In this document: in pieces, positions 1 through 64,000 of the stretch | How the letters are laid out: every line of letters begins with the position of its first letter | Numbering within the stretch: the first letter of the stretch is position 1 | Origin: a virus | IMG/VR virus record: IMGVR_UViG_3300025131_000014 | Coordinates: 26,317-90,316 of that record | Reading direction: 5' to 3' (one strand) | Length of the DNA stretch: 64,000 nt | Made by a program: the position numbers and the translations under genes | Notes under the pieces: generated by a model | The model's input: the letters and a program-made list of their open reading frames with translations, nothing else | Told to the model about the DNA's origin: nothing | The model's database searches: none

Positions 1-3000
1 AAACTTTTCCATACTATTTACATAGAAATCATAGAATTCTTTTAGCTCTGGAACTTTCATTACTTCTTCAAACTCTTTGTTCCAATGTTTGGCTGCAGGT
101 ACTGATGGAACATAGCGACTAGCAAAATTGTATTTAAGGACAGCCCCACTTGGAATTTTTCCTCCTGATGTAAGGCTATTAAAAAGTTCATTATAGATAA
201 AAGGACTGTTTTGAACATCCCATTTATCTCTAGCTGCTTCATATGCTCTTAGATCAAAATTACCGTCTTTATCTACAGATATTACTTTTAAATCTTCTAT
301 TATTTCTGTTCTATTTTCAACAAACTTATTGAAAAGAGTTTTTTGTTCTGTTAATAGAGCATCTATCATTTCAGTAGCTACTTCTCTTCTTTCTTCATTT
401 CCATCTACAAGCTTTTCTATAAGCTGTTCTCTATATTCTTTTCTTTGCTGAGCTGTAGTTGGTGCTTGTTCAATTCCTAAGTCTGTTTTTCGTGGATCAT
501 ATATTTCTTTACCATCTATAAGCATACCAATATCGATAGCTACAATATTTTCTTTTTGCCATAGCATATGCTTTTTATAAGCAGCATTAGAAGGTCCTAC
601 TCCTTTTACACTATTGATATGATTTCTTTTTTCCCATAATTTTTGAAAATAAGAACGGTTGATTCTACTAAGTAAATTTCCTGTAAGTTCTCCATTTTCA
701 TCTTTTTGGGCAAGCTTGTCAAATTTTTCTTTTATATTGCCTGGTCCTATATTAAGTTTTTCAATTGCTACGTTTATATCTTTAACATGACCTTCAAATT
801 CATTACTAGCTTTTATAATAGCCTGTTGTAACCATTTATCTACAATTCTTACTATTGGAACTTGAGAAGAGAAAGCACCTCTTGTTTGAGCTGCAAATGC
901 TCCTGTATCAAACTGAGGTCCAAATATATCTTTCATGGCTAAGTCTAATCCTGCAGATGAATTAACCATTTTTCCTATTATTTCTCTAGCACCATGTGTC
1001 CATCTTGTTTCTAAATCTTGAAGTTGACTAGCAATATCTCCAAAGTTATATCCATGAAATTGTGTTTCTCTGGTTACTCTGTTCATAACCCCTTTCCAGG
1101 ATTTAATTATTTTAATTACTGAGTCAAGTTCAGAAAGATTTCCTCCTTTATGCAAAACTTTATCTGCCCAGTCTAGCTGTTCTTTTGCTATTTTAAGTGT
1201 TTCAACTGAAGTTTGTTCTCGTAAAAGATCATCTCTTTGTTCTTTTATTTTAGCTATTCTTGCTTCTAAAGGAGCAACTGGATCTTCTCCTTTGTTTTCT
1301 AAAGAACTTGCTCTAGTAATACTTCTTTCAAGATTTTTTATTTGATTGTTAAGCGAATTAATAATGATCTGTGTAGCTGAGTCAAGTTCTCTTTTCTTTT
1401 TTCTTTGTTTTTGCGGCATCGCATCAGTACTGTAATCGCCTTCAGGTCTTTCATCAGTTACTACTATAATGTAACCTCTGTTTGAATCTGGAAATACTTT
1501 AGCAGTTACACCAGGATTTTCAGCTTCGATCTGTTCAGCTCGGCTATTTGCTGTTGTAATAAGAGTAAATAGTTTCTTTCCTCCGTGTCTATTAAGTAAG
1601 CCATAGCCTTTTTCTATATTATATAAAGAAAGATTTCTTATAGGAACTTCTTTTGCTTTAGGTTTTTGAGCATAGAATACTTCACCTTTTTTAGTAGCTA
1701 TTCCTATTTTTCCTGTTACTACAATAGGAGTTGCAAGTTTATTAACAGTTCCTTCTTTTATAGCTTTCTTTATAAGTTCATTAGAATACTTAGGACCTAC
1801 TCCTTCAATTGTTGATACAGTAATATGAGGATGTTTAACTTTAGATTGTGGATTTTCTATAATAAGTGCCTGACCTTTTTCATCTTCTACAGTTGCTATT
1901 ACAGTTAAAGGTATTTCTTGTGTATAAGGTAATGAGTTTATAAGATCTTGATCGGGCATAAATTGAATTGTAGAATGATGCATATGAACATTCTTATGTT
2001 TTGCTGGAAAAGTTTCTAAGAGAGTCTTATGTACTTTTTTAGAAATAAAGACAGCAGCATAAAGAGCATCTTTTTTAAGTTCTCCTAATGATATAGGTGC
2101 TTCTTTTTTAGGCATATCATCCTTTCCCCAAGCTGCATCTAAGAAATCATCTCCCATCATATTTCCATCGATACCTGCATCTGAAATAGGATCATCTGCT
2201 TTGAGTTCTTTAAAAGGTAATATACCTTGATCTAAATTTTTATATGTAACGTTTTTATTTAGTTCTTTAGTTGCCCATTGCTCTAAAGTTATAGGGTTTT
2301 TTATAGTCTCTCCTGCTTCTCTTTCTCTGTCTAGATATTCTGCCAATACTGCATCCATATAGTCAAAAGCATCACTTACTGCTCCTACTTCAGGCCATTC
2401 CAGTATATCTACTATCTGTTTATTAACAGGTGTTTTATTTGCACGTCCTAGTGAGCTAAAAGTTCTCATATATGTATACATACCCTCACCGTAAAACTCA
2501 TCAATATGTGTTAGCAGAGCCTCCCATTCTGTTGGCCATTTTTCTTTAGGTTCTTTATATATAGGTAATGCACTTATAATATTACCTACATTCAATTGGA
2601 ATTTGTTTTTGTTTTCTGCTGCTATTAGTACATACTCTGTTTTTAGAGTAATTTTTTCGCCATACTTGTCTGTTACTTCTATTTCTTTAGGAAGTCTTTC
2701 TTCTATTCTTTGTCCTTCTGCATTTGTATAAGTTTTGTTAAGTAATGTATCTTTTGGAGTAGGATCATAAACAGAATCCCATTCTTCTGCTCTTTTAGTC
2801 ATATCCAAATATTTATTCAATCTGGATATTGGTTTTTCTATATCTTCTGAGGATTTATATTTTGGAGCCAATTCTGTATAATGAATCCAACTCCCACTTG
2901 GTATATAAGCATTTTGGAAATATTCGCCAGGAATAAATTTACCATCATATTCAGTACCTTTTGTTTTAAGATATTCTTCCAATTTCTTGTTGTCTGAATC

Positions 3001-6000
3001 AAATTCTTCTTTAAACTTCTTGGCTATTAAGGCATCAATTATAATTCTCCCAACACTAAGGTCTGGTTGTCCTCCAAACTCTTCAACTATCATTTGAGAT
3101 GCGCCAGGTGCTGCACGACCAACTCCTTCATCCCATGTCCCTCTATGTTCTATTATTTCCCCTTGTGCCTCATTATTAAATTTAGCAGCTATAAGAGATT
3201 CAATAGACATATCTTTATATTCTTTTAATTTCCCTTTTACATAATCTCCTATAACACGTTCATATTGTACTAAATCTTTATCTTTTTCATATTTATATTC
3301 CTTAATGGTATATTTACCTTTTTTAATCTTAATCTCTTTTTTAGATACTATTTCATCCCATGCTTCGAATTTTAACTGTTTGATTATTTCTTCATCTGTT
3401 ATCTCAATTATTTTACCTTTATCTGCAACTCTTTTACTAGTGCCTGATTTGCTTCTTGTAGCATAATCCAATGCTGTGTCTAAATAAGGAGTCAAAGAAA
3501 CCCCTGTTGTTTTGCCTCCAAAATTATCTTGTGCAAAAATTGTTAAGTCTCCGTTCTTATCTATTTTATATTGAGATTCAAGAGATACGCCCCTATATAC
3601 CTTTTTCTGTTTCTGAGCAATTTCTTTAGGATTCTGATTATATCTTACTTGTTTTTCTTCTTCAGTAATCGCAGGCACTTCTTCAATATCCCCTTTTTTT
3701 ATGTTTTCTGTTTTTTTGACTTTAACACCTTTAACCCCACTACTTTGTTGTGTTGGTTGAGTGGATTCTAATTCTTGTTGAGCTAATATTAAACCTTCCA
3801 AGAATGCTTGGTCTATTAATTGATTTGTGTTATGAGTAAAGCTCTCATACTGCATTAACTTTTTAGCAGCTTCTGAATTAGAGTTTTGTTTAAAAGACTC
3901 AACTACAAGTTGTTTCATTAAACCTAAACTATCTGTTTTTTTCATTTGTGCAACAGTACCTTTACCTCTTATTTTTTTCCCATATCCTCCAATCCCAACA
4001 TATTTGTTATAAGTAGCTTGATCAAAAGTACCAGACTTATTAGATTGATAAGCATGTTCTACACTGCCGTATTCTCTACCTTTCCAAGTAAACTCTCTTG
4101 GAGCTAGATTAGATAAAATTTTGGTAGAATATTCAGACTCAGCTTGTCCCCAGTATACATTAATAGTTCCTTTCTTTTCAACCTCACTAGTTTGTTGTGC
4201 TGGTCCAATATTTAATTTACCAGTATTAAACCATTCTTTACTAAATATAATATTAGAAGGAATAGGTCCAGCAGCATTAAACATATCAATCATTTCTAAT
4301 CCTGTGTAGCCATTTAAAGATGCTTTAGTAGTATTTCTGTACGCTACTTTAAATTGTTTATTAGGATTAGCTCTGGCAGTCTCATATAAAGATTTAATAG
4401 ATTCTGTAATTTGTTGAGGAGAAATAGATTTAAGACCTTTATTTTCTTTTACTCTTAAATCTTTCGTAGGTAAAGCATAAGCATTTCCTTGTAATCCTTC
4501 TCCTTGTCCATACTTAGCACCAAATTTATCTTTAGCTTTTTTAGCTGCCCCTGCACCATGCCTACCTTCTGGATTACTTCCAAATACAAATATTGTATTT
4601 TCTTCAGGAGTTATATCGCCCTCATAATATTGAGCGACCTCTTCTTTTACCTCTATATCACTGTCTTCTGGTACTATTGTAGGGTCATTAAATCCATATT
4701 CTTTATTAAGTCTATCAGCTATAGCTCTTTGGAACTCAATCATTCTTTCTTTAAACTCTTTTTCTCCTCCTTGATATCCAGTGTCTCTTAAAATGTTATT
4801 ATATGCCTCAAGTTCTTCTAGAGTAAGTGGAATAGCGTCATAAAACTTTCCTGTTCTTCCTGTACCTCCCACAGCTCCAACACCTCCGTCTCTTTCAGCT
4901 TGGCCATATCGCTCAATTCTTGCTTTTCCGTGTAGTCCTGATCGTAAATTTATTTTTAATTGGTAAGTATTATCCCAAATATTCTTTATAGTCTTTTCAG
5001 GATACGTACCTAAGTAAAGATCAGGAGTTACAACACGATCAACAAATTCACTATCTTCTACAATATCGGCTGCATCCTTATAAAATTCTTTTTGGGCTCC
5101 TACTAAGTTAAGTGTTTGATTAAGAGCAGCTTCATAAAGACTTTTATCTTCAAATGTTTCAGCTAAAGGATTATCCTTTTTTAAGGATCCAACTAAGTCA
5201 GCAAGTAAGCTTAATAGTTTTTCCCATATATTTTTACCTTCTTCATATCCTTTAGGTATTTTATGGGATAACATAAATGTTCTTAATCCTTTAGAGGCTG
5301 AAATTCCTGCTGTAAATTCATTTACTGGATGATTAATAGAAACAAGAGGGTATATATATGTTGATTCTGCCCATGTTAATGTTTGATTATTAATAGATTT
5401 TTCTTTAACTCTTATAAAGTCTGCTTCAGTAACTCCGTCTTTACCAAATAGCTGGGCCAATGTAACAACTTCTTCTGTTGTATCCTCACCTTGTAAAACT
5501 CGTGTATCTGGTGATGCTGCTATTAGAGCGTCTTTAGTATGTGTAGCTAATTTAATAAGTTGATTAACAATTTTCTTTGTTTCTGGTGAGGCAATGCCTT
5601 TCCTGACTTGATTTATAGCTGCTAAAGTTAAGAAGTGTGTTAATTCATGTATAATAATAGTTTCTTCTAAATATCTTTGATTTTCAGGAGCAAGTTCACT
5701 TGTCCATCCTGTATCTTCTCTTTTAAAACTAACCTCTGCTAGTGTGTATTCTCCTTGGTCATTAAAGCTGCTTCGAAACACTCCGCTTGATATTGGACCT
5801 TTTGTTCCATTAATCTTAATAGTTACTTTAATATTTTGAGGAAGTGTTTCTATAACTTCTTTATAAGCAGTGGCCATTTTTTTATGATAGTCACTATTAG
5901 AGTTAAATCTAATATCCTCTAACATTTCAATAATTTGTTCTTTTTGATTTTTTATACCTTTGGTTACTTCTGTAATTGAGGGGTCTTCTGACGGGTCTTT

Positions 6001-9000
6001 GCCTAAATTATCTCCTACTAACTTTAATCCACTATTGAAAGTATTGGGTGGAGGTATAGTGTTTTCTCCAGAAAGTTCTACTATTTCTTCTGGAAGATTT
6101 TCTGTATTAAGACTTATTGCTATAGGATCGTTAGGATTGTACTCACTTTCTTGTCTGGTTCCTAATGTGCTTATTCTTCTATATACAGTATATCCTAGAG
6201 TACCTTCTTCTTTTTCTTCTCCCATTTTTTCATAAAGTTCCCATCTGTTGGTCTCGTTATTTCTAAAAGAAAGAAAGTGAGCATAAAACTTTCCTGGGCC
6301 TAAATTACCTAATCCTTCAATTGTTGTTATAAATTTTTCATTTTCTGTAGGAATTTCTCCATCAATACTTTGTCCTGCAGTAGTACCTTTAAGTTTTATA
6401 TACTCTTTTCCTTTTATTTGATTTTTTTTATCAAATGAACTGATTTTTGTAGTTCGGTAAGGTTTATGCTGAAAGTACTGTCTGGTAAAATTAGTAGGAT
6501 TTTTATAATAGAAAGGATTTGTTAATGGTTGTCCTAATATAAAAGTATCAAGAAGTGCAACATTAGAAGCTACACTTCTTATTGCTTCAGGATAACCAAG
6601 GTCCATCATTACAGGATATGGAATTAGTCTAAAGAAGTTTCTTGGACTTTGTGTGCCTCCTGTTGCATATGTATATTTTATAAGGTCATAGGCTAGCTTT
6701 TTTAAAGAAACGGTAGCTTCAGCACCATCTGTATAAGGGACTTTTTGATCAGTTTGAGACCATGCAAAGAATTCTCTTACCAGATCAGGCTCCTCTATTT
6801 TTTCATTTCCACTTGCCATATATTCAAGACGGGAGGGTGTATTTCCGATATCTTCTGATAAACGAGGGTAAAGTCTTTTTAATAGTTTACTTCTTTTCCC
6901 CCATTCTGTTTGTTGAAGAGCTTTTACTCTTCTGGCTAATGAATTTCTGGCTAAAACTATTGTCGTTTTGCCTTCTTCTTCTTTTCTTTCTTTTACTTCA
7001 TCATATAAAAGTCTTTTTCTAAGGTCTTCAAGAGATTCATCAGGAAAGAGCTGGTCAAATACTAGGGAATTTAGGTATTGTTTTAGATCTGTAAATATTT
7101 CTGCTTTTCTATCAATATTCATAGAAGCTATTCCTCCTAATTCTCCTATACTATTAGTAGCTTGCATGAAAACAGGAGATTCATAGGGATATAATTCTTT
7201 AAATAATTGAGTAGCAAGTACTTCTCCATACATTGCAGATGCTCCTATTAGTCCATTAGGATTGAAAATAAACACATCACCATTTGGCTGTTGATTTAGT
7301 TCTCCTATTATCTGTTCAGTTCCTTTTAGATAGGTTATCCCTTCTCCATCCATAACATCAACTAGTTTTTGTTTTAGCTCTAATGCATTTAACATTGTTT
7401 TTCCTGGATGTCTTAAAGGTTGGTTAGTATTAGTTACATTTTGGGCGGCTGAAATATCTTCTCCCATTGTTTGGATTACATTTAATGCTTCTAGTATCTT
7501 TAATTGGTCGTTCCAATAGTTATCTCCTTTATTTTCAGGAGCTGTACCAATCATTTCTTTCATTTCTTTTAAACTAAAAGTATCATCAAGATAGTCTTGA
7601 GGATAAAGTTTATCTGTGTCTTCTGTTATTTGACCATTTTTTTTGATCATTTCTTTTACTTCATTAAATGCTTCTTCACTAGCTTTTACCCTGCCCATTA
7701 TTATATCTTCTGTAACTTTACTTATTTTAGTAGTGTAAGCTTTTACCCACATATGAACTGCCTCTTGATTTGCAAAAGTTCCCACATATCTTTCATCAAA
7801 GCCTTGAGAAATCATGGCTAAAGCTATTCCAAATGTAGAACCGCTCATATTTAGCTTATGAAGATCCTGATCATTACCATTATCCATACTGGCAGACTGG
7901 AATCCTGATGATACATCATTTTTTGTACCTTTTCTAGATACTAGTTTGACATCGGATACTTTATTTCCTTCATATATTTCTTTACCATCATCAGATTTAA
8001 ACTTTATTTGAAGTGGTACTAAAAGTTTTCTTTTGGAATTTTCAGGATCTGTTATTACTTGCTTAAATTGTGTATCTACTGTTTGAGCTAATGCAAGATA
8101 AGTATTGAATAAAGAGAAAACACCCATTCCAGTTTGTCCGTCTTTGTTAATAAAGAAGAAGTCTCTTTGAGCTTTTGGTGTAATAAAGTTAGGTAAAGCT
8201 TCATTTTTATTTTTGAGGGCTTCAAGTTCTAATCCTATTTCTCCTATTCTTATTTTTCCTTCATCTAATGGGGTTAATCCTTTTATTACTGCTTCAGGAG
8301 TTGACATTACTTCATTATAGATCTCTATTACCTGATTTTGAAGGCCTTTCATAGATTCTCGTAGTTCTGCTTCTAACTCATCAATATTTTTAATTGCCTC
8401 ATCTATTGTTTTTCCTTCTTCTTCAGCTTTCTTTCTCTTTTCTTCTTTCTTAATTAAGAGATCTTCAGCATGTTCTTTTGAAGCATATTTAACGATTCTA
8501 CCGTCTTTAGTGACCCATGTCCAGTATTTATAGGTCCTTAGTTTATCTACATCAAAGTCAGATCCCATTTGAGTTACTATCTCATCAGGTACTATTGCAA
8601 GATCTCCCATATATTCAGGTAAGAATCCCACTATTTCGAAGCCTGCCATACTACTATGACCTTGAAAAGGTATTCTAAATCCAAATAGATCAAGAACATC
8701 ACCACTAACTTTATCGCTATCAAATACTACTTTACCGTTTTCATCTTTTTTAGTATAGTCACTTATTCTTAATATTTTTCCATTCCCATCTTTAACGGTC
8801 CATGGTACTAATATTTGTGCTTTTTGGACTTTATTGTCTTTAGTTAGCATATAATTTAGTCCATCTTCTGGATTATATCCTGGAGTCCATACAATATCAG
8901 ATTTATGAGAATTAGAAAGTTCATTAAACCCTCTAACTCCTTTAAAACCTACATTTGATCCTTGTATATAAGCATTTCCAGGTAAAGTAGATTTAAGTAT

Positions 9001-12000
9001 TTTATTCTTTATAAGAGAAAGAACTAAAGGTTCCATTCTAAAAGATGACATATGAAATCCTAATGGTAATTCAAATTGTGTATAACCATCAGTTAATCCT
9101 AATGCCATAAGATCATTAAGAGGATACCCTCTATCCATTGCCTCTTCTACTAGTATTTTCCTAAGTTTTCGTAAATCTGTTATTTGAATTGTTTCTACTT
9201 CTTTCCATACATCAGGTTCAACTTCTATTTCCTTTTTTACCTTTACAGCTTTTACTGATGTTAGAAATTCATTATATTTTTTCTCTAAGATTTTTATTTG
9301 GACTTCGCCAAATTTAGTTCGTAAGTAATCAAAGTCAGTACCATTTTTAGATTTTCCAAAAAGGTTTTCAAATAGCATTTTTTGTCCTTGAGTAGCCTCT
9401 CTTATAACTTCTTTAGCTCCCTTATATGGATTTTCTTGTTGTATTTTATAACCAGATCGATCTAGACTTAGAACATTTTTAAATTTTAAATCAGAGAGCA
9501 TATTGCCTTCTTTATCAAATATTGTTTCTACACCTTGGGCTCCTGTTTTTACACCACTTACATATATTAATGCATCACCACCAGCATCTTCTAACCCTAA
9601 TAAAACATTTTCTATTTCTAACCCTTCAACTACTTGAGGAACTAAAGGAAAAGCAGATGTTTTTAAGTACATAGTAATAGCTGCTCTTGTAGTTTGTTCC
9701 ATTTTAAAACCTGTGTATACAGGTTTAAGAGGTTGTAAAATAACATCTTTCATCTCCATATCAGTGTACTTGGATTTTTCAAGTTCACCTCTTGCTTGGG
9801 TTTCTGCTGTTTTGTCTCCTGCTTTTTTAGCGGCTATAATTTTTTTAAGAGCCGCTAATTGCTTTTCATACTTGTCAGTAAGTACTTGAAAGTCTGTATC
9901 AGATATTTTACCATAAGCCATCAAATCTGTCAGATATTCTCCCATTGTTGTTAGCATCTGAGCATCTGTTGATTCAAATCCAGTATTAGCTCCATAAGCT
10001 TTTCCAAGTTTTTTTGACATTGCTGTCATTTGAGCAAGATTTTTACTTGCTACGTCTCTATCATTTGCTATTACTATATTAAAATGATTAGCTCTTCTGT
10101 GGTGTACTGAACTATTAATAATAGCTGGATTATGCCAATATCCTTTTGTTCCGCTTGCTCTTACTTCACTTAATCTTTTATTAAGATTGGCAAATGTATT
10201 GATAAGAGTATCTTGGAATGTTCCTTTCTTAGCTTTCTTATAATAAAAAGCAGGATCACCACTCATTACTTGGAACATTTCTTTATGAGCAAACATATAA
10301 TTAACTACATAATCAGCTGCTGCTGCTTTTATCTTACGTCTATTAATTGTATCAACAGTAAATCCTGGAGTATTTGTGTTTCCTCCAAGTGTTTCTCTGT
10401 TATTAAGGCTATTCATATATTTCTCACTAAAACCTGTCATCTCCCATATATATGTGATTTGTCCATTTTTTTCTTTAGAAGTTCTTTTGAACATACCCAT
10501 TGTTTGCCAGTCTTTTACTTGTTCATTTATTGCAGCAATAATATTTCTTGCTATAACACTTTTTATACTAGCTTTTTGTTCTTCTCCTAAAGGGATTATT
10601 ATATTTCCTTCGCCATCCCAAATAGAAGTGGTTATATCACTTTGATTTTCTTCTAATTGTTCTTTATTAAGAAAAGGAAACATTATAAATTTATCTCCTC
10701 CATCTTTATAACTGTTAACTTTATTTCTTTCTTTTTCAGAAAGTGTTTGGAAAGACTTTATTCTTAGCATTTCTGCTTCATATATGTCATAAAGTGCATC
10801 TAAAGCTTCTTCTTCAAGTCCTGCAATTTCTTCTACGTCTTTAACTTCATTCCAGGCTATTTTAACTTGTTTTCTTAATGCATGGATTATAGGAATAACA
10901 GTATGTTCTGATGGGGTCATATATAGATACTTGGCTCTTGTTTGATTTCCATGATTTTGAAATAAACCTATTTTGTATATCTCCATTTCTTTTGGAGTCA
11001 TCTGTTCGAGGGCCGCAGCAGTACCTCTTCTTATACCGTGAGATATCCCATCTGCTATTTCTACTCTGAATGTATTTCTTAAAGACTGTCCATTTATATA
11101 TCTACCTTGTCTTTTATTGTATATATCTGTAATTATCTGTTTTTCTTGTTCATTAAGCCCTGGTGGAAGCATATCAGGAGTTATTTTTTCTCCTAATGTT
11201 AACCTATTAAAAGCTCCTAGCCATTCTGAATTCCATTGAAAAGCCATTTTAGATAAAGTATTAACATATTGTGCAGCTCTTTCAATTTCTTGAGGTTGAG
11301 ATTCTTTTTCTTTAGGCTCATAAGAATCTGCTAAAAGAAGAACTTTTGCTTGTTCTGTAAATTTAGACAGATCAGAATATTTATATAGAAGCTGATTAGT
11401 AACATCTCGTGTTCCTGTACCCATACTGACACCTCCTATTTTAACATCTGCTTTTGCTAATGCACGGATCCTTGCAATCTGTCCTTCTGTAAGATCTCTA
11501 AATGGATTTTTAGACTCAAAACTTATAACAGGTTCTACATTTTTTTTAGCAATCCAATGACTTACTAATTTTACTTTATCTCCTTTTACTTCTTTAACAG
11601 TATATTCTTGTCCTTTATAAAGAACAAGACTTCCTCTTATAACAGTTGGTTTAACAAGTAAAGTTTCAAATAAGTGTTTTATAAATCTTCCTTGTCCTCC
11701 TGAATGTAATAGTGCTGTAGGGCTATCAATGGTTCCACCTATTTGGTTTAATCGCCCTAAAGTAGTTTTAGGACTCATCACTAATTTTAAAGCTGTTTTT
11801 GCACTAAGTTCTATACCAAGTAATTGTAAAATTTCTTGTGTTTTAGCAGCTACTTCAATTTGAGCTTTTTGGGCATCATATTCTTCTCCTTTCTTTTGTC
11901 GTAAACTTTGAAGAGCCTCATTAGACAGTCTTACATATTCATCATAAATAGCTTTAGCTTTATCTTTTGATATGTATGCTTTTCCTCCTATTAGATCTAT

Positions 12001-15000
12001 TAGACCATTTTCTTCCATATTAGAAAGAAGGTTTTGTTGCCATTTCTCTACTAAAAGATTTACATCGTTTTGTGTGTCTCCACTAAAAGTTAAGATCTTT
12101 GATCCCTTATTTGATCCATCTACATTTCTATTAGGAGTAAATTGTGCTACTACCCTAGTTACTTCTGCTTTTGAAGGGAAAGCTATTACAAATTGAGATT
12201 TTAGTTGATTGGGATTTTTAACATTTTTATCTTTATCTAGATGCATTAAATAATTAACAAGTGCTCCTATTTGAGCATTACCTGTATCTAATGCATATTC
12301 TTTTAGTACTCTTACTATACTATTGAAATCTTCAGGAGTTCCTACTAATATGTTTAATAGGTTATTATAAAGATCTTCATAATTTACAAAAGTATCTAGT
12401 CCTAGATAATTCTTTTCTTTTATATACTTAACCTTACCATTTACTTTTTCTACACCTGTAATTTTAGAGAGTCTTGATAAGATAAGCCTAATTTGCCAAG
12501 GAGCGGTCTTTTTGGAATCTGTACGAAGTTTTGCTTTTGAACTGTAGTTTTCTGTAATTCCGTCCTCTATATAGGTTTCATCTTTTTCCTCTTGGACCCC
12601 TTCTTCTAAATCATAGAGATACTCAACAACTCCACTGTCTTGTATTTTTATTCCAATTCTTCCAAGCTTTTCATTTACTACCTTTTGTATTGCATCAAAA
12701 TTATTAATCAAAGCTCTAAACTTTTTAGCTCTTTCTTGATTTGCTTCTATATCTGTTGCACCTGCAACATTTTTAATGAGTTTACTTTGAAATCGGTTTA
12801 TAATATTTCTTATTCTTATTTCTTTTCGTTTTTTAGTTTCACCAGGTCTTTCTTTTGCTGCTTCTAGTTCTTGTTTCATCCCTTCAAGGCTGAAGGTTTT
12901 TCCATTTTTAAGGCCTTTAACTATTTTTTTATAAAGTCCTTCATCTTCTTTAAGTCTTTGTAAAGCATAATCATATAACTGACTTGCTTTAATGTTTTTG
13001 TTACTATTAGCTAAAGTGTCGTAATGATTTAGTACATAAGCATATACACTATCTGATCCTGCAATAAGTTCATCACCTGTAAGGTCTTTATTTTTTATTC
13101 CTGGTAATAGTTTTTCTATAAGTTCATCTAGTTTTTTTGTAGGTTCTTGCTTTGCAGGCATTTCGTCTACATTTTCTAGACTATCTCCCCAAATATCAAG
13201 TGGAGTAATATCATCATTACCTTCTATTCCATCAAGTATACCTCCATCGCCACTTTCTTGACCATAGTCATCTTCATCTTCTTCTTCTTCTTCTTCTTTT
13301 GTTTTTTCTAGATCTTCCATGAAGTCTGGTTGTGGCCCAAATAGTTCATTAAGAATATCCTCTTCTACTCCGAGTTCGTCACTTCTTTCTTGATTAGTTT
13401 CTTGTTCTACTACTCCTATTTGTTGATATTCTACAGTTGGTTGATCAAAATAGATCCATTCTTTTGTTCCATCAGATAAGGTTACTTCTTCTCCACGGAA
13501 TTTAGATAAAAGGTTCTTTTTTACAAAGGTTTCATATCCTGTGGTTTCATTATTATTACTTGCTTTTCCTTCTATTGAATCTATAACATACTCTCCATTC
13601 TCTTTTTGAGTTAATATAGGAACGGTAATATTTTTATCTTCTCCTAATTTCTTATAGTTAACAGCAAATTGACTGTTATTTAAAGCTTCTACTAGCTTAT
13701 CTTTCTTTTCATGAAAGTGTTCAAGGCTTAAAAAATTCATTGGTTTTGCCCATACATCTTTAATAGTAAACCTAACAGTTAATAAATTTCCTTCATTATC
13801 TGTTCTTATATGAAATTGTCCATAGCCTGTTTTAGCTCTTTCTCCTCTTTCTGCATTTCCATCTTCTGTTGTAAATGCGTGATCAACTACATATAACTGA
13901 ACAAACTCTTTTAAAGCATCAGGACTATTAAGAATATCAATTTGTGTCATTGCTTTTATGCCTTTGACTATTTTTTCATTTTCTTCTCCAATATTTTCAG
14001 CTCCCATATGTCCTGCCAACATGAAAATTTCTATTGCTTTGGCAATAGTATTAGCATAAGCTGTTCCATCTACTGCAACTTTTCCTTTAGTTATAAGATT
14101 TTGTATTTCATTAAGTTGTGGAGCCCGTACATAAGCTGCAAAGCTTTGCTTGTCTTGTGGTGTGGGAAGAACAATATATACTGCTCCGTTAGCTAAATCT
14201 TTTCCATTTTTTACATATTCTAAAGAATTCTGTTCAAAGGGAGATTCTCCTCTCATTAATATTCCATTAACTGATACACCTAGTTTAGCACTTGGTCCTA
14301 CTACATCTCCTAATTGGGTTTCTTTATATCTACCTGTATGCTCATCTTTTTTATTAAAGATCAGATGTCCTATTCCTTTCTTACGTATTTCAATTTCAAC
14401 TCCTTCCTTTTTTTCAAAGGCATCGAAAGCAGCATTTCTAAAGTCTTGTAATCTTTTAGTTTGTATGGCCCAATTATCTATATCTAGTTTACGTCCAGTC
14501 CAATTAACTACTCTTCTAAATACAAAGTTTGCTAAGGGCACTCCATTGGAGTCAACTTCTACTTTTAGTTTTCCGTCTTTGAGTGTATATGCAGTACCTG
14601 CATCATGGATATACGCAACAGGTTCTCCATTCTTGTTTTTTATAACAAGAGGAGTTCTCATTCTTATTTCTTCTTCTGTAGGATTTTCTTTTGCTTTCCA
14701 CTCACCAAAGGTCATTTCTTCTCTTTGGCCTTTATCATTTATTATAGTACTGGTAATTGGGACTGAATCTGCTGCGGGATCTACTTCTACTGTAAAAGTA
14801 TCTCCTACTTGAAATCTTGTATGTGATTCAATATCATTATGAAGCGTACTACTCTTCTGATCTCCTGTAGATACTGTTCTAATCGTTCTAACATCCCCAT
14901 TATCGTCTACTACTTCTTTAAACTCTCTAGCAAGATAAGCCATAGAAAGAGAACTTACTTTTAAGGTTCCTGTTTGTTCTTGTCCTGTTTCTGCTTTTGT

Positions 15001-17826
15001 TAATTGATTTATCTCTTCACTTTCATTAAGGTTATTTGTTTCATGATTATCTATATCTTCTTTTGTCAGATTACCATCTCCAGTACTTCCTTTCTCAGCA
15101 TCTTTATAGTCTGTTTTTTCTTTAGGTGTAAATTTAGGGGTAACATTTGGATTATCTTTAGGATCTGGAGTATTGTCAGCGGCTGCTTTATTAGTTTTTT
15201 GGACTTTATTAGCTGTATCTTTAGCTGTTTGAGCTCCTTCTTTTTTTGCTGATTCAAGTTTTTCTTTTCTTTGTTTTTCCAGGTATTTTTCCATGGCACC
15301 AGGAACAGTCATTTCATCATATTCTTTTTGAAGTACTTCTATTCCTAATTTCTGTGCTTTAACTAAAGCTTTACCATGTACTATCCCTGTATATTCTTCC
15401 CCTGTAAGTTGAGCAAATTCTTTAAAGCCTTTCATTGCATCAAGAAGTTGTTTACTTTCTCCTTTTTCCCATCCTTCAGTTTTAGACTGGAAAATCTTAT
15501 AGAGTTTATGAACAGCTCCAAGAGATTCAGGATCTAACTCTTTTAATAGAGCATCAGCTTCAACTGGATCTTTTTCAGCTTCTAGTATTTTTGCGGCATA
15601 ATTTTTAAATACATCCATTATTACACCAGCATGCTTTTCAGCATTTTCAGTACCTTTATCTATCTTATCTTGGATGTGTTTAAGAGTTTTAGCTCCTGAT
15701 TCATTTATACGAAGTCCATGTTTTATTCTAACATCTTTTCTAGCTTTTCCTCCATCTTTACGATATGTAGAACCATCTTCAGATCTAGTTTCTTCATGAG
15801 CTGTTAAATCTTTTCGTAACTCAACAAGAGCTTCTTCATTAGAATCCCATTCTGTAAAAACATCCATTAATTCAGAAGAAGTTCCTTCATATCCAGCATT
15901 ATCTAGTCTTTCGCGAAGTTCATGCTCAAACTTAGTTATCTGTTCTTCTATGTCTACTATACTATCTTTAGAACTTCGTATTTGTACTTTTTTCCCAAAA
16001 ACTAAATGAGCATAGCTCATTGTTTCTTGATCTCCCATCCAGTATCTATCTATTGCCTGGTCATAGTCTCCTTGAAGAGTCTTTAAGTCATTTATTTTTT
16101 GTCTGGCTACCTTTTTATAATAAAGCGGGGAATCTTTATTTGTTTCCATTCCTTCTCTTCCTGCATCTGTTTCTCCATCTTCTCCTACATTTGTATCATC
16201 TATACCTTCTATAGCTTCTAGCATAGTAAGATAAACATCAGGAGTTCCATTTTGAAATGCTGAAAAGACTGCTATATTAGAAAGTGCTTGCTGTGCTTTG
16301 GTTATTTTATCCTGATTTCCTTCTGCTACGCCTTCTTCAAGATTAGTATATACTGTACTCAGCTCTTCTCCTTTCTCAATAAGTTGTCCCAATTCTTTTT
16401 GATATGCTTCAGCGATCAGTTCATTTTTAGACTTTAAAGGTTCTAGTCCTTGTTTAGCTCTTTTTATATTCTTATATGTGTGTGCTACATTATCTATTCC
16501 TCCTAAAACCATTGTATTACCCACTCCCCCTAAAAAGCCTAAAGTCATAGCTAAGGTTCCTTCGGGAGATGTAAATGCTTCTGCTATTCTATCTCCAAAT
16601 CCAGTATCTTTTTCCCATGCTTGTAAAGTTCCTAAGTTTTTTCTTCCTGTAAATTCTCCTTCTTTTTGAGATATTTCATTTACTAACTCCTCAGCTGACT
16701 CAAATCCTCCTTCTTTTACAAGTCTTCCCATTTGTTTCCAACCTCCTTGCTTTAGAACTTTAGGTTCAAGTTTTAATCTTTTATACCAGTCTGTAAATGT
16801 TTCTTTGGTTCCGTTATCTAATGTTTTTAAATTAAACTGTTTAAACATCCCACCTTTCATTGCTTTAGTGGATTTAAAAAGTGCTCCTACTGCTGTATAG
16901 TTCAAAGCAGTATTAAACATGTTCATTCTTACTGTAGTAGCAGCAGCATTAGACGCTTCTTTTTGAGCTGTTTCTTTGTCTTTGCCAATTTGAATTCCTT
17001 CCTTATATACAGTGTCATATACATTTACACCTACCATTATTCCTTCTGTATAGGCTAAACTAGCTGCTGTCATTAATTGGGCACCTTGATCGAGTCTTCT
17101 TCCCACAAGACCTGCATTTGCTGCAGCTTTAACTCCAAGTTTTCCTTTAGATACAGCACTAGCTAGATGTTTTGCTCCTGCTTTTAAGCCTGTGCCTACC
17201 CCAAAACCTGTTATACCAAACTCTACAATACTTTCTACAAGTCCTCCAAAGTTATTTATCCACCATGCAGAGTCTGAAGGATCCCACACTTGACTTGGGG
17301 AAGTTCTATATATTGGATCCCAAGCTTTCATTCCTTCGCTTCCTTTTCTCATTGACTCTGATAACCAGTTATCGTAATCTGTGTCGATAATATTCATCAT
17401 TCCTAGGTAGTTCTGATAATCTCCTATATAACCTACTGTTTCAAGAAGCCCCATAGCTATATTAGGGAGTAATTGATAAGTAAACTTTCCTAGTTGTGCT
17501 CCACCGCTTTGCCTTTCTGCCCTTAATCTATTAACTGCTGCTACATCTGGATTTCTAAGGTCTGTTCTAATTGTAGTCATGTAATCTTCATAACTTTCAA
17601 AGTTATCAAGACCTACCATCTTTAAAGTTGTGAGATCATGTCCTTCTGCAGGAGCAGGCAGACCTTTTCTTTTATCATCTCCTATTTGTTTTACTTCACT
17701 AAGAATTGAAGATAGGTTAGACTTTCTTGGACTTTCTGGGGGATTAACTGTTTTTACATTTCCCTGCTTTGGAGTTTCACTTGATAGTCCTGTTTGGACA
17801 TCAATTATTTCTGCGAGTTTAGCCAT
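1..17826 (-). CDS. Giant virion RNA polymerase polyprotein, partial (runs off window edge, at least 5942 aa)
   Basis: ATG at 17824-17826, 9 nt after the stop of the upstream gene. Hand translation at many points (1-60, 1.4-2.2k, 3.3-4.6k, 5.3-5.7k, 8.5k, 11.5k, 13.1k) stays in one frame. The ORF track shows no long minus-strand ORF here, as expected if the frame has no stop in the window. Contains RIPFQGHSSM...IVTQMGSDFDVDKL, the crAss-type two-barrel RNAP active site. Confidence 0.93.
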   Translation of the reverse strand, partial: MAKLAEIIDVQTGLSSETPKQGNVKTVNPPESPRKSNLSSILSEVKQIGDDKRKGLPAPAEGHDLTTLKMVGLDNFESYEDYMTTIRTDLRNPDVAAVNRLRAERQSGGAQLGKFTYQLLPNIAMGLLETVGYIGDYQNYLGMMNIIDTDYDNWLSESMRKGSEGMKAWDPIYRTSPSQVWDPSDSAWWINNFGGLVESIVEFGITGFGVGTGLKAGAKHLASAVSKGKLGVKAAANAGLVGRRLDQGAQLMTAASLAYTEGIMVGVNVYDTVYKEGIQIGKDKETAQKEASNAAATTVRMNMFNTALNYTAVGALFKSTKAMKGGMFKQFNLKTLDNGTKETFTDWYKRLKLEPKVLKQGGWKQMGRLVKEGGFESAEELVNEISQKEGEFTGRKNLGTLQAWEKDTGFGDRIAEAFTSPEGTLAMTLGFLGGVGNTMVLGGIDNVAHTYKNIKRAKQGLEPLKSKNELIAEAYQKELGQLIEKGEELSTVYTNLEEGVAEGNQDKITKAQQALSNIAVFSAFQNGTPDVYLTMLEAIEGIDDTNVGEDGETDAGREGMETNKDSPLYYKKVARQKINDLKTLQGDYDQAIDRYWMGDQETMSYAHLVFGKKVQIRSSKDSIVDIEEQITKFEHELRERLDNAGYEGTSSELMDVFTEWDSNEEALVELRKDLTAHEETRSEDGSTYRKDGGKARKDVRIKHGLRINESGAKTLKHIQDKIDKGTENAEKHAGVIMDVFKNYAAKILEAEKDPVEADALLKELDPESLGAVHKLYKIFQSKTEGWEKGESKQLLDAMKGFKEFAQLTGEEYTGIVHGKALVKAQKLGIEVLQKEYDEMTVPGAMEKYLEKQRKEKLESAKKEGAQTAKDTANKVQKTNKAAADNTPDPKDNPNVTPKFTPKEKTDYKDAEKGSTGDGNLTKEDIDNHETNNLNESEEINQLTKAETGQEQTGTLKVSSLSMAYLAREFKEVVDDNGDVRTIRTVSTGDQKSSTLHNDIESHTRFQVGDTFTVEVDPAADSVPITSTIINDKGQREEMTFGEWKAKENPTEEEIRMRTPLVIKNKNGEPVAYIHDAGTAYTLKDGKLKVEVDSNGVPLANFVFRRVVNWTGRKLDIDNWAIQTKRLQDFRNAAFDAFEKKEGVEIEIRKKGIGHLIFNKKDEHTGRYKETQLGDVVGPSAKLGVSVNGILMRGESPFEQNSLEYVKNGKDLANGAVYIVLPTPQDKQSFAAYVRAPQLNEIQNLITKGKVAVDGTAYANTIAKAIEIFMLAGHMGAENIGEENEKIVKGIKAMTQIDILNSPDALKEFVQLYVVDHAFTTEDGNAERGERAKTGYGQFHIRTDNEGNLLTVRFTIKDVWAKPMNFLSLEHFHEKKDKLVEALNNSQFAVNYKKLGEDKNITVPILTQKENGEYVIDSIEGKASNNNETTGYETFVKKNLLSKFRGEEVTLSDGTKEWIYFDQPTVEYQQIGVVEQETNQERSDELGVEEDILNELFGPQPDFMEDLEKTKEEEEEEDEDDYGQESGDGGILDGIEGNDDITPLDIWGDSLENVDEMPAKQEPTKKLDELIEKLLPGIKNKDLTGDELIAGSDSVYAYVLNHYDTLANSNKNIKASQLYDYALQRLKEDEGLYKKIVKGLKNGKTFSLEGMKQELEAAKERPGETKKRKEIRIRNIINRFQSKLIKNVAGATDIEANQERAKKFRALINNFDAIQKVVNEKLGRIGIKIQDSGVVEYLYDLEEGVQEEKDETYIEDGITENYSSKAKLRTDSKKTAPWQIRLILSRLSKITGVEKVNGKVKYIKEKNYLGLDTFVNYEDLYNNLLNILVGTPEDFNSIVRVLKEYALDTGNAQIGALVNYLMHLDKDKNVKNPNQLKSQFVIAFPSKAEVTRVVAQFTPNRNVDGSNKGSKILTFSGDTQNDVNLLVEKWQQNLLSNMEENGLIDLIGGKAYISKDKAKAIYDEYVRLSNEALQSLRQKKGEEYDAQKAQIEVAAKTQEILQLLGIELSAKTALKLVMSPKTTLGRLNQIGGTIDSPTALLHSGGQGRFIKHLFETLLVKPTVIRGSLVLYKGQEYTVKEVKGDKVKLVSHWIAKKNVEPVISFESKNPFRDLTEGQIARIRALAKADVKIGGVSMGTGTRDVTNQLLYKYSDLSKFTEQAKVLLLADSYEPKEKESQPQEIERAAQYVNTLSKMAFQWNSEWLGAFNRLTLGEKITPDMLPPGLNEQEKQIITDIYNKRQGRYINGQSLRNTFRVEIADGISHGIRRGTAAALEQMTPKEMEIYKIGLFQNHGNQTRAKYLYMTPSEHTVIPIIHALRKQVKIAWNEVKDVEEIAGLEEEALDALYDIYEAEMLRIKSFQTLSEKERNKVNSYKDGGDKFIMFPFLNKEQLEENQSDITTSIWDGEGNIIIPLGEEQKASIKSVIARNIIAAINEQVKDWQTMGMFKRTSKEKNGQITYIWEMTGFSEKYMNSLNNRETLGGNTNTPGFTVDTINRRKIKAAAADYVVNYMFAHKEMFQVMSGDPAFYYKKAKKGTFQDTLINTFANLNKRLSEVRASGTKGYWHNPAIINSSVHHRRANHFNIVIANDRDVASKNLAQMTAMSKKLGKAYGANTGFESTDAQMLTTMGEYLTDLMAYGKISDTDFQVLTDKYEKQLAALKKIIAAKKAGDKTAETQARGELEKSKYTDMEMKDVILQPLKPVYTGFKMEQTTRAAITMYLKTSAFPLVPQVVEGLEIENVLLGLEDAGGDALIYVSGVKTGAQGVETIFDKEGNMLSDLKFKNVLSLDRSGYKIQQENPYKGAKEVIREATQGQKMLFENLFGKSKNGTDFDYLRTKFGEVQIKILEKKYNEFLTSVKAVKVKKEIEVEPDVWKEVETIQITDLRKLRKILVEEAMDRGYPLNDLMALGLTDGYTQFELPLGFHMSSFRMEPLVLSLIKNKILKSTLPGNAYIQGSNVGFKGVRGFNELSNSHKSDIVWTPGYNPEDGLNYMLTKDNKVQKAQILVPWTVKDGNGKILRISDYTKKDENGKVVFDSDKVSGDVLDLFGFRIPFQGHSSMAGFEIVGFLPEYMGDLAIVPDEIVTQMGSDFDVDKLRTYKYWTWVTKDGRIVKYASKEHAEDLLIKKEEKRKKAEEEGKTIDEAIKNIDELEAELRESMKGLQNQVIEIYNEVMSTPEAVIKGLTPLDEGKIRIGEIGLELEALKNKNEALPNFITPKAQRDFFFINKDGQTGMGVFSLFNTYLALAQTVDTQFKQVITDPENSKRKLLVPLQIKFKSDDGKEIYEGNKVSDVKLVSRKGTKNDVSSGFQSASMDNGNDQDLHKLNMSGSTFGIALAMISQGFDERYVGTFANQEAVHMWVKAYTTKISKVTEDIIMGRVKASEEAFNEVKEMIKKNGQITEDTDKLYPQDYLDDTFSLKEMKEMIGTAPENKGDNYWNDQLKILEALNVIQTMGEDISAAQNVTNTNQPLRHPGKTMLNALELKQKLVDVMDGEGITYLKGTEQIIGELNQQPNGDVFIFNPNGLIGASAMYGEVLATQLFKELYPYESPVFMQATNSIGELGGIASMNIDRKAEIFTDLKQYLNSLVFDQLFPDESLEDLRKRLLYDEVKERKEEEGKTTIVLARNSLARRVKALQQTEWGKRSKLLKRLYPRLSEDIGNTPSRLEYMASGNEKIEEPDLVREFFAWSQTDQKVPYTDGAEATVSLKKLAYDLIKYTYATGGTQSPRNFFRLIPYPVMMDLGYPEAIRSVASNVALLDTFILGQPLTNPFYYKNPTNFTRQYFQHKPYRTTKISSFDKKNQIKGKEYIKLKGTTAGQSIDGEIPTENEKFITTIEGLGNLGPGKFYAHFLSFRNNETNRWELYEKMGEEKEEGTLGYTVYRRISTLGTRQESEYNPNDPIAISLNTENLPEEIVELSGENTIPPPNTFNSGLKLVGDNLGKDPSEDPSITEVTKGIKNQKEQIIEMLEDIRFNSNSDYHKKMATAYKEVIETLPQNIKVTIKINGTKGPISSGVFRSSFNDQGEYTLAEVSFKREDTGWTSELAPENQRYLEETIIIHELTHFLTLAAINQVRKGIASPETKKIVNQLIKLATHTKDALIAASPDTRVLQGEDTTEEVVTLAQLFGKDGVTEADFIRVKEKSINNQTLTWAESTYIYPLVSINHPVNEFTAGISASKGLRTFMLSHKIPKGYEEGKNIWEKLLSLLADLVGSLKKDNPLAETFEDKSLYEAALNQTLNLVGAQKEFYKDAADIVEDSEFVDRVVTPDLYLGTYPEKTIKNIWDNTYQLKINLRSGLHGKARIERYGQAERDGGVGAVGGTGRTGKFYDAIPLTLEELEAYNNILRDTGYQGGEKEFKERMIEFQRAIADRLNKEYGFNDPTIVPEDSDIEVKEEVAQYYEGDITPEENTIFVFGSNPEGRHGAGAAKKAKDKFGAKYGQGEGLQGNAYALPTKDLRVKENKGLKSISPQQITESIKSLYETARANPNKQFKVAYRNTTKASLNGYTGLEMIDMFNAAGPIPSNIIFSKEWFNTGKLNIGPAQQTSEVEKKGTINVYWGQAESEYSTKILSNLAPREFTWKGREYGSVEHAYQSNKSGTFDQATYNKYVGIGGYGKKIRGKGTVAQMKKTDSLGLMKQLVVESFKQNSNSEAAKKLMQYESFTHNTNQLIDQAFLEGLILAQQELESTQPTQQSSGVKGVKVKKTENIKKGDIEEVPAITEEEKQVRYNQNPKEIAQKQKKVYRGVSLESQYKIDKNGDLTIFAQDNFGGKTTGVSLTPYLDTALDYATRSKSGTSKRVADKGKIIEITDEEIIKQLKFEAWDEIVSKKEIKIKKGKYTIKEYKYEKDKDLVQYERVIGDYVKGKLKEYKDMSIESLIAAKFNNEAQGEIIEHRGTWDEGVGRAAPGASQMIVEEFGGQPDLSVGRIIIDALIAKKFKEEFDSDNKKLEEYLKTKGTEYDGKFIPGEYFQNAYIPSGSWIHYTELAPKYKSSEDIEKPISRLNKYLDMTKRAEEWDSVYDPTPKDTLLNKTYTNAEGQRIEERLPKEIEVTDKYGEKITLKTEYVLIAAENKNKFQLNVGNIISALPIYKEPKEKWPTEWEALLTHIDEFYGEGMYTYMRTFSSLGRANKTPVNKQIVDILEWPEVGAVSDAFDYMDAVLAEYLDREREAGETIKNPITLEQWATKELNKNVTYKNLDQGILPFKELKADDPISDAGIDGNMMGDDFLDAAWGKDDMPKKEAPISLGELKKDALYAAVFISKKVHKTLLETFPAKHKNVHMHHSTIQFMPDQDLINSLPYTQEIPLTVIATVEDEKGQALIIENPQSKVKHPHITVSTIEGVGPKYSNELIKKAIKEGTVNKLATPIVVTGKIGIATKKGEVFYAQKPKAKEVPIRNLSLYNIEKGYGLLNRHGGKKLFTLITTANSRAEQIEAENPGVTAKVFPDSNRGYIIVVTDERPEGDYSTDAMPQKQRKKKRELDSATQIIINSLNNQIKNLERSITRASSLENKGEDPVAPLEARIAKIKEQRDDLLREQTSVETLKIAKEQLDWADKVLHKGGNLSELDSVIKIIKSWKGVMNRVTRETQFHGYNFGDIASQLQDLETRWTHGAREIIGKMVNSSAGLDLAMKDIFGPQFDTGAFAAQTRGAFSSQVPIVRIVDKWLQQAIIKASNEFEGHVKDINVAIEKLNIGPGNIKEKFDKLAQKDENGELTGNLLSRINRSYFQKLWEKRNHINSVKGVGPSNAAYKKHMLWQKENIVAIDIGMLIDGKEIYDPRKTDLGIEQAPTTAQQRKEYREQLIEKLVDGNEERREVATEMIDALLTEQKTLFNKFVENRTEIIEDLKVISVDKDGNFDLRAYEAARDKWDVQNSPFIYNELFNSLTSGGKIPSGAVLKYNFASRYVPSVPAAKHWNKEFEEVMKVPELKEFYDFYVNSMEKF
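1680..2070 (-). other. 2H phosphoesterase (CPDase/CNPase-like) domain within the giant ORF
   Basis: Two HxT motifs: HHSTIQF (about 1960-1980) and PHITVSTIEGVGPKYSNELI (His at 1825-1827). Confidence 0.75.
3300..3610 (-). other. ADP-ribosyltransferase-like (R-S-E type) domain within the giant ORF
   Basis: Ordered motifs VYRG ... GVSLTPYLDTALDYA ... KIIEI ... FEAWDEIV. Confidence 0.5.
3780..4170 (-). other. NADAR (YbiA-like) domain within the giant ORF
   Basis: ILSNLAPREFTWKGREYGSVEHAYQSNK ... LMKQLVVESFKQN matches the NADAR signature (LSN...Y.svEH.yQ..K ... M......KF.QN). Confidence 0.8.
4230..4620 (-). other. Phage macrodomain-like (A1S_2505-family-like) domain within the giant ORF
   Basis: TIFVFGSNPEGRHGAGAAKKAKDKFGAKYGQGEGLQGNAYALPTK, the characteristic FVFGSN..G.HG.GAA motif. 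Confidence 0.78.
5150..5950 (-). other. Zincin metallopeptidase domain within the giant ORF
   Basis: IIIHELTHF (HExxH at 5635-5649), with downstream NEFTA supplying a candidate third-ligand Glu. Confidence 0.75.
6200..13100 (-). other. crAss-type virion RNA polymerase core (boundaries approximate)
   Basis: DFDVD at 8545-8559. Further motifs seen: TDAQ, LQPLKPVYTG, YLKTSAFPL, VKTGA, LPGNAYIQ, RIPFQG. Confidence 0.9.
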
Positions 17827-17835
17827 TTAGTTCTA

Positions 17836-20160
17836 TTATTGTATTTTTATAAAGCGATCACTAATAGGATCATATCCTGTTCCTGTTTGAGCTGCTCTTT
17901 GCTCTTTCCACATTAACCAAGCTATTTTAGTTAATCCATCTGCATCTAAATCATCTTCTTGGGTTTCATCTGTTATCAGTTGTCCTTCTGGAGTAACTGT
18001 TGTTAGTTTTACAGGTTCCCAGTTACCTGGAGAAGCTTCATGCAATAATGTATAGTGGATCTTTCTGTTAGGTGCTATTGCATGTAGTCTTAATTTTTGT
18101 TCATACCCTGGAACAGTATTTACAATTCCTTCATTTCCTGCACTTTTTATTCTTGCCACTACACTTGGAGTTTGTAGTAGTCCTGTTGCTTCTAAGTTTT
18201 TCTTTATGGGATTAGCAGCAACTCTTTCTCCAAGTCTTATTTGTGATGAATTTTTATTCATTTGTCCAGCAGTTATTACTGATTCTGAAAGTAATCTGGA
18301 TTCTTCATCTGTTTCAGCAAGATATTCAAAAGGTTTGCTTATTACTTCTTTTCCATCTTTATCATAAGCACTTATCCACATTACAGGATTACCATTTGCA
18401 CTTGCTCCATCTGTAAAGTCTACTCTTATCTTACTTCGATCAACCTTAGTACCTCCATCGGTTTTAGCTTCTAAGAAATCTCCTAATGTTTCTCCCCCTT
18501 CCAATGATTTGAATATAGTTGCACTACTTTGTGCATTATCTTGAATCAAGTCTCTCATTCTTCCTAGTTTAGAGGCAGATGAAGGATTTATAATTGTTAC
18601 ATTAGAAGCAAGTCCTTCTTCTTCCATTGCAAAATCTCCAAAGTCTGAAACTACTTCATCATATAGCATTTGCATTTGGAAACGAGCATCTGCGTGTCCA
18701 AATTGTCCTTCTCCTGTGCCTTCTCCAGGATATACTTGTTTTCTTCCCCATGGAGTTGCAATTCCTCCTGTAGGATTTCTAAAGCCTAAAAAGTCAGTAA
18801 CTGTGTCCCATACAGATCCTGCGGCACTTGAAGGATCGATTTTAAATTTATTTTGAACTATTGCCTCTTCTAAATCTCTAGCATTATTGATCTGTATTAC
18901 TTGTTTCTTTCCATTTTCATCTTCAAAAGTCATTTGTCCATCATTTCCTATCCATTTATCAACTTTAAGATCAGCATACTTATCATACCAGTAATCAGGA
19001 TTTTTAGCTCTTTGGGCTTCACTTACTCCCTGTAAAAATTGGTCAGTTTGTTGTAATTGTTGTATTAGTCCTTCATACTCATTATAGAGTTCTCTTGCTC
19101 CTATATTATCTTGATTATCTCTTTTCCATTTTGCGATATCAGCACTCTTATTATCTAAATCAAGTCCCGCTTCTTTTAACTTGTTTTTTGTTTGTCTTAA
19201 TAGAAGGTCATTTGATCTTCTTGTATTAAAAGCTGTTGATACATCTGTTCCTGATATTTTATGTATGGGTGAAGTAGCCATAGTCATCTCACCTGCTCCT
19301 TTTATTCTTTCTGCATAATCTGGATCTGCACCTACATTTCCTATTTCTCTATCATTTCTTGTAAAAGGAGCTGCAATATCCTGAGATCTTCCTACTACAT
19401 ATTCTTCAAATGTGTCAAGACTTTCAGGCATTTCTTTTCCTGCTCGAGCATGTTGATCTTTTGCAACTAAGTACTCATCTTCAAGTGCAGCTCTTGCCAT
19501 TGAAGACATTCCTGAATACATTGCGTCTCTTACTCTTGCAAGACTTGTATCAGTTTTCTTTATAGTATATCTGTATTTACCGTCTTCTTGTATTTCTCCT
19601 GTTCTTATATAAGGTTTTATTTTATCTCCTATATCTCTTAGTTCTTTTTGATAGTCATAATAGCCTGATACTCCTGACCAGGTAGCATCTCTATCATATT
19701 CACCTTTTTTATTATAATCTCTTATACTATGATCGAAGAAATAGCTTTGTTCAGGAGTAATTTTTCCATTCTTTTTCTTCATTTCTTTAAGCTCTTTCAA
19801 TGCTGATTGGTATTGTCCATATCTTTGAGTAATGGCTTGTACGTCTTCGTCTCTTGCAAATCCAGTTATATAATTATTGATATCGTTAATAGCATCTCCT
19901 TTAGTAAGATCTTCTTGGGACATTGTTTGGACAAATTTATTAAATTCTTCCATTTTTTCTGCTCTTAACTTTTCATCTGGTCCAGCTCCAGGAGTAGCTT
20001 GGAACATTTCATCCATTTTTGCTTCAGAATCTCTTAAGGTCTTTATAGATTGTGCTTGTCGTTGCTCTTTCATTTGCATAGCCTGAAAAAGCTCCTGGAA
20101 AGGGAGCTTGTAACTATAGTCAATGATAGGTGCTACTGGATGTCTGTAATATCTTCCCAT
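17836..20160 (-). CDS. Virion cargo/ejection protein (774 aa)
   Basis: Lies immediately upstream of the RNAP gene, as in crAss-like phages. Helical N-terminus (MGRY...LPFQEL). Confidence 0.6.
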   Translation of the reverse strand: MGRYYRHPVAPIIDYSYKLPFQELFQAMQMKEQRQAQSIKTLRDSEAKMDEMFQATPGAGPDEKLRAEKMEEFNKFVQTMSQEDLTKGDAINDINNYITGFARDEDVQAITQRYGQYQSALKELKEMKKKNGKITPEQSYFFDHSIRDYNKKGEYDRDATWSGVSGYYDYQKELRDIGDKIKPYIRTGEIQEDGKYRYTIKKTDTSLARVRDAMYSGMSSMARAALEDEYLVAKDQHARAGKEMPESLDTFEEYVVGRSQDIAAPFTRNDREIGNVGADPDYAERIKGAGEMTMATSPIHKISGTDVSTAFNTRRSNDLLLRQTKNKLKEAGLDLDNKSADIAKWKRDNQDNIGARELYNEYEGLIQQLQQTDQFLQGVSEAQRAKNPDYWYDKYADLKVDKWIGNDGQMTFEDENGKKQVIQINNARDLEEAIVQNKFKIDPSSAAGSVWDTVTDFLGFRNPTGGIATPWGRKQVYPGEGTGEGQFGHADARFQMQMLYDEVVSDFGDFAMEEEGLASNVTIINPSSASKLGRMRDLIQDNAQSSATIFKSLEGGETLGDFLEAKTDGGTKVDRSKIRVDFTDGASANGNPVMWISAYDKDGKEVISKPFEYLAETDEESRLLSESVITAGQMNKNSSQIRLGERVAANPIKKNLEATGLLQTPSVVARIKSAGNEGIVNTVPGYEQKLRLHAIAPNRKIHYTLLHEASPGNWEPVKLTTVTPEGQLITDETQEDDLDADGLTKIAWLMWKEQRAAQTGTGYDPISDRFIKIQ

Positions 20161-22073
20161 TATGGTCCTGTTTTCTTTTTTGCTTCTTTTTCCTTTTTCT
20201 TTTTATAAGCTTCCCATTTACTTTCAAGAAATAGATTCATTGTTCCTTCGTCATTTTCTAGGAACTTAAAGTAAGAACCCATATCTCTAAGAGCAGCTAA
20301 TTGTTGGTCTCTGAATTTTTTCATATTAGCTCCTTGGGAAATACTAGCTCCATAGTTAGTTAAATTTTGACCCTCTTGGGCAAGACCTGTAAGATAAGAA
20401 TCTTTATCTCTTTGATACCAATCTTGAACTTGCATTGCTCCTTGAGCATCTGCCATATCTCCTCTTAAAGCTAATTGAGCTTGTTTTCCTTTTATATCCC
20501 CATAGAGTCTTTCCCACATGTTTCTATTTTTGATTAAGCCCTCATCAGTTAGTCTTTGGGCTCCTAGAGAAGCTGCATATCTTTGTGCCCAAGAGTTTGA
20601 AGTGTCTCTAGCTACTTTTCGTGCTAAGTTCCCTTGTGCTTTAATCTGTGCAGCTGTTTGTTCTATGCCTGATCTAGAAGTTTTTAGTTGCTCTCTTAAG
20701 TGTTCATCTGCTCTGTTTCCTATTCCTGAGAAAGCATTAGTGGCATTTTGTGGTTTATTAGACAGGGCGGCAGCTATTCCGCCAAGTCTACCTGCGGCTC
20801 CTGTCGCCAAACCAATTTTTTCTCCTGAAGTCATTTTTGAGTTTACATCTTGTAAACCTCCAAATATATTTTCATCGTCTTCTGGAATTTCTTCGTCTGT
20901 AATTACTTCTTCTTCTCCTCCTTCATCTATAACTTCTTCAGCAATTTCTTCTTCTCCTTCTTCAGGAAGTGCTATTTCTTCTTCTATAGCTTCTTCTTGG
21001 ATTGCTGGCCAATTATCAGATTGCCCTTGTTCATCCCATAGAGTAAAATTGTCTTTGTCTATGAGTGCTATAGCTTTTTCATGTTGTTTACCATATTTTT
21101 TATCATATCCGCCTCCTGCTTTTATTATCTTATCTAGTTGAGGATGTTGTTTTATATAGTTATAGAGTTCATTCCATTCTATCTTTTTTCCTGCTAGAGC
21201 CATTTCATTATTTGCAGCTTTTAGGTAATTTAATAGAAACTGAGATGCGTCATCACCAGAGTTATTCCATATTTCTTCTGCTTTCCTACCTGAAGCATCA
21301 TTTGTAAACTTTATATCTCCTGATGCTACATCAAATTTTTCTATCCCTTTCATTGTTTTAATAATAGGGTTTCCTCCTTTATCTTTCTCATAAGACAAAA
21401 CAGGTTCTACCCATGTTCCTGTACTTGGAACAATTGTTCCGTCAGGCATTAATCTAAATGAAGTTACATCTTTATTATATCCTGGTTTTTTCTTGCCGCT
21501 CTTCTCTACTATATTTAGTGGAACATTTCTTCGACCTCTTGCTCTTTCAGCATCTGTAAATCCTCTATTATCAATAGGAGCTTCGGTATTAGTCTGATTA
21601 TTACTTCCTGGAAAATTGAGGAGTGGAGACAATAAGATGGGATTTGGATCATAAGTTCCTCCTTGATTAGTCTGCTCTGGATCTGGCTGTCCTGAAAAAT
21701 CTGTATAATTTTGATTTAATACTGGAGGAAGCATATTGTTCTGAAAAGTACTATCTGGATCTCCTACTGGATTAGACTGTTGGTACGTTTTTATTAAACT
21801 TCTAGCAATAGCTCCTTTTCCATAATTCTTTTTGTACATATCCATTTGTCTGGAAGATAGTTTTTTAACCTTTCCTCCCATTCTGTACTCTCCTTTCTTA
21901 TTGATCTTTCGTTTGCTCTTTACAACTTCATGTAATTCAGCAGGTTCTGTAATATCGCGCATAGCATTTCTGGTCTTAATGTTCATTTTAAGAGCTTCTT
22001 TAGCTATCTTGAGTTTTTCAAGATCTCTTATGAGTGTTTGAACCTTTGTTCCCATTCTTGATTTACTATCCAT
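20160..22073 (-). CDS. Virion cargo/ejection protein (637 aa)
   Basis: Synteny, acidic linker, Gly/Ala-rich segment and Gln/Ala coiled-coil C-terminus. TAATG overlaps with both neighbours. Confidence 0.6.
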   Translation of the reverse strand: MDSKSRMGTKVQTLIRDLEKLKIAKEALKMNIKTRNAMRDITEPAELHEVVKSKRKINKKGEYRMGGKVKKLSSRQMDMYKKNYGKGAIARSLIKTYQQSNPVGDPDSTFQNNMLPPVLNQNYTDFSGQPDPEQTNQGGTYDPNPILLSPLLNFPGSNNQTNTEAPIDNRGFTDAERARGRRNVPLNIVEKSGKKKPGYNKDVTSFRLMPDGTIVPSTGTWVEPVLSYEKDKGGNPIIKTMKGIEKFDVASGDIKFTNDASGRKAEEIWNNSGDDASQFLLNYLKAANNEMALAGKKIEWNELYNYIKQHPQLDKIIKAGGGYDKKYGKQHEKAIALIDKDNFTLWDEQGQSDNWPAIQEEAIEEEIALPEEGEEEIAEEVIDEGGEEEVITDEEIPEDDENIFGGLQDVNSKMTSGEKIGLATGAAGRLGGIAAALSNKPQNATNAFSGIGNRADEHLREQLKTSRSGIEQTAAQIKAQGNLARKVARDTSNSWAQRYAASLGAQRLTDEGLIKNRNMWERLYGDIKGKQAQLALRGDMADAQGAMQVQDWYQRDKDSYLTGLAQEGQNLTNYGASISQGANMKKFRDQQLAALRDMGSYFKFLENDEGTMNLFLESKWEAYKKKKEKEAKKKTGP

Positions 22074-23983
22074 TATGTTAAAGCTTTTTTAATTTCTTTT
22101 AAATATTCAGGATTCATTTCTCCTAGTACCTCTAACTCTTTTGCAATTTTATCATATTCTTTCTGTATTCTTGCATAAATGTCGGCATCTTTATCTCCTT
22201 CATGGTTATTGAAGGCGAATGTTTCCATTCCTCCTACTCCTACAGTTGTTTCTAGAAACTCTTTATCATCGAACTCTGCTTTTTCTGGTCCTTTTAAAGT
22301 AGGGACTGTTTCCATAGTACCCCCTTCTTCATGTGTAGGTCCGTTTACTTGATAAACACCAGGTTCTGTTATTTCTCTATTGGGGCCTAGTTGTTGAGCA
22401 AATTGGTTTTCTTTTTGTCTCTTTTTATTAGGAATGTATCCTTGGGATATATTATTTAAAGCATTAGTATATTCATCTTCTATATTACCACCTGCTTCAT
22501 ATCCTTGAGGACATGTCATACATTGACCATCTTCTCCTATTAAATGTCCTCTATGGTGACTTACATTACCTCCTTTATTAAAATTTTCAGGTTGTTCTTG
22601 TATTAAGGAATCGCTTAAAATAGGTTCAGTAGTTGTAATACTATCTTCTTCAAGTACTCTAGAGTTCATATCAATATTAGGAGCTGAAACGAACATGTTA
22701 GAATTTGGTGATTCTCCCATACTTATTTGTCTTAAGTATTCCATCATTTTTGCCTTAGTATCATCTTGAGTCACATTATCGCTGCGCTGATATTGTCCTG
22801 GGGTCCATTTTACTCCAATGCTTGGTCTTACTTGTGGTGTACTTGCTCCTCCTTGGCCTATATATCCTCCTGTCCCTACACCTGCATTTAATTGAAGATT
22901 AGGATTTGGATTATAGGTAGCTTTTGCTCCTCCACCATAATTTACTCCAGATACTCCTTGAGGACCAAAAGAAGGACTTCCTCCTCCTCCTATATTCATT
23001 CCAAATTTACCTGAATTTACACTTGCTCCACCTCCTATATTTGCTCCATAGGGATTTCCCATAGGTGTACGACTTACTTCCATTCCTCCTCCTCCTGAAG
23101 AGGATAGGCTTTGTGAAAAACCTCTTATTTTGCTTCGTAGATCTTGATTTGCTTTTATTATCTCTGACTTGTAGTTAGATAGGGCTAATATTTTTCCACT
23201 GTTTTCATATTTACCTTCTTGGCCCATAAGAGTTGGTGAATCCATACCTGGAAAAGGATTTTCAGCAAAAGCATTGTATGTAAGAACATCGCCTTGATTT
23301 GAATTAGCATCTCTTGTTTGTTGATTCTGTTGTTGTTCTTGTGCAAATTGATTCTCTTGTTGTGCTAGAAAGTTCTGTCCTCCTCCTATATTTGATTGTG
23401 CCCATGCTACATTTCCTTCCTTAGATTCTTTTTTGGCTTTAAAGAAACTGCTTAATCCTCCTACAATTGCTCCTCCAACTGCTCCTATTCCTGCGGCAGG
23501 TACTGAAAAAACTCCTCCTCCTACTACTGCTCCTAAAGCAGCTCCTGTAGCAGCTCCTTTACCCGCTCCAGCTAAAGTTTTACCTCCTACATTTCCTTTA
23601 CTTAATTTTCCTCGTTTTCCTTGTTCTGGTGATACGTTTACAATTCCTTCTCCTACTAGCTCTGCTGCTTTACCTGCTGCAGCATAAGGATTTACTCCTG
23701 TTCCTTCAGCAGCAGCTCCAGCTTCTAAATTTGAAATATTTTGAGCAGTCATTTCTGTATCTACAGCTCCTGCAGCATCATAAGCTATACCAGAAGGTAC
23801 TGAATATCCACCTCCTCCTGATACACTAGTATCTAAAGTTTCAGGTGGTGTTATAGGATTTCCTGTTGTTCCCCACGGATTACCTACATTCTGAGAGTGT
23901 TGATATTTCTTCTTCATCATAGCTCGATAAAGAAGCGATTCATTTAGACCAGTTTTAGTTATTTTTTTCTTCCTTTTTGCCAT
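22073..23983 (-). CDS. Virion cargo/ejection protein, Gly-rich (636 aa)
   Basis: Glycine-zipper hydrophobic segment (GAATGAALGAVVGG...GAIVGGL), GPTHEEGG motif, position right after the tail stabilisation gene. Confidence 0.6.
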   Translation of the reverse strand: MAKRKKKITKTGLNESLLYRAMMKKKYQHSQNVGNPWGTTGNPITPPETLDTSVSGGGGYSVPSGIAYDAAGAVDTEMTAQNISNLEAGAAAEGTGVNPYAAAGKAAELVGEGIVNVSPEQGKRGKLSKGNVGGKTLAGAGKGAATGAALGAVVGGGVFSVPAAGIGAVGGAIVGGLSSFFKAKKESKEGNVAWAQSNIGGGQNFLAQQENQFAQEQQQNQQTRDANSNQGDVLTYNAFAENPFPGMDSPTLMGQEGKYENSGKILALSNYKSEIIKANQDLRSKIRGFSQSLSSSGGGGMEVSRTPMGNPYGANIGGGASVNSGKFGMNIGGGGSPSFGPQGVSGVNYGGGAKATYNPNPNLQLNAGVGTGGYIGQGGASTPQVRPSIGVKWTPGQYQRSDNVTQDDTKAKMMEYLRQISMGESPNSNMFVSAPNIDMNSRVLEEDSITTTEPILSDSLIQEQPENFNKGGNVSHHRGHLIGEDGQCMTCPQGYEAGGNIEDEYTNALNNISQGYIPNKKRQKENQFAQQLGPNREITEPGVYQVNGPTHEEGGTMETVPTLKGPEKAEFDDKEFLETTVGVGGMETFAFNNHEGDKDADIYARIQKEYDKIAKELEVLGEMNPEYLKEIKKALT

Positions 23984-24000
23984 AGCACATATATATAGAC

Positions 24001-27000
24001 TTATCTTGGGCTGATCGTAGTAGTAGGGTATATGTAGTTTGTTACAAGTTTATAATTTTGTAAATCTATACCCTCTTCTCCGAAGTTACCGAAAAAGAGC
24101 CTGATTGTCAAATATTTATCTCTGAATCTCTGTTGTTCAAGTGGTGTTAATAACGGACTTCCTGTTATAGGGTCCACAAAAGCTGGAGGATTTATAACTT
24201 TGTCTATGTATCCTCCTAGTACTGTTCCAAATAATGGATCTAAATTTTTATCTAATTGATTCTTTGAAAAGATTGGAATTGTTCTATTCTGTAAAAGGTC
24301 ACGAAAACCATCAAATGCCCAACTTCTTTCATCTCTTGATAAAGTAATCTCTCCTACTCTATTAATAACAGAGTTTTGTTGCATAGTTATTTGGTCTCTA
24401 TTCTTATTAGTTAGATTAAGCATATTGGTACACTGATGCTCATTATAAAGAAGTGCTTTATTAAATGTTACTTCTCTTAGATCAAAGCTTTGATTTTTTG
24501 TACCGTCATAGTCTGTTGCCTCACTTAAGAAATGATAATTGTCATATACCATTGTTTGTAGAGGATTCTTAACATTAACAAGTTCTATTACATGTGGGAA
24601 TTCATTGCCATAGAAAGTATGATAAGGAGCTTCATTATGTTTATAAATTTTAGTGCTTTCAGCTGTATCATTTTTCCACATTGAGTAGAATTGATTCTTT
24701 CCTATTATATAGATAAGAGGTCTATATGAATGAAATGACACCCATTTGCTATTAAGGCCTGAATAACTTATAGTCCATGACTTATCTTCAAACCATACAG
24801 GATTAAGTTCTGGTAACCCAAGATCTGTTGCTAATCCTGCAGCAGTTACATGTCTCCATCTTAGTGTTGGATAAATGTCTATTAGTTGTATTTGATCTGC
24901 TCCTCCTATACCTTCTATCCAGTTTTTAACTAATATAGCTCCAGCTTCTGTAAAAGTATAATCTCTCTTCGTGAGAATATATCTGGAATGTCTAGTATCA
25001 TAAGCTGCTGTATAACCTATTCCAACATAGCTAGTTGGAGCATCTTCATAAGGGAAATCTCCTTCATAACCTAAAGATTTTAATTGGGCTGAAAGTTCAT
25101 ATCTCATATTATTTTCAAACCAATTCCTCATTCCTATATTATAGATAGGAGTTAAACCTTCAGAACCTAAAAGAAATACTTTTTGGGCCCTTTCGTCTAC
25201 TACAAATACTCCTAATTCAGTTTTTAAACTTGCCCATTGTGATACAGATCCGCCGTATCCAACTTGTGTATTTCCCATTTTTTGAGGAGGAAGACTTAAG
25301 AAATCTCCTGTTCCTACATATAAAATGGTAGTATCAGTTTTAAGAGTTTGTTGAGATGTCTGAAGAATCCAAGAAGCTTCTTCTGTAGTTGTATAAAGTC
25401 TATTTCCTTGAGTAAAGAGTCTTGTTATAGATCCTGATTCCCCAGGAATATCTTTATAATTATTAGCTAAAAAGCTTCTATAATGATCAGCCCTTTCTTC
25501 TTGAAATGATTTTTGTGAATATGCTATTCTAGTACTAAAGTTAAAATAACATGTATTACAATTTGTATATGGGGCTATAAATGTTCCTACATATTTATAT
25601 GCTTGGCTTAAAGGAAAGTATTTTTTTAAAACATTCTGTGCCCCAAAGTCAGGATTATAACTATAGTAGTTAGTACAAAGCGGTAAACATCCAGCTCTAA
25701 ATGGAGTTTTACTTAAAGATCCAGCAAAAGTAAGACCTGTAAAAGGTTCACAACCTAAATAAGCTCCTTGATAGTCTCCTCCTTGAGATCCAAATCCATG
25801 ACCCCTTTCAATTCCATAACTAGTTGGTCCATATGGAGCATATCTTTTATCAGCTGCATCATCTGGAGCATCTCTTAATGTAGGATTATAGTCACATTCT
25901 ACATAATGTTGTATTCCTCTTACACTTTTATATGTGTGAAGCTTATGATTAGCTGTTCCTCCTCCTTCTATTGAACATGCTCCTCCATAAAATGTTTTTC
26001 TAAATACAAATTGATCTACAAATGAATCTCCTCCAAATATTTTTATAGAGTTTTGATTTCCTTCTGTAAAGTTTCCTGTCCATATTTCTGCATCTGTTTC
26101 TACATAAATAATATCATCTATAGGACCATATTGATTTAGGTTAGTTCTTTTCAGTGACACATAATAAGCAGTTGTTGTTCTGTTCTCATTAGCACGATCA
26201 ACGGTATTATGTACAGAAGAATCACAGGGTGTTCTTTTAAAGCCATTTCCTGAAGGATGATCAAGTCCAAACCAATTATTAAATACATAGGGAATTCCAC
26301 ATATATTTTTTTTACTATTAGCTATAGTGTCATCATCTACAAATCTAGTCTTTCCTTGAAATATATATGTTTCTTGTTGTCGTGTATTTCTAAAATCAAA
26401 TTTTCCAAGTCCTTGAGTTACACCAGTATCTGCAGGAACAAATCCTCCACTATCTGATACGGGAAAGTTATAAAAAGGAAAACTTGTAAATCTCCAAAAC
26501 CAGTTTATATCTCCATAAGTATATGGAAGAACTACACTGGGATCAGGGTCCATTGAAACCTGACTTTGATATATTGATTGTTCTATATTAAAAGGAGGGG
26601 TTCCATAATGATTATAACTAGTTCCTGTAGATTCATAAGCTGCATGTCTTTCATCTGGTGGATCATCGCCTTCTTTTACTACTTCAGATGCGGGATATGT
26701 TCCATATAAAGGTTCAGTAGCAAAGATTATCTTTTCTATTTTAATATGATCAAATAATTGATTTTTATCTTTAGCTCCATCTACCTTAGATTTGAAGCCA
26801 TGAAAAGACATGTGTCCAAAATTGTCATAAGGTTCAAAATTTGCCAGAGCAACCCCTAATCCAATTAGGATACTTTGTCTTGTAGCATAAGGACTTCCTG
26901 TTTTTCGGCAACCATAATTTGTATATCCTCCACTTGTAGTTGTACAATCTTGATTACATTGCCAACAGTTATATCCGCCACTCCCTATGGGACCAGAACC

Positions 27001-29490
27001 ACCACTATCAGAAGTGACTGCTATTCCTGGTCTACATATGCAGTTATTAGGATCATTGCCTTCACATTTAAAACAATTAGCTCTCCCTGGCGCTGGAGCT
27101 TCATCAGTTCCCGCTTCAGCTGCTGCTCCGTATCCTATATATGAGGTTTTATCATAACATCCATCTCCACCCATAGCTGGATAAGTTTCTAGATGAGCGG
27201 CCCATCCTTTAGGACCTACAGGTGTAATTCCATATCCTTGTGGATCACTCCCATCTCCTACTGGTTTTGTAGCACTTTCTCCTTCCTTTTCAACTTGATA
27301 ATAGTTATAAGTAGGAGTTTGCACAAATTGGGTACAGTCACTACAATTAAAACAGTCTCCATTTTTATTAAATTCATCTTCTGGAGATGAAAATGCAAGA
27401 TAGTTCCAATACATTAAACCTTTATCTACTACTGTTTTATTTTCATCAGTTCTATGTGCTTTAACTATTTTAAAGCCTTGTACTAAATCTTCCATAGATG
27501 CAGGACATACTATATTCTCTACATTGATGCCAACATGTGATATAAGTTGGGTTCCATTACCAACTGCAGCACCTGCATTACTAAGAGATTCTACACAAGG
27601 AACTCCTGGAGCAGGACCTCCATCATCGTTGTCACTTATAGGATATCTGAAATCAGGAGAGTAGAAGTGGGGTTCTAAGGTAGTATCAGGCATTCTATGA
27701 TGTCTGACTTTGTCCATTATAAATGGATCACCTTCTCCTCCTGTTCCTGTATAAGGATAAATAGGTTTACCGTCACATCCTATTGTGGGAGGATATTCAT
27801 AGTCTTTAGCTTCCCAATATCCCATTTGTCCTTTAGTGGATAGATCTTGGGTTCCTGAATTATAGGAAAAATCTTCTCTTAAAGCTGTATTGTATATTTG
27901 CCATCTTTCAGGAGCTGTATCTTCTAGGTGTAATCCATTATAGCCTGTTGTTCCATCACAAGGACTATCAAAATCTGTTGTATACCCAAAGGAATCCCAA
28001 CCATTTACTGCAGGAGTTGTAGGTAGTATACCTCTATGTGTTTCTGTGTATCGGGATAAAGCAGGACTTGAAAAGGTCATTCCTACTTCATAGTTTGTAG
28101 CAGCAGGACTATTTGGATCACCATCTGTTGGCATATCATCTAAAGCTAATCCATTAGCAACTCTTGCTTTTTTGTCTTTAGCTCTTCCTGGTATATGGTA
28201 TACAGGAGATTCTGTTCCATCTTTTAAGATCCATATTATACCTAGCGCATATACTTCATCACGCATATAGGTTCTTTTGGAAAAGTAGTTCTCTCCGCTC
28301 GGCGCTGAACAATCTTTAAATGTACTATGAGCTTCATCTCCTTTTTGAGCACTTGTATGATAAGTTACACCTATATTACTTGCAGCTCTTTGAAGTTCTT
28401 CATGATCAATGTAAGGAGAAGTAAGATTTCCCAGAACAAGTCTTTGGTCTATTTGCTCTATAGTTTTAGCTGTATCATAAGGTACTCTTGGAATAACCAG
28501 ATCATTAAGATCTACTGGAATAGAACTACTTATTTTTCCTCTGAGGGTATATTCTATTGAAACTCCTTCTATTGGAAGAGAATCCATAATATATGCGTCA
28601 GAAACTTCTCCATTTCCACTTACTGTTCTGATCATAGCAATATCAAGATATTCAAAACTTTGATCAAGATTATTTATAGTATACTCTATAGATTTTGTAG
28701 TTAGTTGGTGATCTTCATTATATCCCCCACTTATTTTTGTAGCTCGTTCAGGAATTCCTATTGGCCCATATGTATCAGCTGTAATAGGAATTGGATTAGA
28801 AATAGCACACCAATTAGTAGGATTTAAATCGACATCTAAATATCTTAGTGCTAATTGATACATTCCTAAAGACATGTCAAATCCTCCAGTATCGTGTATT
28901 TGTATAAAGTCAACTACAGGTACTTGATAGTCAGGAATTAGTTTAAATTGAACACAATCCCATATATTAGTAGCAGAACTACTATAAGATTGTCCAGGTA
29001 TAAGATATTGGTCTAGACTACTTATGTTTATCTCTCTTATTGGATTAAAGTTATCAGTAAAGTAAAGAACATGTTCACATCCATTTCTTATTCTATGTGT
29101 AGCTTCAATAGGGTGTCCTGCATTAAATTCCAGACAGTCGGATCTTAGAATATCTTCATAATCACATCCATTAGTTATTTTTCCTATTATTCCTGTAGCA
29201 GCGAGACCTGCGGCATTGATCGGTGCTAGGAATACTATTATTTCATCATCTGAGATATAGATGCTTCCTATAACAGTATAATTTTCAAGAACTTCTATAC
29301 ACTCTTTATTACCTAATTCATTAATAATAAATCCTAGGTTACCATCTTTGGATTCATTGACTGCGTTTAGTGCAAAACGATATGTTCCAGGTGGTTGTGC
29401 ATGCGCACTAGTATCTGTATGAAGACCTTGTTGAGGTTGTGATATCTCAACTTGGTGTAAACCATCTCCTGTTTTTTTCTTTTCTACCAT
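24001..29490 (-). CDS. Tail stabilisation / muzzle protein (P22 gp10-like, crAss Tstab), 1829 aa
   Basis: N-terminal GLHTD...YRFALNAV...NELGN and LYFTDNFNPIREIN motifs, C-terminal WTISYS...WVSFHSY, synteny after the tail tubular gene. Confidence 0.8.
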   Translation of the reverse strand: MVEKKKTGDGLHQVEISQPQQGLHTDTSAHAQPPGTYRFALNAVNESKDGNLGFIINELGNKECIEVLENYTVIGSIYISDDEIIVFLAPINAAGLAATGIIGKITNGCDYEDILRSDCLEFNAGHPIEATHRIRNGCEHVLYFTDNFNPIREINISSLDQYLIPGQSYSSSATNIWDCVQFKLIPDYQVPVVDFIQIHDTGGFDMSLGMYQLALRYLDVDLNPTNWCAISNPIPITADTYGPIGIPERATKISGGYNEDHQLTTKSIEYTINNLDQSFEYLDIAMIRTVSGNGEVSDAYIMDSLPIEGVSIEYTLRGKISSSIPVDLNDLVIPRVPYDTAKTIEQIDQRLVLGNLTSPYIDHEELQRAASNIGVTYHTSAQKGDEAHSTFKDCSAPSGENYFSKRTYMRDEVYALGIIWILKDGTESPVYHIPGRAKDKKARVANGLALDDMPTDGDPNSPAATNYEVGMTFSSPALSRYTETHRGILPTTPAVNGWDSFGYTTDFDSPCDGTTGYNGLHLEDTAPERWQIYNTALREDFSYNSGTQDLSTKGQMGYWEAKDYEYPPTIGCDGKPIYPYTGTGGEGDPFIMDKVRHHRMPDTTLEPHFYSPDFRYPISDNDDGGPAPGVPCVESLSNAGAAVGNGTQLISHVGINVENIVCPASMEDLVQGFKIVKAHRTDENKTVVDKGLMYWNYLAFSSPEDEFNKNGDCFNCSDCTQFVQTPTYNYYQVEKEGESATKPVGDGSDPQGYGITPVGPKGWAAHLETYPAMGGDGCYDKTSYIGYGAAAEAGTDEAPAPGRANCFKCEGNDPNNCICRPGIAVTSDSGGSGPIGSGGYNCWQCNQDCTTTSGGYTNYGCRKTGSPYATRQSILIGLGVALANFEPYDNFGHMSFHGFKSKVDGAKDKNQLFDHIKIEKIIFATEPLYGTYPASEVVKEGDDPPDERHAAYESTGTSYNHYGTPPFNIEQSIYQSQVSMDPDPSVVLPYTYGDINWFWRFTSFPFYNFPVSDSGGFVPADTGVTQGLGKFDFRNTRQQETYIFQGKTRFVDDDTIANSKKNICGIPYVFNNWFGLDHPSGNGFKRTPCDSSVHNTVDRANENRTTTAYYVSLKRTNLNQYGPIDDIIYVETDAEIWTGNFTEGNQNSIKIFGGDSFVDQFVFRKTFYGGACSIEGGGTANHKLHTYKSVRGIQHYVECDYNPTLRDAPDDAADKRYAPYGPTSYGIERGHGFGSQGGDYQGAYLGCEPFTGLTFAGSLSKTPFRAGCLPLCTNYYSYNPDFGAQNVLKKYFPLSQAYKYVGTFIAPYTNCNTCYFNFSTRIAYSQKSFQEERADHYRSFLANNYKDIPGESGSITRLFTQGNRLYTTTEEASWILQTSQQTLKTDTTILYVGTGDFLSLPPQKMGNTQVGYGGSVSQWASLKTELGVFVVDERAQKVFLLGSEGLTPIYNIGMRNWFENNMRYELSAQLKSLGYEGDFPYEDAPTSYVGIGYTAAYDTRHSRYILTKRDYTFTEAGAILVKNWIEGIGGADQIQLIDIYPTLRWRHVTAAGLATDLGLPELNPVWFEDKSWTISYSGLNSKWVSFHSYRPLIYIIGKNQFYSMWKNDTAESTKIYKHNEAPYHTFYGNEFPHVIELVNVKNPLQTMVYDNYHFLSEATDYDGTKNQSFDLREVTFNKALLYNEHQCTNMLNLTNKNRDQITMQQNSVINRVGEITLSRDERSWAFDGFRDLLQNRTIPIFSKNQLDKNLDPLFGTVLGGYIDKVINPPAFVDPITGSPLLTPLEQQRFRDKYLTIRLFFGNFGEEGIDLQNYKLVTNYIYPTTTISPR

Positions 29491-30452
29491 CTTACTCTAC
29501 GTCTTGTTTGATAGAAAGAAAGATGCTCAGGACTAGATAGGTTTCCAAAGAATCCATAGTATCTTTTTTCTTGGGGAATAAGTCTTTTCCATGAATCTTT
29601 CAGATTTTCCATCTCATCTATTGTACTTGGCATAAGCATTGTATTTCGTGCTTGTCTACAGTACCAATGCCAATCTTGTTCTAATTTAGCATAGATGTTG
29701 GGATTTAGAGCTCCTTGAAGAAATTCAGAATATTTTATTTTATATACAAGATATTTTTTTATTGCCTCTACATAGTGCACTGTATCTGGTATCATTGGCC
29801 ATCCATTATCATCTAAAGGCTGTCTTATAAATGCTATACAGATATGTCCTTCTTTAAAGTTAGTTTTGAGATAAGGATGATCTATTTTATATGTTAATTT
29901 AGAGGCTGATTTTAAATTAGCACAGCCGTCACAATGCATATCAGCATCTCTGAAACTTCCTGTTGCTAGTCTTATTGGAACCCATTCATTATGATATGCA
30001 GGTGTTGTTAAAAAAGGATTTCCATAATATTCTGTCCAAAGTTCTGCTAATGCTATAGTGCTCTTGTCGGTACAAGCTCCATCTGCAAAAACGAGACCTG
30101 ATTCATCACAAGGTACAGCTGGAGGACATTCACATGGATCATCAGGATGTTCTGCACAATCAGGAGGATTTCCAAACTTATCAACATATATAGGACAGCC
30201 TTTAGGTGCTCCCTCACTTATCTTTAGTCCTATCTGGAGAATCTTATGTAATCCACAAGGTATCAACACTTTGTGTTGTTCTACTACAAGGTTTTCCACA
30301 GCTTCTTCATATTGTGGATAAGCGCCTATAAATTCTAAAGCTTCAGCTGCCCATTCTATAAGATCAGCTTCACTAAGTTCCATAGCTGGCTTAAGATCTC
30401 TATAAAGACCTGAGAATACTCTACCTAAACTTATAAGTTGTGTACTTGCCAT
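29484..30452 (-). CDS. Tail tubular / ring protein (322 aa)
   Basis: IEWAAEAL..IG, PLDDNGWPMIPD and WHWYCRQA motifs; position between the IHF-like gene and Tstab. Confidence 0.7.
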   Translation of the reverse strand: MASTQLISLGRVFSGLYRDLKPAMELSEADLIEWAAEALEFIGAYPQYEEAVENLVVEQHKVLIPCGLHKILQIGLKISEGAPKGCPIYVDKFGNPPDCAEHPDDPCECPPAVPCDESGLVFADGACTDKSTIALAELWTEYYGNPFLTTPAYHNEWVPIRLATGSFRDADMHCDGCANLKSASKLTYKIDHPYLKTNFKEGHICIAFIRQPLDDNGWPMIPDTVHYVEAIKKYLVYKIKYSEFLQGALNPNIYAKLEQDWHWYCRQARNTMLMPSTIDEMENLKDSWKRLIPQEKRYYGFFGNLSSPEHLSFYQTRRRVRW

Positions 30453-30889
30453 TATTCAAAAAATTCAACTTTGTCTTCTTTTAATAGTTTTGCTAATATT
30501 CTTTTATTTGTCCTATTAGGTTTAAAAGAATATACTGATTTGTTTTTAAAGATAGCATTTGCTTTAGACCAATACCATTTATAATAATATCCGTCTGTAT
30601 GCATATTAAGATGGTATATCTTCTTATTATGCTTCTTCGTTTGCTCCCAATCTACTCTCATTGAGTTATTACGAGTAGGAAATTTCTTTATTTTAATTAA
30701 TCCTAATCTTCCTGGAACATTAAACTCATCAGCTTTTTCAATGATACTATCACTTAATTTCTGGTTGAAAGATATACATATATTCCTATAATCAAGTTTA
30801 GATAAAGCAAATCCTGAATTTTCAGGATATTCTTTTCTATACTCTTTATAAGAATCAACTAATGTATATGACTTTCTATTTTTTCTCAT
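30452..30889 (-). CDS. IHF-like DNA-binding protein (145 aa)
   Basis: Basic protein with FNVPGRLGLIKIKK, VDWEQTKK and YSFKPNR; typical crAss-like position before the tail tube gene. Confidence 0.65.
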   Translation of the reverse strand: MRKNRKSYTLVDSYKEYRKEYPENSGFALSKLDYRNICISFNQKLSDSIIEKADEFNVPGRLGLIKIKKFPTRNNSMRVDWEQTKKHNKKIYHLNMHTDGYYYKWYWSKANAIFKNKSVYSFKPNRTNKRILAKLLKEDKVEFFE

Positions 30890-31617
30890 TGTGGCTGTCT
30901 TTGTGGTTGTGGAGAAGCTAGTACTTTATCTGAAGCATTGTTAGTAGTATCTTCAGGAATAGCTTTAAATAACTGAACAAGTTCTTGAGCAGACATTTGT
31001 ACTATTGCATCCACTAAGTTACTATCTATCGGAAATTCAAGATCTGGTGGATAAGGACAGCAATCTGTTTCTTTACAAGCACAACTACATGTTGCATTAT
31101 AGGGTAAAAGTTCAACATCAACAGGATCTTCAAATATTCCTGAAATAGTTACCCATTCTAGGAGCTTATTATGAGTTATCCATAAATACTCATCTCTAAT
31201 GAAATAGTCAGCTACTTCAGATGTATACTTATCACCACTTTTATAACGTTTTCTTATCCAATTAGTCTTTCCAAATAATGTTGATCCATCCACTGTGGTT
31301 ATTGATGAAATAGCAGATCCAAATACTGTTTGAAGAGGTTTTGGTATTTTACAAAGTGATTTTAGCATCTTACAACCTTGTGGAACTACACATGGGCACT
31401 CATTGGGAGGCACAAGTGCAAGTTTCATACATTCTATAGTTTGTATGTTCCAATCGGACATTCTTCTCTTCTTATCTGCTTCTCTTCTAAGAAGTAGATT
31501 TCGAGAAGACTTTAACTTAGAATAGATATGTCGTGTTGAAAGTCTTGAGTCATTACTAGCGGGTCCTTTATTATATAAAGAACGTACTCTTGAAATAAGA
31601 TCATTGACCGTCATCAT
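30886..31617 (-). CDS. Ring/neck structural protein (243 aa)
   Basis: Motifs such as YFIRDEYLWI, VTISGIFEDP and EFPID resemble crAss-like ring proteins; synteny. Confidence 0.55.
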   Translation of the reverse strand: MMTVNDLISRVRSLYNKGPASNDSRLSTRHIYSKLKSSRNLLLRREADKKRRMSDWNIQTIECMKLALVPPNECPCVVPQGCKMLKSLCKIPKPLQTVFGSAISSITTVDGSTLFGKTNWIRKRYKSGDKYTSEVADYFIRDEYLWITHNKLLEWVTISGIFEDPVDVELLPYNATCSCACKETDCCPYPPDLEFPIDSNLVDAIVQMSAQELVQLFKAIPEDTTNNASDKVLASPQPQRQPQ

Positions 31618-31858
31618 CGTCTCCTACTTGAGTTGTAAAGCTTCTTTTCACATATTCTGCCATTACTTCTTTATCGAACTCTTCATCACAATCAGCACAT
31701 TCCTGATCATAGTCAAGCATGTCAATACGGGTAGGACTTTTCTTTTTCTTCTCCGTACTTACTTCACCTGACCAGGGATCTCCAAATTGTTCTGCGTCTC
31801 GATATATCTTACATGGCCAACAGTGAAAAGGATTATTTCCATGTTCACATTTTTCCAT
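31601..31858 (-). CDS. Small Cys/His protein, possible zinc binder (85 aa)
   Basis: CEHG...CWPC and CADC motifs; fills the gap between neighbouring genes. Confidence 0.5.
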   Translation of the reverse strand: MEKCEHGNNPFHCWPCKIYRDAEQFGDPWSGEVSTEKKKKSPTRIDMLDYDQECADCDEEFDKEVMAEYVKRSFTTQVGDDDDGQ

Positions 31859-31868
31859 AGTAAATTAG

Positions 31869-32186
31869 TTATACGGGAGTAACAATTTCTAAAGGACCTT
31901 TCCATTCACTATCATCACAATCGTAATAATATAATCCTGGAGCTTCATCTGTTGTACTCGTGTTATAAACTGTTTGTCCACAACATCCTTCACCAGGACC
32001 TCCTTGGTCTTTGTCTCCGCCTGAATATGCTGAATTTTCCCAATCCCATGCTTGGGCTTGTAAAGCTTCACAACAGCAGAAAACCTGATGCTCTAATTGA
32101 GCAATTCTTTTTTCCAGACTAGCGATTCCGCTTTTGTAAAACTTAGGTGACTCACCTGATTTTACTCTTTTATCTAATACACTCAT
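31869..32186 (-). CDS. Small fibre-associated structural protein (105 aa)
   Basis: N-terminal coiled coil ending in CCC; C-terminal GQTVYNT...LYYYD...W fibre-type motif. Confidence 0.5.
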   Translation of the reverse strand: MSVLDKRVKSGESPKFYKSGIASLEKRIAQLEHQVFCCCEALQAQAWDWENSAYSGGDKDQGGPGEGCCGQTVYNTSTTDEAPGLYYYDCDDSEWKGPLEIVTPV

Positions 32187-32225
32187 TTTTATTCAATTTT
32201 AGTTAATAATTAATATTTTGTCTTT

Positions 32226-32780
32226 TTATACTGGCCATTCTAATATTTCATACCATAGATATATATCTAAGGTTAAATCTGTTGCACCTCCTGGAGTTGG
32301 ATCTCCTCCAACTATGAGTGCTTCTAAATTACAATCATCAGCTACTTGATTAGCATTTCCTAGAAAAGGAGATGATTGTGAAGTACTAGAAATAGTTCTA
32401 GTTATACTTGCAGATATAAAGTTTCTCCATGCATAATAAGGAGTATCTACTGAAGCTCCTCCCAATTGAAATGCTAAGTCATCAAATGCTGGATTTGGTG
32501 CATATCCTGCTGTTGGTACAGTACAAGTTACAATAGCTTTTTGTGGCATTATTATTCTCCCACCTCCTGGATTTGGTACCAGTTCTACTGGTGAAGTATT
32601 TAAAGTGTCTATGTCTAGTTTAGGTATTTTTATATTTACAAATCCTTGTTCAACCAAAAGTGCTGGAGTTAAACAACATAAGCGTCTATATATTCTATTC
32701 AGCTTATTGTATAGAGTTTGTTTAGAACTCCATGACTCTACTCTCTGTACATTTGTTTTAGGGTTGTTTGTCCATCCCAT
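32226..32780 (-). CDS. Putative fibre/decoration protein (184 aa)
   Basis: N-terminal helix with CC; beta-rich C-terminal domain (LNTSPVELVPNPGGG...). Confidence 0.5.
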   Translation of the reverse strand: MGWTNNPKTNVQRVESWSSKQTLYNKLNRIYRRLCCLTPALLVEQGFVNIKIPKLDIDTLNTSPVELVPNPGGGRIIMPQKAIVTCTVPTAGYAPNPAFDDLAFQLGGASVDTPYYAWRNFISASITRTISSTSQSSPFLGNANQVADDCNLEALIVGGDPTPGGATDLTLDIYLWYEILEWPV

Positions 32781-32784
32781 GATC

Positions 32785-33021
32785 TTATGCTTTAGCTAGT
32801 TCTTTTACTTTTTTTATACCATTTTCTTTAACTCGTACACCTGCTTCACCTGGTTCTCCTTTGGGCCCATTAGGTCCTGGAACAGTAAAAGCTTGTTCAA
32901 ATTTATCTTGAAAGTATACTACTGTTTTAGCGATATTCATACCTTCAGTCTTTAAAGAAATGTTCAATAATGCTAAAAGATTGATTGCTTCGTCTTGTGT
33001 GAATTCAATTTTCTTTTTCAT
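32785..33021 (-). CDS. Small protein with a short collagen-like stretch, possible fibre chaperone (78 aa)
   Basis: Follows the fibre gene; contains GPNGPKGEPGEAG. Confidence 0.45.
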   Translation of the reverse strand: MKKKIEFTQDEAINLLALLNISLKTEGMNIAKTVVYFQDKFEQAFTVPGPNGPKGEPGEAGVRVKENGIKKVKELAKA

Positions 33022-33046
33022 TTTTTTTGTTTTTGTTTATTTATAA

Positions 33047-34453
33047 TTAAGTTAATGTTCCTACTGTACCCTGACGAGTATTTCCGCTTATAGGGTCTTT
33101 ATATTTTGCTATTAATGTAAAAGTTGGGTCTGTTCCTGTTGCATAAAAAGTTAAATCGCCAGGTTGAAAATCAATATCTGCAGGTTCAGATTGCGGTACT
33201 TTTTGATAAGTTTGGGCCTCATCTGCTGGTGTTGGTCCGCCTGGACCCGCTTTACCTCTTGCTCTGAAAGAATCATTAATACTTGTGTAATAGCTTTCTC
33301 CTGCTACTCCAGTAGTTCCTGTTGTAGGAGAATCAATAGATGCTCCTATAAGAACAGAATCTGTAACTCCTGTTGTGGCAGCTGTATTATTGTTTGCTAC
33401 ATTAAAACCAATCATTACAGAAGCTTGAAAAGCAACTGGGCCTAAATTTCCTCCACTTCCTACATGATGTCCTACCATAACAGAACGTTCTCCTGCCTGT
33501 CCTCCTGTTGCTTGAGTTAAGACTTCATGTCCTATTAGTACATTTTCACCAGATTGAGTAACAACTCCTCTATTGATATTACTTCCAATAGCAATTGTAT
33601 CATTTACAGCAGTGGCTGCTTGTAAAGCTTTATCTCCCATTATTATAGCACCTGTTCCACTAACATTTAATAAATCAGGTACACAACTTGATCCCATTGC
33701 AATTAAACCTCCTTGAAGTCCAACAGATCCTCCTGAACTTAATATATCTTTTCCTATTAATATGGCAGGATTTCCTTCTAGTAGAGTACCTCCTGTTTGA
33801 AGTATTTCATTGCCTATTGCTATATTATGTTCGCCGCCTAAATCTAATCCTTTCATTACTTCAGTACCTATTGCAATATTAAAATCAGTTGGGTAACTAG
33901 GAGATACAATAATATTTCCTAAGTTTTCCATAGCTGATACACCTATGGCAATATTATTGCTAATTGTTCTTGCTACAGTTCCTGCTCTATGTAACGCATT
34001 TATTCCCATAGCTATATTTTTATCCATAGCACTGGCAGTTGTTCCTTCGCCTACTCCCCATCCTACAAATGTATTTTGCTCTCCTTCAAGTGTTCTTCCT
34101 GTATCTTGTCCGATAAGAGTATTATAAGCGTTTGTGATAGAAGCAGGATTAGCTGCAATATCCATTGCATTACTTCCTAATACAACATTGCCTACTCCTG
34201 TTACTCCTTGTAAACTATCATTTCCTATAATAATATTATTTGATCCTACAGGTTGTGTTGTTACAGTTTTGCTCCATATTTGAGTTAAATCAGGTGTAGA
34301 AAGGTTTGTTGAGAGTATTCCTCCTCCTGTTTCTTCATCACAGCAGTTTTCTTCTATACAACAGATACGTTGTTCTATTTCCTCAAATGCAGTAACTATT
34401 GCACTTTTAGGATAAAAAGGATCTTGTAGCCCTATTTTACTAGCTAAATCCAT
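33047..34453 (-). CDS. Tail fibre/spike with beta-roll (N.AIG-type) repeats (468 aa)
   Basis: Many NIAIG/NVVLG/SVMIG repeats like trimeric beta-roll adhesin heads. Confidence 0.7.
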   Translation of the reverse strand: MDLASKIGLQDPFYPKSAIVTAFEEIEQRICCIEENCCDEETGGGILSTNLSTPDLTQIWSKTVTTQPVGSNNIIIGNDSLQGVTGVGNVVLGSNAMDIAANPASITNAYNTLIGQDTGRTLEGEQNTFVGWGVGEGTTASAMDKNIAMGINALHRAGTVARTISNNIAIGVSAMENLGNIIVSPSYPTDFNIAIGTEVMKGLDLGGEHNIAIGNEILQTGGTLLEGNPAILIGKDILSSGGSVGLQGGLIAMGSSCVPDLLNVSGTGAIIMGDKALQAATAVNDTIAIGSNINRGVVTQSGENVLIGHEVLTQATGGQAGERSVMVGHHVGSGGNLGPVAFQASVMIGFNVANNNTAATTGVTDSVLIGASIDSPTTGTTGVAGESYYTSINDSFRARGKAGPGGPTPADEAQTYQKVPQSEPADIDFQPGDLTFYATGTDPTFTLIAKYKDPISGNTRQGTVGTLT

Positions 34454-34932
34454 GGTATAAATGTTTTAATTTGCTTTCTCAATGCTATTATTATAAATAG
34501 GGCAAGGAAGAATGTCAACCATCCCCAAAATCTTCGTGCTAGTCTTTTAATAATCATAATAGTACTCATATCTCTGATCACTATCTTGTCTATTATTATA
34601 TTTTTTTCTATAAAGATAGTATCTTCTTCGCACTTTCCCTCAATATATATAAGGCTATCTTTTTTATAGTACTTGATCGTTAGTCTATCTTTAGTTATTG
34701 TTATAGTATCAGTTAACTCCTTATCTATAAAGGAAGTATCTGTTTTTACTTCAGTACTTAAGAGAGTATCTCTATATACTACTGTGTCTTTTTTTAAGAG
34801 CTGAGGATACTTTTGTGTAAGCTTAAATATCTTTCGTTCTGCTCTTTCTAATTTAGTGCTATGGATACAAGATACTAAAAAACATGCTATACTTATTAAT
34901 ATAAAACTGTTTTTAAGCGTCTTTCTTACCAT
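34444..34932 (-). CDS. Putative unimolecular spanin (162 aa)
   Basis: N-terminal lipoprotein signal (FLVSC), beta-rich middle, C-terminal TM helix (FWGWLTFFLALFIIIAL) plus basic tail; adjacent to holin-like genes. Confidence 0.7.
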   Translation of the reverse strand: MVRKTLKNSFILISIACFLVSCIHSTKLERAERKIFKLTQKYPQLLKKDTVVYRDTLLSTEVKTDTSFIDKELTDTITITKDRLTIKYYKKDSLIYIEGKCEEDTIFIEKNIIIDKIVIRDMSTIMIIKRLARRFWGWLTFFLALFIIIALRKQIKTFIPWI

Positions 34933-35152
34933 TGCTTGTGAACTTTTCTGCTGCAGTTACTCCTAACCCAACACATACTAAGTACATCATTCCATTAAAA
35001 ACAAATTCCTGAAGAGGGATTTCAAAAAAGATATTTGCTAAAAAAGCTATTGCTAATAATGAAAAGGCCATTAATGTAATAAACCTTTTACTTGATTGTT
35101 GTCCATCTACATCACTGAGTATGCTGTTAAAAAATGTTTTTATACTTGTCAT
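34913..35152 (-). CDS. Putative holin with two TM helices (79 aa)
   Basis: SSKR followed by two hydrophobic segments and a charged C-terminus. Confidence 0.6.
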   Translation of the reverse strand: MTSIKTFFNSILSDVDGQQSSKRFITLMAFSLLAIAFLANIFFEIPLQEFVFNGMMYLVCVGLGVTAAEKFTSNGKKDA

Positions 35153-35153
35153 G

Positions 35154-35456
35154 TTATTCTCCTTTAATTATACATTTGATAGCCCATCCTACTACAGCTG
35201 TTATAACTCCTCCTACAGCTGTTAGGGCTTTGTTTATCTTTGATTGCCAAACCTTTATTTCTCTTATATCACCTGCAATACCTGTATCTGCATCATGTAT
35301 CTTAGTATGGATCTCTTGAATCATTGCTTCGGTAGCAGCATGTGAATCTTCAAGTCTTTCTATTTTATCCTTCATTAAAGGAAGACTTGACTGGATATCT
35401 AGTAATTTATCCATTATTTTGTCATGATTTGTCTTTTTTGTAGGCATTAGCAGCAA
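35154..35456 (-). CDS. Coiled-coil protein with C-terminal TM helix (holin/antiholin-like, 100 aa)
   Basis: Heptad-like N-terminus and C-terminal ALTAVGGVITAVVGWAI. Confidence 0.5.
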   Translation of the reverse strand: MLLMPTKKTNHDKIMDKLLDIQSSLPLMKDKIERLEDSHAATEAMIQEIHTKIHDADTGIAGDIREIKVWQSKINKALTAVGGVITAVVGWAIKCIIKGE

Positions 35457-35701
35457 TCTTTTAAAAGTTCATATAGTTTATCAATTATTAAGCATGTCTC
35501 TTCGTGAGTTATGCATTTATCATTTAAGTTTATTCCACAAAGTATATCTACTAATACAGCTGCTAGAATAAGGTCATCTTTGATCTCATCTTCACAAGCA
35601 TTACCAATAGAAGCTCTATCAGAATAATACTCCATAAGTTTAGCCAATTGGCACCCGAAGTAACCTTGAGCATTTGTTAGATATGTTTGTGTAAGTATCA
35701 T
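35447..35701 (-). CDS. Small Cys-rich helical protein in the tail module (84 aa)
   Basis: ORF tightly overlapping both neighbours. Confidence 0.55.
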   Translation of the reverse strand: MILTQTYLTNAQGYFGCQLAKLMEYYSDRASIGNACEDEIKDDLILAAVLVDILCGINLNDKCITHEETCLIIDKLYELLKDCC

Positions 35702-36843
35702 AATTTTATCATAAATGCTAGTGTAAAATATTCTGGTCTATTTTCGTGTCCAACAGAAGCTGGTGTACTATCAATTGTAACTGTTCCTGAAGCACCAGTT
35801 AAATCTACAGCTGCTGTTCCTGTTAATGTATGTGAGTGACCTGGAAGATGAACTACAGGAGCTCCTTCGGGTGGATCTACTGTAGGAGGATATTGTATTT
35901 GGGAGCCTTCTTCATAAGTATAAATTATTTTATCAGGCTGATCACTTGTACCTCCTGGATTATGAGGATTGGTACCATAATCAAGTGGGCCAGCTAAACC
36001 TCCACTAATAACATTAAATCCTTCATAATAACCTGATCCTGCATTAGTTCCTTGTACTCCATGTTTGTGCATTCCATCTCTAGCAGTTTGAGCAGCACTT
36101 AGATCTACTGTAGCTCCTGCTGCATCTAAACTAAGACTTGCAGTATGTGTATGTGCTCCTACTTCTGCTGTAGATAATGCTACAGTTGTGGCACCTCCTG
36201 TATCTCCAATAGCATTATAGTCTGGATTATTGAGACTATCTGGAGAAGAGTAAACTGCTATGAATTTTGATTCTATTGCAGGTACTACTAAAGGAGCTCC
36301 GTTTCTGTCTGTAGTTGAACCAATACTATTCATACATAAGCACCATCCTTCTACGTCTGTTCCTGGTATTCCTTTTCCTAGTAAAGTAGGATCTGCTACT
36401 ACTTCAGGATCTGTAGATTTATAAAAGTTATTAGCTGATCCTGAATACATTTGAATATATCCTATTCCATGAGCTTTATTTGCATAAGCTAGACTATAGC
36501 TTGAACTACTTGGCATTGCTTGTAGCATTATTACCCAAGCAGCTCCATCATATATATAAACTGTATTAGTAGTTGTATTATAATATGCATCATTTTCTAC
36601 AGGACTTCCAGGATCAGTTGCAGAGTCTCCTCTCCAGTTAATCGATATTCCATCAGCTCCAGCAGGACCAGTCGGTCCTATTGGACCTATAGGACCATCT
36701 GCTCCCGTATCCCCTTTGGGTCCAGTTGGCCCCGTTAGTCCAAGTGGTCCAGGTAGACTAGTAGGTAAGACTATATCGCCACATGAACAAGTGTTACATG
36801 CATCATTTGTGTCTCCTGTTAATACTCCTATTATATCTGCCAT
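35698..36843 (-). CDS. Collagen-containing tail fibre with collar-like domain (381 aa)
   Basis: G-X-Y repeats, GWCLC...GDTGG, HTHT/HSH metal-binding fibre-tip motifs, HENRPEYFTLAFMIKL C-terminus. Confidence 0.8.
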   Translation of the reverse strand: MADIIGVLTGDTNDACNTCSCGDIVLPTSLPGPLGLTGPTGPKGDTGADGPIGPIGPTGPAGADGISINWRGDSATDPGSPVENDAYYNTTTNTVYIYDGAAWVIMLQAMPSSSSYSLAYANKAHGIGYIQMYSGSANNFYKSTDPEVVADPTLLGKGIPGTDVEGWCLCMNSIGSTTDRNGAPLVVPAIESKFIAVYSSPDSLNNPDYNAIGDTGGATTVALSTAEVGAHTHTASLSLDAAGATVDLSAAQTARDGMHKHGVQGTNAGSGYYEGFNVISGGLAGPLDYGTNPHNPGGTSDQPDKIIYTYEEGSQIQYPPTVDPPEGAPVVHLPGHSHTLTGTAAVDLTGASGTVTIDSTPASVGHENRPEYFTLAFMIKL

Positions 36844-36856
36844 TCTTTATTCATTT

Positions 36857-38371
36857 TTATGGTGGTGATGAATCACAAGTCATCAAACACCAGTCGTTAT
36901 TTATACCAATAGTTTTAATTTTTACATAAACACTTCCTGATCCATCTGTCATTATATCACCAGGATTACCAAAGTGATCTGTAACTCTAGGATCAATTGC
37001 CGCTACTGTACTTACTGGTCCATACATAGTTGGATAAGGATTCCAATCACCTAAAACTGTAGTATTAGGACCTGTTTGGTTTATAGTTAGTGACCCATCA
37101 TAAGATATAGCTGCATATCCTACAGTACCAAAAGATGGATGAGTTCCATTTACATTTATCCTCATTGCTTTTTTGTAATCAGTCCAATGAAGAGGAGTTG
37201 GTGCTTCATTTTCATTTGTTACTCCAGTTACTGCCCAATTATTACATATTATTTGTAAACCACACTGCCCAGTTTGTGCTCCTGTTTTGTAAAATATTCC
37301 AAGAGGAGCATAGTCTTTCGCTGCGATGTCTGATTTTGTGAGAATCCATATATTAGAAAGTACAATTCTTGACCAAGCATACATACTTGTTACTTGTATA
37401 GGAGCTCCTAAATTTACACCAGTAGTTCCTTCTGCTTCATAATAATCATGTAATTCTTCTCCTACTATCCCTACAAATTCACAATCCATAAGTAGTAGTC
37501 TGGAACAAATAATAGAATTTATTTCAATTGCTACTTGTGAATCTTCATTTGCTGTACCAAATTCTCTAGTTCCAGTAAAAAGACAGTTAACAAATGTGGC
37601 TCTTTTAGAACCTGCACCTATTATTAATCTATATCGAGTTACTCCATTATACAGCTTAAAGCGATTTCCTCCCCCATATATTTCTATTCCTTCACCAAAG
37701 TTTAGATCTAAATCTGCATCTAAATCTATTGAAGCTCCTAGTTTTACTATACCTGCTTGTGCACCATTAGGATTTATTCCACCTACATTATTAAAGTAAT
37801 CAAAGGCATCTTTTACTTCTTGTAGGGTTATAGCATATATTACTACAGGTTGAATCATAGCAGGAACTCCTGGTTTCCATTGAGATACACCTGCATCATA
37901 TACAAGCATATCATCATCAACTAGACCTGCTACATCTACATCAGCTAAAGATGAAGGAGTTGGTGTGTGGTTTCCTAAGTATAAAGTCTCAGGAACCCAA
38001 TTAACTCCATCCCATACTAATACTTGTCCGTTAATTGCTCCTCCTGAATCTACATTTTCAAGTTCTTCTATGTTACCCGCTATGGGAGTCCATGCAAGTC
38101 CATTCCATTTTAATCTATCTCCTACATCATTACCTCCTGGCACTGGTCCTGGAGGTCCTTCAGGTCCTTCGGGTCCCTCTGGACCCTCGGGTCCTTCTGG
38201 GCCTTCTGGGCCTTCTGGTCCTTCAATACCTTGAGGACCAGTAGGTCCTGTTGGTCCTGTTCCTCCTTCTGGGCCTTCTGGTCCTGTTGGTAATATTAAA
38301 TTCCCACAAGAACATGTATTACAAGCATCATTCTTATCTCCTGTAAGTACTCCTGTTATTTTTGTAGCCAT
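36857..38371 (-). CDS. Collagen-containing fibre protein (504 aa)
   Basis: (GPE)n run, three repeats of the type L.WnG..W.P (two preceded by L.DVD/LENVD), beta-helix-like C-terminal half. Confidence 0.75.
38150..38290 (-). repeat. Collagen-like 9-bp tandem repeat (GPE/GPT)
   Basis: Repeated ggnccttcn units on the + strand encoding Gly-Pro-Glu on the minus strand. Confidence 0.9.
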
Positions 38372-38372
38372 T

Positions 38373-39374
38373 TTAGCAGTTTTTACAATCTTTACAGCCT
38401 AATTCATCAAGTAATGCGTTCAATGTTTTAAGTCCTTTAGTAATAGCATCTTCATTTCCACATATACCTGCGAGTTGAAGAGCTTTATATATTGCGTAAG
38501 CTTCGAGGAATTTTTCTTTAAATTCTTCATTACACTCATCACATTCCTTTAAAAGTTTGGCAGCCAATGCTTTTAATTTACAACAAGCCTGACATAGGCT
38601 AAGTTCACAAAAGTCTGTTTTGTAGTCACAGTAATCATCATTAATTACTTCTATTTCCCAACAATGTATTCCGTCAGTAAATTGTTCATCAAATGTAAGA
38701 GTTACTCCTGTTGTAAATATGTCGCCTACATAAGCACTTATATCATATTTAACTCCGTCTACTGTCAAGAATAGTCCTGAAGTAACCACTACTGAGGGAT
38801 CCCAACCTTCAGCTGTTAGTTTTAAAAAGACATCTTTGCATCCTTCTTTAATATCTAGTTCTGCTGTTATACTAAAATCAACACAAGCCAGACATACTAT
38901 ACAGCTAGCATCTACTACTTGCCAATCTTCTGTCCAACATGTAGGAACTGCGGGTGAAACACTTATTGCGGTTACTTCATAACATTTGTCTGCTTCTGTT
39001 GTACAACCTGGAGTTGTAATAAGACTATTCATTATGATAATATCACTTACAGCAGGTATTGAGGCTCCTATAAAACCAACAATTGTAGTTCCTATTCCTC
39101 CACAAGGAGTTAGTTCAAGCCAATTTCTTGGTCCACAGGAAGAGCATAATAGTGAAGATCCATCAATGGTCAAAGAATACGTAGTCGAGCACGTTCCTTT
39201 TTCTTCAACATACCAGCACATTTGGTCTGGCATATTCGGACCAATTCCTGAATCAGGGGTAATATTTGATAATCTTAGAGTATTACCTACTTCTGCTGCC
39301 AAAAGAGGATCTGTAGATTCAAAACTATAATATGGATTGACTCCTCCACAAGTTGTTAATGTATAACACGCCAT
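38373..39374 (-). CDS. Cys-rich virion protein (333 aa)
   Basis: Two similar N-terminal Cys-rich repeats (L..CGG...C(W/Y).V...C..C) and a helical Cys-rich C-terminal domain. Confidence 0.6.
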
Positions 39375-39393
39375 TTTTTTCTTTATTTATATT

Positions 39394-39435
39394 AAAAAAG
39401 GGTTCCACTTTACTTTGCATAAAGGGAACCCTTTT
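39394..39435 (-). terminator. Intrinsic terminator after the capsid gene block
   Basis: Inverted repeat aaaagggttcc (39396-39406) / ggaaccctttt (39425-39435) with a U-tract on the minus strand. Confidence 0.7.
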
Positions 39436-39555
39436 AGAGAGAGAAATCGTAAGCCCTACTATTTCACTAATATATATGTCTACTCCAAAACATTCCCATA
39501 AAATCCATACATTGTAAGCAAGAGTTTTTAACCCCTGCCTCAATATACGAAATTT

Positions 39556-40722
39556 TTATGCAATTGCTTGACCTGTTGGAGTCGTTGCTAACCACGCATT
39601 TAATATCCCTACTATTGTAGTTGCTGCATATGGGGCTGTTGCTCCAACTGCTGCTGCTGCGCCACCGCCAGCTTCGTAAGGTATAATTGCTTTCTTCGGT
39701 GATGCTACATCTGTTGCAGTTATCGCTGAAGCGTGACAATCTTTATACTCAATTGTAAGTTGATCATACACATTGGCTGCAAGAGCATAGAAATTATTTC
39801 CTAAAGTCTTTTGATCCAAAGGAAATGGAATTCTATAAGGACTTGTTTGCCATCCGTCAGCATACAACTCTTTTGCAATCACATCTGGTCCTAAACCTTC
39901 ACCGAATGTATAATCAACTGCAGGTAATACAGCAGGTACTGGATTCGCAAGAATCAATAAGGCTAAAGCAGTAGTGATGTCTGAATCTGGAGTGAAAACT
40001 ACTCCATTACAATCAAAACCACAATCTAATCCTACATAAAACTGAAGAGGTGAATTGTTTTCAACATATGTTGGATTCAATCCCTGAACTCCTTCGTTTT
40101 CAAATGTGCCTGTTAGTGTGATATAACCATCACCAACTCCAGCTGCACTTTCAGCTTGATAAACTGCAGTTACTAATTGATCTGGATCTTCATTGATCGC
40201 ATCAGTGATTCCTTGGCCAACTTCATCAAAGTCACCGTCAGGACATTCACAAGATGGTCCACAACAAGATGATACAAAATTATAGGTTTTAAGAAGACTT
40301 TGATATCCATAAGTTTGATAAACTCTAGGAGACTCATATCTGATCTTTAAACAATATTCTGTTTCACACTCAGCTGCCCAACCTGCAATAATAGTTGTTT
40401 TAGATGTTTGTGCTTGTGTAGGAACATTATTAGTTCTTCCCATACATTTACCATCAAGGATTTGTGTTCTAATACCTTTTATTGCTCCTGTAGGATCAGC
40501 TGCTAATACTCCAACAAATATTCTTGGGTTTGTTGAAAACGTTGCTGCTGCTGTTATAGGTGAACCATCTTCATCAAAAACTCCAATATCACCTACTATA
40601 GCTGGAACTGCTCCAATTGTAGTTAGGGTTGTTGGGTCTCCGAAGTTTCCACCTGCAATAATAACAGCATTACCTGCAGTATTATCATTAAGTGGGGTTA
40701 CTGTAAATACTCGACTTTCCAT
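39556..40722 (-). CDS. Conserved structural protein downstream of MCP (auxiliary capsid/structural, 388 aa)
   Basis: Third gene after MCP, as in crAss-like capsid modules; GEG.G and YDQLTIEY motifs. Confidence 0.55.
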   Translation of the reverse strand: MESRVFTVTPLNDNTAGNAVIIAGGNFGDPTTLTTIGAVPAIVGDIGVFDEDGSPITAAATFSTNPRIFVGVLAADPTGAIKGIRTQILDGKCMGRTNNVPTQAQTSKTTIIAGWAAECETEYCLKIRYESPRVYQTYGYQSLLKTYNFVSSCCGPSCECPDGDFDEVGQGITDAINEDPDQLVTAVYQAESAAGVGDGYITLTGTFENEGVQGLNPTYVENNSPLQFYVGLDCGFDCNGVVFTPDSDITTALALLILANPVPAVLPAVDYTFGEGLGPDVIAKELYADGWQTSPYRIPFPLDQKTLGNNFYALAANVYDQLTIEYKDCHASAITATDVASPKKAIIPYEAGGGAAAAVGATAPYAATTIVGILNAWLATTPTGQAIA

Positions 40723-40751
40723 TTTTTTAAATTTTAGTTGTTAATAATATA

Positions 40752-41561
40752 TTATTCATTCATACTCGTTTTTATAGCTTTTAGCTGATACATCGGGTGA
40801 TCAATGTCTCCCGAAACTATAGCAACAGCTAAATCTACTACTTCCTTATGCGTATGCTGAGGCAATTCACAATTTTGAACTGCTGCAGCTGGTGTACCAT
40901 CAGCATAGTTATATCCAATAGGCACTCCTAAACTGTTAACTACTCCGTCAGCATAAGATATTCTTAGAGGATGTCTCAGATACTCAACGAAAACGCTGTC
41001 TACTGAGAAAGTCCCATCTGAATACAGATAGATAGCTCCCTGTCTATCTGACGTTGGGTCATCTGGATTATCTCCAAATACCAACGGTACCTCTTCCCAC
41101 TCGAAGGACGGTTTATAAAATGGATCATACAGTACAGTATCGAGATCATCGTGCTGTACTTGTATTCCCCATAGTTTTTTCGTCCCACTTTGGCATGATG
41201 TCTTTGTGCCTTGGCAAGTAATTCTTACCAAAAACATGTAGTCATATGCCAATGCCGACAAATCTGCCCGATAAGTACCTACATCCGAAGTTGTAGATAC
41301 TACCGTGGTAGGTATTGTCGTAGCAGTTGGAGTTGCTGGATCTTCTTTAACAACCAAAGTCTTGAGATCATCAATCCTTTTCTGTGTTTCTTCAAATCCT
41401 TCTCGTTTTATATTCGTAACACCATAACGTTGCTTGATGAATACTGTCTGAGCTTCATTTAAATACCAATCGACTTCTGGGACCAACAAATTACTGTAGT
41501 CCTGGGTGTCAATTTTATTTAGCTTTAGCTTCAGTTCGTAATGCATTTCTTGCACCGTCAT
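40752..41561 (-). CDS. Head-tail adaptor/ring protein (269 aa)
   Basis: MT..EMH..........KID, LNEAQ, FEETQKRIDDL, YLRHP, CELP..HKEVVDLAV motifs of the crAss-like ring protein after MCP. Confidence 0.75.
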   Translation of the reverse strand: MTVQEMHYELKLKLNKIDTQDYSNLLVPEVDWYLNEAQTVFIKQRYGVTNIKREGFEETQKRIDDLKTLVVKEDPATPTATTIPTTVVSTTSDVGTYRADLSALAYDYMFLVRITCQGTKTSCQSGTKKLWGIQVQHDDLDTVLYDPFYKPSFEWEEVPLVFGDNPDDPTSDRQGAIYLYSDGTFSVDSVFVEYLRHPLRISYADGVVNSLGVPIGYNYADGTPAAAVQNCELPQHTHKEVVDLAVAIVSGDIDHPMYQLKAIKTSMNE

Positions 41562-42360
41562 AAGTTCTACTTTCTAAGTCACTCTTTAACTTAATTAATA
41601 ATTCTTGATTCTTCGGATTCTTTAAATTCTGTACTGTATCCTCGTAATCAAAACCAATTTGGCTGTCATTATATAAATAAGCAGCTTGTCTCCTTCGGAA
41701 TATTCCTGTTCGTTCCAGATCGAAAAGTAAAGATCTAATTGCGATCTCGTCATTCTTCATTGAAACTGTTTTTAGGAATGCTTGAGGATCGTCTTCTAAA
41801 ATATCATATAATTTGGTATAAGTGAAGTCAGCTGTATTGTTGTCTCCTACTTTTCCAAATATTTTTAAAAGATCCATCCTTTTTCCAGGTGATAACTTAT
41901 TAAACTCAATGACTGCTTTAGCTTTTATCTCAACTTTCTTAGCTTCAGATTCAATTTCCTGTTGCTCATCAAATATAAGGTACTTAGCTTCAGGCCAATG
42001 TCCTTCTTCAAGTTCTTTTTGAGAGTTTGCTACATATTTGCAAGCTCTAAGTACGCTGATCCTAACTTCATCGAGAGCATTATTAATATCAAATACCATG
42101 GTTTTATCATGCATTTTGACTTTGAAATGCGTCCAATATTCGTTACTGTTCGAAGGTTGAAGGTTTGCACCTAAAATTGCTCCTAACCTCTTCGCATCCT
42201 CCTCGTCTAAGCCAGTAGCTAGGTGACCTAGCTTACTGCTATAGACAGGTTGAATTGTATCATAAGTATCAGCAAACTTTGTTCTTCCTTGAAGATGTAA
42301 GTTATGCCATCTTTCCTTAAGTATTGGTTTTACGTATACTAAATGCTTAGTCTTTTTCAT
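41515..42360 (-). CDS. Conserved crAss-like protein immediately downstream of MCP (281 aa)
   Basis: Synteny with the crAss capsid module. Confidence 0.65.
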   Translation of the reverse strand: MKKTKHLVYVKPILKERWHNLHLQGRTKFADTYDTIQPVYSSKLGHLATGLDEEDAKRLGAILGANLQPSNSNEYWTHFKVKMHDKTMVFDINNALDEVRISVLRACKYVANSQKELEEGHWPEAKYLIFDEQQEIESEAKKVEIKAKAVIEFNKLSPGKRMDLLKIFGKVGDNNTADFTYTKLYDILEDDPQAFLKTVSMKNDEIAIRSLLFDLERTGIFRRRQAAYLYNDSQIGFDYEDTVQNLKNPKNQELLIKLKSDLESRTYDGARNALRTEAKAK

Positions 42361-42385
42361 ACTATTATTTTTATACGGTTAATAA

Positions 42386-43831
42386 TTAGTCTGTTCCTAA
42401 AATAAGTTCTCCACAACGAGTTACATCATCAATTTGGACTCCGCACTGATCATGAACTATCATTGTATAACTATCTTTGGAATTACTCATTAATCCTCCT
42501 TTGTTAGCACCATAAGGTGTTTGAAGACCTGAAACATAACCCAATTTATATCCAGATTTTTTGTGGACATATTTGATGTTGCTGTCTCCTGCTCCTCTAC
42601 CGCCGAAGTCTAAGAAGGTAAACCTCATAGATTCAACTGGAACTTGTAAATTAGGATCCATTTGATGATTAATTTCCCTATCGTCATAAATTGGATTGTG
42701 ACGAAGAGTAAGTGTGATTCCATTAGGTCCCACATACTTAACAAACTGACCACCGAATTGAAGATTATTTCCTGAAACTCCTGTTCCAGCACCTTTAATG
42801 AAGTTAGTGTCAACTGTCAAGAAAGGAGAAGATGCATTTACCATGGCTTGGTGGAATGCTAACATTCCATATTCACCAGTGTAAGCTACAATGTTCCTGT
42901 TTGACATTTCAACTCTTCCAAAGAAGATGTCAAGTAAGAACTCACGAATCAACTTTTCAGTTAATGTATTATATACATGTCTGTGAGAATCTCTTAGAAG
43001 ATCTTGGATACCAGGACCAGTTCTTGCAGCTCTACCGTTTGCTCCACGTACTGTATTTGCTCTGGTGTTATACCATAAACTTCTTTCAATCTCTTTATAC
43101 CATTGGATCCAGTATTCTGCTTCAGCATATTTAACCCATTTGAAATCTTTATAGGTTTTACCATCAGCATCCATAAGTGCTACTACTAATGCTTGGTTAG
43201 CTGCGTCTCCTGTAACTGAATACTCTTTTCTAAGAGTAGAAAGTTGAGAACGTAGTTTCATAGGCATTGCGTAAGTAGTGGAACCTGATTGGTCACCGCC
43301 TTCTTCGTATACTGAGAATAATTTACTGAATGGTTTACCAGGTGCTAGTCCTGCTGCTGGAAAAGATAGAGTAGTATCATCTGTTAACAAACGTACTACA
43401 TATATATATCCGTCTCCGTCAGCTACTGGAGATTGTTGTACACGTAATTTGAAGTCTTTTCCGACATCACCTACGATAACATCACCAGGTTTAAACCAAT
43501 CTTCGTCCAATTTTAGATTAAAGTCAATTAATCCTAGTCCAGGATGTGTGATACCACCAGTGGCGTCTCCTAAACTAATCAAAGGACGAGATGATGCTCC
43601 CATCAATTCCCATTCCCAATCAAATGATTCTATTTCTGAAGTTCTACCTGCTCCTTTGGTCATCGCAATAATTGGATTATCAGACAACCTAGAAGCTGTA
43701 AAAACTCTAGTTAACACTTGATCAAATTTATGAGGCTCGGCTAGAAACGCAGCACCTAAGTGATTTACTTCGGTGAAGTTCGCATGCCAAGGCCTTGTTA
43801 ATACTGTTAATGAATTTCTTGCTCGGCTCAT
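42386..43831 (-). CDS. Major capsid protein (481 aa)
   Basis: Size and position after an acidic scaffold-like gene; motifs RTGPGIQD, YTGEYGM..FH, GGQFVKYVGPNGITLTLRHNPIYDD, ESMRFTFLDFG typical of crAss-like MCPs. Confidence 0.9.
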   Translation of the reverse strand: MSRARNSLTVLTRPWHANFTEVNHLGAAFLAEPHKFDQVLTRVFTASRLSDNPIIAMTKGAGRTSEIESFDWEWELMGASSRPLISLGDATGGITHPGLGLIDFNLKLDEDWFKPGDVIVGDVGKDFKLRVQQSPVADGDGYIYVVRLLTDDTTLSFPAAGLAPGKPFSKLFSVYEEGGDQSGSTTYAMPMKLRSQLSTLRKEYSVTGDAANQALVVALMDADGKTYKDFKWVKYAEAEYWIQWYKEIERSLWYNTRANTVRGANGRAARTGPGIQDLLRDSHRHVYNTLTEKLIREFLLDIFFGRVEMSNRNIVAYTGEYGMLAFHQAMVNASSPFLTVDTNFIKGAGTGVSGNNLQFGGQFVKYVGPNGITLTLRHNPIYDDREINHQMDPNLQVPVESMRFTFLDFGGRGAGDSNIKYVHKKSGYKLGYVSGLQTPYGANKGGLMSNSKDSYTMIVHDQCGVQIDDVTRCGELILGTD

Positions 43832-43866
43832 TTTATTAAATTTTAAGTTATTAAATAATTAATCTA

Positions 43867-45060
43867 TCATATTGACCACTCAGCTCCTTTACCAGTTGCC
43901 ATATTTGGTCTTTTATCACCTCCAAATAATCCTGGAGTATCTGTTAGTTCTTTTTTGCTTTGAAGACTCTTCTTGAACTTCTTGCTAAAATTACTTACAG
44001 CTTTCTTTTTTAATCCTTCAAGATCATAATTAGTCATTCGAAGGTAAGCTTTCAAAATAAAATCATCTATATCTTGTGATGAATGCATTTCGTCTGCTTG
44101 AAACTGAGTTACATATTGGTGCGTTCCGTCTTCATTATCTACTTTAACATTCGGCACTGTCATATAATCTACCAGTTGTTTTTTATTTTTTGTAGTAATA
44201 GGAAATCCTTTTACTGCTTCAGAGTCATTTATTTTAGAAGAGATATTCTCTATTACTTCTCTTCTTTGTATCTCTTTAGCTTCTTTTTCTTGATTTCTTC
44301 TCAATTCAAGTTGGTCTTTCTGTTGATTATAGTATTTCAATAATCTGTCTTTAGCTTTATTTGCTTGTCTTTCAAGAACCCCATTGTCTTCATACATATC
44401 AAGAGCTTCAGTTATATCTTCTTGGGAATCTCCACGAAGTCTCATGAATTCCTTTAAAACATATTTCTGATTTGTTCCGTTTTCTCCTCTAACTTCCATT
44501 TGGGAAATGTCAGGAGTTGAAAATGTTTCGAGAAAAGTATTAACTTGTCCTCCATCCATCAAGTGTCTTAACAGTGCTTTACCATCTTCAGGAAGAGATT
44601 TTTGAAAATAATCTATCTCATCTTGTACTCTTTTTTCAACTGTACCATTCACGGCACTTAGAAGTCCTTTTTCTGTAGGCTCAAAGTCATCATCTATTTC
44701 AATGATATCTTGTTTGGCCAATTCTTCTGCGAAAAGAGTAAGAGGATCACCTTCTTCAGTTTCTTCTTCCTTTACTTGTTCTCCAATAGCTTCTTCGTTA
44801 AACTCTACTTCTGGAGTCTCTTTTTTTGGTTCTTCTTTTGCTTCAACAAGGGTCTCTATATCTACCTCTGTATCAGCTTTTACTTCTTCAGCTTCTTCTT
44901 TCTTTTCTACTATAGGTTCTTCTATTTTTAAATTCCCTAGTATAGGATCAGCATCTCCTGTAGTTAAACCGAAAGATTCATCAAAGCTTACTTCATCAAT
45001 ATCCCATATAGCATCTAAGGGTTTTTGATCTTCTGTTGGTTGTTCATTTGTCTCACTCAT
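43867..45060 (-). CDS. Acidic scaffold-like protein (397 aa)
   Basis: Highly acidic N-terminus, coiled-coil middle, directly upstream of MCP. Confidence 0.65.
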   Translation of the reverse strand: MSETNEQPTEDQKPLDAIWDIDEVSFDESFGLTTGDADPILGNLKIEEPIVEKKEEAEEVKADTEVDIETLVEAKEEPKKETPEVEFNEEAIGEQVKEEETEEGDPLTLFAEELAKQDIIEIDDDFEPTEKGLLSAVNGTVEKRVQDEIDYFQKSLPEDGKALLRHLMDGGQVNTFLETFSTPDISQMEVRGENGTNQKYVLKEFMRLRGDSQEDITEALDMYEDNGVLERQANKAKDRLLKYYNQQKDQLELRRNQEKEAKEIQRREVIENISSKINDSEAVKGFPITTKNKKQLVDYMTVPNVKVDNEDGTHQYVTQFQADEMHSSQDIDDFILKAYLRMTNYDLEGLKKKAVSNFSKKFKKSLQSKKELTDTPGLFGGDKRPNMATGKGAEWSI

Positions 45061-45074
45061 AATTTCTCTATTTA

Positions 45075-45082
45075 CAAATATA
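45075..45082 (-). promoter_or_regulatory. Bacteroidota-type -7 promoter element (TAnnTTTG)
   Basis: TATATTTG on the minus strand 14 nt upstream of the scaffold ATG; no clear -33 TTTG seen. Confidence 0.5.
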
Positions 45083-45165
45083 ATAAAATCTATTTTAGTT
45101 TCGTAATATTTCTTGTTATGCTAATGCTCTTTTATTTCGTTTCTTATAGCGGAATGTAAATATAC

Positions 45166-48100
45166 TTATTTATTTAGAAGATTAAAATAATAGTTAAGTC
45201 TATTAATATCTCTGCTGCTTAATCCTTTTTGTTCTTGTTTCCTTATAGGTCCTCCTTTAGCATGGTCTATATTAGGATCACTCATATCAAAGGTTCCTCT
45301 ATTGCCTATGGTTGATTTAAGTCTATTATCATAAGGAGATACAACTGCATATATATCTTCATATTTAGTGTCCTTAGTTACTGGAATTCTATTTTTATAT
45401 GTTACTTTATTCATACCTGGAACCTCATTTGCATATAAACTATATTTATTATTCCCCCACATAGTAAATATATCTCTGGGAGTAGTCTCATCCATCATAT
45501 CGTCAAATGAATGAGCAATTCTTTTATCAAAAAAAGGTTCAGGTATAGCATATACTCCTTCTCCATACCTGTTCGCTCCTGTTCCAGATAAATTTTTAGA
45601 TTCATCAAAAAAATCAAACTTCTTTTTAGACTGATGAATTACAGGAATAACCTTACCATCTTCTCTTAGTACTTTTGAAAAAGCCAAATTAAAGTTTTTA
45701 CTTTTCTGTTGTACAAATTGTTCAGGAGTTCCTTTGAATTTAGAACCATCAGCATTCTTCATCCATGTACCTCTTTTCTTAGTAATAGCTTCTATATAAT
45801 TATATTCCTTTAATAATTTACCTTCATTGAGTGTTGGTGTTTCTGGATGCCATTTTCCCCAGTCTATGTCTGAAACAAAATCATCCGTTTTATTTAATAA
45901 AGAATTGTATGCTTTTTTTACTCCCTTAGCTCCTGCTTTCAAGGCTGCTCCCCCTACAAAAGGTATTGCTAATCCTGCTGCAGACCATGCTGCATCTTCA
46001 TAATTTCTTTTCTTAAGGTAAAGAGCCGCATTAGTTGCATCGGCAGCCTCTCCAACAACTGGAAGAAAAGATGCCTGATATAAAGCATCATGAATTGTAG
46101 GTATATTTGTATAGTCATCTTTTTGTGTTTCTCCTGCATATTGATCTCTAAATCCTGGGATATATGTATTATCTTGTCTAGCGTAATTAATTTGTGGAGG
46201 ATCTACATCTCCGCTTTGTTGATATCTCCTAACTTCTCCTCCTCTATTTTTTATATGTTTAAATCTTGTTTGTCTTAACCCTTCAAATTCTCGAGCTGCT
46301 TCTCTCGCACTACCTTTTATCCCAACTCCAGGCAGAAGTTTAGAAAGCTCTTTACCTGATAATTTTGATATATCTTCTTTATCTAAAATTTTCAATGCTT
46401 TATTAAGCATTTCAGTGCTTTTGTCATCTAGTCCTACAGGCTCAACTCTTCCTTTTTTTAATTGATGTAAATACTGTTTTATTCCGCTTAAAGTATGTGC
46501 TTTATCAGAGTATATACCTTTTCCTTGTCTTTTCATTGATTCGAGTACAGCTTTTTGAAAAGTACCTGCAACCCCTGTACCTTCTAAAGGAAGAACAGAT
46601 CCTTTTTCGCCTATATGTTTTATAAATAACTTTTGAGCTCTTATTTCTTCTACACTTTTTCCTAATTGCTTGGCAAGTAACTTATACATTTCGTCTTTAG
46701 ATTGTCCTTTTACACCTGCTTTATTATATGGAGCAATAGTTTCCCAAAGTGGATGTTGTTTATGCCTACCTTGTAGTTGGGTAAAAGGAAAGTGTCCTTT
46801 TCTTTTATACCCTACAAAATTTCCCTCAGAGGTCACATGTGGAGAATATGAATGGTCTCCTATATCATGCCATATTTTTGTTTTAGGATTTTGTAGTTGC
46901 ATATATAATTTATTAGCAGGAGCACCTAATCTTCGACTGTTTGTTAATTCATCTGCATTTTGAAAAGGATTTCTTCCATTTACTCTTTCTCCTTTATTAA
47001 TTAAATTCCTTGCTTGTCCTGCTGTTAATAGGTTATCAGCTTCATCAAAAAGTTGCATCCCTTCTCCCATTGCTCTGTTTACATCTTTTATTGATCTTAT
47101 AGGAGCAGGAGATGCAGATACTCTTAGGTTAAATGGTGTCTTGTTTATATTTCGTATTGCATCTGTTTTAAGTAAATCATTTATTTCTTTGGCATTTTGA
47201 CTAATTCCTGGAACATTAGTTAGAGTATTAAAGTCAGGGAGAGACTCACTACCCAAAGCAGCTATAGATTCATCAATGTCTCTACCACCTCGGGTTATAT
47301 AGTTTTGTCCTGGATTATTTCCAAATATATCTTCTGATAGCTGAGCTAAAAGTTCTCTCTCTGCATCACTAGGTGCTCCAAACATATCGTCAGCATCGGC
47401 TGCACTCGATCCCAACCCAGGTGTATAAGAGCTCTCCCTCGCTTGCCATTGTTCCCAAATTTCGTCTTCTAAAGCGTTGCCTTGCTCTTTTGCTATATTG
47501 AAATCATCAATCTCAGCATCTGTTTTTCCTATAGGAATTCCATCAGAATCCATATCTAAATAAGGGTCATAGGGTTTTGTCTGAGGATTTAGAGCATTAG
47601 CTTTGAATTCTGCATCTAGCTCTGCTTGTGTACCTTTTATACGTTCTCTCTGTATAGCATTATAATCTGTTTGATGGGTTGGATCAGCGTCTCTTCCATG
47701 AGGAAGATTACGATGACGAGAGCTATCTTTTATAAAACCAGCTGCCATTTCTTCTCTTAAAGTACGAAGACCAAGTTTTCTCTCCTTTACCACTCTCTTA
47801 ACATCTCTATATAGAGGATTAGTTTCAGGTACTCCCATAGCTATTATGCGTTCCATTCGTTCTTCTGCATTTCTTAGAGACTGTTCAGCAGTACTTATTT
47901 CAGTCAGAAAATCTCTTCTTGGTACATTGCTTGGGCCAGTTACATCTCCTGTAATATTCTTAACATGTGCTTGATTTTGAAGTTGTCCAGCTAGTTTTCG
48001 TCCTTGTGTACTATTCATTAAGCTTTCTGCTCCTTGTTTTGCATACTTTATACTTTTATCTGCTAGCTTACCTGCATCTATTCCAGGTATAGGATTAAGC

Positions 48101-51100
48101 ATTTCTGCTGCAAATCGTGCAGGGCCTGTATTTGCTCCTAGTCCTCCTAATGTTCCTCCTAGCAAAGGAGCTCCTAGTGCAGTTACATAAGGCCAATAAC
48201 TATCTTGATCTCGTGCTTGTTTAGGAGCACCTGCAAGTGCATCTGCCATAGGACCTATAAATGCAGAACCTGGATTAATCCAATTATCTATAAAACTATT
48301 TGGATCATTGGGAAATGCTCTGAATTTACCCGTTATATCTGTTTTAGCCATGTTATCTCTTGACCAATTATCAGGGTTAAATACCCCAAATCCTTGATTC
48401 ATAGGGTTTTCTTCTGCAGCTTGAGTAGTAGTTTTTCTTCTTGCTAATTCTGCAACGTTTTCTCTGCCCCATTGAGCAAAACGTTTATCTGAAGAACTCA
48501 TTCTATCTGCTTCTACTGTAAAAGGAGGAAGAGAATATTTTTGTTCATAAGTATCGTCTCCTACATATCTTGTTTGACCATCTGGAGCAGTCTTGCCAGC
48601 TTCTTGAACCCATTGCTGGTTTATAGGTGGCTCAATATCTCCACTACTTTGATATCTTTTAATCTTTCCTCCTCTTTCAAATGATTTTTCTTCACTGATT
48701 ATTGAAGTTTCTTCATCTCCTATCTGAAGTTTTTTAATAGCACTAACAACTTTATTAGCAAATCTTCCTCTTGTTGCTCCTCCTTGAGCATCTCCAGACG
48801 CTAAAGTATTGTCTCCACTTTGCCAATAGTAATCCAGTTTTTGTGCTTTTGTTAGATTAGGATTATTTCCTATGGTTGTCTTTTTTATTACAGTTCTACC
48901 ATCTTCTTCTCTTACAATATATACTGGTTTTGTTTTTCCTGGATTTAACTTAAAGTATGTTTCATTTAATTTTTCTTGTAAGTTTTCTCTTTTTTCTTTA
49001 GCACTTGTAACTAAATTACCAAATTTTAAATGTGTAGGTATTCTGCTCCAATGACTGGAATAATTGTATTCCCATCTATCTAGATACGCATCAGTACTTA
49101 TTCTTTCTCCCTTTATTCCAGGTGCTCCTTCTACAAGGAAACCTTTATTTCCCCAATTGCCTTGACCACCTCTTATGTATCCTTTTAATTCTTGTTCTAG
49201 ATCAGGTTCCCAAAAAGTTCTTGTTCCTCCACTTAATCCTTTTTGAAATGCTTTTTCTGCTCTTTTTGAAGCTTCAGAAAGGTATAGCATTGTGAGAGCA
49301 GCAGATGCTCCAGGGTCTTGAATATCAAGGTCTTTTCCGTTATGTGTTAGTCTCCATTCTTTATTTAGTTTTTGATAAGCGCTATGAAGTACTTCATCCT
49401 TAATTTCTCCTCCTTTAGCTATTTTACCACTTTGCATCCTATCTCCTTCTTCATGTACTCCCATGATATTACTCATCTTCAATTGAGTAAATCCTTGACT
49501 TTCTCCATATTGATCAAAAATAGGTTGTGATAATATTCCTCCTCCTCCTTCAGTTTCGTTTATACCTAAAGCAACTGCAATATTAGCGAGTTCATTATAC
49601 TCATTATCTTTCATTTTTAAGGTATGAGTAAGTAATGCTTTTTCTTCGCCAAGGTGACCAACAAAAGCTTCTGTACTGTCTATATCTATATCTACAATTC
49701 TTCCTAAGTCTCCATTTGCAAGTGAATCACTTAGTTGTTCAACATAGCCAGTATCATAACTTGTTTTTAAATCTTGAGCAAGTCCTTTTTTACTTAGGTT
49801 AGCAAAAGTAGCATTTTGGGCTCCTTTTGGTACTGTAATTCCTACAAGATCATAATTATCTGTATTATATACTACTTCATTAAAATCTCTATAGGGCATA
49901 GTTTGTTGGAAAATTCTATCTTCTTCATTTCCATCTTCGTCAATAATATTAGGTCTAGTAATTTGATCATGCATAAAATGATCATATAGTATAGGAATTC
50001 CATCTTCAGTAAATCCTGCTACTACCATACTATGACCTGCTCTTCCCATTCCTGGAATCATTTTTGCATTAAAATTATCATCACTATTTATATTCTCATT
50101 ATGTCCAAATCCTAGTACTGTTCCAACAGGCATATTGGCAAATAGTTTTTTTACTTTTTTTGGATATCTCCATGAACCATCAGTATTTCTTTGAAGTGTA
50201 TTATCTACATTTGCATTATATATGTTTTTTCCTCCTTGAGTTACAAGTGCTCCATGTATTTGCCAGCTATCTGCTGAAACTCCTTTATAAGGTACATTTA
50301 TTTTAAGCTTTCCAGTTTCTCTGTCTAGCGAAAAATTATCTGGCCCAATACCTGTATATTCATAATCTTTAAATAATGCTACTGCATCTTTAGTTGCCTC
50401 ATTTGTAAGTTCGTCCCATTCTTTTTCAAATAGTTTCTCACGTTCCCTTTCTGCTTTCCATATTTTATTTTCTTGCGCTTTTCCCTTTTTATAAAATTCT
50501 TTTTCCTCGTTTGTATAAAGATTTTCTCCATCTAAACCTTTTTCGTTAAGAAATGTATAAGGATCCGTTCCATATCCTGGAGAATTTTTGTTGACCTTTG
50601 TGTACATCTCCTCCCTAGCTTGCTCCCAAACTTCAAATGCAGTTGCATTTTCTATAGTATCAGGAGGAGGTGGATTTTCTTGCATCCATTTGCGCATTAT
50701 CTCCCTTTTAGTATCATAATACCTCTGTTGTATATCATTAATAGTAGGAATTCCTTGTTCTTTTGGTTCAGTTATATAATCGTTTTTCCAAATAGCATAT
50801 TTTTTATCGTACTCTACTTCAGCAAGTCGATTTTGTTCACTTAGCGCTAATACTTTTTCTTTAAGTATTGAATCATAGTTATAATTTTTAAATCTTGCTT
50901 CTAGTTGATCTTGTTTAGCAGAGTATAGTCCTTCTTTTAAACCATAAGAATTTTTTAATCCTATGTTAGGATTGTTTCTTACTAGTCTATCATATGCTTT
51001 AAAAGAACTTTCTAAACATGCTCCGTCTGGACACATTTCTGTACGTAACTCTTCATCACCTGCATAATCCATATAGAATTTTTCAAGATCAGTCACAACA

Positions 51101-52176
51101 GGATCATTAAAATTTAACTGGTCTTTTAGTCTTTCATTGTCTTTAAAAAAAGATTCTCTTTCGGCTTTATTTAAGTATTTCCATTTTCCTGATAAAGCAT
51201 TAAAGTTTAGATAGTGCTTTATATCCTCTGTTTTGTCTTTATCTGTTTCACTCATTCTCTCTCTCCAGTCCCTCCTACGACCTGGTTTGCCTCTAAAATT
51301 ATATTTGTTTACTAATTCTTCAAGTTCTAAAGCTGAAAAATCACCAAATCTCATTTCCTGTTTTCTTTTCTCTACTTCTTCATCAGTTAGTGGAAAATTT
51401 GGTAAATCTGTAGGTATTGGACCACCAGTAGTAGTTATATTTTGTTTTAGGGCTATAATATTGGGATTAGTAGCTAGATTTAGATTATCTGATTGACTTC
51501 TGGTAATTGGAGCTTGTCCATATCCTGATCCATATAGTGAGCTATCAGGAGGATCAACATCTCCTACAACATCAGATTGTTGATATTTAGGTACTCCTCC
51601 TCCTGCAATGAATCCAAAGTATCTTTTTTGTTTTTGAGTTAGCCTTTTTCCATATACTTTACCGTGCCTTAAGATCTTTTTTGCTTTTTGAGATGAAACG
51701 GGTCCTCCTCTTTTATACTCATCAGGGTATACTTCTATCATATCAAGTAAATTGCCTTGATATACAGGATACTCTCCACTACCTTGCTGGTCAAAATATT
51801 CCTGAGTTCTTTCAGCATGTAGATCTGTATCTTTAGAATGAACAAATCGTTTACCATCCCATTTCCCTCCATATATATTACTTCCTCCTTTTTGAAATGA
51901 ATATTGAGACTCTTCAGAAAAAGTTGGATGTCCAGGCACTTTAAATTTATCTGTGAAGTGATCTCCTTGCTCTAGGATCTCTGTTGGATTTTCTTGCCAG
52001 TATCCACGATAATCGTAGTAATGTAATGGGTCATCAGGATTAGGAGCAATCTGTAAAGTATTTGCAGTATTACTATACCATACTTTAAATTTTGCTTCAT
52101 CTATTGGTGATAGCTCTGTTTTAAAAGAAAGTTCTTCAGGATTTTCCTGCCTTATCTGTGGTTTTGTATGAATCAC
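45166..52176 (-). CDS. Large multidomain (polyvalent-type) virion protein (2336 aa)
   Basis: Motifs for a papain-like peptidase (GACLES...GHSMVVAG...YDH), a lysozyme-like domain (INETEGG...SQGFTQLK...DPGASAALTMLYL), a GNAT-like segment, a pre-toxin-TG-like segment and an ART-PolyVal-like C-terminus. Confidence 0.8.
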   Translation of the reverse strand: MIHTKPQIRQENPEELSFKTELSPIDEAKFKVWYSNTANTLQIAPNPDDPLHYYDYRGYWQENPTEILEQGDHFTDKFKVPGHPTFSEESQYSFQKGGSNIYGGKWDGKRFVHSKDTDLHAERTQEYFDQQGSGEYPVYQGNLLDMIEVYPDEYKRGGPVSSQKAKKILRHGKVYGKRLTQKQKRYFGFIAGGGVPKYQQSDVVGDVDPPDSSLYGSGYGQAPITRSQSDNLNLATNPNIIALKQNITTTGGPIPTDLPNFPLTDEEVEKRKQEMRFGDFSALELEELVNKYNFRGKPGRRRDWRERMSETDKDKTEDIKHYLNFNALSGKWKYLNKAERESFFKDNERLKDQLNFNDPVVTDLEKFYMDYAGDEELRTEMCPDGACLESSFKAYDRLVRNNPNIGLKNSYGLKEGLYSAKQDQLEARFKNYNYDSILKEKVLALSEQNRLAEVEYDKKYAIWKNDYITEPKEQGIPTINDIQQRYYDTKREIMRKWMQENPPPPDTIENATAFEVWEQAREEMYTKVNKNSPGYGTDPYTFLNEKGLDGENLYTNEEKEFYKKGKAQENKIWKAEREREKLFEKEWDELTNEATKDAVALFKDYEYTGIGPDNFSLDRETGKLKINVPYKGVSADSWQIHGALVTQGGKNIYNANVDNTLQRNTDGSWRYPKKVKKLFANMPVGTVLGFGHNENINSDDNFNAKMIPGMGRAGHSMVVAGFTEDGIPILYDHFMHDQITRPNIIDEDGNEEDRIFQQTMPYRDFNEVVYNTDNYDLVGITVPKGAQNATFANLSKKGLAQDLKTSYDTGYVEQLSDSLANGDLGRIVDIDIDSTEAFVGHLGEEKALLTHTLKMKDNEYNELANIAVALGINETEGGGGILSQPIFDQYGESQGFTQLKMSNIMGVHEEGDRMQSGKIAKGGEIKDEVLHSAYQKLNKEWRLTHNGKDLDIQDPGASAALTMLYLSEASKRAEKAFQKGLSGGTRTFWEPDLEQELKGYIRGGQGNWGNKGFLVEGAPGIKGERISTDAYLDRWEYNYSSHWSRIPTHLKFGNLVTSAKEKRENLQEKLNETYFKLNPGKTKPVYIVREEDGRTVIKKTTIGNNPNLTKAQKLDYYWQSGDNTLASGDAQGGATRGRFANKVVSAIKKLQIGDEETSIISEEKSFERGGKIKRYQSSGDIEPPINQQWVQEAGKTAPDGQTRYVGDDTYEQKYSLPPFTVEADRMSSSDKRFAQWGRENVAELARRKTTTQAAEENPMNQGFGVFNPDNWSRDNMAKTDITGKFRAFPNDPNSFIDNWINPGSAFIGPMADALAGAPKQARDQDSYWPYVTALGAPLLGGTLGGLGANTGPARFAAEMLNPIPGIDAGKLADKSIKYAKQGAESLMNSTQGRKLAGQLQNQAHVKNITGDVTGPSNVPRRDFLTEISTAEQSLRNAEERMERIIAMGVPETNPLYRDVKRVVKERKLGLRTLREEMAAGFIKDSSRHRNLPHGRDADPTHQTDYNAIQRERIKGTQAELDAEFKANALNPQTKPYDPYLDMDSDGIPIGKTDAEIDDFNIAKEQGNALEDEIWEQWQARESSYTPGLGSSAADADDMFGAPSDAERELLAQLSEDIFGNNPGQNYITRGGRDIDESIAALGSESLPDFNTLTNVPGISQNAKEINDLLKTDAIRNINKTPFNLRVSASPAPIRSIKDVNRAMGEGMQLFDEADNLLTAGQARNLINKGERVNGRNPFQNADELTNSRRLGAPANKLYMQLQNPKTKIWHDIGDHSYSPHVTSEGNFVGYKRKGHFPFTQLQGRHKQHPLWETIAPYNKAGVKGQSKDEMYKLLAKQLGKSVEEIRAQKLFIKHIGEKGSVLPLEGTGVAGTFQKAVLESMKRQGKGIYSDKAHTLSGIKQYLHQLKKGRVEPVGLDDKSTEMLNKALKILDKEDISKLSGKELSKLLPGVGIKGSAREAAREFEGLRQTRFKHIKNRGGEVRRYQQSGDVDPPQINYARQDNTYIPGFRDQYAGETQKDDYTNIPTIHDALYQASFLPVVGEAADATNAALYLKKRNYEDAAWSAAGLAIPFVGGAALKAGAKGVKKAYNSLLNKTDDFVSDIDWGKWHPETPTLNEGKLLKEYNYIEAITKKRGTWMKNADGSKFKGTPEQFVQQKSKNFNLAFSKVLREDGKVIPVIHQSKKKFDFFDESKNLSGTGANRYGEGVYAIPEPFFDKRIAHSFDDMMDETTPRDIFTMWGNNKYSLYANEVPGMNKVTYKNRIPVTKDTKYEDIYAVVSPYDNRLKSTIGNRGTFDMSDPNIDHAKGGPIRKQEQKGLSSRDINRLNYYFNLLNK

Positions 52177-54566
52177 TTTTTATCTTTTTTCTTACTTGCT
52201 TTTACTTTTTCTCTTTCGATTTTTTCTTTACTCGCTATCTCTTTTTCTTTGACTGCAAGTTTTCTTTCTTCTATAGCCGCTTTTTGTGTATTCACTTGTT
52301 TTTCAGTTTCAAGTCTCTGGACTTCAAGATCATCTGGGACTTGATTATTGTTAGCATCGTTGTCTTCTTTAGCAGCTACTTGCATTTCAGCAATTGTAAG
52401 TTTAGTCTGATTTGTAGTATCCACTTTATATTTCTCAAATTCTTGCTCGTCCTGATCTTGAGATAATTGTTTATCTTGCATTTTTTGCTGAGCCTCAAGC
52501 TGTTCGCGTTGTTGTTGAAGTGCTTGTTCTTTTTTCTTTTCTTCAGCTGCTTCCAGAAGTATTTTAATCTCTTCTGGAGATTCAGTTGTGAGCATTTTAA
52601 CAATATCTGAAAGATCTGCCTGTTGATTTTGAAGAGCAGCATGTGTCAATTGTTTTAGAATATCCATAGTTTCCTGATCCCTTGCAGAATCTGATAGGAA
52701 TATACCATAACTTGCTTCTGAGAATTTCTCATCTAAAACGATTGTACTGATTGACATATCATCTAGAACATACTGTATCTTTCTAGGTTCATTTGAATAG
52801 GCAAGTTTAGCTGCTTCAAGTAAACCTGTAAGCACTTCTCTTTTTAAACTGTTATGTGAATGAAACCATTCTTCGGTTATGTGACTTGACTGCACAACTG
52901 CTTGTCTTGCATTCGTAGCTAATTCTGTTGCGCCTATTTGTCCTTCTCTTTGTTTGGTCACACCTGCGACATCGCCCGCACGATTTTCTAGGTATTCAAG
53001 CATTTGAACTTTTTGTTGAATAGTTTGTCCCATTGACAAATCTAAAGTCTGCCATTGATTGAAAGAATTCTGCTGTCCTCGTTTTCCTTCTTCTTGAGGA
53101 TTTACCCAAGCAATTCCCATAGCATCAAAGTAATATAACCACTTATTCATATCTAGTCCCATTGAGCTTGGAACTTGGTTAATATCTGCTAAAAATTTCT
53201 TACCTTTGTCTGAAGCGATATCGAGCTCAAGTCGATACATCATAATGTTATAAAGATATTGATAAGGTTTAATCCTATCAATCATAGATACTGATTCTGC
53301 ATTCAGGTTGTTGTATGAGAGCCCATAGAAACCTAATTTACAAGTTGTCATATCGTCAATGTCACGATGTTGATTTGGTTTGGGCCTCATATTAACATAT
53401 ATCTCATTTCCGATTTTTGATCCTTCCCATATTTCTGGAACCCATTGCCACTCTATACTTATATCTCCTTTTTGTTCATCTTTTCTATACTTATCATTTA
53501 CTATAGTTTCCTGTATTTCTCCTTGAAGATCCATATATTTTAGAAAGCCTATCTTTCTTAAAGACCTCCATTCAACATGTACTACTCTTATATACTTATG
53601 TGAGTCTCCTGTTGTATTAAAATCAAAGTCAATATAGTTATCAAAAATATCATTATTTATAGCTCCCTCCCAAGATAGTGGATCAGCATTAGGATCAGAT
53701 ACATTGTCATCATACATCTCTCCAATCTGCTTAGATGTAAGATATTCACCGAATGTATCGATTACAGAACCAGGGGTCATCCTCATTTCATACTTTGCCC
53801 ATTGCCCATCTTGGATATATTCAATATCAGGATCTTTATCGTATTGAAAATAAAGAGGATTTACTACATTCATCTTTGGTTCTCCATTTACGATACCAAC
53901 CCAATATATTTCTTCTCCAGCTATAAGCGCATGTCTCCATCCTTTATTAAACTTATCTCTTACTGTTTCTTTCTTCATTAAGAAATTAAGTAGGTTTTGT
54001 CCTGTTATTTCTTGATTTGACCTAAACTCTCTTTTCATATATGTTTCAATATCAGAAGGAGTCATCTCTTGTGTTATTTGTTCGACAGCTTGCTGTTGTT
54101 CTTCTGCAGGCATACCTGCTATTTGCATAGACTCTTTTTTAATTTCTTTTTGTATGGCATACTGTATTCTTTCCATCATATACCTTTTCAGCATTTTTTC
54201 TTTTTCTTTCTCTCTGACTGAAACAGCTTCTGGATTAACAGTTGTAACACGAAAGTTAAAGGGTCTCTTTATTTCTTCGCCGAATAATACTCTTAGTTTG
54301 GGACTTGTTATGTCGTAATTTCTCATTTGTGCAGGAAGATCTCCCATATCCTGTCCATAGGGTTTCATTACATATTCAAAATCATCTGGATTAAGTTGAC
54401 CATTAAAAAGATCATAATTAAGCTTTTTACGTATTCGGTCATCACTTCCATTAAAGCTTGTAAATCTATATGCATCTAAAGCATCTATTACATTTTTAGC
54501 CCATTGTTTATCTTTACGATTCTTGGCGGCATCTGTTAGTTTTTGTTGCGGAAAATAGTGTCCCAT
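52173..54566 (-). CDS. Portal protein (797 aa)
   Basis: Directly after TerL; FPQQKL, NYDI..PK...L.GEE.KRP, KPYQYLYNI, GVTKQREGQI motifs of crAss-like portals. Confidence 0.9.
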   Translation of the reverse strand: MGHYFPQQKLTDAAKNRKDKQWAKNVIDALDAYRFTSFNGSDDRIRKKLNYDLFNGQLNPDDFEYVMKPYGQDMGDLPAQMRNYDITSPKLRVLFGEEIKRPFNFRVTTVNPEAVSVREKEKEKMLKRYMMERIQYAIQKEIKKESMQIAGMPAEEQQQAVEQITQEMTPSDIETYMKREFRSNQEITGQNLLNFLMKKETVRDKFNKGWRHALIAGEEIYWVGIVNGEPKMNVVNPLYFQYDKDPDIEYIQDGQWAKYEMRMTPGSVIDTFGEYLTSKQIGEMYDDNVSDPNADPLSWEGAINNDIFDNYIDFDFNTTGDSHKYIRVVHVEWRSLRKIGFLKYMDLQGEIQETIVNDKYRKDEQKGDISIEWQWVPEIWEGSKIGNEIYVNMRPKPNQHRDIDDMTTCKLGFYGLSYNNLNAESVSMIDRIKPYQYLYNIMMYRLELDIASDKGKKFLADINQVPSSMGLDMNKWLYYFDAMGIAWVNPQEEGKRGQQNSFNQWQTLDLSMGQTIQQKVQMLEYLENRAGDVAGVTKQREGQIGATELATNARQAVVQSSHITEEWFHSHNSLKREVLTGLLEAAKLAYSNEPRKIQYVLDDMSISTIVLDEKFSEASYGIFLSDSARDQETMDILKQLTHAALQNQQADLSDIVKMLTTESPEEIKILLEAAEEKKKEQALQQQREQLEAQQKMQDKQLSQDQDEQEFEKYKVDTTNQTKLTIAEMQVAAKEDNDANNNQVPDDLEVQRLETEKQVNTQKAAIEERKLAVKEKEIASKEKIEREKVKASKKKDKK

Positions 54567-54572
54567 AGTTAT

Positions 54573-56624
54573 TTATTTTGCATACATTTTTTTCATATTA
54601 TCTAATAAGAAGTCTACTACTATATTTGTTGGTGCTTCTTGATCTATTTCTTTCTCAAAATCTTCTTCGACCATAAACATTAATTGCATAAATCCCATGA
54701 CCCTGTCAAAGTTTCCCTGTCTTGAATAGTTTATTAGCTCTTCTACAAGAGCAATTGATGGAATTAGATCCATATTATATATTATTTCATCATCTGAATT
54801 AACTCCTCTTTCTGTCCATAGCCAACGCAAGATATATTTTTCTCCTGCATCTTTCATTCTGTCATTCATATGACAGCCTTTCATTCTTGCTACAGTACTG
54901 TTCTTAATTACTTTAGAGATCACATTATCAGGTTGATCTGCTAGAAAATGTAGTTTGCCTCTTCTTTTGAAATAAGAAAGAACTTCACCTCGATCATTTT
55001 CAAACATAATCTTTGCATCTCCGTAGTATTGCGAAAGCATTTCAAGGTTCTTATGATATATCTCTATATTCTCGGGCCTTCCTACATATTCAGCTACAAT
55101 CTCATCATAACCAAAATCAAATTTATTAAAAGATTTATAAACAAAGGCAGCATTTAAAGACTTTCCTCCAGCCTTATCGAAAGCTACAGGGTCAAGTCCA
55201 ATCTTATAAAGACCATGAGGGATAGTAGAAGGAGGATGTTGGTAAACAATTACACATCCTTGTTGAGGGTCATTTGGTTTGTGCGGGTATTTTGTAATGG
55301 GGTGGAGTTTGTTCTCCATATCCATTTCGAATTTAACAGGATGATCTGTATTATCGCTTCTTACAAATGTTCCTGGGTCTCCTAATTTTTTATATTTATT
55401 ATCTGACTTAAGTCTATTAAGTACTCGATAAAGCTCAACTACTGGAAAGACTGCACCTTCAGGTCTAAGGAATGCTTCTTTCGGTGTTTTTGGATGCTGG
55501 GTTATGAAAAGATTATAAGCTACAGGCTCTACTGCTTTTTTTTCTTCTCTTTCCAGATCTACATCATTAGTTGCTTCTGCACGTAAATGATTCCCTGCTT
55601 TGTCTACAAAAGGAGGTCTATACCATTGTTCATCTACAAACCATCCACACTCTCCAACAGTATTCTCATCATATATATTTTCGTAAGCTCTTAGTCCGTA
55701 AAACGATGGGTTATAAAACATTTCTTCGAAGTCAAAGTTAGTGCCGTTCTTTGAGTTACCGCCTGTACCATAAATGATCGGTATACCTACCATTATATTA
55801 CCATCTTTGAAAAGCGGATAGGATCTTTGATATGCTTGAAGTAATCCAGGCCAGTCTCCTGCTTCTTCAAAAAGCATGCGTTCTGCAGTTCGTCCTACTG
55901 ATTTTTGCGGGCTGTCTTTAAAAGAAAGTGCTAAGATCTCAGATTTATAACCTTTTTGTACTTGGATCCCATCTCTATTCTTTTCTATATATCCGCTCTT
56001 TATGGTTTCCTGCCTGTCGGTCAAGAAGCCTTTAGCCCAATCTGTATTATCATTAATGAAGTTGATCATTGATTTGGCCATCTCCATTGTATTAGACCAG
56101 AATGTCTTTTCAAATGCAGCTAGTATTGATATAGAATACGGAAACCAATTGTAACGCCAAACCATGCCAAAGGCATTTTTATAGGAATAACCTTTACGCC
56201 GTGCTTTAACGACTATCATTCCTTCACCAGCTTTCTCTGCTTTATCCAGTTCATGATACCAGTAGTAATCCATATCCAAGAATCTTGGAAATGTTTCTAT
56301 TTTTCGTTGTCGTTTTCCTTGTCCGACTGTAGCCAAAATCCTACCATAATTAAGATAAGCGTAATGCTCACCCGTAACAGTAACTCCTCCCACTGTATAT
56401 CCATTCTTACATCTCTTTTCTTCTCGATCCCAAAACTCTATAAACTCTGTTGTACCTGGAGGAGCTAGAGTATAACATTTATGCTTAAGATAATGTTGAG
56501 CAGAAAGAGAAAAGTAGCTAGTATTGACAAACTTAAGATAATCAGTACCTGTATGACGTATTGGATTATCCTGTTCTTCAATATTAGTATGTTTAGTTGC
56601 TACTATTATCTTTTCATTTTTCAC
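54573..56624 (-). CDS. terL: Terminase large subunit (683 aa)
   Basis: Walker A-like VKARRKGYSY, Walker B MLFEEAG, YGTGG coupling motif, nuclease IGLDP and NFDRV. Confidence 0.95.
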   Translation of the reverse strand: MKNEKIIVATKHTNIEEQDNPIRHTGTDYLKFVNTSYFSLSAQHYLKHKCYTLAPPGTTEFIEFWDREEKRCKNGYTVGGVTVTGEHYAYLNYGRILATVGQGKRQRKIETFPRFLDMDYYWYHELDKAEKAGEGMIVVKARRKGYSYKNAFGMVWRYNWFPYSISILAAFEKTFWSNTMEMAKSMINFINDNTDWAKGFLTDRQETIKSGYIEKNRDGIQVQKGYKSEILALSFKDSPQKSVGRTAERMLFEEAGDWPGLLQAYQRSYPLFKDGNIMVGIPIIYGTGGNSKNGTNFDFEEMFYNPSFYGLRAYENIYDENTVGECGWFVDEQWYRPPFVDKAGNHLRAEATNDVDLEREEKKAVEPVAYNLFITQHPKTPKEAFLRPEGAVFPVVELYRVLNRLKSDNKYKKLGDPGTFVRSDNTDHPVKFEMDMENKLHPITKYPHKPNDPQQGCVIVYQHPPSTIPHGLYKIGLDPVAFDKAGGKSLNAAFVYKSFNKFDFGYDEIVAEYVGRPENIEIYHKNLEMLSQYYGDAKIMFENDRGEVLSYFKRRGKLHFLADQPDNVISKVIKNSTVARMKGCHMNDRMKDAGEKYILRWLWTERGVNSDDEIIYNMDLIPSIALVEELINYSRQGNFDRVMGFMQLMFMVEEDFEKEIDQEAPTNIVVDFLLDNMKKMYAK

Positions 56625-57347
56625 TTAACTTTTTTTACTTAAGTAGTATATTGCATCCATATGTGCATCTGCTATTCTATCTCTTATATCTTCATTCAAA
56701 AGCATTGCTGCTTCTGTACTATTTGTCATGAAAAAATTCTCAGTTAACACGGCAGGCATAGCTGTTTTCTTTAAAACATAAAAATCTGCTTCCTTATCAG
56801 GATCTTTATCTGTATGATCCTTACGCATTTTTTCTTCTGGAAATTCAGCTGCCATCATTCTATAAAATATAGTAGCTATTTGGTCTGATCGTGTTTCTCC
56901 TTTTGAAGTATAACAAGACCATCCATGAGCTTGATTCCAATTATTACCAAAAGCATTTGCGTGAACACTTAGATAAACTGCCCTTTTATCAACTTTATAA
57001 AAATCATTAGCACGTTTTACTCTTTCCTTTAAAGAAATATCTTCTTCTTCAGGAACAAGTACTATTGAGTCTATACCTGCTGCATTGCATGCACTATCAA
57101 TTCTTTGTACAACGGCCCTGTTAAATTCGCCTTCATACAGGACAGTGCCATCTTTAAATTTTGGAGATCTTTTTCCTGCAGTTTGATATTCTCCGTCAAT
57201 CATGCCGCCATGCCCAGGATCTAATAACCAAAGATATTTTGATTCATTTTTAGATTTATCTTCTATTTTAAGATCCATATCCATAACTATATATTTTCTT
57301 ATAAAAGTTCTGTAATGCCATATAAGTCTATTTATAATTGTTAGCAT
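56625..57347 (-). CDS. N-acetylmuramoyl-L-alanine amidase (Amidase_3), endolysin
   Basis: LLDPGHGG, LYE, LSVHAN, PAVLTENFFMTN zinc-amidase motifs. The true start may be a downstream Met. Confidence 0.92.
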   Translation of the reverse strand: MLTIINRLIWHYRTFIRKYIVMDMDLKIEDKSKNESKYLWLLDPGHGGMIDGEYQTAGKRSPKFKDGTVLYEGEFNRAVVQRIDSACNAAGIDSIVLVPEEEDISLKERVKRANDFYKVDKRAVYLSVHANAFGNNWNQAHGWSCYTSKGETRSDQIATIFYRMMAAEFPEEKMRKDHTDKDPDKEADFYVLKKTAMPAVLTENFFMTNSTEAAMLLNEDIRDRIADAHMDAIYYLSKKS

Positions 57348-57358
57348 TTTGTTTTCTT

Positions 57359-57907
57359 CTACTCTGGGTCTTCTCTATTTCCTTTAAGTCTTCGGCCTCT
57401 GAGTGTTGCAGATTGTGCAACTTCTTTCTCAACCTGTTCTTTAACTTTATTCAGTGATTCTATAATTGGTCCTATAGATTTAAGTGCAGATGTTACATCT
57501 GACGGTTTATATATAGGCTTGTCATGTTTATCACGATCATGCAAGTTAATAGTTTCTAAGTAATTTGTCAAGTTACTTATTGTTTTTAATGAAGCTTTAA
57601 GTAGCCTCATAGACGGCGTTTGTTGCAGTTCTATATATTTAGCTATAGCCGCTGCTATTTCTTTATCGGGTTTGTAGTTAGGATCTTTCATAAAATCCTT
57701 AGCTACAATATTCTGTGTCAGATTAGGATCAGCACTTTGTATATAAGGTGACTTATAATCTGTAGTAAAGTATACGTAACTTAATTCCCGTATAGCTTTT
57801 TCTTTATCTTTTTTCTTGTCTCGGTCCCAGATAGCTTTGAATTCTGGAACTAGCAGTGCTTTCGTATGAACAATTACTCTTCTTTTTTGTAAGTCAAACA
57901 GATCCAT
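57359..57907 (-). CDS. Putative terminase small subunit (182 aa)
   Basis: Helical protein two genes upstream of TerL, with a C-terminal coiled coil and an RG-containing tail; assignment by position. Confidence 0.5.
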   Translation of the reverse strand: MDLFDLQKRRVIVHTKALLVPEFKAIWDRDKKKDKEKAIRELSYVYFTTDYKSPYIQSADPNLTQNIVAKDFMKDPNYKPDKEIAAAIAKYIELQQTPSMRLLKASLKTISNLTNYLETINLHDRDKHDKPIYKPSDVTSALKSIGPIIESLNKVKEQVEKEVAQSATLRGRRLKGNREDPE

Positions 57908-58298
57908 TTTCTTCTGTTTTTCCCCATTTACCTAATGGACATTCTTTATCCTTTACATATAATGCTGCAGGAAATGCACATCCACACTTTCCACATTTAT
58001 ATCCTGCTAAATCATAATCATCATTTCTGCCTACTTCTCTTTTGACTTGATTAAGCTCTATTTGTCCATTTCTCATTACTTTACTTGTAATGAACTTCCA
58101 AAATTGAGAAGATTTTAATTCAGGACATTTAGTACATATCTTTGCACGGTAATCTGCTATTGCTTGTATTTCAGGATTTTTATTTCCTTTAGCATAAATA
58201 GACCATCCTTCAATTATTTGAGCAGCAGTTTCTCCTGCTTTTTGAACACTAGCTACTACTTTCTTCGCTTTGCTCTTTTTTCCACAACCGCATCCCAT
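57894..58298 (-). CDS. Zinc-finger protein (134 aa)
   Basis: MGCGCG, R..ICTKC, CGKCGC, CPLGKW motifs. Confidence 0.7.
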   Translation of the reverse strand: MGCGCGKKSKAKKVVASVQKAGETAAQIIEGWSIYAKGNKNPEIQAIADYRAKICTKCPELKSSQFWKFITSKVMRNGQIELNQVKREVGRNDDYDLAGYKCGKCGCAFPAALYVKDKECPLGKWGKTEENGSV

Positions 58299-58304
58299 AA
58301 TGGT

Positions 58305-58454
58305 CTATCCATTTAAAGCAGGTCCTTTCAAACTACTTTTCTTAGGAGCTTTTCCTTTCTTTGATTTAGGAGCACTTGTACGTACAGTACTTCCTCCTTT
58401 AGGAAATCCTTGAGATCTATTCTTAATATATTTTAAAAATCTTACAAATGGCAT
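58305..58454 (-). CDS. Small basic protein, 49 aa (below ORF-track cutoff)
   Basis: MPFVRFLKYIKNRSQGFPKGGSTVRTSAPKSKKGKAPKKVVLKGPALNG; fills the gap and has an A-rich leader. Confidence 0.55.
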   Translation of the reverse strand: MPFVRFLKYIKNRSQGFPKGGSTVRTSAPKSKKGKAPKKSSLKGPALNG

Positions 58455-58469
58455 AATAATTAGTTTTAG

Positions 58470-58613
58470 TTAATAATCATTTTCTTCTTCTTTTGGAGGA
58501 GGCACAAAATCTTCTGACATTTGTATCCCATTCCAGTATACGCATCCTTGCCTATTACACGAAATTAAGTAGACGCATAATAATACCATGCAAAAGATAC
58601 AATATTTTTTCAT
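58470..58613 (-). CDS. Small putative lipoprotein, 47 aa (below cutoff)
   Basis: MKKYCIFCMVLLCVYLISC|NRQG...; lipobox-like LISC; ATGA overlap with the upstream ORF. Confidence 0.45.
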   Translation of the reverse strand: MKKYCIFCMVLLCVYLISCNRQGCVYWNGIQMSEDFVPPPKEEENDY

Positions 58614-58777
58614 ACAAATCTTTTAACTCTCTCATATTTCTTCATTATTTCTGCTTCCAGATGCTTTCTATTTATCTTTTCACATTCCTTTATATACTCT
58701 GGATTCCACTTTTTCTTAATTGGATCTCCAGGAGTATGAAACTTTTGTGCTAACTGTTTTATTTCTTCTGCTGTCAT
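58610..58777 (-). CDS. Small hypothetical protein, 55 aa (below cutoff)
   Basis: MTAEEIKQLAQKFHTPGDPIKKKWNPEY...; its stop overlaps the next start. Confidence 0.5.
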   Translation of the reverse strand: MTAEEIKQLAQKFHTPGDPIKKKWNPEYIKECEKINRKHLEAEIMKKYERVKRFV

Positions 58778-58960
58778 AATAATCTTATTGTACCTATGCT
58801 TGTTTCTACTGTTACTGTTTTTACTTCTTCCTCTTTACCCACTTATCTCTTATTTTTATCTGCATCTCGCATATTGCAATATTGATCTTGACATTCTGTC
58901 TATCGCTTTGAGTCATACATGGTGCTTTCTGTAATTTTTTAATTAATTTTTCCAAGTACA

Positions 58961-59215
58961 CTATTTCCCTTTTTTCAATTGAGGGTATTTTCTATGTACA
59001 CAAGCTTTTAGTTTTCCTGGGTTAGGTGCATTATGTGCCAACTTCAACGCAGACTTTGCTCTTTTCAATGTGTTTGTAGGAAAAGTACCAGCTGGTGCTC
59101 CTCCCGCTGGCCCGCAAAAAGATTTAACTCCTTTATATTTACCTGCATTAGAACCTCCTGGTTTCTTACGAGCTGTTTTTGTCTTTGCACTTACTTTTGA
59201 TTTCTTTTTAGCCAT
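58961..59215 (-). CDS. Small highly basic protein (84 aa)
   Basis: Lys/Ala-rich; FCGPAGGAPAGTFP...RAKSALKLAHNAPNP core. Confidence 0.7.
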   Translation of the reverse strand: MAKKKSKVSAKTKTARKKPGGSNAGKYKGVKSFCGPAGGAPAGTFPTNTLKRAKSALKLAHNAPNPGKLKACVHRKYPQLKKGK

Positions 59216-59510
59216 TACCTTTAGATTTAAATCCTATTATAATTTTTTCATTTACTATTCTCTGCTTTAGTTTCTTCAGTTTGTAGTAATCATCTTTAAC
59301 CACTAATGTTATAGGCCTTGTCTTATGATGTATTCTACATTGACCTTTCTTTATCCTTCCTTTATCATCAAAATGTTGTTCTATTTCTATAGTAGACAGA
59401 TCATCACATAGCCACCTTGTAATTATATTCTTTTTTACAAGCTGTTCCTTACCTTCTTTGTCCTCATCGTATAGGTTTGTTACCACCTTGAATTCGTGTG
59501 AAGTGTTCAT
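59208..59510 (-). CDS. Hypothetical protein (100 aa)
   Basis: ORF overlapping both neighbours in the operon. Confidence 0.6.
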   Translation of the reverse strand: MNTSHEFKVVTNLYDEDKEGKEQLVKKNIITRWLCDDLSTIEIEQHFDDKGRIKKGQCRIHHKTRPITLVVKDDYYKLKKLKQRIVNEKIIIGFKSKGNG

Positions 59511-59832
59511 TCTTTTTTTTATATTCTAATTTCTCATTAACTTTCCTATTCCGTATCTCCCACAGTCTTGCCAGCTCTTCTTTAGCTGATTCGCTGTACA
59601 AGTTAGGATTTTTTCTGAAACTTTTTATAAGATTCCTTATTAAAGCAGTCAGTCTCTCTAGCTTTACTTCAAAGGTTCCAAGGCCATGAACCTTAATGGA
59701 ATTAAGATCATTATCTTCCATTCTTCTTTTAATAAATCCAAACTGATGCCTTATTGCACTTTCTACTTTTAGATAACTTATCCCTTTCTCCTTTGCAAGC
59801 TCTCTGGCAATATCCTCTATCTTCTTACTCAT
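59464..59832 (-). CDS. HU/IHF-like DNA-binding protein (122 aa)
   Basis: IARELAKEKGISYLKVESAI...F...SIKVHGLGTFEVK matches the HU/IHF N-terminal pattern. Confidence 0.7.
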   Translation of the reverse strand: MSKKIEDIARELAKEKGISYLKVESAIRHQFGFIKRRMEDNDLNSIKVHGLGTFEVKLERLTALIRNLIKSFRKNPNLYSESAKEELARLWEIRNRKVNEKLEYKKKNEHFTRIQGGNKPIR

Positions 59833-60193
59833 CCTCTAATTCGAATTTGAAAACAAGTTCAATATCCTTAGTATCTTTAGGGACTTCTATCCTCTTATTT
59901 ATTATCAGCTTACCTGTGTCCTCATCCTTTAAGAGTACACCTTTCTGTTTCATATACTTTATATAATTATCCAAGTTTGAGTAAGACTTAAACTTAAACT
60001 TATCCCGTATATACTTCCTACATTGTGTCCCGAATCTATCTTCTTCTATGAGATCTCCTTCTAGTTCCATGAAGGCCGATAGTATCTCTATTTCTTTTGA
60101 TGTCAGAGGTTCAGGAAGTATCACATTTATCAATTGAAGATATTTGCTATAGAACTTGTTCCTGGCTACTCTTTCTTTCTTTTCTCTCTTCAT
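59825..60193 (-). CDS. Winged-helix-like DNA-binding protein (122 aa)
   Basis: LTSKEIEIL...NLDNYIKYMKQKGVL pattern; first gene of the minus-strand block. Confidence 0.55.
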   Translation of the reverse strand: MKREKKERVARNKFYSKYLQLINVILPEPLTSKEIEILSAFMELEGDLIEEDRFGTQCRKYIRDKFKFKSYSNLDNYIKYMKQKGVLLKDEDTGKLIINKRIEVPKDTKDIELVFKFELEDE

Positions 60194-60646
60194 TATATTA
60201 ATGATAGGTTTCTGTAAACTTACTCACTTTAGAGCATAATACAAAATATTATAGAAACTTAATTATAGTTACATTCGTAGATAGATCACCTTATCCCCCC
60301 CGCATGTGATTTTGAATTCCCATTTAAAACTTCAGTAACTGAAGAACTCCATAAGTTTTTAATTAAGTAATATAATAGATGACCAGGCGTAGCAGCCCTA
60401 CTTCATTTAACCATCTTATTTTCATGGTAGGGTGTCCTAATCTCTCTCTTTAATCAGTATCGCAATATAAAAATAAATATTTTAAAAAAAAAATAATGTG
60501 AAAATATTCGAGTTCTTGAGGGTCTCTATTGGAATCATCCCCAATGGTAAGAGAGCGGTCTAATCCCCGCGAGTCTGTACCATGAACCTAGGTTCGTGTA
60601 ATACAGGCGAGGCACTGCGCCAAGCAGATACTTAAATCCGAACGTT

Positions 60647-61099
60647 ATGAAAGATTTAATTCAGTTGGTTGCTATTCGCTTGTCGAATAATCCAACAAAA
60701 GCAGTCATTGATGCAGTAGACGGCATTGATGGCAAGCTGAATGAAACTTCCGACGGTCGTGGGTACTATCTTGCTGTCTTCAAAGATGCCAACAACCCTT
60801 TTGCTGAAATGCGTACACGCATGATTTCACAGCAATTGGACTCTGATGGCAATCCTTCGTGGAAAGCTGGAACACCTAGCATGATTGCAAAGTTCGTAGG
60901 GCGTACAATGCCTGGTTCTATTGTGACAGCTACGGTTGAACCCTATATGATTGGCAATAACGAACAGACCGTTTATACGACTGTTGTACTTGGTTCCGAA
61001 ACCACTGCACAGGCGTTCAAGCGTGCTGGCCACGTTCTTGCTGTCGATAGGACTGAAGTGCCCTTCACCGAAGAGGAGTTGCAGGATGCGAAAGAATAG
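60647..61099 (+). CDS. Hypothetical protein, first gene after the strand switch (150 aa)
   Basis: Clean ORF, visibly more GC-rich than the late genes, followed by a strong terminator; acidic C-terminus. Confidence 0.8.
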   Translation: MKDLIQLVAIRLSNNPTKAVIDAVDGIDGKLNETSDGRGYYLAVFKDANNPFAEMRTRMISQQLDSDGNPSWKAGTPSMIAKFVGRTMPGSIVTATVEPYMIGNNEQTVYTTVVLGSETTAQAFKRAGHVLAVDRTEVPFTEEELQDAKE

Positions 61100-61120
61100 G
61101 CGAAAGCCTGTTCTTTTTTT
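61091..61120 (+). terminator. Intrinsic terminator
   Basis: AGAATAGGC-GAAA-GCCTGTTCT followed by a T run, overlapping the stop codon. Confidence 0.85.
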
Positions 61121-61249
61121 CAAATAAGACGAAAATCATTGTGATTTCCCATCAAGAGCACGTCCTAGTGTTCAATCACATCATTTTAATAAGATTTAAG
61201 TATTATGTTATTATAACACATAGTTATATTATAGCATAACAAGACATTG

Positions 61250-62200
61250 TTCTTCCTTAACAGAGGACGAACGAAGAGTGCCGTGTATGCATAGTTATGG
61301 CTAACATTTAGTTAGTCAACAAAGCTATGATACATTTGAGTGCACAGTTATTGTGGTCTTTGACTTAACCGAAAGGTATGCAAGTAACCAAACTTGTAGT
61401 TTGTCAAAGTAAAGCAATGATATCTGTAATCCTATGTAAGTATCAGCGTGGTAATAAGCGCATGGTCTGCAGTCATGTTGGTGTGACGCATAGGTAAACA
61501 AAATATGATGTGTGTTGTTAGAGCCGACAAAAGTGCGTAAGTCTTTAGTTCCTCGCCAACAAGCCATTGACTGCTCCATAGGGAGGATAGGCGCGAGGAC
61601 ACACGACATCAATTTATGTATTGTCATGCTTTCATTAACCGCATGAATATCCAGTAAGTTACTGGCGATGACAACTATCAGTAAAGTTGTGTTTTTCTTT
61701 AAGGTTTGCAAACCTTGACAAGCTTGTGGGGCTACAAGATACTTCTAATTAATCCTGTTCCACGTCCAAAATCGCACCATGGTGTAAGTAGGACTATTAG
61801 GGATTAATATGTGCAGAAATGGCGGGAGCTATAAAAGTATTTAATTATAAGTTTACTTCGGTAAATGAGTAATTATCACAATGTTTTAATATATGACTTA
61901 GCGGTTATATTGAAGAGATATTGTGCTGTTAGTGCGGATGTAAAAATCAAGCAATTATAAATCTAGGACGGTAAACTAGATGGAAGTTATTCTTGCAAAT
62001 AACTTGGTGATGGTAAAGTATATCACCGAAGCGACCTATCTATAGCCTCCGAAAAGAGAGGTTTTCAACTATAGATACTATTCCTGTACTGTTGAAAAGT
62101 ACATACAACTATTCAGGTTGGGTAATGCACGGCTAGGTTAATTCGTGGAATACGTTGAGGAGATCTATATGTCATAAGGGTCTCGCTTTGCATTATTTTA
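61250..62200 (+). ncRNA. Candidate large, highly structured ncRNA (about 950 nt)
   Basis: Continuous nested stems and multi-way junctions, C(UUCG)G and GNRA loops, G-U pairs on the + strand; no credible ORF. Confidence 0.6.
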
Positions 62201-62425
62201 AACTATAAAACTTTAACAAACCCATGTCAGGGCATAGACATGGTAACATCATCAACATTACCAGAGTGTTTTTTCTTTTTCCATACCTGACGGTTGTAGT
62301 AAAATGAAAAAAAGATATATGTTTTCGGTTTTAACTCTGTAGAAGGAATCTCTAGGTGTAGTCTTCGGACTATATCTTTAGGTTTTTTAGTTTTCCTAAC
62401 GTTAACCATTTAAATTGTTTCAATT

Positions 62426-62662
62426 ATGCTATTTGAAGATAAAGTATATGAATCAATAACAACTTATTTAGCCCAATATGGATGGACACAAAGTAGCATG
62501 GGATCCTATTTTAAAAAGGCACCTGATGGAATGAGAAAAAAGATAAATATATCTGTTACTGCTAATAAATTAGGTGTATGGCTAGATGAAAAACATGGCG
62601 GATACTTCTCCTTATTTGATATGGAAGAGAATAAGTTATTGATTTATTTCATTAAACATTAA
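62426..62662 (+). CDS. Hypothetical protein (78 aa)
   Basis: ATG with AT-rich leader, protein-like composition, followed by a terminator-like hairpin. Confidence 0.6.
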   Translation: MLFEDKVYESITTYLAQYGWTQSSMGSYFKKAPDGMRKKINISVTANKLGVWLDEKHGGYFSLFDMEENKLLIYFIKH

Positions 62663-62663
62663 T

Positions 62664-62702
62664 ATAATTACTGCCAAACAAGAGTTTGGTAGTAGTTATT
62701 TT
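62664..62702 (+). terminator. Intrinsic terminator-like hairpin
   Basis: ATAATTACTGCCAAAC-AAGA-GTTTGGTAGTAGTTAT followed by TTT. Confidence 0.65.
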
Positions 62703-63050
62703 ACTAACTTTGTTAGTCGTGGTTTGAGCCACGTTAAATAGTGCTTTAAGCTCAAAGCGTTACATAATTGTAGGGGCAATCGTCAGGAGTTGGCAGCGTA
62801 GACACTAATGTAGTGAATGCTGTAGGTATCCGAAATGTTTAACAAACATCCTTTGATTTGATGAAGTATAGTAATCAAAACATAAAATAGGACACATATT
62901 TAATGATGCGTAAGCATACATTAGAATAAGGAACTGATAGCAAACATTTATTGACCTAAATGGGTATCGCATGGTGATGTATGCGCAGGAGTATTATACT
63001 CTGTTAGATTAAGTAAGTCATCATAAATGATAACAGAATCGTTCCTTAAA
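62703..63050 (+). ncRNA. Candidate structured ncRNA (about 350 nt)
   Basis: Serial hairpins and a closed multi-branch domain (aaggaac 62928-62934 / gttcctt 63041-63047). Confidence 0.4.
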
Positions 63051-63322
63051 AAAATAACAAGGTTGTTTGATAAAACTATTGTTGAATCACCACTGCCGAG
63101 AAAGATAGTAGGCACCAATTAGTAATATGTTATGTATTACCATATTCATTAGAGTCAGCTGCAACTGTTAATGAATTAATGATAGCACGAAATGCAAAAA
63201 TGGCGTTATCAGATTGGTTAAAAAGTGACGAGATGTACCAGGCTTCTAGAAAGCGGACAATAGGATGAGTCTTAATTATATATGAGAGGATAGTCTCAAA
63301 TGTAATTCCTTGTTTTTAAAAT

Positions 63323-63568
63323 AGAGCCAAGCAAGACTGGAACAACACTGTTGTTGACTATTAATATGTCATCACAGTGCCAGGTGCTCTTTAAACTAAG
63401 GAGGTTTAACTACTCACAACTGCAGTTGTAGAAGTAGAGTTGTAAGAGTAATTACTTATAGCTGTATCTCCAGATATAACGAGAGCCAAGCAAGACGTGC
63501 AATTTAAGGAACAGATGATGTAGTGGTTTTTTCCACGATTATTTATGACGTTCTGGCACGGTGCTCTT
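63323..63568 (+). repeat. Two copies of a structured motif AGAGC-CAAGCAAGA-stem...stem-GT-GCTCT
   Basis: Exact 15-mer AGAGCCAAGCAAGAC at 63323 and 63482, each closed by GGTGCTCT; the inner stems differ in sequence but both pair. Confidence 0.8.
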
Positions 63569-63629
63569 AAGACAAAAGACCTATAACCAATAGGCATCGT
63601 GTTATATATTATAGCACAATCATTAAATT

Positions 63630-63941
63630 AGCACAAGCAAAGTCGTTACGAAAGAATCTCGAGTTTGTTACCATCTCAAAACCCAACGGGCCAAAGGACT
63701 GATGTGTAAAGGAAAGTTAGTATTAAATGTATTGTACAAAGCATTTAATCATCCAAGATAAGAGCAGCAATGCCATGACTATCTGTAGCTATTATAAGAG
63801 CAATCTTTAGCGGTAACAAGTACTATGTCAAGATCACATCCAGGGAAACCGCAAGTCGTAACTATGAGAGTGAGTAAGCAGGCAACAAATGTTTTTTTGT
63901 TGGTCAGTGTTCTGAAAGGATACTGTAGGCTTTGCTGTGCT
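63630..63941 (+). ncRNA. Candidate structured ncRNA (about 310 nt)
   Basis: Ends pair over 14 bp (agcac-a-agcaaagtc / ggctttgct-gtgct), followed by a T-rich tract; internal long-range stems and a GCAA loop. Confidence 0.55.
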
Positions 63942-64000
63942 TCTTTTTGATATTAACAGAAAACAATCGCTTTGTAATCCTGTTAATATGTATACATTAA

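Follow-up and report, generated by a model that had tools for sequence, protein, structure and literature searches.

A macrodomain-type and NADAR domain pair in the predicted virion RNA polymerase polyprotein of a crAss-like phage: candidate erasers of DNA ADP-ribosylation

DarT toxins block both transcription and replication, and the block on transcription creates a timing problem for a phage dependent on early transcripts of its own. To our knowledge, all enzymatic anti-DarT factors (AdfN and AdfM) are produced only once infection has begun. The AdfN proteins (T4 gp30.3 and other phage NADARs) reverse guanine ADP-ribosylation by DarT1 (PMC11825919; PMC11125620), and AdfM (PhiKZ gp104), a DarG2-like phage macrodomain, strips the marks of DarT2 off DNA (PMC13309987). 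Iyer, Burroughs, Anantharaman and Aravind (2022; PMC9503650) predicted viral proteins with NADAR and Macro domains in tandem as well as virion-packaged Macro and NADAR domains, which in their view mostly target soluble ADP-ribose (ADPr) derivatives; their survey emphasised myoviruses and such soluble derivatives and makes no mention of crAss-like phages. The polyvalent proteins of phages and conjugative elements include an ART fused to an N4-like virion RNA polymerase (RNAP) (Iyer et al. 2017, PMC5512222). In the crAss-like phage phi14:2, gp66 carries a DFDxD motif, is translocated into the host with the DNA and transcribes ssDNA (bioRxiv 10.1101/2020.03.07.982082).

The window analysed here is a stretch of 64,000 nucleotides (positions 26,317 to 90,316 of IMG/VR record IMGVR_UViG_3300025131_000014) that encodes crAss-type MCP, portal and TerL, together with one giant open reading frame (ORF). 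Coordinates are those of the window and residue numbers those of the ORF:

1..17826, minus strand: giant ORF, intact; length 5942 aa within the window and 6647 aa in the complete 90,316-bp record
8545..8559, minus strand: DFDVD motif (aa 3090-3094), catalytic signature of crAss-like virion RNAPs

In the full virus record, the ORF ends 2118 nt past window position 1. By tblastn, aa 2600-3400 matched 126 crAss-like phage records, in which the annotation reads virion structural protein or RNAP (best match: 28.5% identity, E 5e-42), and the phrog_16227 profile also matches the ORF. Both marks of a crAss-like virion RNAP, the DFDxD motif and homologous surroundings, are present; the ORF is homologous to these proteins and is read as encoding a virion RNAP polyprotein whose C-terminal part is a payload. 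Like the gene for phi14:2 gp66, it belongs to the late/structural arm and has a DFDxD centre, around which it shows homology to other crAss-like phages. Unlike gp66, which is 2180 aa in length, the 6647-aa product has approximately 3000 aa ahead of the motif region and, past the core, approximately 2700 aa of payload plus a membrane-like tail. Orthology to gp66 and the late-arm position of the gene suggest that the product is present in the virion and translocated.

The initial annotation had placed a macrodomain-like domain, followed within about 20 residues by a NADAR domain, in the RNAP protein. Both domains were confirmed, separated by a linker of approximately 12 residues, in the ORF with the crAss-type DFDxD centre; they sit approximately 1300-1600 residues past that centre and are real domains rather than chance motifs:

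4207..4629, minus strand: domain 1 (aa 4400-4540), A1S_2505/gp296 family, macrodomain fold, candidate ADP-ribosyl hydrolase of the DarG/TARG1/AdfM type
4573..4575, minus strand: Asn4418 (domain 1 N19), aligned to AdfM N23 and Thermus aquaticus DarG N22
4462..4464, minus strand: Lys4455 (domain 1 K56, in 'LPTKD'), aligned to AdfM K78 and DarG K80
4171..4206, minus strand: linker (aa 4541-4552), joins domains 1 and 2
3757..4170, minus strand: domain 2 (aa 4553-4690), divergent phage-type NADAR
4057..4059, minus strand: Glu4590 (domain 2 E42), aligned to PnNADAR E43 and AdfN E36
4036..4038, minus strand: Lys4597 (domain 2 K49), aligned to PnNADAR K50 and AdfN K43
3832..3834, minus strand: His4665 (domain 2 H117, in 'FTHN'), opposite PnNADAR E125 and the His of T4 AdfN

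Domain 1, which contains the motif FVFGSNPEGRHGAGAA (from aa 4413; window 4543-4590), belongs to the family of the NCBIfam model A1S_2505_Nterm (NF049995), against which it scored 107 bits (cut-off 45; E 5.9e-31). It also matches phrog_2072 (E 1.8e-33), and its homologues (65-80% identity) make up more than 1000 clusters; the family also has stand-alone members, such as gp296 of Sphingomonas phage PAU. In its AlphaFold model (pLDDT 86.6) the domain is a three-layer alpha/beta/alpha macro fold: the best Foldseek matches are the nsP3 and TARG1 macrodomains (probability 1.00, TM 0.55-0.61), and VIA gives Z scores of 10.1 with nsP3, 9.3 with TARG1, 9.2 with M. tuberculosis DarG and 8.4 with T. africanus DarTG. 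More than 15 macrodomain entries have Z scores of 10.1-8.0 with an rmsd of approximately 3 A over 120-130 residues, and nearly all of the best ~40 VIA matches are macrodomains. A SLOG/LOG-type Rossmannoid, hinted at by the glycine-rich motif, was rejected, as the fold search yields almost exclusively macrodomains.

The relationship of domain 1 to known erasers is remote. Pairwise BLASTP with AdfM returned a local match of only 24 residues, and hhalign with the single AdfM sequence gave a probability of 1.9%; a family profile was therefore needed to link the two, and the AdfM/DarG profile, which itself matches DarG structures at E 5e-51, gave just 23% (E 9e-4 over 116 columns). N19, G22, G25, G27, A29 and T55-K56 of domain 1 are in register with N23, G26, G29, G31, A33 and T77-K78 of the AdfM/DarG family, so that the Asn and glycine loop of DarG/TARG1/AdfM (N-x2-G-x2-G-x-G-x-A) is present; these loop residues and K56 are invariant in two sets of homologues (A1 and A3). 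By alignment, at the same hhalign probability of 23%, 'LPTKD' of domain 1 lands on 'FPTKd' of the profile, the Lys of which is DarG K80 (residue 80 in the Thermus aquaticus DarG alignment). DarG K80 has been named as a catalytic residue (PMC11543638), and the N23A substitution in AdfM reduces activity (PMC13309987). These motifs support placing domain 1 closest to the DarG/TARG1/AdfM branch with a catalytic Lys. It also has invariant residues of its own (H24, Y51 and D57), which may reflect a different substrate.

No Pfam family was matched by domain 1 at E<=10, and the Pfam Macro model (PF01661) has zero matches anywhere in the phage genome. Searches of PDB sequences with the sequence and profile of domain 1 found no macrodomain (the top match, to Cel5A, is spurious and His-tag-like), and an Atlas search returned only unnamed phage clusters. 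PADLOC gave neither a DarG nor a NADAR-antitoxin match for either domain. The macrodomain-like character claimed in the initial annotation is borne out by the fold of the model and by the Asn/glycine loop and 'PTK' Lys in register, which domain 1 shares with AdfM, DarG and TARG1. Like AdfM, it is phage-carried and appears to be a stand-alone, catalytic-type macrodomain without the DarT-binding C-terminal domain of DarG. Unlike AdfM, which is small and expressed post-infection, it is a candidate enzyme embedded in a predicted virion RNAP polyprotein, and its family, A1S_2505/gp296 (phrog_2072), is separate and highly conserved. A role as the DarG antitoxin of a resident toxin-antitoxin pair was rejected: domain 1 has neither a DarT neighbour nor a DarT-binding domain, it is followed by a NADAR, and in Bacteroidales genomes the neighbours of family members include no DarT-like gene.

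Domain 2 contains the motif 'SVEHAYQ' (aa 4588; window 4045-4065) and has 310 representative homologues at E<=1e-3. It falls below threshold with Pfam NADAR (PF08719; 18.1 bits, or 16.3 bits in a six-frame genome search, versus a gathering score of 35.1) and with Phage_30_3 (PF08010; 16.5 bits versus 36). Pfam NADAR is matched by 11 of 23 members of the domain-2 family at E<=0.01 (best 9.8e-9), and the domain-2 profile matches YbiA (E 0.0054) and PnNADAR (E 0.03) in the PDB. In the AlphaFold model (pLDDT 94.6), the domain is a NADAR alpha+beta fold: VIA recovers the three solved NADARs (8bau, Z 11.1; 2b3w, 10.6; 8bat, 7.7) with the next match at 3.7, and Foldseek finds just 2b3w and 8bau at a probability >=0.99. 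Comparison with T4 AdfN (gp30.3) by hhalign (probability 62%, E 7.3e-5, 115 columns) indicates that domain 2 is related to AdfN/Phage_30_3 but is not a member of that family.

The ADPr-contacting Glu/Lys pair of NADARs (roles from PMC11543638 and PMC11825919) is present in domain 2, with E42 and K49 invariant or nearly so in its homologue set (A2). The third catalytic position is E125 in YbiA-type, Asp in DarT1-associated and His in phage NADARs (PMC11543638); domain 2, with His, is of the phage type. A C-terminal 'WG' motif found in some relatives is absent. Domain 2 thus shares with AdfN the fold, the aligned Glu/Lys and the third-position His; unlike AdfN, it is a candidate enzyme from a distinct subfamily, fused to a macrodomain and found mostly in giant proteins. 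The NADAR assignment of the initial annotation holds, as the model matches NADAR structures alone and the Glu/Lys/His set is in place. Loss of catalytic residues, which that annotation had named as grounds for abandoning the idea, was not observed; instead, Asn/Lys in domain 1 and Glu/Lys/His in domain 2 are conserved. The profile searches that it had proposed gave a divided result, with NCBIfam A1S_2505 well above its cut-off and the Pfam Macro and NADAR models absent and sub-threshold, respectively, such that routine annotation overlooks both domains.

The tandem was found in at least five other proteins (56-79% identity), with linkers of 11 to 35 aa, while most proteins with one of the two domains lack the other. 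A tblastn search of 50,697 phage records with the two-domain query yielded no record containing the pair, and domain 2 itself went unmatched at E<=1e-5. The domain-2 subfamily is mostly found within proteins of 2000-7400 aa, many with DFDxD: the subtype occurs in 30 of 77 large representative proteins carrying DFDxD, and lies past the motif in 24 of these 30. Domain 1 is found elsewhere in invader genes, namely those for phage, polyvalent or conjugative-element proteins, including typical polyvalent proteins (ART-PolyVal, Kinase-PolyVal, helicases). The giant protein resembles polyvalent proteins (PMC5512222) in being multi-domain, presumably injected and built of shuffled enzymatic modules; it differs in that its RNAP is of the two-barrel crAss type rather than the N4 type, and the 2017 catalogue does not list NADAR or mention a Macro domain in polyvalent proteins. 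When the payload flanks were compared with all collected proteins and IMG/VR loci, nothing in common was found beyond the two modules. Both modules are 65-85% identical among otherwise unrelated giant proteins, and hundreds of homologues keep the candidate catalytic residues with little or no variation, which argues for strong purifying selection on a specific activity.

From the identity and folds of the two domains, the conservation of their key residues and their location in the RNAP ORF, we infer an activity, a substrate and a mode of delivery. Our main reading, to which we assign a probability of roughly 0.5, is that domains 1 and 2 form a conserved two-enzyme ADP-ribosyl hydrolase module in the virion RNAP payload that de-ADP-ribosylates DNA on entry; the pair probably arrives ready-made with the phage DNA and would undo a bacterial defence. 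The polyprotein would be packaged and ejected with the DNA as for phi14:2 gp66, so that both enzymes would be in place ahead of all phage gene expression. The macrodomain would strip ADP-ribose from thymine like DarG2/AdfM, via Lys4455 and Asn4418, and the NADAR would strip it from guanine, possibly cytosine, like DarG1/AdfN, via Glu4590, Lys4597 and His4665. Because host DarT-type toxins mark ssDNA, which is the form of the RNAP's template, tethering of the erasers to the polymerase would protect early templates and keep them readable. A broader proposal, which we offer tentatively and with some doubt, is that the A1S_2505/gp296 proteins are a widespread, so far unrecognised class of DarG-like DNA de-ADP-ribosylases and that, in crAss-like phages, the ejected RNAP to which one of them is tethered together with a NADAR clears thymine and guanine marks from its own ssDNA template while moving along it, ahead of all phage gene expression. 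Several observations count against the main reading: domain 1 is only a distant relative of DarG/AdfM with invariant residues of its own, domain 2 lacks the 'WG' of some relatives, most proteins that have one of the two domains lack the other, phage Macro/NADAR domains mostly target soluble ADPr derivatives in the view of Iyer et al. 2022 (PMC9503650), and the fusions of domain 1 to SLOG and ART domains would fit such a role or writer-eraser pairing.

Two other payload regions bear on the alternatives:

3187..3654, minus strand: ART-like region (aa 4725-4880; YRG...SLT...), a lead only
1810..1986, minus strand: 2H-phosphoesterase-like HxT/S pair (aa 5281-5339), from motif positions and a marginal Pfam match

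The initial annotation had combined these, a zincin and the domain pair into one cassette, of which the outer parts stand less firmly than the pair. Pfam over the entire giant ORF (in three pieces) returned the 2H match alone, to tRNA_lig_CPD (E 4.5e-5; 23.5 bits versus a cut-off of 23), and this region, with its two HxT/S motifs, had no match among PDB sequences. The ART-like region, which begins within approximately 50 residues past the NADAR domain, is a language-model lead: the nearest named Atlas clusters are R-S-E ARTs (Scabin-like, Pertussis_S1, NarE and Tse2; 0.88-0.91), and there was no Pfam, PHROG, NCBIfam, PADLOC or PDB sequence match.

On entry, the pair might instead degrade soluble molecules derived from NAD+ or ADPr, either immune signals or toxic metabolites, such as cyclic ADPR isomers and ADPr-1''-phosphate, and thereby blunt TIR/Thoeris-type or NADase-based defences. 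Such a role was proposed for phage Macro, NADAR and SLOG domains by Iyer et al. 2022 (PMC9503650), who noted tandem NADAR+Macro, and is consistent with the repeated fusion of domain 1 to SLOG-type domains (PF12694 cpYpsA, PF10686 and PF02481; also at the C-terminus of phage DAC19 gp177) and with the 2H-like region approximately 600 aa downstream of the pair, a fold that also handles cyclic phosphates. We consider this unlikely: the conserved residues correspond to those seen in erasers of base-linked ADPr (the Lys of DarG K80 type and the AdfN E/K/H set), every phage NADAR tested to date acted on guanine-ADPr DNA, and Pfam detected no SLOG domain in the giant ORF. A role on RNA, in which the module removes ADP-ribose from CmdT-like-modified transcripts or, with 2H, clears ADPr by-products of RNA repair (Tpt1/2H/Macro-type), seems improbable even though the RNAP tether places the module beside nascent RNA and a defence that ADP-ribosylates mRNA exists (PMC11618068). 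The 2H match is to the tRNA-ligase CPD family, and 2H, Macro and possibly NADAR have been tied to RNA repair (Iyer et al. 2022, PMC9503650); however, Pfam detected no RNA ligase, kinase or Tpt1 domain in the giant ORF, and the module is inherited independently of the 2H domain.

The erasers could also be an antidote to the phage's own injected ART, keeping phage DNA, RNAP or polyprotein unmodified in the manner of ART-NADAR or ART-macro pairs. The ART-like stretch adjoining the NADAR, with Scabin-like ARTs among its nearest clusters, the frequent fusion of domain 1 to ART-PolyVal (PF18760) in other proteins, and the known ART-YbiA and DarT-NADAR pairs (PMC11125620; PMC11543638) all point this way. 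What makes it quite improbable is that the ART assignment is a lead (no Pfam, PHROG or PDB match), that PF18760 has no match in the phage genome, and that the ART-like region occurs in none of the collected domain-1 or domain-2 proteins, which indicates that the eraser module travels without this region. It is very improbable that one or both domains are catalytically dead and serve as binding or structural parts of the ejected polyprotein: the missing 'WG' of the NADAR and the failure of the Pfam Macro model on domain 1 would be in keeping with this, but the near-invariant candidate catalytic residues and the purifying selection evident from module identity across unrelated giant proteins argue against it.

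As AdfN and AdfM are proven and Iyer et al. 2022 (PMC9503650) made the predictions described above, the idea of an eraser pair was largely anticipated, and the novelty suspected in the initial annotation narrows accordingly: eraser function and tandem or virion-packaged Macro/NADAR were already published or predicted, while no description of macro/NADAR modules fused to the virion RNAP of a crAss-like phage turned up in the literature searched. The same search did not find described the macro assignment of the large unnamed A1S_2505/gp296 phage family or the recurrence rate of the domain-2 NADAR subtype in DFDxD giant proteins. The locus resembles the 2022 predictions in that a single viral protein combines two domains that process ADPr and is predicted to be delivered early from the virion, and differs from those cases in that the pair is built into the RNAP polypeptide itself, in a crAss-type phage of podovirus-like kind.

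If DNA de-ADP-ribosylation on entry is indeed the function of the pair, pre-packaged, polymerase-attached erasers would solve the early-transcription timing problem, and a very large unnamed family of phage and mobile-element proteins would gain a function. With the NADAR module present in many DFDxD proteins, some of the hitherto unexplained size of the crAss-like RNAP giant proteins would also be accounted for, and Bacteroidota phages would be shown to be under major pressure from nucleic-acid ADP-ribosylation. In favour of this function, 34 of the 401 genomes that were sampled from the phylum to which a Bacteroidales MAG belongs carry DarT genes. The zincin of the proposed cassette comes down to a HELTH motif with no profile match; lying upstream, this motif could serve in proteolytic processing of the polyprotein.

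The giant open reading frame (ORF) that carries the two domains examined here, and the regions recognized in its payload (the C-terminal part that follows the RNA polymerase [RNAP] core), are as follows.

Features of the giant ORF (window positions, with ORF residues in brackets)
1-17826, minus strand: giant ORF, single and intact, 5942 aa in the window
5632-5649 (aa 4060-4065), minus strand: HELTH motif, motif only
4207-4629 (aa 4400-4540), minus strand: macrodomain-like module, A1S_2505_Nterm and phrog_2072 matches, macrodomain fold
N4418 and K4455, minus strand: key residues of the macrodomain-like module, from alignment to AdfM and DarG
3757-4170 (aa 4553-4690), minus strand: NADAR module, weak NADAR profile matches, NADAR fold
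3187-3654 (aa 4725-4880), minus strand: ART-like region, YRG...SLT, directly behind NADAR, an Atlas language-model lead
1810-1986 (aa 5281-5339), minus strand: 2H phosphoesterase-like domain, two HxT/S motifs, marginal Pfam match

In the full record (an IMG/VR virus contig; 90,316 bp, estimated completeness 97%), the giant ORF extends 705 codons beyond the window, for a total of 6647 aa. The window also codes for a crAss-type major head protein, portal and large terminase. The 800 residues around a DFDVD motif at aa 3090 have matches in 126 crAss-like phage records, the best of them from FpV4-like Flavobacterium phages, where the protein is annotated as a virion structural protein (28.5% identity, E 5e-42), and a phrog_16227 match covers the same stretch. 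This motif and these matches identify the ORF as the orthologue of the crAss-like virion RNAP protein. The phi14:2 virion RNAP is found in the particle and translocated with the DNA, and early genes are transcribed by it from single-stranded templates (bioRxiv 10.1101/2020.03.07.982082). The last ~700 aa of the ORF, outside the window (L009:1200-3317 = G000:24199-26316), gave no match in a family search and include a hydrophobic helix-like stretch, IYFVAALAIALFLLGQI, that may be a membrane-inserting ejection part.

The macrodomain-like module has no match in Pfam; it matches NCBIfam A1S_2505_Nterm (107 bits, cut-off 45, E 5.9e-31) and phrog_2072 (E 1.8e-33), both families without known function. 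This family is both very large and highly conserved, with more than 1000 clusters of ~142-aa stand-alone proteins that are 65-80% identical to the window copy. In 436 longer proteins it is fused to partners such as ART-PolyVal, SLOG-type domains (cpYpsA, YAcAr, DprA), PIF1/UvrD helicases, Toprim and capping enzyme, and to Pfam NADAR in two of these. Bacteroides phage DAC19 gp177 (L005:562-1380) combines the domain with a C-terminal region bearing a SLOG-like 'GTARGADT' motif, which echoes the frequent cpYpsA/YAcAr/DprA fusions. The AlphaFold model (alignment of 37 sequences, pLDDT 86.6) has a macrodomain fold, with alphavirus nsP3 and TARG1 macrodomains as best Foldseek matches (probability 1.00, TM 0.55-0.61). 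An independent all-against-representatives fold search returned macrodomains in nearly all of its first ~40 rows, including nsP3 (Z 10.1), BT1257 (9.5), TARG1 (9.3), Mycobacterium tuberculosis DarG (9.2) and T. africanus DarTG (8.4).

For comparison at the residue level, we collected the family of AdfM (PhiKZ gp104), a phage macrodomain shown to take DarT2 marks off DNA (PMC13309987), and aligned 29 members as a profile (A4). This profile matches structures of DarG macrodomains (E 5e-51 to 8e-43) and TARG1 (3e-17). Profile-profile similarity to the family of the window module is weak (E 9.2e-4 over 116 columns, probability 23%), but the invariant positions coincide: N19, G22, G25, G27 and A29 of the module align with N23, G26, G29, G31 and A33 of the AdfM family, and T55-K56 ('LPTKD') with T77-K78 ('FPTKd'). 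Mutation of AdfM N23 lowers activity (PMC13309987), and the 'FPTKd' lysine corresponds to residue 80 in the T. aquaticus DarG alignment, a named catalytic residue (PMC11543638). Since the invariant Asn, glycine-loop and lysine positions match, we class the module as a divergent DarG/TARG1/AdfM-type macrodomain that has its key residues in place; the fold searches and the register of these residues thus bear out the macrodomain-like domain claimed in the initial annotation. A role as a DarG antitoxin was ruled out, as there is no DarT-binding domain, no PADLOC match and, at the family's loci in Bacteroidales genomes, no neighbouring darT.

As a single sequence, the second module scores only 18 bits with Pfam NADAR (cut-off 35), 16.5 bits with Phage_30_3, E 1e-6 with phrog_1017 and E 3e-4 with TIGR02464. 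Searched in full with HMMER, 1.84 billion representatives yielded 310 relatives at E<=1e-3, most within proteins of 2000-7400 aa. Pfam NADAR matches 11 of 23 aligned short members (A2; best E 9.8e-9), and a PDB search with the family profile brings up E. coli YbiA (E 0.0054) and a Phytophthora NADAR (E 0.03). The structure model (pLDDT 94.6) resembles NADAR entries only, with Z scores of 11.1 (8bau), 10.6 (2b3w) and 7.7 (8bat, the DarT1-associated Geobacter NADAR) before a drop to 3.7, and Foldseek agrees.

PnNADAR E43 and K50 (E88 and K95 of E. coli C7) contact ADP-ribose and are required for guanine de-ADP-ribosylation; a third position is E125 in PnNADAR, Asp in DarT1-associated NADARs and His in phage NADARs (PMC11543638). 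The corresponding residues of the window module are E42 and K49 (ORF E4590, K4597), invariant or nearly so, and H117 (ORF H4665). In an hhalign comparison with T4 gp30.3, or AdfN (probability 62%, E 7.3e-5, 115 columns), these three lie opposite AdfN E36, K43 and His, of which E36 and K43 were mutated in the AdfN study (PMC11825919). These alignments, with His at the third position, indicate a phage-type NADAR, kin of the gp30.3 family yet outside it; fold matches and the Glu/Lys/His set uphold the NADAR-signature domain first recognized in this ORF.

A linker of ~12 residues separates the two modules. When all collected proteins were searched with local profiles of both, NADAR was also present in 6 of 120 long proteins with the macrodomain-like module, and the latter in 2 of 150 NADAR representatives. 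Five proteins (P0134, P0186, P0276, P0241 and P0301) keep the macro-then-NADAR order, with linkers of 11-35 aa and 56-79% whole-module identity to the window. The tandem thus recurs as a unit but is a minority arrangement, and each domain also occurs without the other. In P0301 (3120 aa; residues 62-485), a ~120-aa insertion directly follows the PTK lysine motif of the macro-like domain, and NADAR still follows.

BLASTP of the payload against giant ORFs of 12 IMG/VR contigs (L010-L021) showed similarity ending at domain edges: otherwise unrelated ORFs share 65-82% identity within the two modules and none outside (window 3700-4760). No flanking region (HELTH, ART-like, 2H, tail) is shared with any collected protein. 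The two domains are discrete modules, highly conserved themselves, that have been shuffled between polyproteins which evolve fast. DFDxD, the catalytic signature of crAss-like virion RNAPs, is present in 30 of 77 NADAR representatives of at least 1500 aa, with NADAR behind the motif in 24 of the 30; the NADAR module is often carried along in giant RNAP proteins. The gut Crassvirales phage cr112_1 (Kehishuvirus, NC_055881.1; L037:1886-5018) has the macro-like module (71% identity) near the N-terminus of a 'putative RNA polymerase', a position different from that in the window, and without NADAR behind it. Among 50,697 deposited phage genomes, the two domains never occur in one record, and the NADAR module has no match at E<=1e-5.

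In bacterial species genomes the macrodomain-like module is rare (13 loci), and its Bacteroidales loci lie in or beside polyvalent/conjugative-element genes (Kinase-PolyVal fusion, SNF2-methylase, DUF4121, DNA methylase). Such a genomic profile belongs to a gene by which an invader establishes itself and not to a housekeeping or antitoxin gene of the cell. One Bacteroidetes MAG with a stand-alone copy (L034) has a DarT-family match elsewhere, inside a 473-aa open frame (G002:C10:33922-37383).

For each of the two domain types, phage members have been proven by experiment to strip DNA of ADP-ribose put there by defences (PMC11825919; PMC13309987): AdfN NADARs are active on DarT1 guanine marks and inactive on DarT2 marks (PMC11825919), and AdfM is active on DarT2 thymine marks (PMC13309987). 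DarT modifies single-stranded DNA and blocks phage replication and RNA synthesis (PMC11543638). As proposed in the initial annotation, the modules would form an eraser pair pre-loaded in the RNAP polyprotein, entering the cell alongside the phage's DNA and covering both DarT classes on it. Because the needed residues are kept and the orthologue of the carrier protein enters the cell with DNA, we give this reading a probability of about 0.5; it takes three steps that we infer, namely catalytic activity, the substrate, and that this part of the polyprotein is packaged or ejected. A sample of 401 genomes from the phylum to which a Bacteroidales MAG belongs has DarT genes in 34, so DarT pressure on the phage is plausible.

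The target could instead be soluble ADP-ribose-derived signals or toxins, the view that Iyer et al. 2022 prefer for Macro, NADAR and SLOG domains of phages (PMC9503650) and that the frequent SLOG fusions of the macrodomain-like module support; for this pair we consider it rather unlikely. RNA substrates, arising from mRNA ADP-ribosylation defences (one such defence exists; PMC11618068) or as by-products of RNA repair, would suit the 2H-like domain downstream, itself a marginal match to the Pfam fungal tRNA-ligase CPD domain (23.5 bits, cut-off 23), and seem improbable. The modules might also serve an ART of the phage itself, as its built-in antidote or partner. The nearest named Atlas clusters to the YRG...SLT stretch are R-S-E ADP-ribosyltransferases (Scabin-like, Pertussis_S1, NarE, Tse2; 0.88-0.91), a lead only, and all profile and PDB sequence searches with it were silent; as this region is not co-inherited with the eraser module, such a partnership is quite improbable. 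Extreme conservation makes inactive modules unlikely.

Phage-borne erasers of DarT marks are already published (AdfN 2025, PMC11825919; AdfM 2026, PMC13309987), as are AdfA and AdfB, binders that block DarT. Viral proteins with NADAR and Macro in tandem, and Macro/NADAR packaged in virions, were described computationally in 2022 (PMC9503650), and an ART fused to an N4-type virion RNAP was noted in 2017 (PMC5512222). In open-access papers and preprints, we found none tying crAss-like phages or their RNAP to NADAR or macrodomains, and no characterization of the A1S_2505 family. Three points appear to be new: a macro and NADAR pair fused to a crAss-type virion RNAP, the repeated occurrence of this NADAR subtype among DFDxD giant proteins, and the placement of the very large unnamed A1S_2505 family in the DarG-like macrodomain branch.

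The zincin initially annotated at the HELTH motif lacks profile support in Pfam, PHROGs and NCBIfam. Just downstream of the portal gene (window 52173-54566), with an overlap of 4 nt at that gene's end, is a second very large ORF (window 45166-52176, minus strand, 2336 aa).

Follow-up and report, generated by a model that had tools for sequence, protein, structure and literature searches.

The protein cargo of crAss-like phages is believed to amount to megadaltons, of which, to our knowledge, only gp45/gp46 and the polymerase of one gut phage have been seen directly. In crAss001, the CARG1 segment of gp45 (cargo protein 1) is bound to the portal inside the capsid, and gp45 was detected in the virions by mass spectrometry (Bayfield et al. 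2023, PMC10172136). Polyvalent proteins encoded beside portal-terminase genes have been described as a class (Iyer, Burroughs, Anand, de Souza and Aravind 2017, PMC5512222). The gene for MuF, or SPP1 gp7, is located directly downstream of the portal gene (Jamet et al. 2017, PMC5576092), and in MuF toxins a conserved, head-associated N-terminal part is followed by variable C-terminal effector modules with a pre-toxin-like segment.

The window analysed here is a stretch of 64,000 nucleotides from IMG/VR virus record IMGVR_UViG_3300025131_000014 (positions 26,317 to 90,316). It contains an uninterrupted frame of 2336 codons encoding a protein of 2336 amino acids and 262 kDa (P0001; Table 1), which we consider, with a probability of about 0.55, to be a polyvalent cargo protein of a marine crAss-like phage that is packaged into the virion and ejected into the host. 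The DNA around it has a G+C content of about 35%. The frame and its overlap with the portal stop codon, as described in the first-pass annotation, are real, but the overlap is not ATGA as stated there: the start codon is GTG, and together with the TGA of the portal gene it reads GTGA. An ATG start with an ATGA-type overlap is seen in relatives L003 and L004. Residues 5–135 can be aligned with the amino-termini of the relatives, which supports the GTG start, and the start-stop coupling of the slot gene to the portal gene is kept in three lineages. An identical protein (P0002) is encoded on a 90-kb contig. At an identity of at least 99%, the gene is found again, junctions included, in several marine metagenome runs, and contigs of X5, X6 and X7, which are not flagged as the source, span linkers 2 and 3, the 3' joint and the overlap with the portal gene; as the junctions are bridged by contigs of other marine runs, the frame is not an assembly artefact. 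The gene order is TerL, portal, giant ORF, gp31-like gene and major capsid protein (MCP), and Pfam matches to the muzzle and ring-1 proteins in the genome place the phage in the Crassvirales. Positional equivalents of the gp31-like gene are FpV4 gp12, crAss001 gp31 and crAss002 gp11; the label "scaffold" for its product is an inferred one, and the crAss001 virion atlas makes no mention of gp31.

Table 1. Features of the giant protein and of its genomic surroundings (positions in the window; residues of the giant protein).
Feature	Residues	Positions	Strand	Remarks
Giant ORF	1–2336	45166-52176	minus	P0001
N-terminal small domain	17–130	51787..52128	minus	core motif HYYDYRGYW ... H..D.FK.PGHPTFS
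Basic 25-residue motif	164–188	51613..51687	minus	KAKKILRHGKVYGKRLTQKQKRYFG
Linker copy 1	191–210	51547..51606	minus	AGGGVPKYQQSDVVGDVDPP
Lineage-specific core	216–1155	48712..51531	minus	
Linker copy 2	1167–1184	48625..48678	minus	ERGGKIKRYQSSGDIEPP; bridged by X5 and X6 contigs
M1 module	1255–1375	48052..48414	minus	Gly-rich, mildly hydrophobic segment YVTALGAPLLGGTLGGLGAN, 1330–1349
Orphan, mostly helical region	1376–1977	46246..48051	minus	
Linker copy 3	1977–1994	46195..46248	minus	NRGGEVRRYQQSGDVDPP; bridged by X5 contig 45849-47277
In-frame cassette	1981–2309	45250..46236	minus	bracketed by NRGG and AKGG
C-terminal tail	2310–2336	45169..45249	minus	PIRKQEQ...NYYFNLLNK
Portal gene		52173-54566	minus	phrog_6547, E 6e-174; translationally coupled upstream neighbour of giant ORF
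gp31-like gene (397 aa)		43867-45060	minus	phrog_16294; upstream of MCP gene
Major capsid protein gene		42386-43831		phrog_11589
Muzzle gene		24001-29490		
Separate endolysin gene		56625-57347		
Collagen-repeat proteins		35698-38371		candidate fibres
Tailspike-like protein		33047-34453		candidate fibre

The junction between the portal and gp31-like genes is a variable slot, as its content differs between our phage's relatives, FpV4, crAss002 and crAss001. In relatives with portals 83–84% identical, proteins of 886 and 1136 amino acids are encoded at the same place, so that the length of the slot gene in the lineage is 0, 886, 1136 or 2336 residues. FpV4 and crAss002 have no gene in the slot, and portal, gp31-like gene and MCP are adjacent. 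About three small genes separate the portal from the gp31-like gene/MCP in cr60_1 and cr272_1, and 13 kb of head-fibre, tail-fibre and lysis genes do so in crAss001, where tail-fibre proteins and a structural protein annotated as CHAP are among gp21–gp26, located between portal and gp31. The close neighbourhood of portal, scaffold-like and MCP genes that had been taken as normal for crAss-like phages is thus partly true. A metagenome scan for slot variants returned no types other than those of 886 and 1136 aa already known, and a search of IMG/VR for more distant portal loci the same four relatives plus one fragment. Since external fibre genes fill the slot of crAss001, position alone is no proof of an internal location.

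Pfam and PHROGs, run on the protein in full length and in eight segments, returned nothing below an E-value of 0.03, and tblastn against 50,697 phage records no meaningful match, whether with the complete sequence, residues 1–135 or residues 830–1005. Profiles A3 and A2 matched nothing among PDB sequences. AF2 models of the two protein halves have mean pLDDT values of 49.5 and 53, and Foldseek found no PDB match at E<=1e-3 for either half. The results of three VIA fold searches were taken up by helical hairpins of a generic kind and are uninformative on the other domains. Judged from alignments, comparison with homologues shows a modular make-up, in which the modules have separate evolutionary distributions.

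The chain starts with a small domain that is new: its family, of about 90 residues, is in neither Pfam nor PHROGs, and residues 1–135 gave no usable match in the protein atlas. It is modelled by AF2 as a confident fold (pLDDT 85–94), and residues Y54, D55, Y56, H73, K79, H83 and P84 are almost invariant among 11 sequences. In a BFVD fold search the biologically interesting matches were crAss proteins, attributed to this domain although their aligned range is not given. Stand-alone copies adjoin the portal genes of unrelated phages (L019 and L021), cr272_1 gp42 contains the domain in the same slot, and it forms the amino-terminus of the 3481-aa "putative structural protein" PJPA_041 of ProJPt-Bp1; giant proteins headed by it occur in two crAss lineages. 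The basic motif that follows was matched at residues 5–44 of P0096 and P0073 (jackhmmer and regular expression) and is the extreme amino-terminus in other polyvalent proteins.

The modules are separated by a linker of 16–18 residues, (R/G)GG..(K/R)YQxS(G)D(V/I)(D/E)PP. The GG...YQxS repeat noticed earlier between unrelated modules is borne out, with three full copies and flanking modules that are independently distributed in other proteins. Half motifs, (K/R)GG, are located at residues 156, 921 and 2307, and the other long ORFs of the window contain no full copy. Linker copy 1 is modelled with low AF2 confidence and is likely disordered, the alignment with the 1136-aa relative P0009 ends just before copy 2, and copy 3 forms the joint on the upstream side of the terminal cassette. 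The three copies are conserved as peptide but agree to only about 70% in their DNA; neither the linker DNA pattern nor the back-translated peptide pattern matched any other contig in IMG/VR. An origin by recent intragenic DNA duplication was dropped, as the copies differ at synonymous sites, and so was a Shine-Dalgarno role for the sequence ARAGGAGGA at the joints, which would be read as the commonest Lys/Arg/Gly codons of an AT-rich genome. The linker may be kept by selection on the peptide, as a flexible joint that may double as a processing or docking site.

Such processing is central to the most probable of the alternatives, in which the giant protein is a polyprotein precursor, cleaved at the three linkers into at least four mature proteins (an N-domain piece, the core, M1 plus orphan region and the ART-like part) that need not all be in the particle. 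It would account for linkers conserved as peptide over drifted DNA, located between modules in regions predicted to be disordered and terminating in D/E-P-P, and in other proteins ART modules are followed by a related motif. However, no protease gene was recognised among the scanned late genes of the window, cargo processing is unreported for crAss001 and the word "protease" is absent from the text of the crAss001 virion atlas. We regard cleavage as unlikely, and it would in any case be compatible with a packaged cargo protein rather than replace it.

The core is helical from residue 216 to 640, beta-rich from 640 to 830 and again helical from 830 to 1005; AF2 models most of it with pLDDT values below 50. 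It can be aligned only with P0009 and P0008 (34–40% identity) and, loosely, with P0007; it has no Pfam, PHROG or PDB profile match, and a word-indexed search with residues 600–1165 returned nothing. Its motifs comprise a conserved cysteine motif (C382/C387), a histidine in AGHSMVVAG (H715) and INETEGG/GFTQL (E874). The Cys and His peptidase-like motifs are kept in P0001, P0009 and P0007, in a poorly modelled part; for a papain-like fold (NlpC/P60, CHAP) there is no Pfam match, and the sole fold hint is 9l5u_A (E 1.8). For the lytic transglycosylase SLT family (PF01464), the giant protein has no Pfam match and is missed by a jackhmmer profile built from E. coli Slt70, which does detect SLT in four related proteins, while hhalign of the putative transglycosylase region against SLT gave a probability of 0.2%, reducing the likeness to a resemblance of the ET...GFTQL motif. 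The wall-degrading, multi-enzyme character proposed at first is therefore largely unsupported: there is no Pfam or PHROG family, the SLT tests are negative and the peptidase motifs lack a profile match. The core may attack the cell wall at entry; for lysis, the phage encodes a separate endolysin.

Of 157 related proteins, about 40 contain the M1 module according to jackhmmer, mostly directly upstream of an ART module; the CARG1-bearing P0032 is one of them. This Gly-rich module may play the part that the pre-toxin or membrane-active segment has in crAss cargo protein 1. The orphan region includes an antiparallel helical hairpin (around residues 1414–1494, AF2 pLDDT 91–94). Its sole relative is a fragment, P0013, with 79% identity to residues 1781–1984; fold searches gave generic coiled-coil matches only, and the protein atlas nothing usable for residues 1376–1978.

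The terminal cassette is made up of a PT-TG-like helix pair (residues 2035–2095), followed within residues 2096–2306 by a helical lead-in, SDIDWGKW ... GTPEQFVQQ, and an ART-PolyVal-like core. It is matched by 757 representatives and modelled with pLDDT values of 70–95. P0013 lacks the cassette and retains the tail, terminating in ...NRGGPVNSIYPNVNEYFNYLNK. At the level of sequence, this comparison shows the last 329 residues before the tail to be an in-frame cassette whose insertion point is a (K/R)GG joint and which leaves the tail intact. P0013 was not found in IMG/VR, and contigs of four runs, with patchy cover, revealed neither a cassette-less joint nor insertions or deletions. The ART-like core matches P0004 with a phmmer E-value of 2e-27, the PF18760 stretch of P0004 aligning with residues 2175–2303, and 19 of 40 homologues match PF18760; the giant protein itself does not, either by hmmscan (E<=1) or in a six-frame search of the genome (E<=10). 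These alignments show the cassette, as far as homology can tell, to belong to the ART-PolyVal superfamily without the usually conserved glutamate. H2181 is invariant and S2183, Y2209, Y2245 and Y2248 are kept, but the family glutamate, present in 32 of 45 sequences, is A2277 in our protein, which shares its absence with a considerable minority, 13 of the 45 in all. Foldseek with the cassette half gave only weak PARP15 and tankyrase matches. Pre-toxin TG (PF14449) has no Pfam match at E<=1, and residues 2041–2095 resemble the M1 module weakly (iE 3.7). As to the host-modifying activities proposed earlier, homology to ART-PolyVal members stands, but the ART-like domain is below the PF18760 threshold and has alanine in place of the glutamate; instead of a classical transferase, it may be a domain that binds or cleaves NAD, or a remnant without catalytic function.

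Like polyvalent proteins (PMC5512222), the giant protein combines unrelated modules in one polypeptide, with an ART-PolyVal-type module and pre-toxin-like segments, and relatives of its modules turn up, shuffled, in hundreds of proteins with several domains. Partner architectures are distinct for the N-terminal domain, for M1 and for the PT-TG-like and ART-like modules, in keeping with the two or more unrelated domains expected of a polyvalent protein, and the gene is located beside packaging and virion genes. It differs in that all modules are below the Pfam threshold, the ART-like core lacks the glutamate, about 1500 residues belong to no known family, a new domain is at its head and the joints are a lineage-private peptide.

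When compared with gp45, the M1 and ART-like modules recur in the CARG1-bearing proteins P0032, P0063 and P0108, where the C-terminal modules co-occur with PF25725 (crAss_CARG1), ART-PolyVal and a glucosaminidase, and a Gly-rich hydrophobic segment is common to gp45 (residues 126–161) and the giant protein (1330–1349). However, no CARG1 domain (PF25725) is detectable in the giant protein or the whole phage genome, the gene follows the portal rather than being located beside the muzzle and virion-polymerase genes, and the protein is three times longer, without direct sequence similarity. With MuF it shares the gene position and the layout of a conserved N-terminal part followed by variable effector modules, but its N-terminal domain of about 90 residues is unrelated by sequence, the MuF domain (PF04233) has no Pfam match in it and, unlike in MuF polymorphic toxins, the next gene is not an immunity gene but the gp31-like gene.

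In the cargo reading, the giant protein would be synthesised along with the portal and travel within the capsid until its ejection into the host at infection. The N-terminal domain, perhaps with the basic motif, may tie it to the head or portal, so that anything fused behind would be packaged. The cargo part of the injected multi-enzyme cargo originally proposed is thus supported indirectly, by the portal coupling, the N-terminal domain beside portals and the CARG1-linked modules; the "multi-enzyme" label fails testing and calls for caution.

Quite unlikely, in our view, is a protein that is not part of the virion, either a late cytoplasmic or assembly factor (for instance a head-assembly helper or host-takeover protein) or a largely decayed selfish mosaic kept by hitch-hiking. 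The lack of a recognisable active enzyme, the missing catalytic glutamate and some 600 residues of orphan sequence fit this, and FpV4 and crAss002 do without the gene, which is therefore dispensable for virion design. Yet a 7-kb frame has stayed open in AT-rich DNA and is near-identical across several marine samples, linkers and tail are conserved at the peptide level, the coupling to the portal gene is conserved and homologues of the modules sit in known cargo proteins. Least likely of all is an external appendage, a tail-associated wall-degrading or fibre-linked protein: crAss001 gp21–gp26 occupy the same slot, gp22 docks on the tail hub and short motifs hint at a Cys/His peptidase and at a lysozyme-like region, but neither fibre-like repeats, a beta-helix nor a receptor-binding family were found by Pfam or PHROG, candidate fibres are encoded elsewhere (Table 1), the C-terminal modules are accompanied in other phages by CARG1, an internal domain that binds the portal, and ART-type domains act inside cells.

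The preferred reading of a packaged cargo protein can be taken further, to a proposal that is tentative and in our estimate rather unlikely: the N-terminal domain could be an adaptor, not recognised before, that docks to the head or portal in Bacteroidota phages and by which (K/R)GG-fused cassettes are packaged and ejected, with the linkers as cut or threading sites during ejection, forming a second cargo-loading system that evolved independently of gp45 CARG1. The locus does suggest a second cargo route, with a portal-coupled gene whose N-terminal domain is recurrent beside portals in unrelated phages. If this domain is a packaging handle, it would explain how crAss-like phages load variable payloads, and would provide a testable tag for cargo genes in uncultured phages.

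The window belongs to a 90,316-bp IMG/VR record, estimated to be 97% complete, and its late arm lies on the minus strand. Beyond the major capsid protein gene, a ring protein and an 1829-aa muzzle protein are encoded, on which basis the phage is assigned to the Crassvirales; the nearest cultured relatives are Flavobacterium phages of the FpV4 type, with a major capsid protein identity of 45%. The giant protein, P0001, starts with a GTG codon that overlaps the portal stop codon as GTGA. The first-pass annotation had read this overlap as ATGA, which is wrong in this genome and correct for the two nearest relatives. Because residues 5-135 align with the amino-termini of these two relatives, the GTG start is credible. 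The gene is covered at an identity of at least 99% by contigs of other marine metagenome runs, none of them flagged as the source, and as these contigs span linkers 2 and 3 as well as the portal overlap and the 3' joint, an assembly chimera is ruled out as the origin of the mosaic.

Features of the late arm (window positions) and of the giant protein (residues)
Feature	Position	Strand	Remark
Endolysin, 240 aa	56625-57347	-	phrog_435; directly upstream of large terminase
Large terminase	54573-56624	-	
Portal	52173-54566	-	
Giant-protein ORF, 2336 codons	45166-52176	-	uninterrupted by stop
397-aa gene	43867-45060	-	
Major capsid protein	42386-43831	-	
Linker, full copies	residues 191-210, 1167-1184, 1977-1994		
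(K/R)GG half motifs	residues 156, 921, 2307		
(K/R/A)GG purine-run sites	51592-51711, 49387-49434, 48649-48693, 46219-46263, 45229-45279	-	

The placing of the endolysin gene before the large terminase gene is common to this phage, FpV4 and cr272_1; given this separate enzyme, the giant protein is not needed for lysis. Elsewhere on the minus strand, two adjacent genes of 381 and 504 aa (window 35698-38371) contain collagen-like triplet repeats near their amino-termini and likely encode fibre proteins, and an open frame (1-17826) at least 5942 codons long extends past the window start.

Portal, scaffold-like and capsid genes had been described as normally close neighbours in crAss-like phages. 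This holds for FpV4 and crAss002, in which the portal and gp31-like genes are direct neighbours, but not for crAss001, where 13 kb holds head-fibre, tail-fibre and lysis genes, nor for cr60_1 and cr272_1, with about three small genes. When relatives are traced via the portal gene (83-84% identity), an 886-aa gene (P0007) and a 1136-aa gene (P0009) are found in the same place, both overlapping the portal stop. The alignment of P0009 to the giant protein covers residues 5-455 and 630-1155 and ends just short of linker 2. With its content differing among these phages, the portal-gp31 junction is a variable slot. In Azobacteroides phage ProJPt-Bp1 (loci L032:16865-23842 and L037:13709-24151), the 2325-aa PJPA_033 abuts the portal gene; it has no Pfam match and no detectable similarity to the giant protein. 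The annotated genes gp43 and gp42 of cr272_1 (L035:9448-11028) are both interrupted by in-frame stops when read with table 11, a hint that this phage recodes stop codons; in gp43, directly after the portal gene, a VAGFIPAGG segment recalls the PT-TG-like helix pair.

The giant protein begins with a small domain (residues 17-130, AlphaFold2 pLDDT 85-94) with near-invariant residues Tyr54, Asp55, Tyr56, His73, Lys79, His83 and Pro84, for which no relatives were found in Pfam, PHROG or the PDB. In unrelated phage contigs the domain is also a stand-alone ORF of 120-160 aa adjoining the portal gene: in one (L019) the order is large terminase, small ORF, N-domain ORF, portal, and in another (L021) a portal-like gene is followed by an N-domain ORF overlapping the stop codon of that gene, then by a 308-aa gene and the gene for the major capsid protein. 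It is present in cr272_1 gp42, inside the portal-to-capsid slot (pairwise E 5e-4, iterated profile 2.5e-25; Foldseek against BFVD, probability 0.93), heads PJPA_041 of ProJPt-Bp1 (3481 aa, annotated as a "putative structural protein"), and lies at the carboxy-terminal end in a few further large proteins; crAss001, FpV4, cr60_1 and crAss002 lack it. A basic motif follows (residues 164-188), which forms the extreme amino-terminus of two other polyvalent proteins.

No full copy of the linker peptide was found in any other long ORF of the window, or in 2.9 million IMG/VR contigs by either DNA pattern or back-translated peptide pattern. The DNA of the three copies is about 70% common and differs at synonymous positions, so the peptide is the conserved level. 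Among 157 related multi-domain proteins, 13 contain a looser motif, [KQ]xGGWLDKYQxxGE, where shuffles would give 0.45, and it often lies directly behind an ART module. AlphaFold2 confidence is low at all three linker copies, consistent with disorder. The coding DNA is alike at all six (K/R/A)GG sites, each having the purine string GGAGGA, with GCA in front of it at residue 191 and AGA or AAA at the others; these runs resemble Shine-Dalgarno sequences and are probably just preferred codons of an AT-rich genome.

The core (residues 216-1155) is lineage-specific. By eye, it contains a conserved cysteine motif (C382/C387), a histidine motif (AGHSMVVAG...ILYDHF) and, resembling lytic transglycosylases, the motif ET...GFTQL. 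In the core enzyme tests, neither the giant protein nor its relatives matched Pfam or PHROG; with E. coli Slt70 as seed, an SLT profile matched four related proteins but not the giant protein, and hhalign gave a probability of 0.2%. The AlphaFold2 model of the core is poor and fold searches were uninformative. With every formal test negative or weak, wall degradation is treated as unverified. Further on, M1 (residues 1255-1375), with a glycine-rich, mildly hydrophobic segment, recurs in some 40 of the 157 related proteins, most often immediately before an ART module. The helical residues 1376-1977 are an orphan region, the fragment P0013 being their sole relative.

The widespread module (residues 2035-2306; 757 representatives at E<=1e-3) is made up of a pre-toxin-like helix pair, a conserved helical lead-in and an ART-PolyVal-like core. 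Pfam PF18760 is positive in 19 of 40 homologues, and its stretch in one of them, P0004, aligns with residues 2175-2303, the giant protein itself being below the reach of the model. AlphaFold2 is confident here, and Foldseek weakly returns PARP15 and tankyrase. Across 45 aligned sequences His2181 never varies and the tyrosine positions are retained; in the glutamate column, 32 sequences have Glu, the giant protein has Ala2277 and P0003, a relative of it at 66% identity, has Thr. The multi-enzyme content proposed in the first-pass annotation is unverified: one module is an ART relative lacking the glutamate, and the remainder has no verified catalytic fold. P0013, 79% identical to residues 1781-1984, ends in RFKHIKNRGG followed by PVNSIYPNVNEYFNYLNK; in the giant protein RFKHIKNRGG is followed by EVRRYQ, 329 residues, HAKGG and then PIRKQ...NYYFNLLNK. 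It follows that the PT-TG-like and ART-like unit has been inserted in frame between these GG and P residues, leaving the carboxy-terminal tail intact. The same PT-TG-like unit follows a GG joint in two small proteins, P0066 and P0113, whose sequence ahead of the joint differs. The cassette joint is conserved as a peptide and private to the lineage. A contig of metagenome run X8 matches about 34 bases at window 45852-45885 (minus strand; the SDIDWGKW lead-in) and is unlike on both sides, as expected if another phage in the sample has just this conserved stretch in common.

Three proteins join carboxy-terminal modules of the giant protein to the Pfam domain crAss_CARG1: P0032 (M1), P0108 (ART-PolyVal) and P0063 (ART-PolyVal and glucosaminidase). 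Of crAss001 gp45, a protein detected in virions, CARG1 is the portion that cryo-EM shows attached to the portal wing within the capsid (PMC10172136). No CARG1 was found in the giant protein or anywhere in its genome. The position of gp45/gp46 in crAss001 is occupied here by genes of 636, 637 and 774 aa (window 17836-23983, minus strand), located after the muzzle gene and before the giant putative polymerase ORF (1-17826), with no Pfam or PHROG family match. A processed polyprotein is a rival reading compatible with packaged cargo; an external appendage, like those encoded in the crAss001 slot, is another, and a late protein outside the virion is a third. Most likely, the giant protein is a packaged and ejected member of the polyvalent class (Iyer et al. 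2017, PMC5512222), for which the new amino-terminal domain, rather than CARG1 or MuF, would serve as the loading handle.

What the first reader, a model, noticed from the sequence alone, without database searches (positions are those of the whole stretch)
61100..64000. About 2.9 kb ncRNA-island-like region at the start of the plus-strand block
Seen: only one credible small ORF in about 2.9 kb of an otherwise gene-dense genome, with at least four separate structured blocks and terminator/promoter-like punctuation. Inference: an array of early-expressed RNAs, possibly decoys or sponges for host defence or RNA-binding proteins, transcribed by the injected RNAP. An alternative is ssDNA structure used in ejection or replication, but UUCG/GNRA loops favour RNA.
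Basis: partly seen in the sequence, partly recalled or inferred. Interest (0 to 1): 0.78.

Follow-up and report, generated by a model that had tools for sequence, protein, structure and literature searches.

The report
Ribozyme-bearing RNA island in marine crAss-like phage
This nearly gene-free stretch of an uncultured marine crAss-like phage is a real island of non-coding RNA genes: it holds two self-cutting RNAs (Hatchet-like and Pistol), adjoins a giant GOLLD RNA, and also contains unnamed folded RNA modules, so it is a new example of a known kind of phage RNA island whose purpose is still unknown.

Summary

**Gene content.** Window 61100-64000 holds the two longest ORF-free gaps of this 90-kb Crassvirales genome. 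It has one real small gene, ORF78.

**Known RNA families.**
- A Pistol ribozyme lies at 62718-62779 (49.3 bits, cut-off 34.5).
- A Hatchet-like ribozyme lies at 61695-61952 (48.5 bits, cut-off 51). All conserved core nucleotides are kept, but P4 carries an unusually large branched insert.

**Extent.** The window end is an assembly break. The island continues at the contig start and reaches a GOLLD RNA (206 bits). No other Rfam hit was found in this genome (window 1-60000 searched at gathering scores only).

**Other blocks.** The remaining blocks (M1, M2, M3, a duplicated motif, F and H) are separate folded modules. Where relatives exist, they keep their stems through compensatory changes. The modules are shuffled among five related marine phage contigs. 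The Hatchet-to-Pistol segment is a 1.2-kb indel.

**Wider context.** Hatchet and RAGATH arrays sit at the same genome position in gut crAss-like phages. In the cultured phage phi14:2, the analogous gap gives abundant early, persistent non-coding RNA.

**Not supported or not tested.**
- Expression of this island was not tested.
- Transcription by the injected polymerase was not tested.
- A decoy or sponge role has no evidence for it.

This scan has already reported the same kind of island on other crAss-like phage DNA.

The parts
61098..61120 (+). Short GAAA-capped hairpin followed by a U-run just after the stop of ORF150. It looks like a weak terminator or attenuator at the entry to the island.
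   Evidence: Read directly from the sequence. The stem has only 4 pairs, so the terminator scan does not list it.
61247..61500 (+). Module M1: a branched fold of about 250 nt closed by a long-range stem. It matches no Rfam family.
   Evidence: 80% identical to relative L045, with a 57-nt identical core and an apical hairpin replaced by a different hairpin. The RNAalifold consensus has 69 pairs, 3 with changes on both sides. Gaps of 1, 2 and 10 nt rule out a reading frame. Plus-strand z-scores are -3.4 to -4.1. Only two sequences are available.
61506..61618 (+). Module M2: a GC-rich hairpin domain. It matches no Rfam family.
   Evidence: 84% identical to contig L029 at 2951-3061 but absent from L045 at this position.
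61607..61696 (+). Module M3: a conserved three-hairpin RNA motif with about 40 invariant columns. Its third hairpin (61672-61691) serves as the P0 hairpin in front of the Hatchet.
   Evidence: Five copies in four phage contigs. The three helices are 97-100% paired, and 9 of their 16 pairs change on both sides. No shuffle out of 500 reaches the observed covariation. The covariance model finds only these copies, plus a weak hit directly 5' of a tmRNA in L136.
61695..61952 (+). Hatchet-like self-cleaving ribozyme. The predicted cut is between C61697 and U61698. P4 carries a four-hairpin insert of about 190 nt.
   Evidence: Rfam RF02678: 48.5 bits (gathering score 51), E 6e-8. The conserved segments CAA, UGGG, GC(R)G and AAA are all present. 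The one change, A65 to G, is as active as wild type (PMC6561176) and occurs in about half of the IMG/VR Hatchet cores. P1, P2 and P3 are all canonical pairs, and the consensus fold lies within 6 kcal/mol of the MFE.
61953..62353 (+). Block D: a chain of hairpins downstream of the Hatchet. It matches no Rfam family and has no homologue in the relatives.
   Evidence: Fold. Three of six strain SNPs seen in other runs turn a predicted plus-strand G-U pair into A-U. It lies inside the indel relative to L045.
62354..62390 (+). UUCG-capped 10-bp hairpin with a U-rich tail: a terminator-like end of the first unit.
   Evidence: Terminator scan.
62402..62414 (+). Promoter-like motif (a variant of TTYACCWTTWAAA) 12 nt upstream of the ORF78 start codon.
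   Evidence: The clean form of the same motif occurs four times on the + strand further along the island (contig positions 498, 714, 1157 and 2266). Three of these lie in front of small ORFs, and one follows a terminator hairpin.
62426..62662 (+). ORF78: a small protein-coding gene of unknown function.
   Evidence: One full-length homologue (82 aa, 35% identity, E 1e-7) among 1.8 billion representatives. That homologue sits in a related scaffold directly after block H, with a similar 5' leader and no ribozymes. No Pfam or PHROG family matches.
62666..62697 (+). Hairpin of about 14 bp after ORF78, lying between the gene and the Pistol.
   Evidence: Strongest local z-score of the island, -6.5. 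Pairs read from the sequence.
62718..62779 (+). Pistol self-cleaving ribozyme. The predicted cut is between G62774 and G62775.
   Evidence: Rfam RF02679: 49.3 bits (gathering score 34.5), E 5.6e-6 over the whole window. The 6-bp pseudoknot between the P1 loop (62723-62728) and 62751-62756 is kept through changes on both strands relative to the consensus.
62883..63056 (+). Module E: a conserved non-coding block.
   Evidence: 84% identical to L045, where it directly follows M3. Length differences exclude a reading frame.
63242..63475 (+). Module F, which flanks the first copy of the duplicated motif. It includes a hairpin (about 63410-63470) whose two arms are swapped in L045.
   Evidence: 74% identical to L089 and 84% to L045 over parts, plus a match in the complete relative G001. 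The swapped hairpin arms were read from the alignment.
63323..63395 (+). Duplicated motif, copy 1. The outer stem is GAGC/GCUC, an invariant 10-nt asymmetric loop follows, and the inner stem varies.
   Evidence: Copies exist in L045 (two), L089, L029 and L154. The inner stem reads UGG/CCA, AGG/CCU, GUGC/GCAC or AUGC/GCAU.
63482..63570 (+). Duplicated motif, copy 2 (the longer form).
   Evidence: 91-95% identical in L045, L089 and L154 (G001). The apical hairpin shows a U-A to C-G compensatory change in L154.
63575..64000 (+). Module H: a conserved structured RNA of about 440 nt. It continues at the contig start and ends in a terminator hairpin at contig 470-496.
   Evidence: Four-sequence alignment with 103 consensus pairs, 5 with changes on both sides and many G-U to A-U changes. 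The terminator hairpin is kept by compensatory changes.

Best explanation
The stretch is the first half of a roughly 4.7-kb non-coding RNA island (5.5 kb between its two flanking paralogous genes) at the head of the plus-strand arm of a marine crAss-like (Crassvirales) phage.

**What is shown**
- The island is a chain of separately folding, co-oriented RNA modules with a few tiny genes between them.
- It includes a Pistol ribozyme and a Hatchet-like ribozyme.
- Across the assembly break it includes a GOLLD RNA.
- The modules are exchangeable cassettes among related phages.

**What is inferred**
- The island is probably read as two or three long plus-strand transcripts, bounded by hairpin terminators and a shared promoter-like motif.
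- The two ribozymes probably act in cis as built-in processing sites.
- Hatchet would cut at C61697/U61698. This frees the upstream RNA (ORF150 message plus M1-M3) with a clean 2',3'-cyclic phosphate end.
- Pistol would cut at G62774/G62775. This separates the ORF78 message from the downstream 1.3-kb structured RNA (E, F, the duplicated motif and H), which would start with a 5'-hydroxyl.
- Such cuts would let neighbouring RNAs fold and turn over independently.

What the released RNAs do to the host is not known.
For: **Known RNA families, clustered**
- Rfam matches are Pistol at 49.3 bits, Hatchet at 48.5 bits and GOLLD at 206.5 bits at contig 1859-2244.
- No other Rfam match was found in the genome (window 1-60000 at gathering scores only).
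- The Hatchet core nucleotides, the C(-1)/U1 step, the P0 hairpin and P1-P3 are all present.

**Continuity across the contig break:**

**Separate modules**
- Similarity to five related contigs is mosaic.
- Window 61692-62893 is an indel relative to L045.

**RNA structure under selection**
- M3, module H, M1 and the duplicated motif keep their helices.
- Plus-strand folds are more stable than minus-strand folds.

**Punctuation:**

**Same architecture elsewhere in Crassvirales**
- 115 of 128 Hatchet 3'-core matches in IMG/VR have the 5' core in place.
- Four of five sampled carrier contigs encode a crAss-type major capsid protein.
- In RefSeq cr115_1, Hatchets, a tRNA, RAGATH-9 and a permuted tmRNA lie just after the strand switch.

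**Expression precedent:** phi14:2 long intergenic RNAs are abundant, early and persistent.
Against: - No transcript data exist for this phage, so the transcription units and the cleavage events are inferred.
- The Hatchet scores 2.5 bits below Rfam's gathering score.
- Its core-to-core distance is 210 nt, against 53-137 nt in 115 other Hatchets. The unconstrained fold does not form P3.
- One contig in another run diverges inside the Hatchet core, after window 61729.
- Pistol P2 has only three Watson-Crick pairs, and the cleavage step is G-G, not the usual G-U.
- None of the five related contigs has either ribozyme, so the ribozymes are not essential to the island.
- The promoter-like motif occurs only once inside the window.
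- M1 rests on two sequences.
Confidence: 0.7

Rival explanations
1. Window 61250-62200 is one giant ornate RNA of about 950 nt (GOLLD/ROOL-like) that folds as a single unit.
For: The whole stretch is ORF-free and strongly structured. The MFE fold of 61240-61700 draws some long-range pairs. A true GOLLD lies 2.5 kb further on.
Against: - The stretch splits into pieces with independent histories. M1 occurs in L045 without M2. M2 occurs in L029 alone. M3 occurs elsewhere in L045, L127 and L162. Everything from 61692 on is missing in L045.
- A Hatchet-like ribozyme sits in its middle.
- No large-RNA family of Rfam matches at E up to 5.
Confidence: 0.05
2. The folded blocks are only cis-acting leaders, attenuators and terminators of the small genes (ORF150, ORF78 and the tiny ORFs downstream). 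On this view the region is a set of 'moron' gene cassettes with long UTRs and not RNA genes.
For: Hairpin-plus-promoter punctuation surrounds ORF78 and the small ORFs at the contig start. The ORF78 family moves together with its leader. The 5' UTR of ORF150 is GC-rich and structured.
Against: - There are 1.3 kb of structured sequence upstream of ORF78 and 1.3 kb downstream of it, far more than UTRs need.
- Modules such as M3, H and the duplicated motif recur in relatives next to other RNA elements, not next to particular genes.
- Pistol, Hatchet and GOLLD are RNA genes in their own right.
Confidence: 0.12
3. The hairpins act in DNA: as a replication origin, or as a packaging or ejection signal formed in single-stranded DNA near the genome end.
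For: The contig breaks inside the island. The cumulative GC-skew minimum and the strand switch lie just upstream, at about 60200-60640.
Against: - The contig ends are two strain variants of one locus, not a physical terminus.
- In the complete relative G001, which has direct terminal repeats, the island lies 16-20 kb from the ends.
- The recognised elements are RNA families, all on the + strand.
- Helices rely on G-U pairs, and plus-strand folds are the more stable.
Confidence: 0.04
4. The region is decayed coding sequence (pseudogenes) and its apparent structure is incidental.
For: A 128-aa minus-strand ORF (61325-61711) and several ORFs of 55-63 aa can be drawn.
Against: - Those frames are broken by indels of 1, 2 and 10 nt in the closest relative, while the helices are kept.
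- Conservation is patchy, with identical cores and swapped hairpins, which is not a codon-like pattern.
- Two blocks match ribozyme covariance models.
Confidence: 0.02

Closest known systems
Ribozyme-associated RNA arrays of metagenomic and phage DNA: twister, hammerhead, Hatchet, Pistol and the RAGATH motifs (Weinberg et al. 2015, as cited in PMC4604424 and PMC5737381).
   Same: - Several self-cleaving ribozyme classes and other structured RNAs lie within a few kb, co-oriented, in gene-poor phage DNA.
- The position is the same, just after the strand switch at the head of the plus-strand arm.
- tRNA-like or tmRNA-like elements are nearby in the relatives.
   Different: - No RAGATH family, twister or hammerhead matches here.
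- The partners are instead GOLLD and unclassified modules.
- The lineage is marine, with the closest cultured relatives being Flavobacterium phages of the FpV4 group at 45% capsid-protein identity.
- The Hatchet P4 insert is larger than in 115 other examples.
- I found no paper in the held library that links Hatchet, RAGATH or self-cleaving ribozymes to crAss-like phages.
GOLLD RNA loci of phages and prophages (Rfam RF02032; described in PMC5737381 as often near tRNAs and in prophages)
   Same: A GOLLD RNA on the same strand lies 2.5 kb downstream in the same island. In the five related contigs an 82-83-nt tRNA-like element lies just upstream of it.
   Different: GOLLD lies outside the given coordinates. 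This genome lacks the tRNA-like element. No record in the GenBank phage collection shows a similar GOLLD by blastn.
Long early non-coding RNAs of Cellulophaga phage phi14:2 (g004-g006 intergenic regions; bioRxiv 10.1101/2020.03.07.982082)
   Same: A marine crAss-like phage with an ORF-free gap of about 1.7 kb at the head of the rightward early arm. The gap is transcribed above most genes from the earliest time point and persists.
   Different: There is no sequence similarity. The phi14:2 genome has no Hatchet, Pistol or GOLLD. The analogy is one of position only.

Membership tests
Pistol ribozyme (RF02679) | Covariance-model score at or above Rfam's gathering score | tested here: met
   49.3 bits against 34.5. 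The full model (1-68) is matched, with E 5.6e-6 over 64 kb.
Pistol ribozyme (RF02679) | P1 hairpin whose loop forms a 6-bp pseudoknot with the P2-P3 junction | tested here: met
   P1 is 62718-62722 with 62729-62733. Loop 62723-62728 pairs with 62751-62756. Both strands differ from the consensus in a complementary way (alignment, sequence).
Pistol ribozyme (RF02679) | Conserved active-site nucleotides (purine-32, the G33-C41 pair, G40, G42) and a two-nucleotide P3-P2 linker that carries the scissile bond | tested here: met
   The equivalents A62749, G62750-C62758, G62757 and G62759 align to the conserved consensus positions. The linker is 2 nt (G62774, G62775). It reads G-G where the usual step is G-U, but PMC6154101 states that the dinucleotide is only modestly conserved while its length is highly conserved.
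Pistol ribozyme (RF02679) | P2 helix closing the fold | tested here: inconclusive
   Only three Watson-Crick pairs (62742-62744 with 62776-62778) plus a G-A mismatch.
Pistol ribozyme (RF02679) | Mg2+-dependent self-cleavage | not testable with these tools
   Needs an in vitro transcription assay.
Hatchet ribozyme (RF02678) | Covariance-model score at or above Rfam's gathering score | tested here: not met
   48.5 bits against 51. E is 6e-8 in the 4-kb search and the full model (1-133) is matched. The shortfall comes from the long insert in P4. Other crAss-phage Hatchets score 70-104 bits.
Hatchet ribozyme (RF02678) | Highly conserved segments C20-A22, U28-G31, G63-G66 and A73-A75 (PMC6561176) | tested here: met
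   - CAA is at 61719-61721.
- UGGG is at 61727-61730.
- G-C-G-G is at 61934-61937.
- AAA is at 61944-61946.
- The only change is A65 to G. The paper reports wild-type cleavage for A65G, and G occupies this position in 66 of 128 IMG/VR cores.
Hatchet ribozyme (RF02678) | Cleavage step C(-1)/U1 at the 5' foot of P1, usually preceded by a P0 hairpin | tested here: met
   C61697/U61698. A 6-bp hairpin at 61672-61691 lies 6 nt upstream.
Hatchet ribozyme (RF02678) | Helices P1, P2 and P3 | tested here: met
   All 15 pairs are canonical. P2 and P3 differ from the consensus by compensatory changes. P1 and P2 appear in the unconstrained MFE, and the full consensus fold costs 5.8 kcal/mol more.
Hatchet ribozyme (RF02678) | P4 stem-loop and the L1-L3 contact | tested here: inconclusive
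   P4 can be drawn as 8 pairs with a 3-nt bulge closing a four-hairpin domain of about 190 nt, but a competing hairpin is preferred by the MFE. The core-to-core distance is 210 nt, against 53-137 nt in 115 others.
Hatchet ribozyme (RF02678) | Self-cleavage | not testable with these tools
   Needs an in vitro assay.
GOLLD RNA (RF02032), as part of the same island | Covariance-model match to the conserved 3' domain, in a phage context | tested here: met
   206.5 bits against 150 at contig 1859-2244, + strand. Scores are 202-212 bits in four related contigs. The element lies outside the window.
Ribozyme/RAGATH-type RNA island of phages | Two or more self-cleaving ribozyme classes together with other structured RNAs, within a few kb of gene-poor phage DNA | tested here: met
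   Hatchet-like and Pistol lie 766 nt apart. At least six further structured modules are present. The genome belongs to Crassvirales.
Ribozyme/RAGATH-type RNA island of phages | Presence of named RAGATH motifs, twister or hammerhead | tested here: not met
   None at E up to 5 in window 60000-64000 or contig 1-5000. Gut crAss-like phages do carry RAGATH-6, -7, -9 and -14.
Single giant ornate RNA (GOLLD/ROOL/OLE-like) within 61250-62200 | One conserved unit whose parts co-occur and are joined by conserved long-range pairs | tested here: not met
   The parts occur independently in relatives, and the right half is an indel.

The most novel reading that the evidence does not exclude
The island is one instance of a Crassvirales-wide 'RNA operon' at the head of the early/middle arm. 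Its contents are swapped between lineages: Hatchet, RAGATH motifs, tRNA and tmRNA in gut phages, and Hatchet, Pistol, GOLLD and mini-tmRNA mimics in marine ones.

Several of its unclassified modules would then be new RNA classes. The strongest candidate is M3. It is a motif of about 85 nt with three hairpins and a possible pseudoknot. About 40 alignment columns are invariant. Four of its six hits lie just 5' of tRNA-like, tmRNA or Hatchet elements. M3 could be a new processing ribozyme or a recognition site for a processing enzyme.
Probability: 0.25. Interest if true: 0.8.

Novelty: new member of a known kind. Interest (0 to 1): 0.5.

Why it matters
Hatchet, Pistol and GOLLD are RNA classes whose chemistry or architecture is known but whose biological role is not.

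**What this case adds**
- All three sit in one co-oriented neighbourhood of a defined phage order.
- The genome position matches one that, in a cultured relative, produces some of the most abundant and persistent early RNAs.
- The control searches show that Hatchet ribozymes are common and unannotated in RefSeq crAss-like genomes.

**Why that is useful**
- It gives ribozyme biologists a concrete system in which to ask what these RNAs process.
- It gives phage biologists a reason to annotate and knock out these gaps.
- It supplies several unclassified structured modules worth proper covariation analysis.

Tried and rejected
**Searches that gave nothing**
- No RNA holder was listed among public runs. 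Only marine DNA metagenomes hold the stretch.
- The contigs laid on the stretch gave a few SNPs and loose ends, but no joints.
- DNA similarity of the island and of GOLLD to GenBank phages: no match.
- The search for related loci with ORF150, ORF179 and P0002 in IMG/VR found nothing beyond one close relative.
- PHROGs and Pfam gave no families for the small ORFs or for ORF150/ORF179.
- No tRNA or tmRNA gene was found by ARAGORN in the window, the contig start or the relatives.
- The sigma-70 promoter scan was at chance level.
- phi14:2 has no homologous module.

**Ideas tested and dropped**
- *A conserved 'Hatchet-gene-Pistol' cassette, possibly released or circularised as RNA.* Rejected. The only ORF78 homologue sits in a relative without any ribozyme. 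The right end of the indel lies about 118 nt beyond the Pistol cut.
- *An exact 14-mer scan for the duplicated motif.* Nearly all of the 118 hits were chance. A gapped 19-base pattern added one true relative.
- *An outer stem closing M3 into a three-way junction.* It is not conserved in the other copies.
- *An M3 pseudoknot (5' GUAUUGU with the loop of hairpin 3).* It is possible, but both sides are invariant. My first column assignment was also wrong. It remains untested.
- *Hammerhead-like CUGAUG strings at 62935 and 63700.* They are not conserved between the two allelic variants and Rfam gives no hit.


Full report
**What the genome is**

The window is positions 26317-90316 of a 90,316-bp IMG/VR virus record rated 97% complete.
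- It encodes a 6,647-aa protein on the minus strand.
- It also encodes a terminase, a portal and a major capsid protein of crAss-type families.
- The capsid protein's best named relatives are Flavobacterium phages of the FpV4 group (45% identity), then Cellulophaga, Bacteroides and 'crAssphage' records.
- Public runs that hold the stretch are all marine metagenomes.

So this is an uncultured marine member of Crassvirales. By inference, its host is probably a member of the Flavobacteriia.

**The observation**

I counted ATG ORFs of at least 75 aa on the locally dominant strand. The two longest uncovered stretches of the whole genome are window 61100-62425 and 62663-64000, in a genome that is 88% coding.

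The ORF between them (62426-62662, 78 aa) is a real gene.
- An exhaustive HMMER search found one full-length homologue at 35% identity, E 1e-7.
- That homologue lies in a Tara Oceans scaffold from a related phage.
- The word-indexed search found only the protein itself.

The other drawable frames, such as the 128-aa minus-strand ORF at 61325-61711, are broken by indels of 1, 2 and 10 nt in the closest relative.

**The window end is not the end of the feature**

The last 447 nt of the contig match its first 455 nt at 89% identity.
- The flanks are identical and the centre is variable.
- A contig from another run goes from window 63751 straight into the contig-start variant.
- The closest relative is colinear across the junction.

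The two ends are therefore strain variants of one locus in a circular or terminally redundant assembly. The gene-poor island runs from window 61100 through 63553 and on to about contig position 2290, roughly 4.7 kb in all. It is bracketed by two paralogous genes of unknown function, ORF150 at window 60647-61099 and a 179-aa gene at contig 3107-3646, which share 51% identity.

**Known RNA families**

- **Pistol.** Rfam finds a Pistol ribozyme at 62718-62779 (49.3 bits, gathering score 34.5).
- **Hatchet.** At a permissive threshold Rfam finds a Hatchet ribozyme at 61695-61952 (48.5 bits, gathering score 51, E 6e-8).
- **GOLLD.** Across the junction lies a GOLLD RNA at contig 1859-2244 (206.5 bits).
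- **Nothing else.** The rest of the window was searched at gathering scores and contig 5001-26400 at E up to 0.1. Neither gave any further hit. All three families found in the genome therefore lie in this one island, all on the + strand.

*Pistol check.*
- P1, the six-pair pseudoknot, the active-site purine and guanines, and the two-nucleotide linker are all in place.
- The scissile step reads G-G where G-U is usual. The review PMC6154101 calls that dinucleotide only modestly conserved.
- P2 is weak, with only three Watson-Crick pairs.
- The predicted cut is G62774/G62775.

*Hatchet check.*
- The structure paper PMC6561176 names four highly conserved segments: C20-A22, U28-G31, G63-G66 and A73-A75.
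- All four are present here. The only change is A65 to G.
- That paper reports wild-type cleavage for A65G. G occupies the position in about half of the 128 Hatchet cores I pulled from IMG/VR.
- The C(-1)/U1 step is C61697/U61698.
- A P0 hairpin precedes it, as in about 90% of Hatchets (PMC4604424).
- P1-P3 are fully canonical, with compensatory differences from the consensus.

*Hatchet weak point.* The weak point is P4. It carries a four-hairpin insert of about 190 nt, so the two cores are 210 nt apart, against 53-137 nt in 115 other examples. This explains the sub-threshold score and leaves activity open. One low-depth contig from another run also diverges after 61729, inside the core.

**The other blocks**

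Five related contigs share parts of the island:
- L045/L123/L137 (one contig)
- L089
- L029
- L154/L161 (a complete 81-kb genome with terminal repeats)
- the Tara scaffold L162

The similarity is mosaic: short blocks at 74-95% identity lie between unrelated sequence, and sometimes in a different order. The blocks behave as separate structured modules.

- **M3 (61607-61696).** It has five copies in four contigs. Its three hairpins are 97-100% paired, and nine pairs change on both sides. No shuffle out of 500 reaches the observed covariation, and slid controls collapse. About 40 columns are invariant. Three of the five copies, and a weak sixth hit, lie just 5' of a Hatchet, a tRNA-like element or a tmRNA. 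The other two lie next to block E in L045 and in an unexamined context in L127.
- **Module H (63575 to contig 496).** In four sequences it has 103 consensus pairs with many G-U to A-U changes, and a terminator hairpin kept by compensatory changes.
- **M1 (61247-61500).** It keeps a branched fold in the one relative that has it. The core is 57 nt identical and the apical hairpin is replaced by a different hairpin.
- **The duplicated motif (63323-63395 and 63482-63570).** The first stage also noted this motif. It recurs in four relatives with an invariant asymmetric loop and a varying inner stem.
- **Fold stability.** Plus-strand folds are more stable than minus-strand folds across most of the island.

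This rules out one giant RNA in 61250-62200. M1, M2, M3 and the Hatchet have independent distributions.

The whole segment 61692-62893 is absent from L045, where M3 abuts block E directly. That segment contains:
- the Hatchet
- block D
- a terminator
- a promoter-like motif
- ORF78
- a hairpin
- the Pistol
- 115 further nucleotides

The left edge of this indel lies 6 nt before the Hatchet cut. The right edge lies about 118 nt after the Pistol cut. I therefore do not read it as a ribozyme-delimited mobile unit. In L162 the ORF78 family sits without ribozymes.

**Transcription (inferred)**

- A UUCG hairpin with a U-tail at 62354-62390 is followed by a promoter-like motif at 62402-62414.
- Four cleaner copies of that motif (TTYACCWTTWAAA) lie at contig 498, 714, 1157 and 2266. 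Three precede small ORFs, and one directly follows the terminator of module H.
- This suggests a first unit running from the divergent region, through ORF150 and M1-M3, to the Hatchet and block D.
- A second unit would run from ORF78 through the Pistol and modules E-H.
- On this reading each ribozyme splits a composite transcript. Hatchet leaves nothing of itself on the upstream RNA. Pistol leaves only five nucleotides on the downstream RNA.

**Comparison with what is known**

Clusters of self-cleaving ribozymes with other structured RNAs are known from metagenomic and phage DNA. That is how Hatchet, Pistol and the RAGATH motifs were found (PMC5737381, PMC4604424).

As a control I scanned IMG/VR for the Hatchet 3' core.
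- There were 128 matches, and 115 of them had the 5' core in place.
- Many lie on contigs of about 95-103 kb.
- Four of five sampled contigs encode a crAss-type capsid protein.
- The same ribozymes lie unannotated in RefSeq crAss-like genomes such as cr115_1, cr53_1 and cr114_1.
- In cr115_1 they sit just after the strand switch, behind one ORF, among a tRNA, RAGATH-9 and a permuted tmRNA. Other gut contigs add RAGATH-6, -7 and -14 and up to three Hatchets.

The position and make-up therefore match the present island.

In the held library I found no paper that mentions crAss-like phages together with Hatchet or self-cleaving ribozymes, and none of the 20 RAGATH papers listed concerns crAss-like phages. 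This scan's own earlier reports describe the same kind of island in rumen, gut and environmental crAss-like phages.

In phi14:2, a cultured marine crAss-like phage, long intergenic regions at the head of the rightward early arm are transcribed above most genes, from the earliest time point, and persist. That genome has a 1.7-kb ORF-free gap there. It has no Hatchet, Pistol, GOLLD or any of the present modules.

**Verdict**

- The reading 'array of RNAs' is right.
- 'Early, by the injected polymerase' is a reasonable analogy that was not tested.
- 'Decoys or sponges' has no support.

The island is a new member of a known kind. What is new is the combination of Hatchet, Pistol and GOLLD in a marine Crassvirales genome, the oversized Hatchet P4, and several unclassified modules, of which M3 is the best supported.

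Noticed in passing
window 63554-64000 and contig 1-455 (L003): The two contig ends are 89% identical copies of one locus, with identical flanks and a variable centre. The record is therefore a circular or terminally redundant genome of about 89.9 kb that was broken at a strain-variable site. It is not a linear fragment.
   Followed up: yes
window 60647-61099 and L003:3107-3646: Two paralogous genes (150 and 179 aa, 51% identical, with no Pfam or PHROG family) bracket the whole RNA island. The closest relative, L045, shows no DNA similarity at the left-hand position.
   Followed up: partly
L045:6714-6796(-), L089:1188-1270, L029:5274-5356, L161:7193-7274, L162:1441-1525: An RNA of 82-83 nt lies just upstream of GOLLD in the four relatives whose GOLLD was fetched, and on the short scaffold L162. 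It scores as a tmRNA with only the tRNA-like ends (acceptor stem and T-arm, starting GGGGAUG). ARAGORN calls no tRNA or tmRNA there. This genome has an unrelated 47-nt segment in its place.
   Followed up: partly
L276 (NC_055898.1, cr115_1) 5008-5131 and 7184-7322; also L163, L175, L199, L170: Hatchet ribozymes (70-104 bits) lie unannotated in RefSeq and IMG/VR gut crAss-like genomes. There are up to three per island, often in pairs about 2 kb apart. RAGATH-6, -7, -9 and -14, a tRNA and a permuted tmRNA lie beside them.
   Followed up: partly
window 61729: A contig from run X5 follows the window up to 61729 and then continues with unrelated sequence for 68 nt. The break falls inside the Hatchet 5' core. 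This could be a strain lacking this Hatchet or an assembly branch.
   Followed up: no
L003:498, 714, 1157, 2266; window 62402: A shared promoter-like motif (a T-rich run followed by TTYACCWTTWAAA) occurs only in the island on the + strand. It usually lies 10-25 nt before a small ORF, and once directly after a terminator hairpin.
   Followed up: partly
window 60454-60580: An AT-rich element of about 40 nt in the divergent intergenic region is also present, with a few mismatches, on other short contigs of four marine runs, producing a depth spike. It may be a shared regulatory or origin-like sequence, or merely low-complexity sequence.
   Followed up: no
L279 (NC_021806.1, phi14:2) 2904-4602: The ORF-free gap of the cultured phage phi14:2 lost its small-ORF annotations in 2020 and is reported to be highly transcribed. 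It contains no Hatchet, Pistol or GOLLD and none of the modules found here.
   Followed up: yes

What the first reader, a model, noticed from the sequence alone, without database searches (positions are those of the whole stretch)
61250..62200. Candidate giant ornate ncRNA (about 950 nt) in a crAss-like phage
Seen: near-continuous pairing. Examples are the long hairpin 61283-61335; three-way junctions closed by ctttgac/gtcaaag (61358/61409), cctatgt/gcatagg (61431/61494) and ttgtcat/atgacaa (61621/61674); a multibranch tgatgt/acatca (61506/61611); attaatcct/gggattaat (61748/61808); gtttac-TTCG-gtaaat (61851-61866); GAAA and GGGA tetraloops; and a large domain closed by tagtgcgga/tttgcatta (61930/62195). 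Many pairs are G-U on the + strand, indicating that strand. Established: large ornate phage RNAs (GOLLD, ROOL) exist and their functions are largely unknown. Inference: a member of such a class or a new one; I cannot assign a family by eye.
Basis: partly seen in the sequence, partly recalled or inferred. Interest (0 to 1): 0.9.

Follow-up and report, generated by a model that had tools for sequence, protein, structure and literature searches.

The report
Phage RNA array with Hatchet ribozyme
The supposed 950-nt giant RNA of this marine crAss-like phage is really a string of separate folded RNA modules, one of them a known self-cutting Hatchet ribozyme and another a small RNA motif not in Rfam, and a true GOLLD giant RNA lies a few kilobases further along the same non-coding island.

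Summary
The dense plus-strand folding is real: z is -6.97 on + and -2.18 on -. It is not one giant RNA.

Positions 61695-61952 are a Hatchet self-cleaving ribozyme. It scores 48.5 bits (E 4.7e-8), its catalytic core is intact, and P4 carries about 180 extra nt. The orthologue in L033 scores 56.1 bits, above the cut-off.

Relatives carry the pieces independently:
- A, 61247-61500
- B, 61506-61611
- C, 61618-61689
- Hatchet plus D2, 61695-62254

C belongs to an RNA motif absent from Rfam. It has 23 distinct copies in phage contigs and strong covariation, with 0 of 500 shuffles reaching the observed score. In two lineages a Hatchet follows it directly.

No GOLLD or ROOL match lies in the region. 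The same genome does hold a GOLLD at contig bases 1859-2244, in the same island. In two relatives a Pistol ribozyme ends exactly where GOLLD homology begins.

Best reading: an early non-coding transcript that cuts itself into several RNAs. Their functions are unknown.

This scan has described similar ribozyme-containing phage RNA islands on other DNA. Expression and cleavage are untested.

The parts
61225..61239 (+). Promoter-like 15-mer TATATTATAGCAYAA, just upstream of module A.
   Evidence: Exact copies lie at 61225 and 63605, and one more at the contig start, L056 52-66. Another sits upstream of module A in relative L004. A promoter role is inferred only.
61247..61500 (+). Module A: a 254-nt structured RNA with a 5' hairpin (61250-61273) followed by a multi-branch domain. 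No Rfam family.
   Evidence: MFE -79.3, z -4.63 over 200 shuffles. It is 79.5% identical to L004 3922-3657, and the inner arm 61361-61418 is swapped for unrelated sequence there. In the two-sequence consensus fold, 3 pairs change on both sides, 7 on one side and 0 of 69 break. Alignment z is -5.89 on + and -2.16 on -.
61506..61611 (+). Module B: a 106-nt helix-closed RNA domain. No Rfam family.
   Evidence: Found alone in L042 (4575-4469) at 88.8% identity with exact ends, although that phage's terminase is only about 72% identical. One U-A to C-G compensatory pair and no broken pair. Thermodynamic support is weak: z -0.93 for the single sequence and -2.62 for the alignment.
61618..61689 (+). 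C motif. It runs: conserved GUAUUG, a hairpin with a variable stem and a conserved UUYCNUUAACC loop, an invariant CCAGUAAGYUACUGG hairpin, then a third hairpin (61672-61689) with CAGUA in its loop. The third hairpin also sits where Hatchet's P0 is expected.
   Evidence: 24 matches, 23 of them distinct, at 56-98 bits in IMG/VR phage contigs. All 6 pairs of helix 1 covary, 97.8% of cells are paired, and 0 of 500 shuffles reach the score. No Rfam hit. The pattern is absent from 185,579 prokaryote genomes.
61695..61952 (+). Hatchet self-cleaving ribozyme with a very large P4 insert (about 61740-61925). The predicted cut is immediately 5' of P1, at 61698 plus or minus 1.
   Evidence: RF02678 scores 48.5 bits, E 4.7e-8, over the full model 1-133. 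Orthologue L033 scores 56.1 bits, above the 51-bit cut-off. Core residues CAA (61719-21), UGGG (61727-30), GCGG (61934-37) and AAA (61944-46) match the conserved set. A65G is reported as fully active (PMC6561176).
61953..62254 (+). Module D2: about 300 nt of hairpins plus a closed domain (62121-62197), always attached 3' of this Hatchet. No Rfam family.
   Evidence: 81% identical together with the Hatchet in L033/L079, with hairpin tips swapped. Two double compensatory pairs at 62126-62127/62191-62192 and 0 of 69 pairs broken. z is -2.82 for the single sequence; alignment z is -5.09 on + and -4.33 on -.
62354..62387 (+). Terminator-like hairpin with a UUCG loop and a U-rich tail. It is a possible 3' end of the non-coding transcript.
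   Evidence: Consensus scan only.
62426..62662 (+). Orphan 78-codon ORF lying between the Hatchet/D2 unit and the Pistol ribozyme.
   Evidence: Its only match among 5.8 billion proteins is itself. No PHROG or Pfam match. Whether it is coding is unproven.
62718..62779 (+). Pistol self-cleaving ribozyme.
   Evidence: RF02679 scores 49.3 bits against a 34.5-bit cut-off. A natural variant in run X8 changes 62761 T>C together with 62772 A>G, which are the two sides of one P3 pair.
61693..62890 (+). A 1.2-kb segment (Hatchet, D2, hairpin, ORF78, Pistol and about 110 further nt) that is present here and absent from relative L004.
   Evidence: L004 joins the C-motif 3' hairpin directly to the sequence that starts at about window 62891.

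Best explanation
Window 61247-62254 is the first part of a multi-kilobase non-coding RNA island at the start of the rightward (+) gene block of a marine crAss-like phage. By analogy with phi14:2 this is probably the early block.

The stretch is a row of separate RNA modules made as one precursor: A (254 nt), B (106 nt), the C motif (about 72 nt), a Hatchet ribozyme with an enlarged P4, and D2 (about 300 nt).

Shown:
- Plus-strand structure.
- The Hatchet match with an intact catalytic core.
- Independent presence or absence of the modules in relatives.
- Covariation in the C motif, and compensatory changes in A, B and D2.
- A GOLLD RNA and a Pistol ribozyme further along the same island.

Inferred:
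- Transcription starts near 61240.
- Hatchet cuts at about 61698. This would release a 5' RNA of about 455 nt (A-B-C) ending in a 2',3'-cyclic phosphate, and a 3' RNA that begins with the ribozyme and carries D2.
- Pistol does the same job further on, at about 62774.

On this reading the ribozymes are built-in processing sites that set the ends of exchangeable RNA cassettes. The cargo RNAs probably act on the host early in infection. What they do is not known.
For: 1. Structure and strand. z is -6.97 on + and -2.18 on -. The sliding scan agrees. Two-sequence alignment z for A is -5.89 on + against -2.16 on -.

2. Hatchet. 48.5 bits, E 4.7e-8 over the whole model. Orthologue L033 scores 56.1 bits, above the cut-off. 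All 13 conserved core positions fit, with purine 65 = G, which is fully active in vitro. A hairpin sits 9 nt before P1, as in 90% of Hatchets.

3. Mosaic.
- L004 has A and C but no B, Hatchet or D2.
- L042 has only B.
- L033/L079 has only Hatchet plus D2, followed by different modules.
- The L004 junction lies 5 nt from the predicted Hatchet cut.
- B and Hatchet-D2 are 81-89% identical in phages whose terminase is about 72% identical and whose neighbouring ORF is about 61% identical at protein level.

4. C motif. 23 distinct copies, and 0 of 500 shuffles reach the covariation score. A Hatchet follows it on the same strand in the window and, 60-71 nt further on, in L090, L092 and L094.

5. Ribozymes mark RNA ends in this clade. 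In L008 the Pistol ends at position 592, and homology of the full GOLLD with five relatives begins at 592.

6. Context. GOLLD lies in the same genome (206.5 bits) and in 7 of 16 relatives' loci scanned. In the marine crAss-like phage phi14:2, long early intergenic regions give abundant, stable non-coding RNAs of unknown function.
Against: - There is no expression data. No RNA run is on record for this DNA.
- Transcript start, end and cleavage are all predictions.
- The window's Hatchet is 2.5 bits under Rfam's cut-off, and the base 5' of P1 is U, not the usual C.
- A, B and D2 each have only one relative, so their folds rest on a few compensatory changes. Consensus folding also favours structures that fit both sequences.
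- B alone folds no better than shuffles (z -0.93).
- D2's alignment z is nearly as strong on the - strand.
- The C-to-Hatchet adjacency rests on only two independent lineages, because L092 and L094 are identical and L090 is close to them.
- Modules that move independently could still work together as one RNA in this particular phage.
Confidence: 0.7

Rival explanations
1. One large ornate RNA of about 1 kb acts as a unit. Either the Hatchet is inactive here, or the cut pieces stay held together by tertiary contacts, much as GOLLD has a variable 5' half and a conserved 3' half.
For: The whole stretch probably lies in one transcription unit: one promoter-like motif at 61225 and the first terminator-like hairpin at 62354. 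The whole-region MFE includes some long-range pairs. Large phage RNAs with variable domains do exist, such as the GOLLD in this very island.
Against: The pieces occur separately in relatives with sharp ends. The Hatchet core is intact. Summed module energies nearly equal the whole-region energy. There is no GOLLD or ROOL match.
Confidence: 0.12
2. The structured RNA is mainly a long leader, with mRNA-processing signals, for downstream small genes (ORF78 and others). Hatchet and Pistol would trim or insulate the mRNA rather than release functional non-coding RNAs.
For: In L075 a strong Hatchet (78.8 bits) lies between protein-coding ORFs. In several phages the C motif lies upstream of ORFs. Ribozyme-flanked gene cassettes are known in phages from the literature and from earlier notes of this scan.
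Against: ORF78 is an orphan without any homologue. A terminator-like hairpin separates it from D2. The ORFs downstream of the C motif in different phages are unrelated. More than 1.1 kb of conserved, compensated structure is far more than a leader needs. L033/L079 has Hatchet-D2 followed by more non-coding modules and no ORF78.
Confidence: 0.08
3. The signal is not RNA. It is either DNA-level inverted repeats of a replication origin or packaging site near the genome end, or a minus-strand gene (61325-61711, 128 codons).
For: The region lies 2-3 kb from the contig end. The last 447 nt of the contig resemble its first 455 nt. An open frame exists on the - strand.
Against: The strong strand asymmetry of folding would not arise from DNA cruciforms. 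Two ribozyme matches lie on the + strand. The - strand ORF starts with TTG and has no PHROG match; its only Pfam match is a sub-threshold one, CFAP43_N at 16.7 bits against a 27.1-bit cut-off. It also spans module junctions and a 10-nt length difference in L004.
Confidence: 0.03

Closest known systems
Hatchet self-cleaving ribozyme (Rfam RF02678; Weinberg et al. 2015; Li et al. 2015, PMC4604424; structure PMC6561176)
   Same: 61695-61952 has the four-stem layout P1-P4, the conserved CAA / UGGG / GCRG / AAA core, an upstream P0-type hairpin and a variable P4. A 2026 preprint (10.64898/2026.03.07.710320) states that Hatchet is found largely in Crassvirales phage genomes, so its presence here fits.
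   Different: P4 carries about 180 nt in four hairpins, so the whole element is 258 nt. Other Hatchets found here are 137 nt (L092) and 213 nt (L033). The score is 2.5 bits under the Rfam cut-off. A conserved 300-nt RNA (D2) is fused to its 3' side, and a conserved motif (C) sits at its 5' side.
GOLLD RNA (Rfam RF02032; Weinberg et al. 2009; cryo-EM PMC12286853)
   Same: Large, ornate and phage-borne. It lies in the same island of the same genome and in many relatives, and may be co-transcribed with other structured RNAs.
   Different: The finding region gives no GOLLD match at E <= 10, while the same model scores 206.5 bits elsewhere in this genome. The region is not conserved as one unit.
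HDV-like theta ribozymes next to phage tRNAs (PMC10879173)
   Same: A phage ribozyme that cuts at its own 5' edge sits directly after a structured non-coding RNA. Cleavage would therefore give that RNA a clean 3' end.
   Different: The ribozyme class differs (Hatchet, not HDV-like). The upstream RNA is not a tRNA (ARAGORN finds none). No link to recoding is seen.
Early long non-coding RNAs of Cellulophaga crAss-like phage phi14:2 (bioRxiv 10.1101/2020.03.07.982082)
   Same: Long gene-free stretches among the first rightward genes of a marine crAss-like phage. In phi14:2 they are transcribed early, at very high level, and are stable. Their function is unknown.
   Different: There is no sequence similarity. 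The phi14:2 region has a tmRNA-like match but no GOLLD, Hatchet or Pistol.
Ribozyme-rich gene neighbourhoods of phages (twister, hammerhead, pistol and hatchet clusters; Weinberg et al. 2015, from my own knowledge) and the phage RNA islands noted earlier in this scan
   Same: Several self-cleaving ribozymes and unassigned structured RNAs are packed into a gene-poor stretch, with modules gained and lost independently.
   Different: Here the module ends can be tied to ribozyme positions. Pistol lies exactly at the GOLLD 5' boundary in relatives, and Hatchet lies 5 nt from an indel junction. One cargo motif (C) forms a 23-member family.

Membership tests
Hatchet ribozyme (RF02678) | Covariance-model match at or above Rfam's gathering score (51 bits) | tested here: inconclusive
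   The window copy scores 48.5 bits, E 4.7e-8, over the full-length model with a 109-nt unaligned insert in P4. Its orthologue L033 (81% identical) scores 56.1 bits. Other Hatchets next to the C motif score 79-82 bits.
Hatchet ribozyme (RF02678) | Four stems P1-P4, with the cleavage site at the very 5' end of P1 | tested here: met
   P1 is 61699-61706/61711-61718. P2 is 61722-61726/61948-61952. P3 and P4 lie between them. The layout is as described in PMC6561176.
Hatchet ribozyme (RF02678) | The 13 highly conserved core nucleotides (C20-A22, U28-G31, G63-G66, A73-A75) | tested here: met
   Read from the cmscan alignment: CAA 61719-21, UGGG 61727-30, GCGG 61934-37, AAA 61944-46. Position 65 is G rather than A. 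The paper reports wild-type cleavage for A65G, and the position is conserved as a purine.
Hatchet ribozyme (RF02678) | P0 hairpin a few nucleotides 5' of the cleavage site (about 90% of members) | tested here: met
   The hairpin 61672-61689 ends 9 nt before P1.
Hatchet ribozyme (RF02678) | Mg2+-dependent self-cleavage giving 2',3'-cyclic phosphate and 5'-OH ends | not testable with these tools
   This needs in vitro transcription. No RNA data exist for this DNA.
GOLLD RNA (RF02032) | Match to the conserved 3' domain model | tested here: not met
   No GOLLD hit at E <= 10 in 60900-64000. The same model finds 206.5 bits at contig bases 1859-2244 of this genome.
ROOL RNA and the other large RNAs held in Rfam 15 | Match to the family model | tested here: not met
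   The only hits in 60900-64000 at E <= 10 are Pistol, Hatchet and two chance-level matches, mir-308 and snoR100.
Single 'giant ornate' RNA (the general class of GOLLD, ROOL and OLE) | The whole RNA is inherited and conserved as one unit across relatives | tested here: not met
   A, B, C and Hatchet-D2 occur in different combinations in L004, L042 and L033/L079.
Pistol ribozyme (RF02679), neighbour at 62718-62779 | Model match above the gathering score, with P3 under selection | tested here: met
   49.3 bits against a 34.5-bit cut-off. A paired change 62761 T>C / 62772 A>G is seen in a natural variant. In the alignment the cleavage dinucleotide reads G-G, not the consensus G-U, so activity is uncertain.
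Ribozyme-processed phage non-coding RNA (theta ribozyme/tRNA type) | A 5'-cutting ribozyme directly 3' of a structured RNA, where that RNA is a tRNA | tested here: not met
   The position rule is met, since the C motif ends 9 nt before Hatchet P1. However, ARAGORN finds no tRNA anywhere in the window. The resemblance is one of mechanism, not family membership.

The most novel reading that the evidence does not exclude
The C motif would be a new functional RNA class of marine phages whose 3' end is made by Hatchet. This would give Hatchet, a ribozyme class whose biological role is not established, a first concrete job. The 1.2-kb Hatchet-to-Pistol segment would be a mobile cassette insulated by ribozymes. 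Both ribozymes stay inside the excised 1.08-kb RNA, which carries 5'-OH and cyclic-phosphate ends, so a host RtcB-type ligase could circularise it. A, B and D2 would be further new RNA classes working alongside GOLLD.
Probability: 0.12. Interest if true: 0.8.

Novelty: new variant of a known kind. Interest (0 to 1): 0.55.

Why it matters
No biological role is established for Hatchet, Pistol or GOLLD. This locus, read together with its relatives, offers a testable rule: the ribozymes sit exactly at the ends of exchangeable RNA cassettes. Pistol sits at the GOLLD 5' boundary, and Hatchet sits right after a recurrent 72-nt motif. That makes 'ribozymes as processing sites of a phage RNA operon' directly testable with one in vitro cleavage assay and end-specific RNA-seq.

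The locus also yields a well-supported RNA motif that is absent from Rfam (C, 23 distinct copies) and three candidate motifs (A, B, D2). It shows that marine crAss-like phages devote several kilobases at the head of their rightward, probably early, gene block to shuffled structured RNAs. This matches the unexplained abundant early non-coding RNAs of phi14:2.

It also corrects the tempting reading that any 1-kb helix-dense stretch is one giant RNA.

Tried and rejected
- blastn of 61100-62420 against 50,697 phage records found no match. tblastn of the 2336-aa protein found none either.
- A protein scan of IMG/VR with ORF150 found no relative.
- Exact or gapped DNA patterns returned only the relatives already known: module A (where the 9 other hits were chance matches in coding DNA), D2 and B. 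The D2 metagenome scan added only L079, which is the same phage as L033.
- The C-motif pattern in 185,579 prokaryote genomes gave no match.
- Sequencing runs: no RNA holder is listed. The four DNA runs laid gave only low-depth, near-identical marine contigs with no joints. This says nothing on expression.
- ARAGORN found no tRNA or tmRNA in the window.
- PHROGs and Pfam gave nothing for ORF150 and ORF78, and only a sub-threshold CFAP43_N match (16.7 bits against a 27.1-bit cut-off) for the minus-strand ORF.
- The phi14:2 early region has no sequence similarity to the island.
- Hatchet is not found in FpV4, phi14:2 or three complete relatives. GOLLD is in one of these five records.
- I looked for a closing helix or pseudoknot between GUAUUG and the CAGUA loop in the C motif. 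Both sides are conserved, and the four U-to-C variants are not compensated, so it remains undecided.
- I considered that the Hatchet-Pistol segment is an intron-like insert that restores a continuous C-E RNA. I rejected precise excision, because the Pistol cut lies about 115 nt before the L004 junction.

Full report
**Setting.** The window is bases 26317-90316 of a 90,316-bp IMG/VR virus record rated 97% complete.
- Terminase, portal and major head protein match PHROG families at E 1e-124 to 1e-174.
- The head protein's nearest cultured relatives are Flavobacterium phages of the FpV4 group (45%). Other hits include Bacteroides crAss-like phages, crAssphage and Cellulophaga phages. 'crAss-like phage' therefore holds, and the host is probably a marine member of the Bacteroidota.
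- All runs that hold the DNA are marine metagenomes.
- The minus-strand structural genes end near 60200. The plus-strand block starts with a 150-codon ORF (60647-61099). From 61100 to the contig end there is almost no credible ORF.

- 61250-62200 folds at -272.6 kcal/mol against -233.9 +/- 5.6 for dinucleotide shuffles, z -6.97. Its reverse complement gives z -2.18.
- A sliding scan shows the same asymmetry from 61100 to 62300. The preceding ORF is unremarkable.

**What is in it?** Rfam at gathering thresholds finds only a Pistol ribozyme at 62718-62779. With E-value thresholds a Hatchet ribozyme appears at 61695-61952.
- It scores 48.5 bits, E 4.7e-8, over the full model, with more than 100 unaligned nt in P4.
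- The conserved core described in the crystal-structure paper is present: C20-A22, U28-G31, G63-G66 and A73-A75.
- Position 65 is G. That paper reports A65G as fully active.
- About 90% of Hatchets have a P0 hairpin just 5' of the cleavage site. Here 61672-61689 fills that place.
The second is simply missing in the orthologue.
Two double compensatory changes contradict it, because they pair 62121-62129 with 62189-62197 instead.

**Relatives show a mosaic.** Fifty-four loci were fetched through the terminase. blastn and nhmmer of the island against them give sharply bounded, independent pieces.
- L004 (terminase 89%) has A (61221-61498, 79.5%) and C (61615-61690, 89%). It lacks B and everything from 61693 to about 62890. 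Its C hairpin is joined directly to the sequence that in the window starts at about 62891.
- L042 (terminase about 72%) has only B, at 88.8%, with exact ends.
- L033 and its 3' extension L079 (same phage; terminase about 72%) have only Hatchet plus D2 at 81%. Other modules follow, with no ORF78 and no Pistol.
- B and Hatchet-D2 are thus much better conserved than the neighbouring protein genes. That points to transfer as cassettes or to strong constraint.

**Support for each module.**
- A: z -4.63. The two-sequence consensus has 3 double changes, 7 single changes and no broken pair among 69. An inner arm is swapped wholesale. Alignment z is -5.89 on + and -2.16 on -.
- B: one compensatory pair, and weak thermodynamics.
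- D2: z -2.82, two compensatory pairs, and hairpin tips replaced.
- These three rest on a single relative each and should be called candidates.

**The C motif is much stronger.**
- A degenerate pattern built from three copies, then a looser one, recovered 22 IMG/VR contigs.
- A covariance model finds 24 matches, 23 of them distinct, at 56-98 bits.
- All six pairs of the first helix covary. 53 cells change on both sides, 97.8% of cells pair, and 0 of 500 shuffles reach the score. Sliding the partners by 1-3 columns drops pairing to 25-46%.
- The loop UUYCNUUAACC and the hairpin CCAGUAAGYUACUGG are nearly invariant.
- Rfam has no match. The pattern is absent from 185,579 prokaryote genomes.
- In L070 and L072-L076 the motif is the 5' domain of a longer conserved RNA.
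- In L090, L092 and L094 a high-scoring Hatchet (81 bits) follows it after 60-71 nt on the same strand. In the window the Hatchet follows at once. That is two independent lineages, so it is suggestive and not proof.

**The wider island.**
- GOLLD (RF02032) lies at contig bases 1859-2244 of the same genome at 206.5 bits. It is also in L005, L008, L016, L019, L020, L042 and L051 at 198-222 bits.
- The window's last 447 nt are 88.5% identical to the contig's first 455 nt, so the island very likely runs across the contig ends.
- In L008 the Pistol occupies oriented positions 526-592. Homology of the full-length GOLLD with five relatives starts at 592. In L005 the Pistol lies in the same position, about 45 nt upstream of where that homology starts. 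A ribozyme that cuts near its own 3' end therefore sits where the GOLLD 5' end should be.
- Hatchet, which cuts at its own 5' end, sits right after the C motif and 5 nt from the L004 indel junction.
- This is the basis for reading the ribozymes as processing sites of a poly-RNA precursor. HDV-like theta ribozymes next to phage tRNAs are the nearest published parallel (PMC10879173).
- Content varies. Hatchet is absent from three complete relatives, FpV4 and phi14:2, and GOLLD is in one of those five records.

**Transcription is inferred only.**
- An exact 15-mer (TATATTATAGCAYAA) precedes module A, recurs at 63605 and at the contig start, and precedes A in L004.
- A terminator-like hairpin lies at 62354-62387.
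- In phi14:2, the one marine crAss-like phage with transcriptomics, long early intergenic regions give very abundant, stable non-coding RNAs of unknown function. Its region shares no sequence with this one and holds only a tmRNA-like match.

**Comparison and novelty.**
- The Hatchet is a new, unusually large member of a known class. A 2026 preprint already describes that class as largely confined to Crassvirales phage genomes.
- Ribozyme-rich phage RNA islands are a known kind and were met several times earlier in this scan on other DNA.
- New here are the C motif as a family, the candidate modules A, B and D2, the coincidence of ribozyme positions with cassette boundaries, and the placement of all this beside GOLLD at the head of the rightward gene block of marine crAss-like phages.

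**Limits.** Only one relative exists for each of A, B and D2. Cleavage activity is untested.

Noticed in passing
G000:C1:1859-2244 (= L056 1859-2244), outside the window: A true GOLLD RNA (RF02032, 206.5 bits) lies in the same genome, about 2.2 kb past the window end on the + strand. A paralogue of ORF150 follows it at L056 3107-3646.
   Followed up: partly
L008 2149-2083 (-) and L005 912-837 (-): A Pistol ribozyme lies at the 5' boundary of full-length GOLLD. In L008 the Pistol ends at oriented position 592, and homology with five other GOLLD loci starts at 592. In L005 it lies about 45 nt upstream of that point.
   Followed up: partly
window 63554-64000 and L056 1-455: The last 447 nt of the contig are 88.5% identical to its first 455 nt. 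These could be diverged tandem copies of a roughly 400-nt RNA module or an imperfect terminal repeat. Each copy is preceded by the TATATTATAGCAYAA motif.
   Followed up: partly
L070 931-1330, L072, L073, L075 and L076 (C-motif loci): In other marine phage contigs the C motif is the 5' domain of a longer conserved RNA of about 250-330 nt. Its features are AAUGYACCA, the hairpin CUCACUUCCCAAGGGUGAG, and a long-range stem CAGUUGUAAU...AUUACAACUG that closes a variable insert. It has no Rfam match.
   Followed up: partly
window 62761 and 62772: A natural variant in marine run X8 changes both sides of one Pistol P3 base pair (U-A to C-G). In the cmscan alignment the Pistol cleavage dinucleotide reads G-G instead of the consensus G-U.
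   Followed up: partly
L042 2285-2203, L051 524-113, L020 657-247, L004 408-326, L069 (phi14:2) 4031-4502: tmRNA-like matches (45-71 bits) recur in the non-coding islands of relatives and of phi14:2. None is found in this genome's scanned parts.
   Followed up: no
window 63323-63337 and 63482-63496; 63383-63410 and 63560-63587: Two direct-repeat pairs mark a duplicated RNA element about 160-177 nt apart. This is the duplication another first-stage note described.
   Followed up: no
window 61729: One contig of run X6 matches 61408-61729 and then continues with 68 unrelated letters. This suggests a strain whose sequence departs inside the Hatchet, just after P2.
   Followed up: no
L076 4090-4011, L074 436-386 and L070 857-907: Extra C-motif copies, full or weak, lie in tandem immediately upstream of the main copy in some phages.
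   Followed up: no
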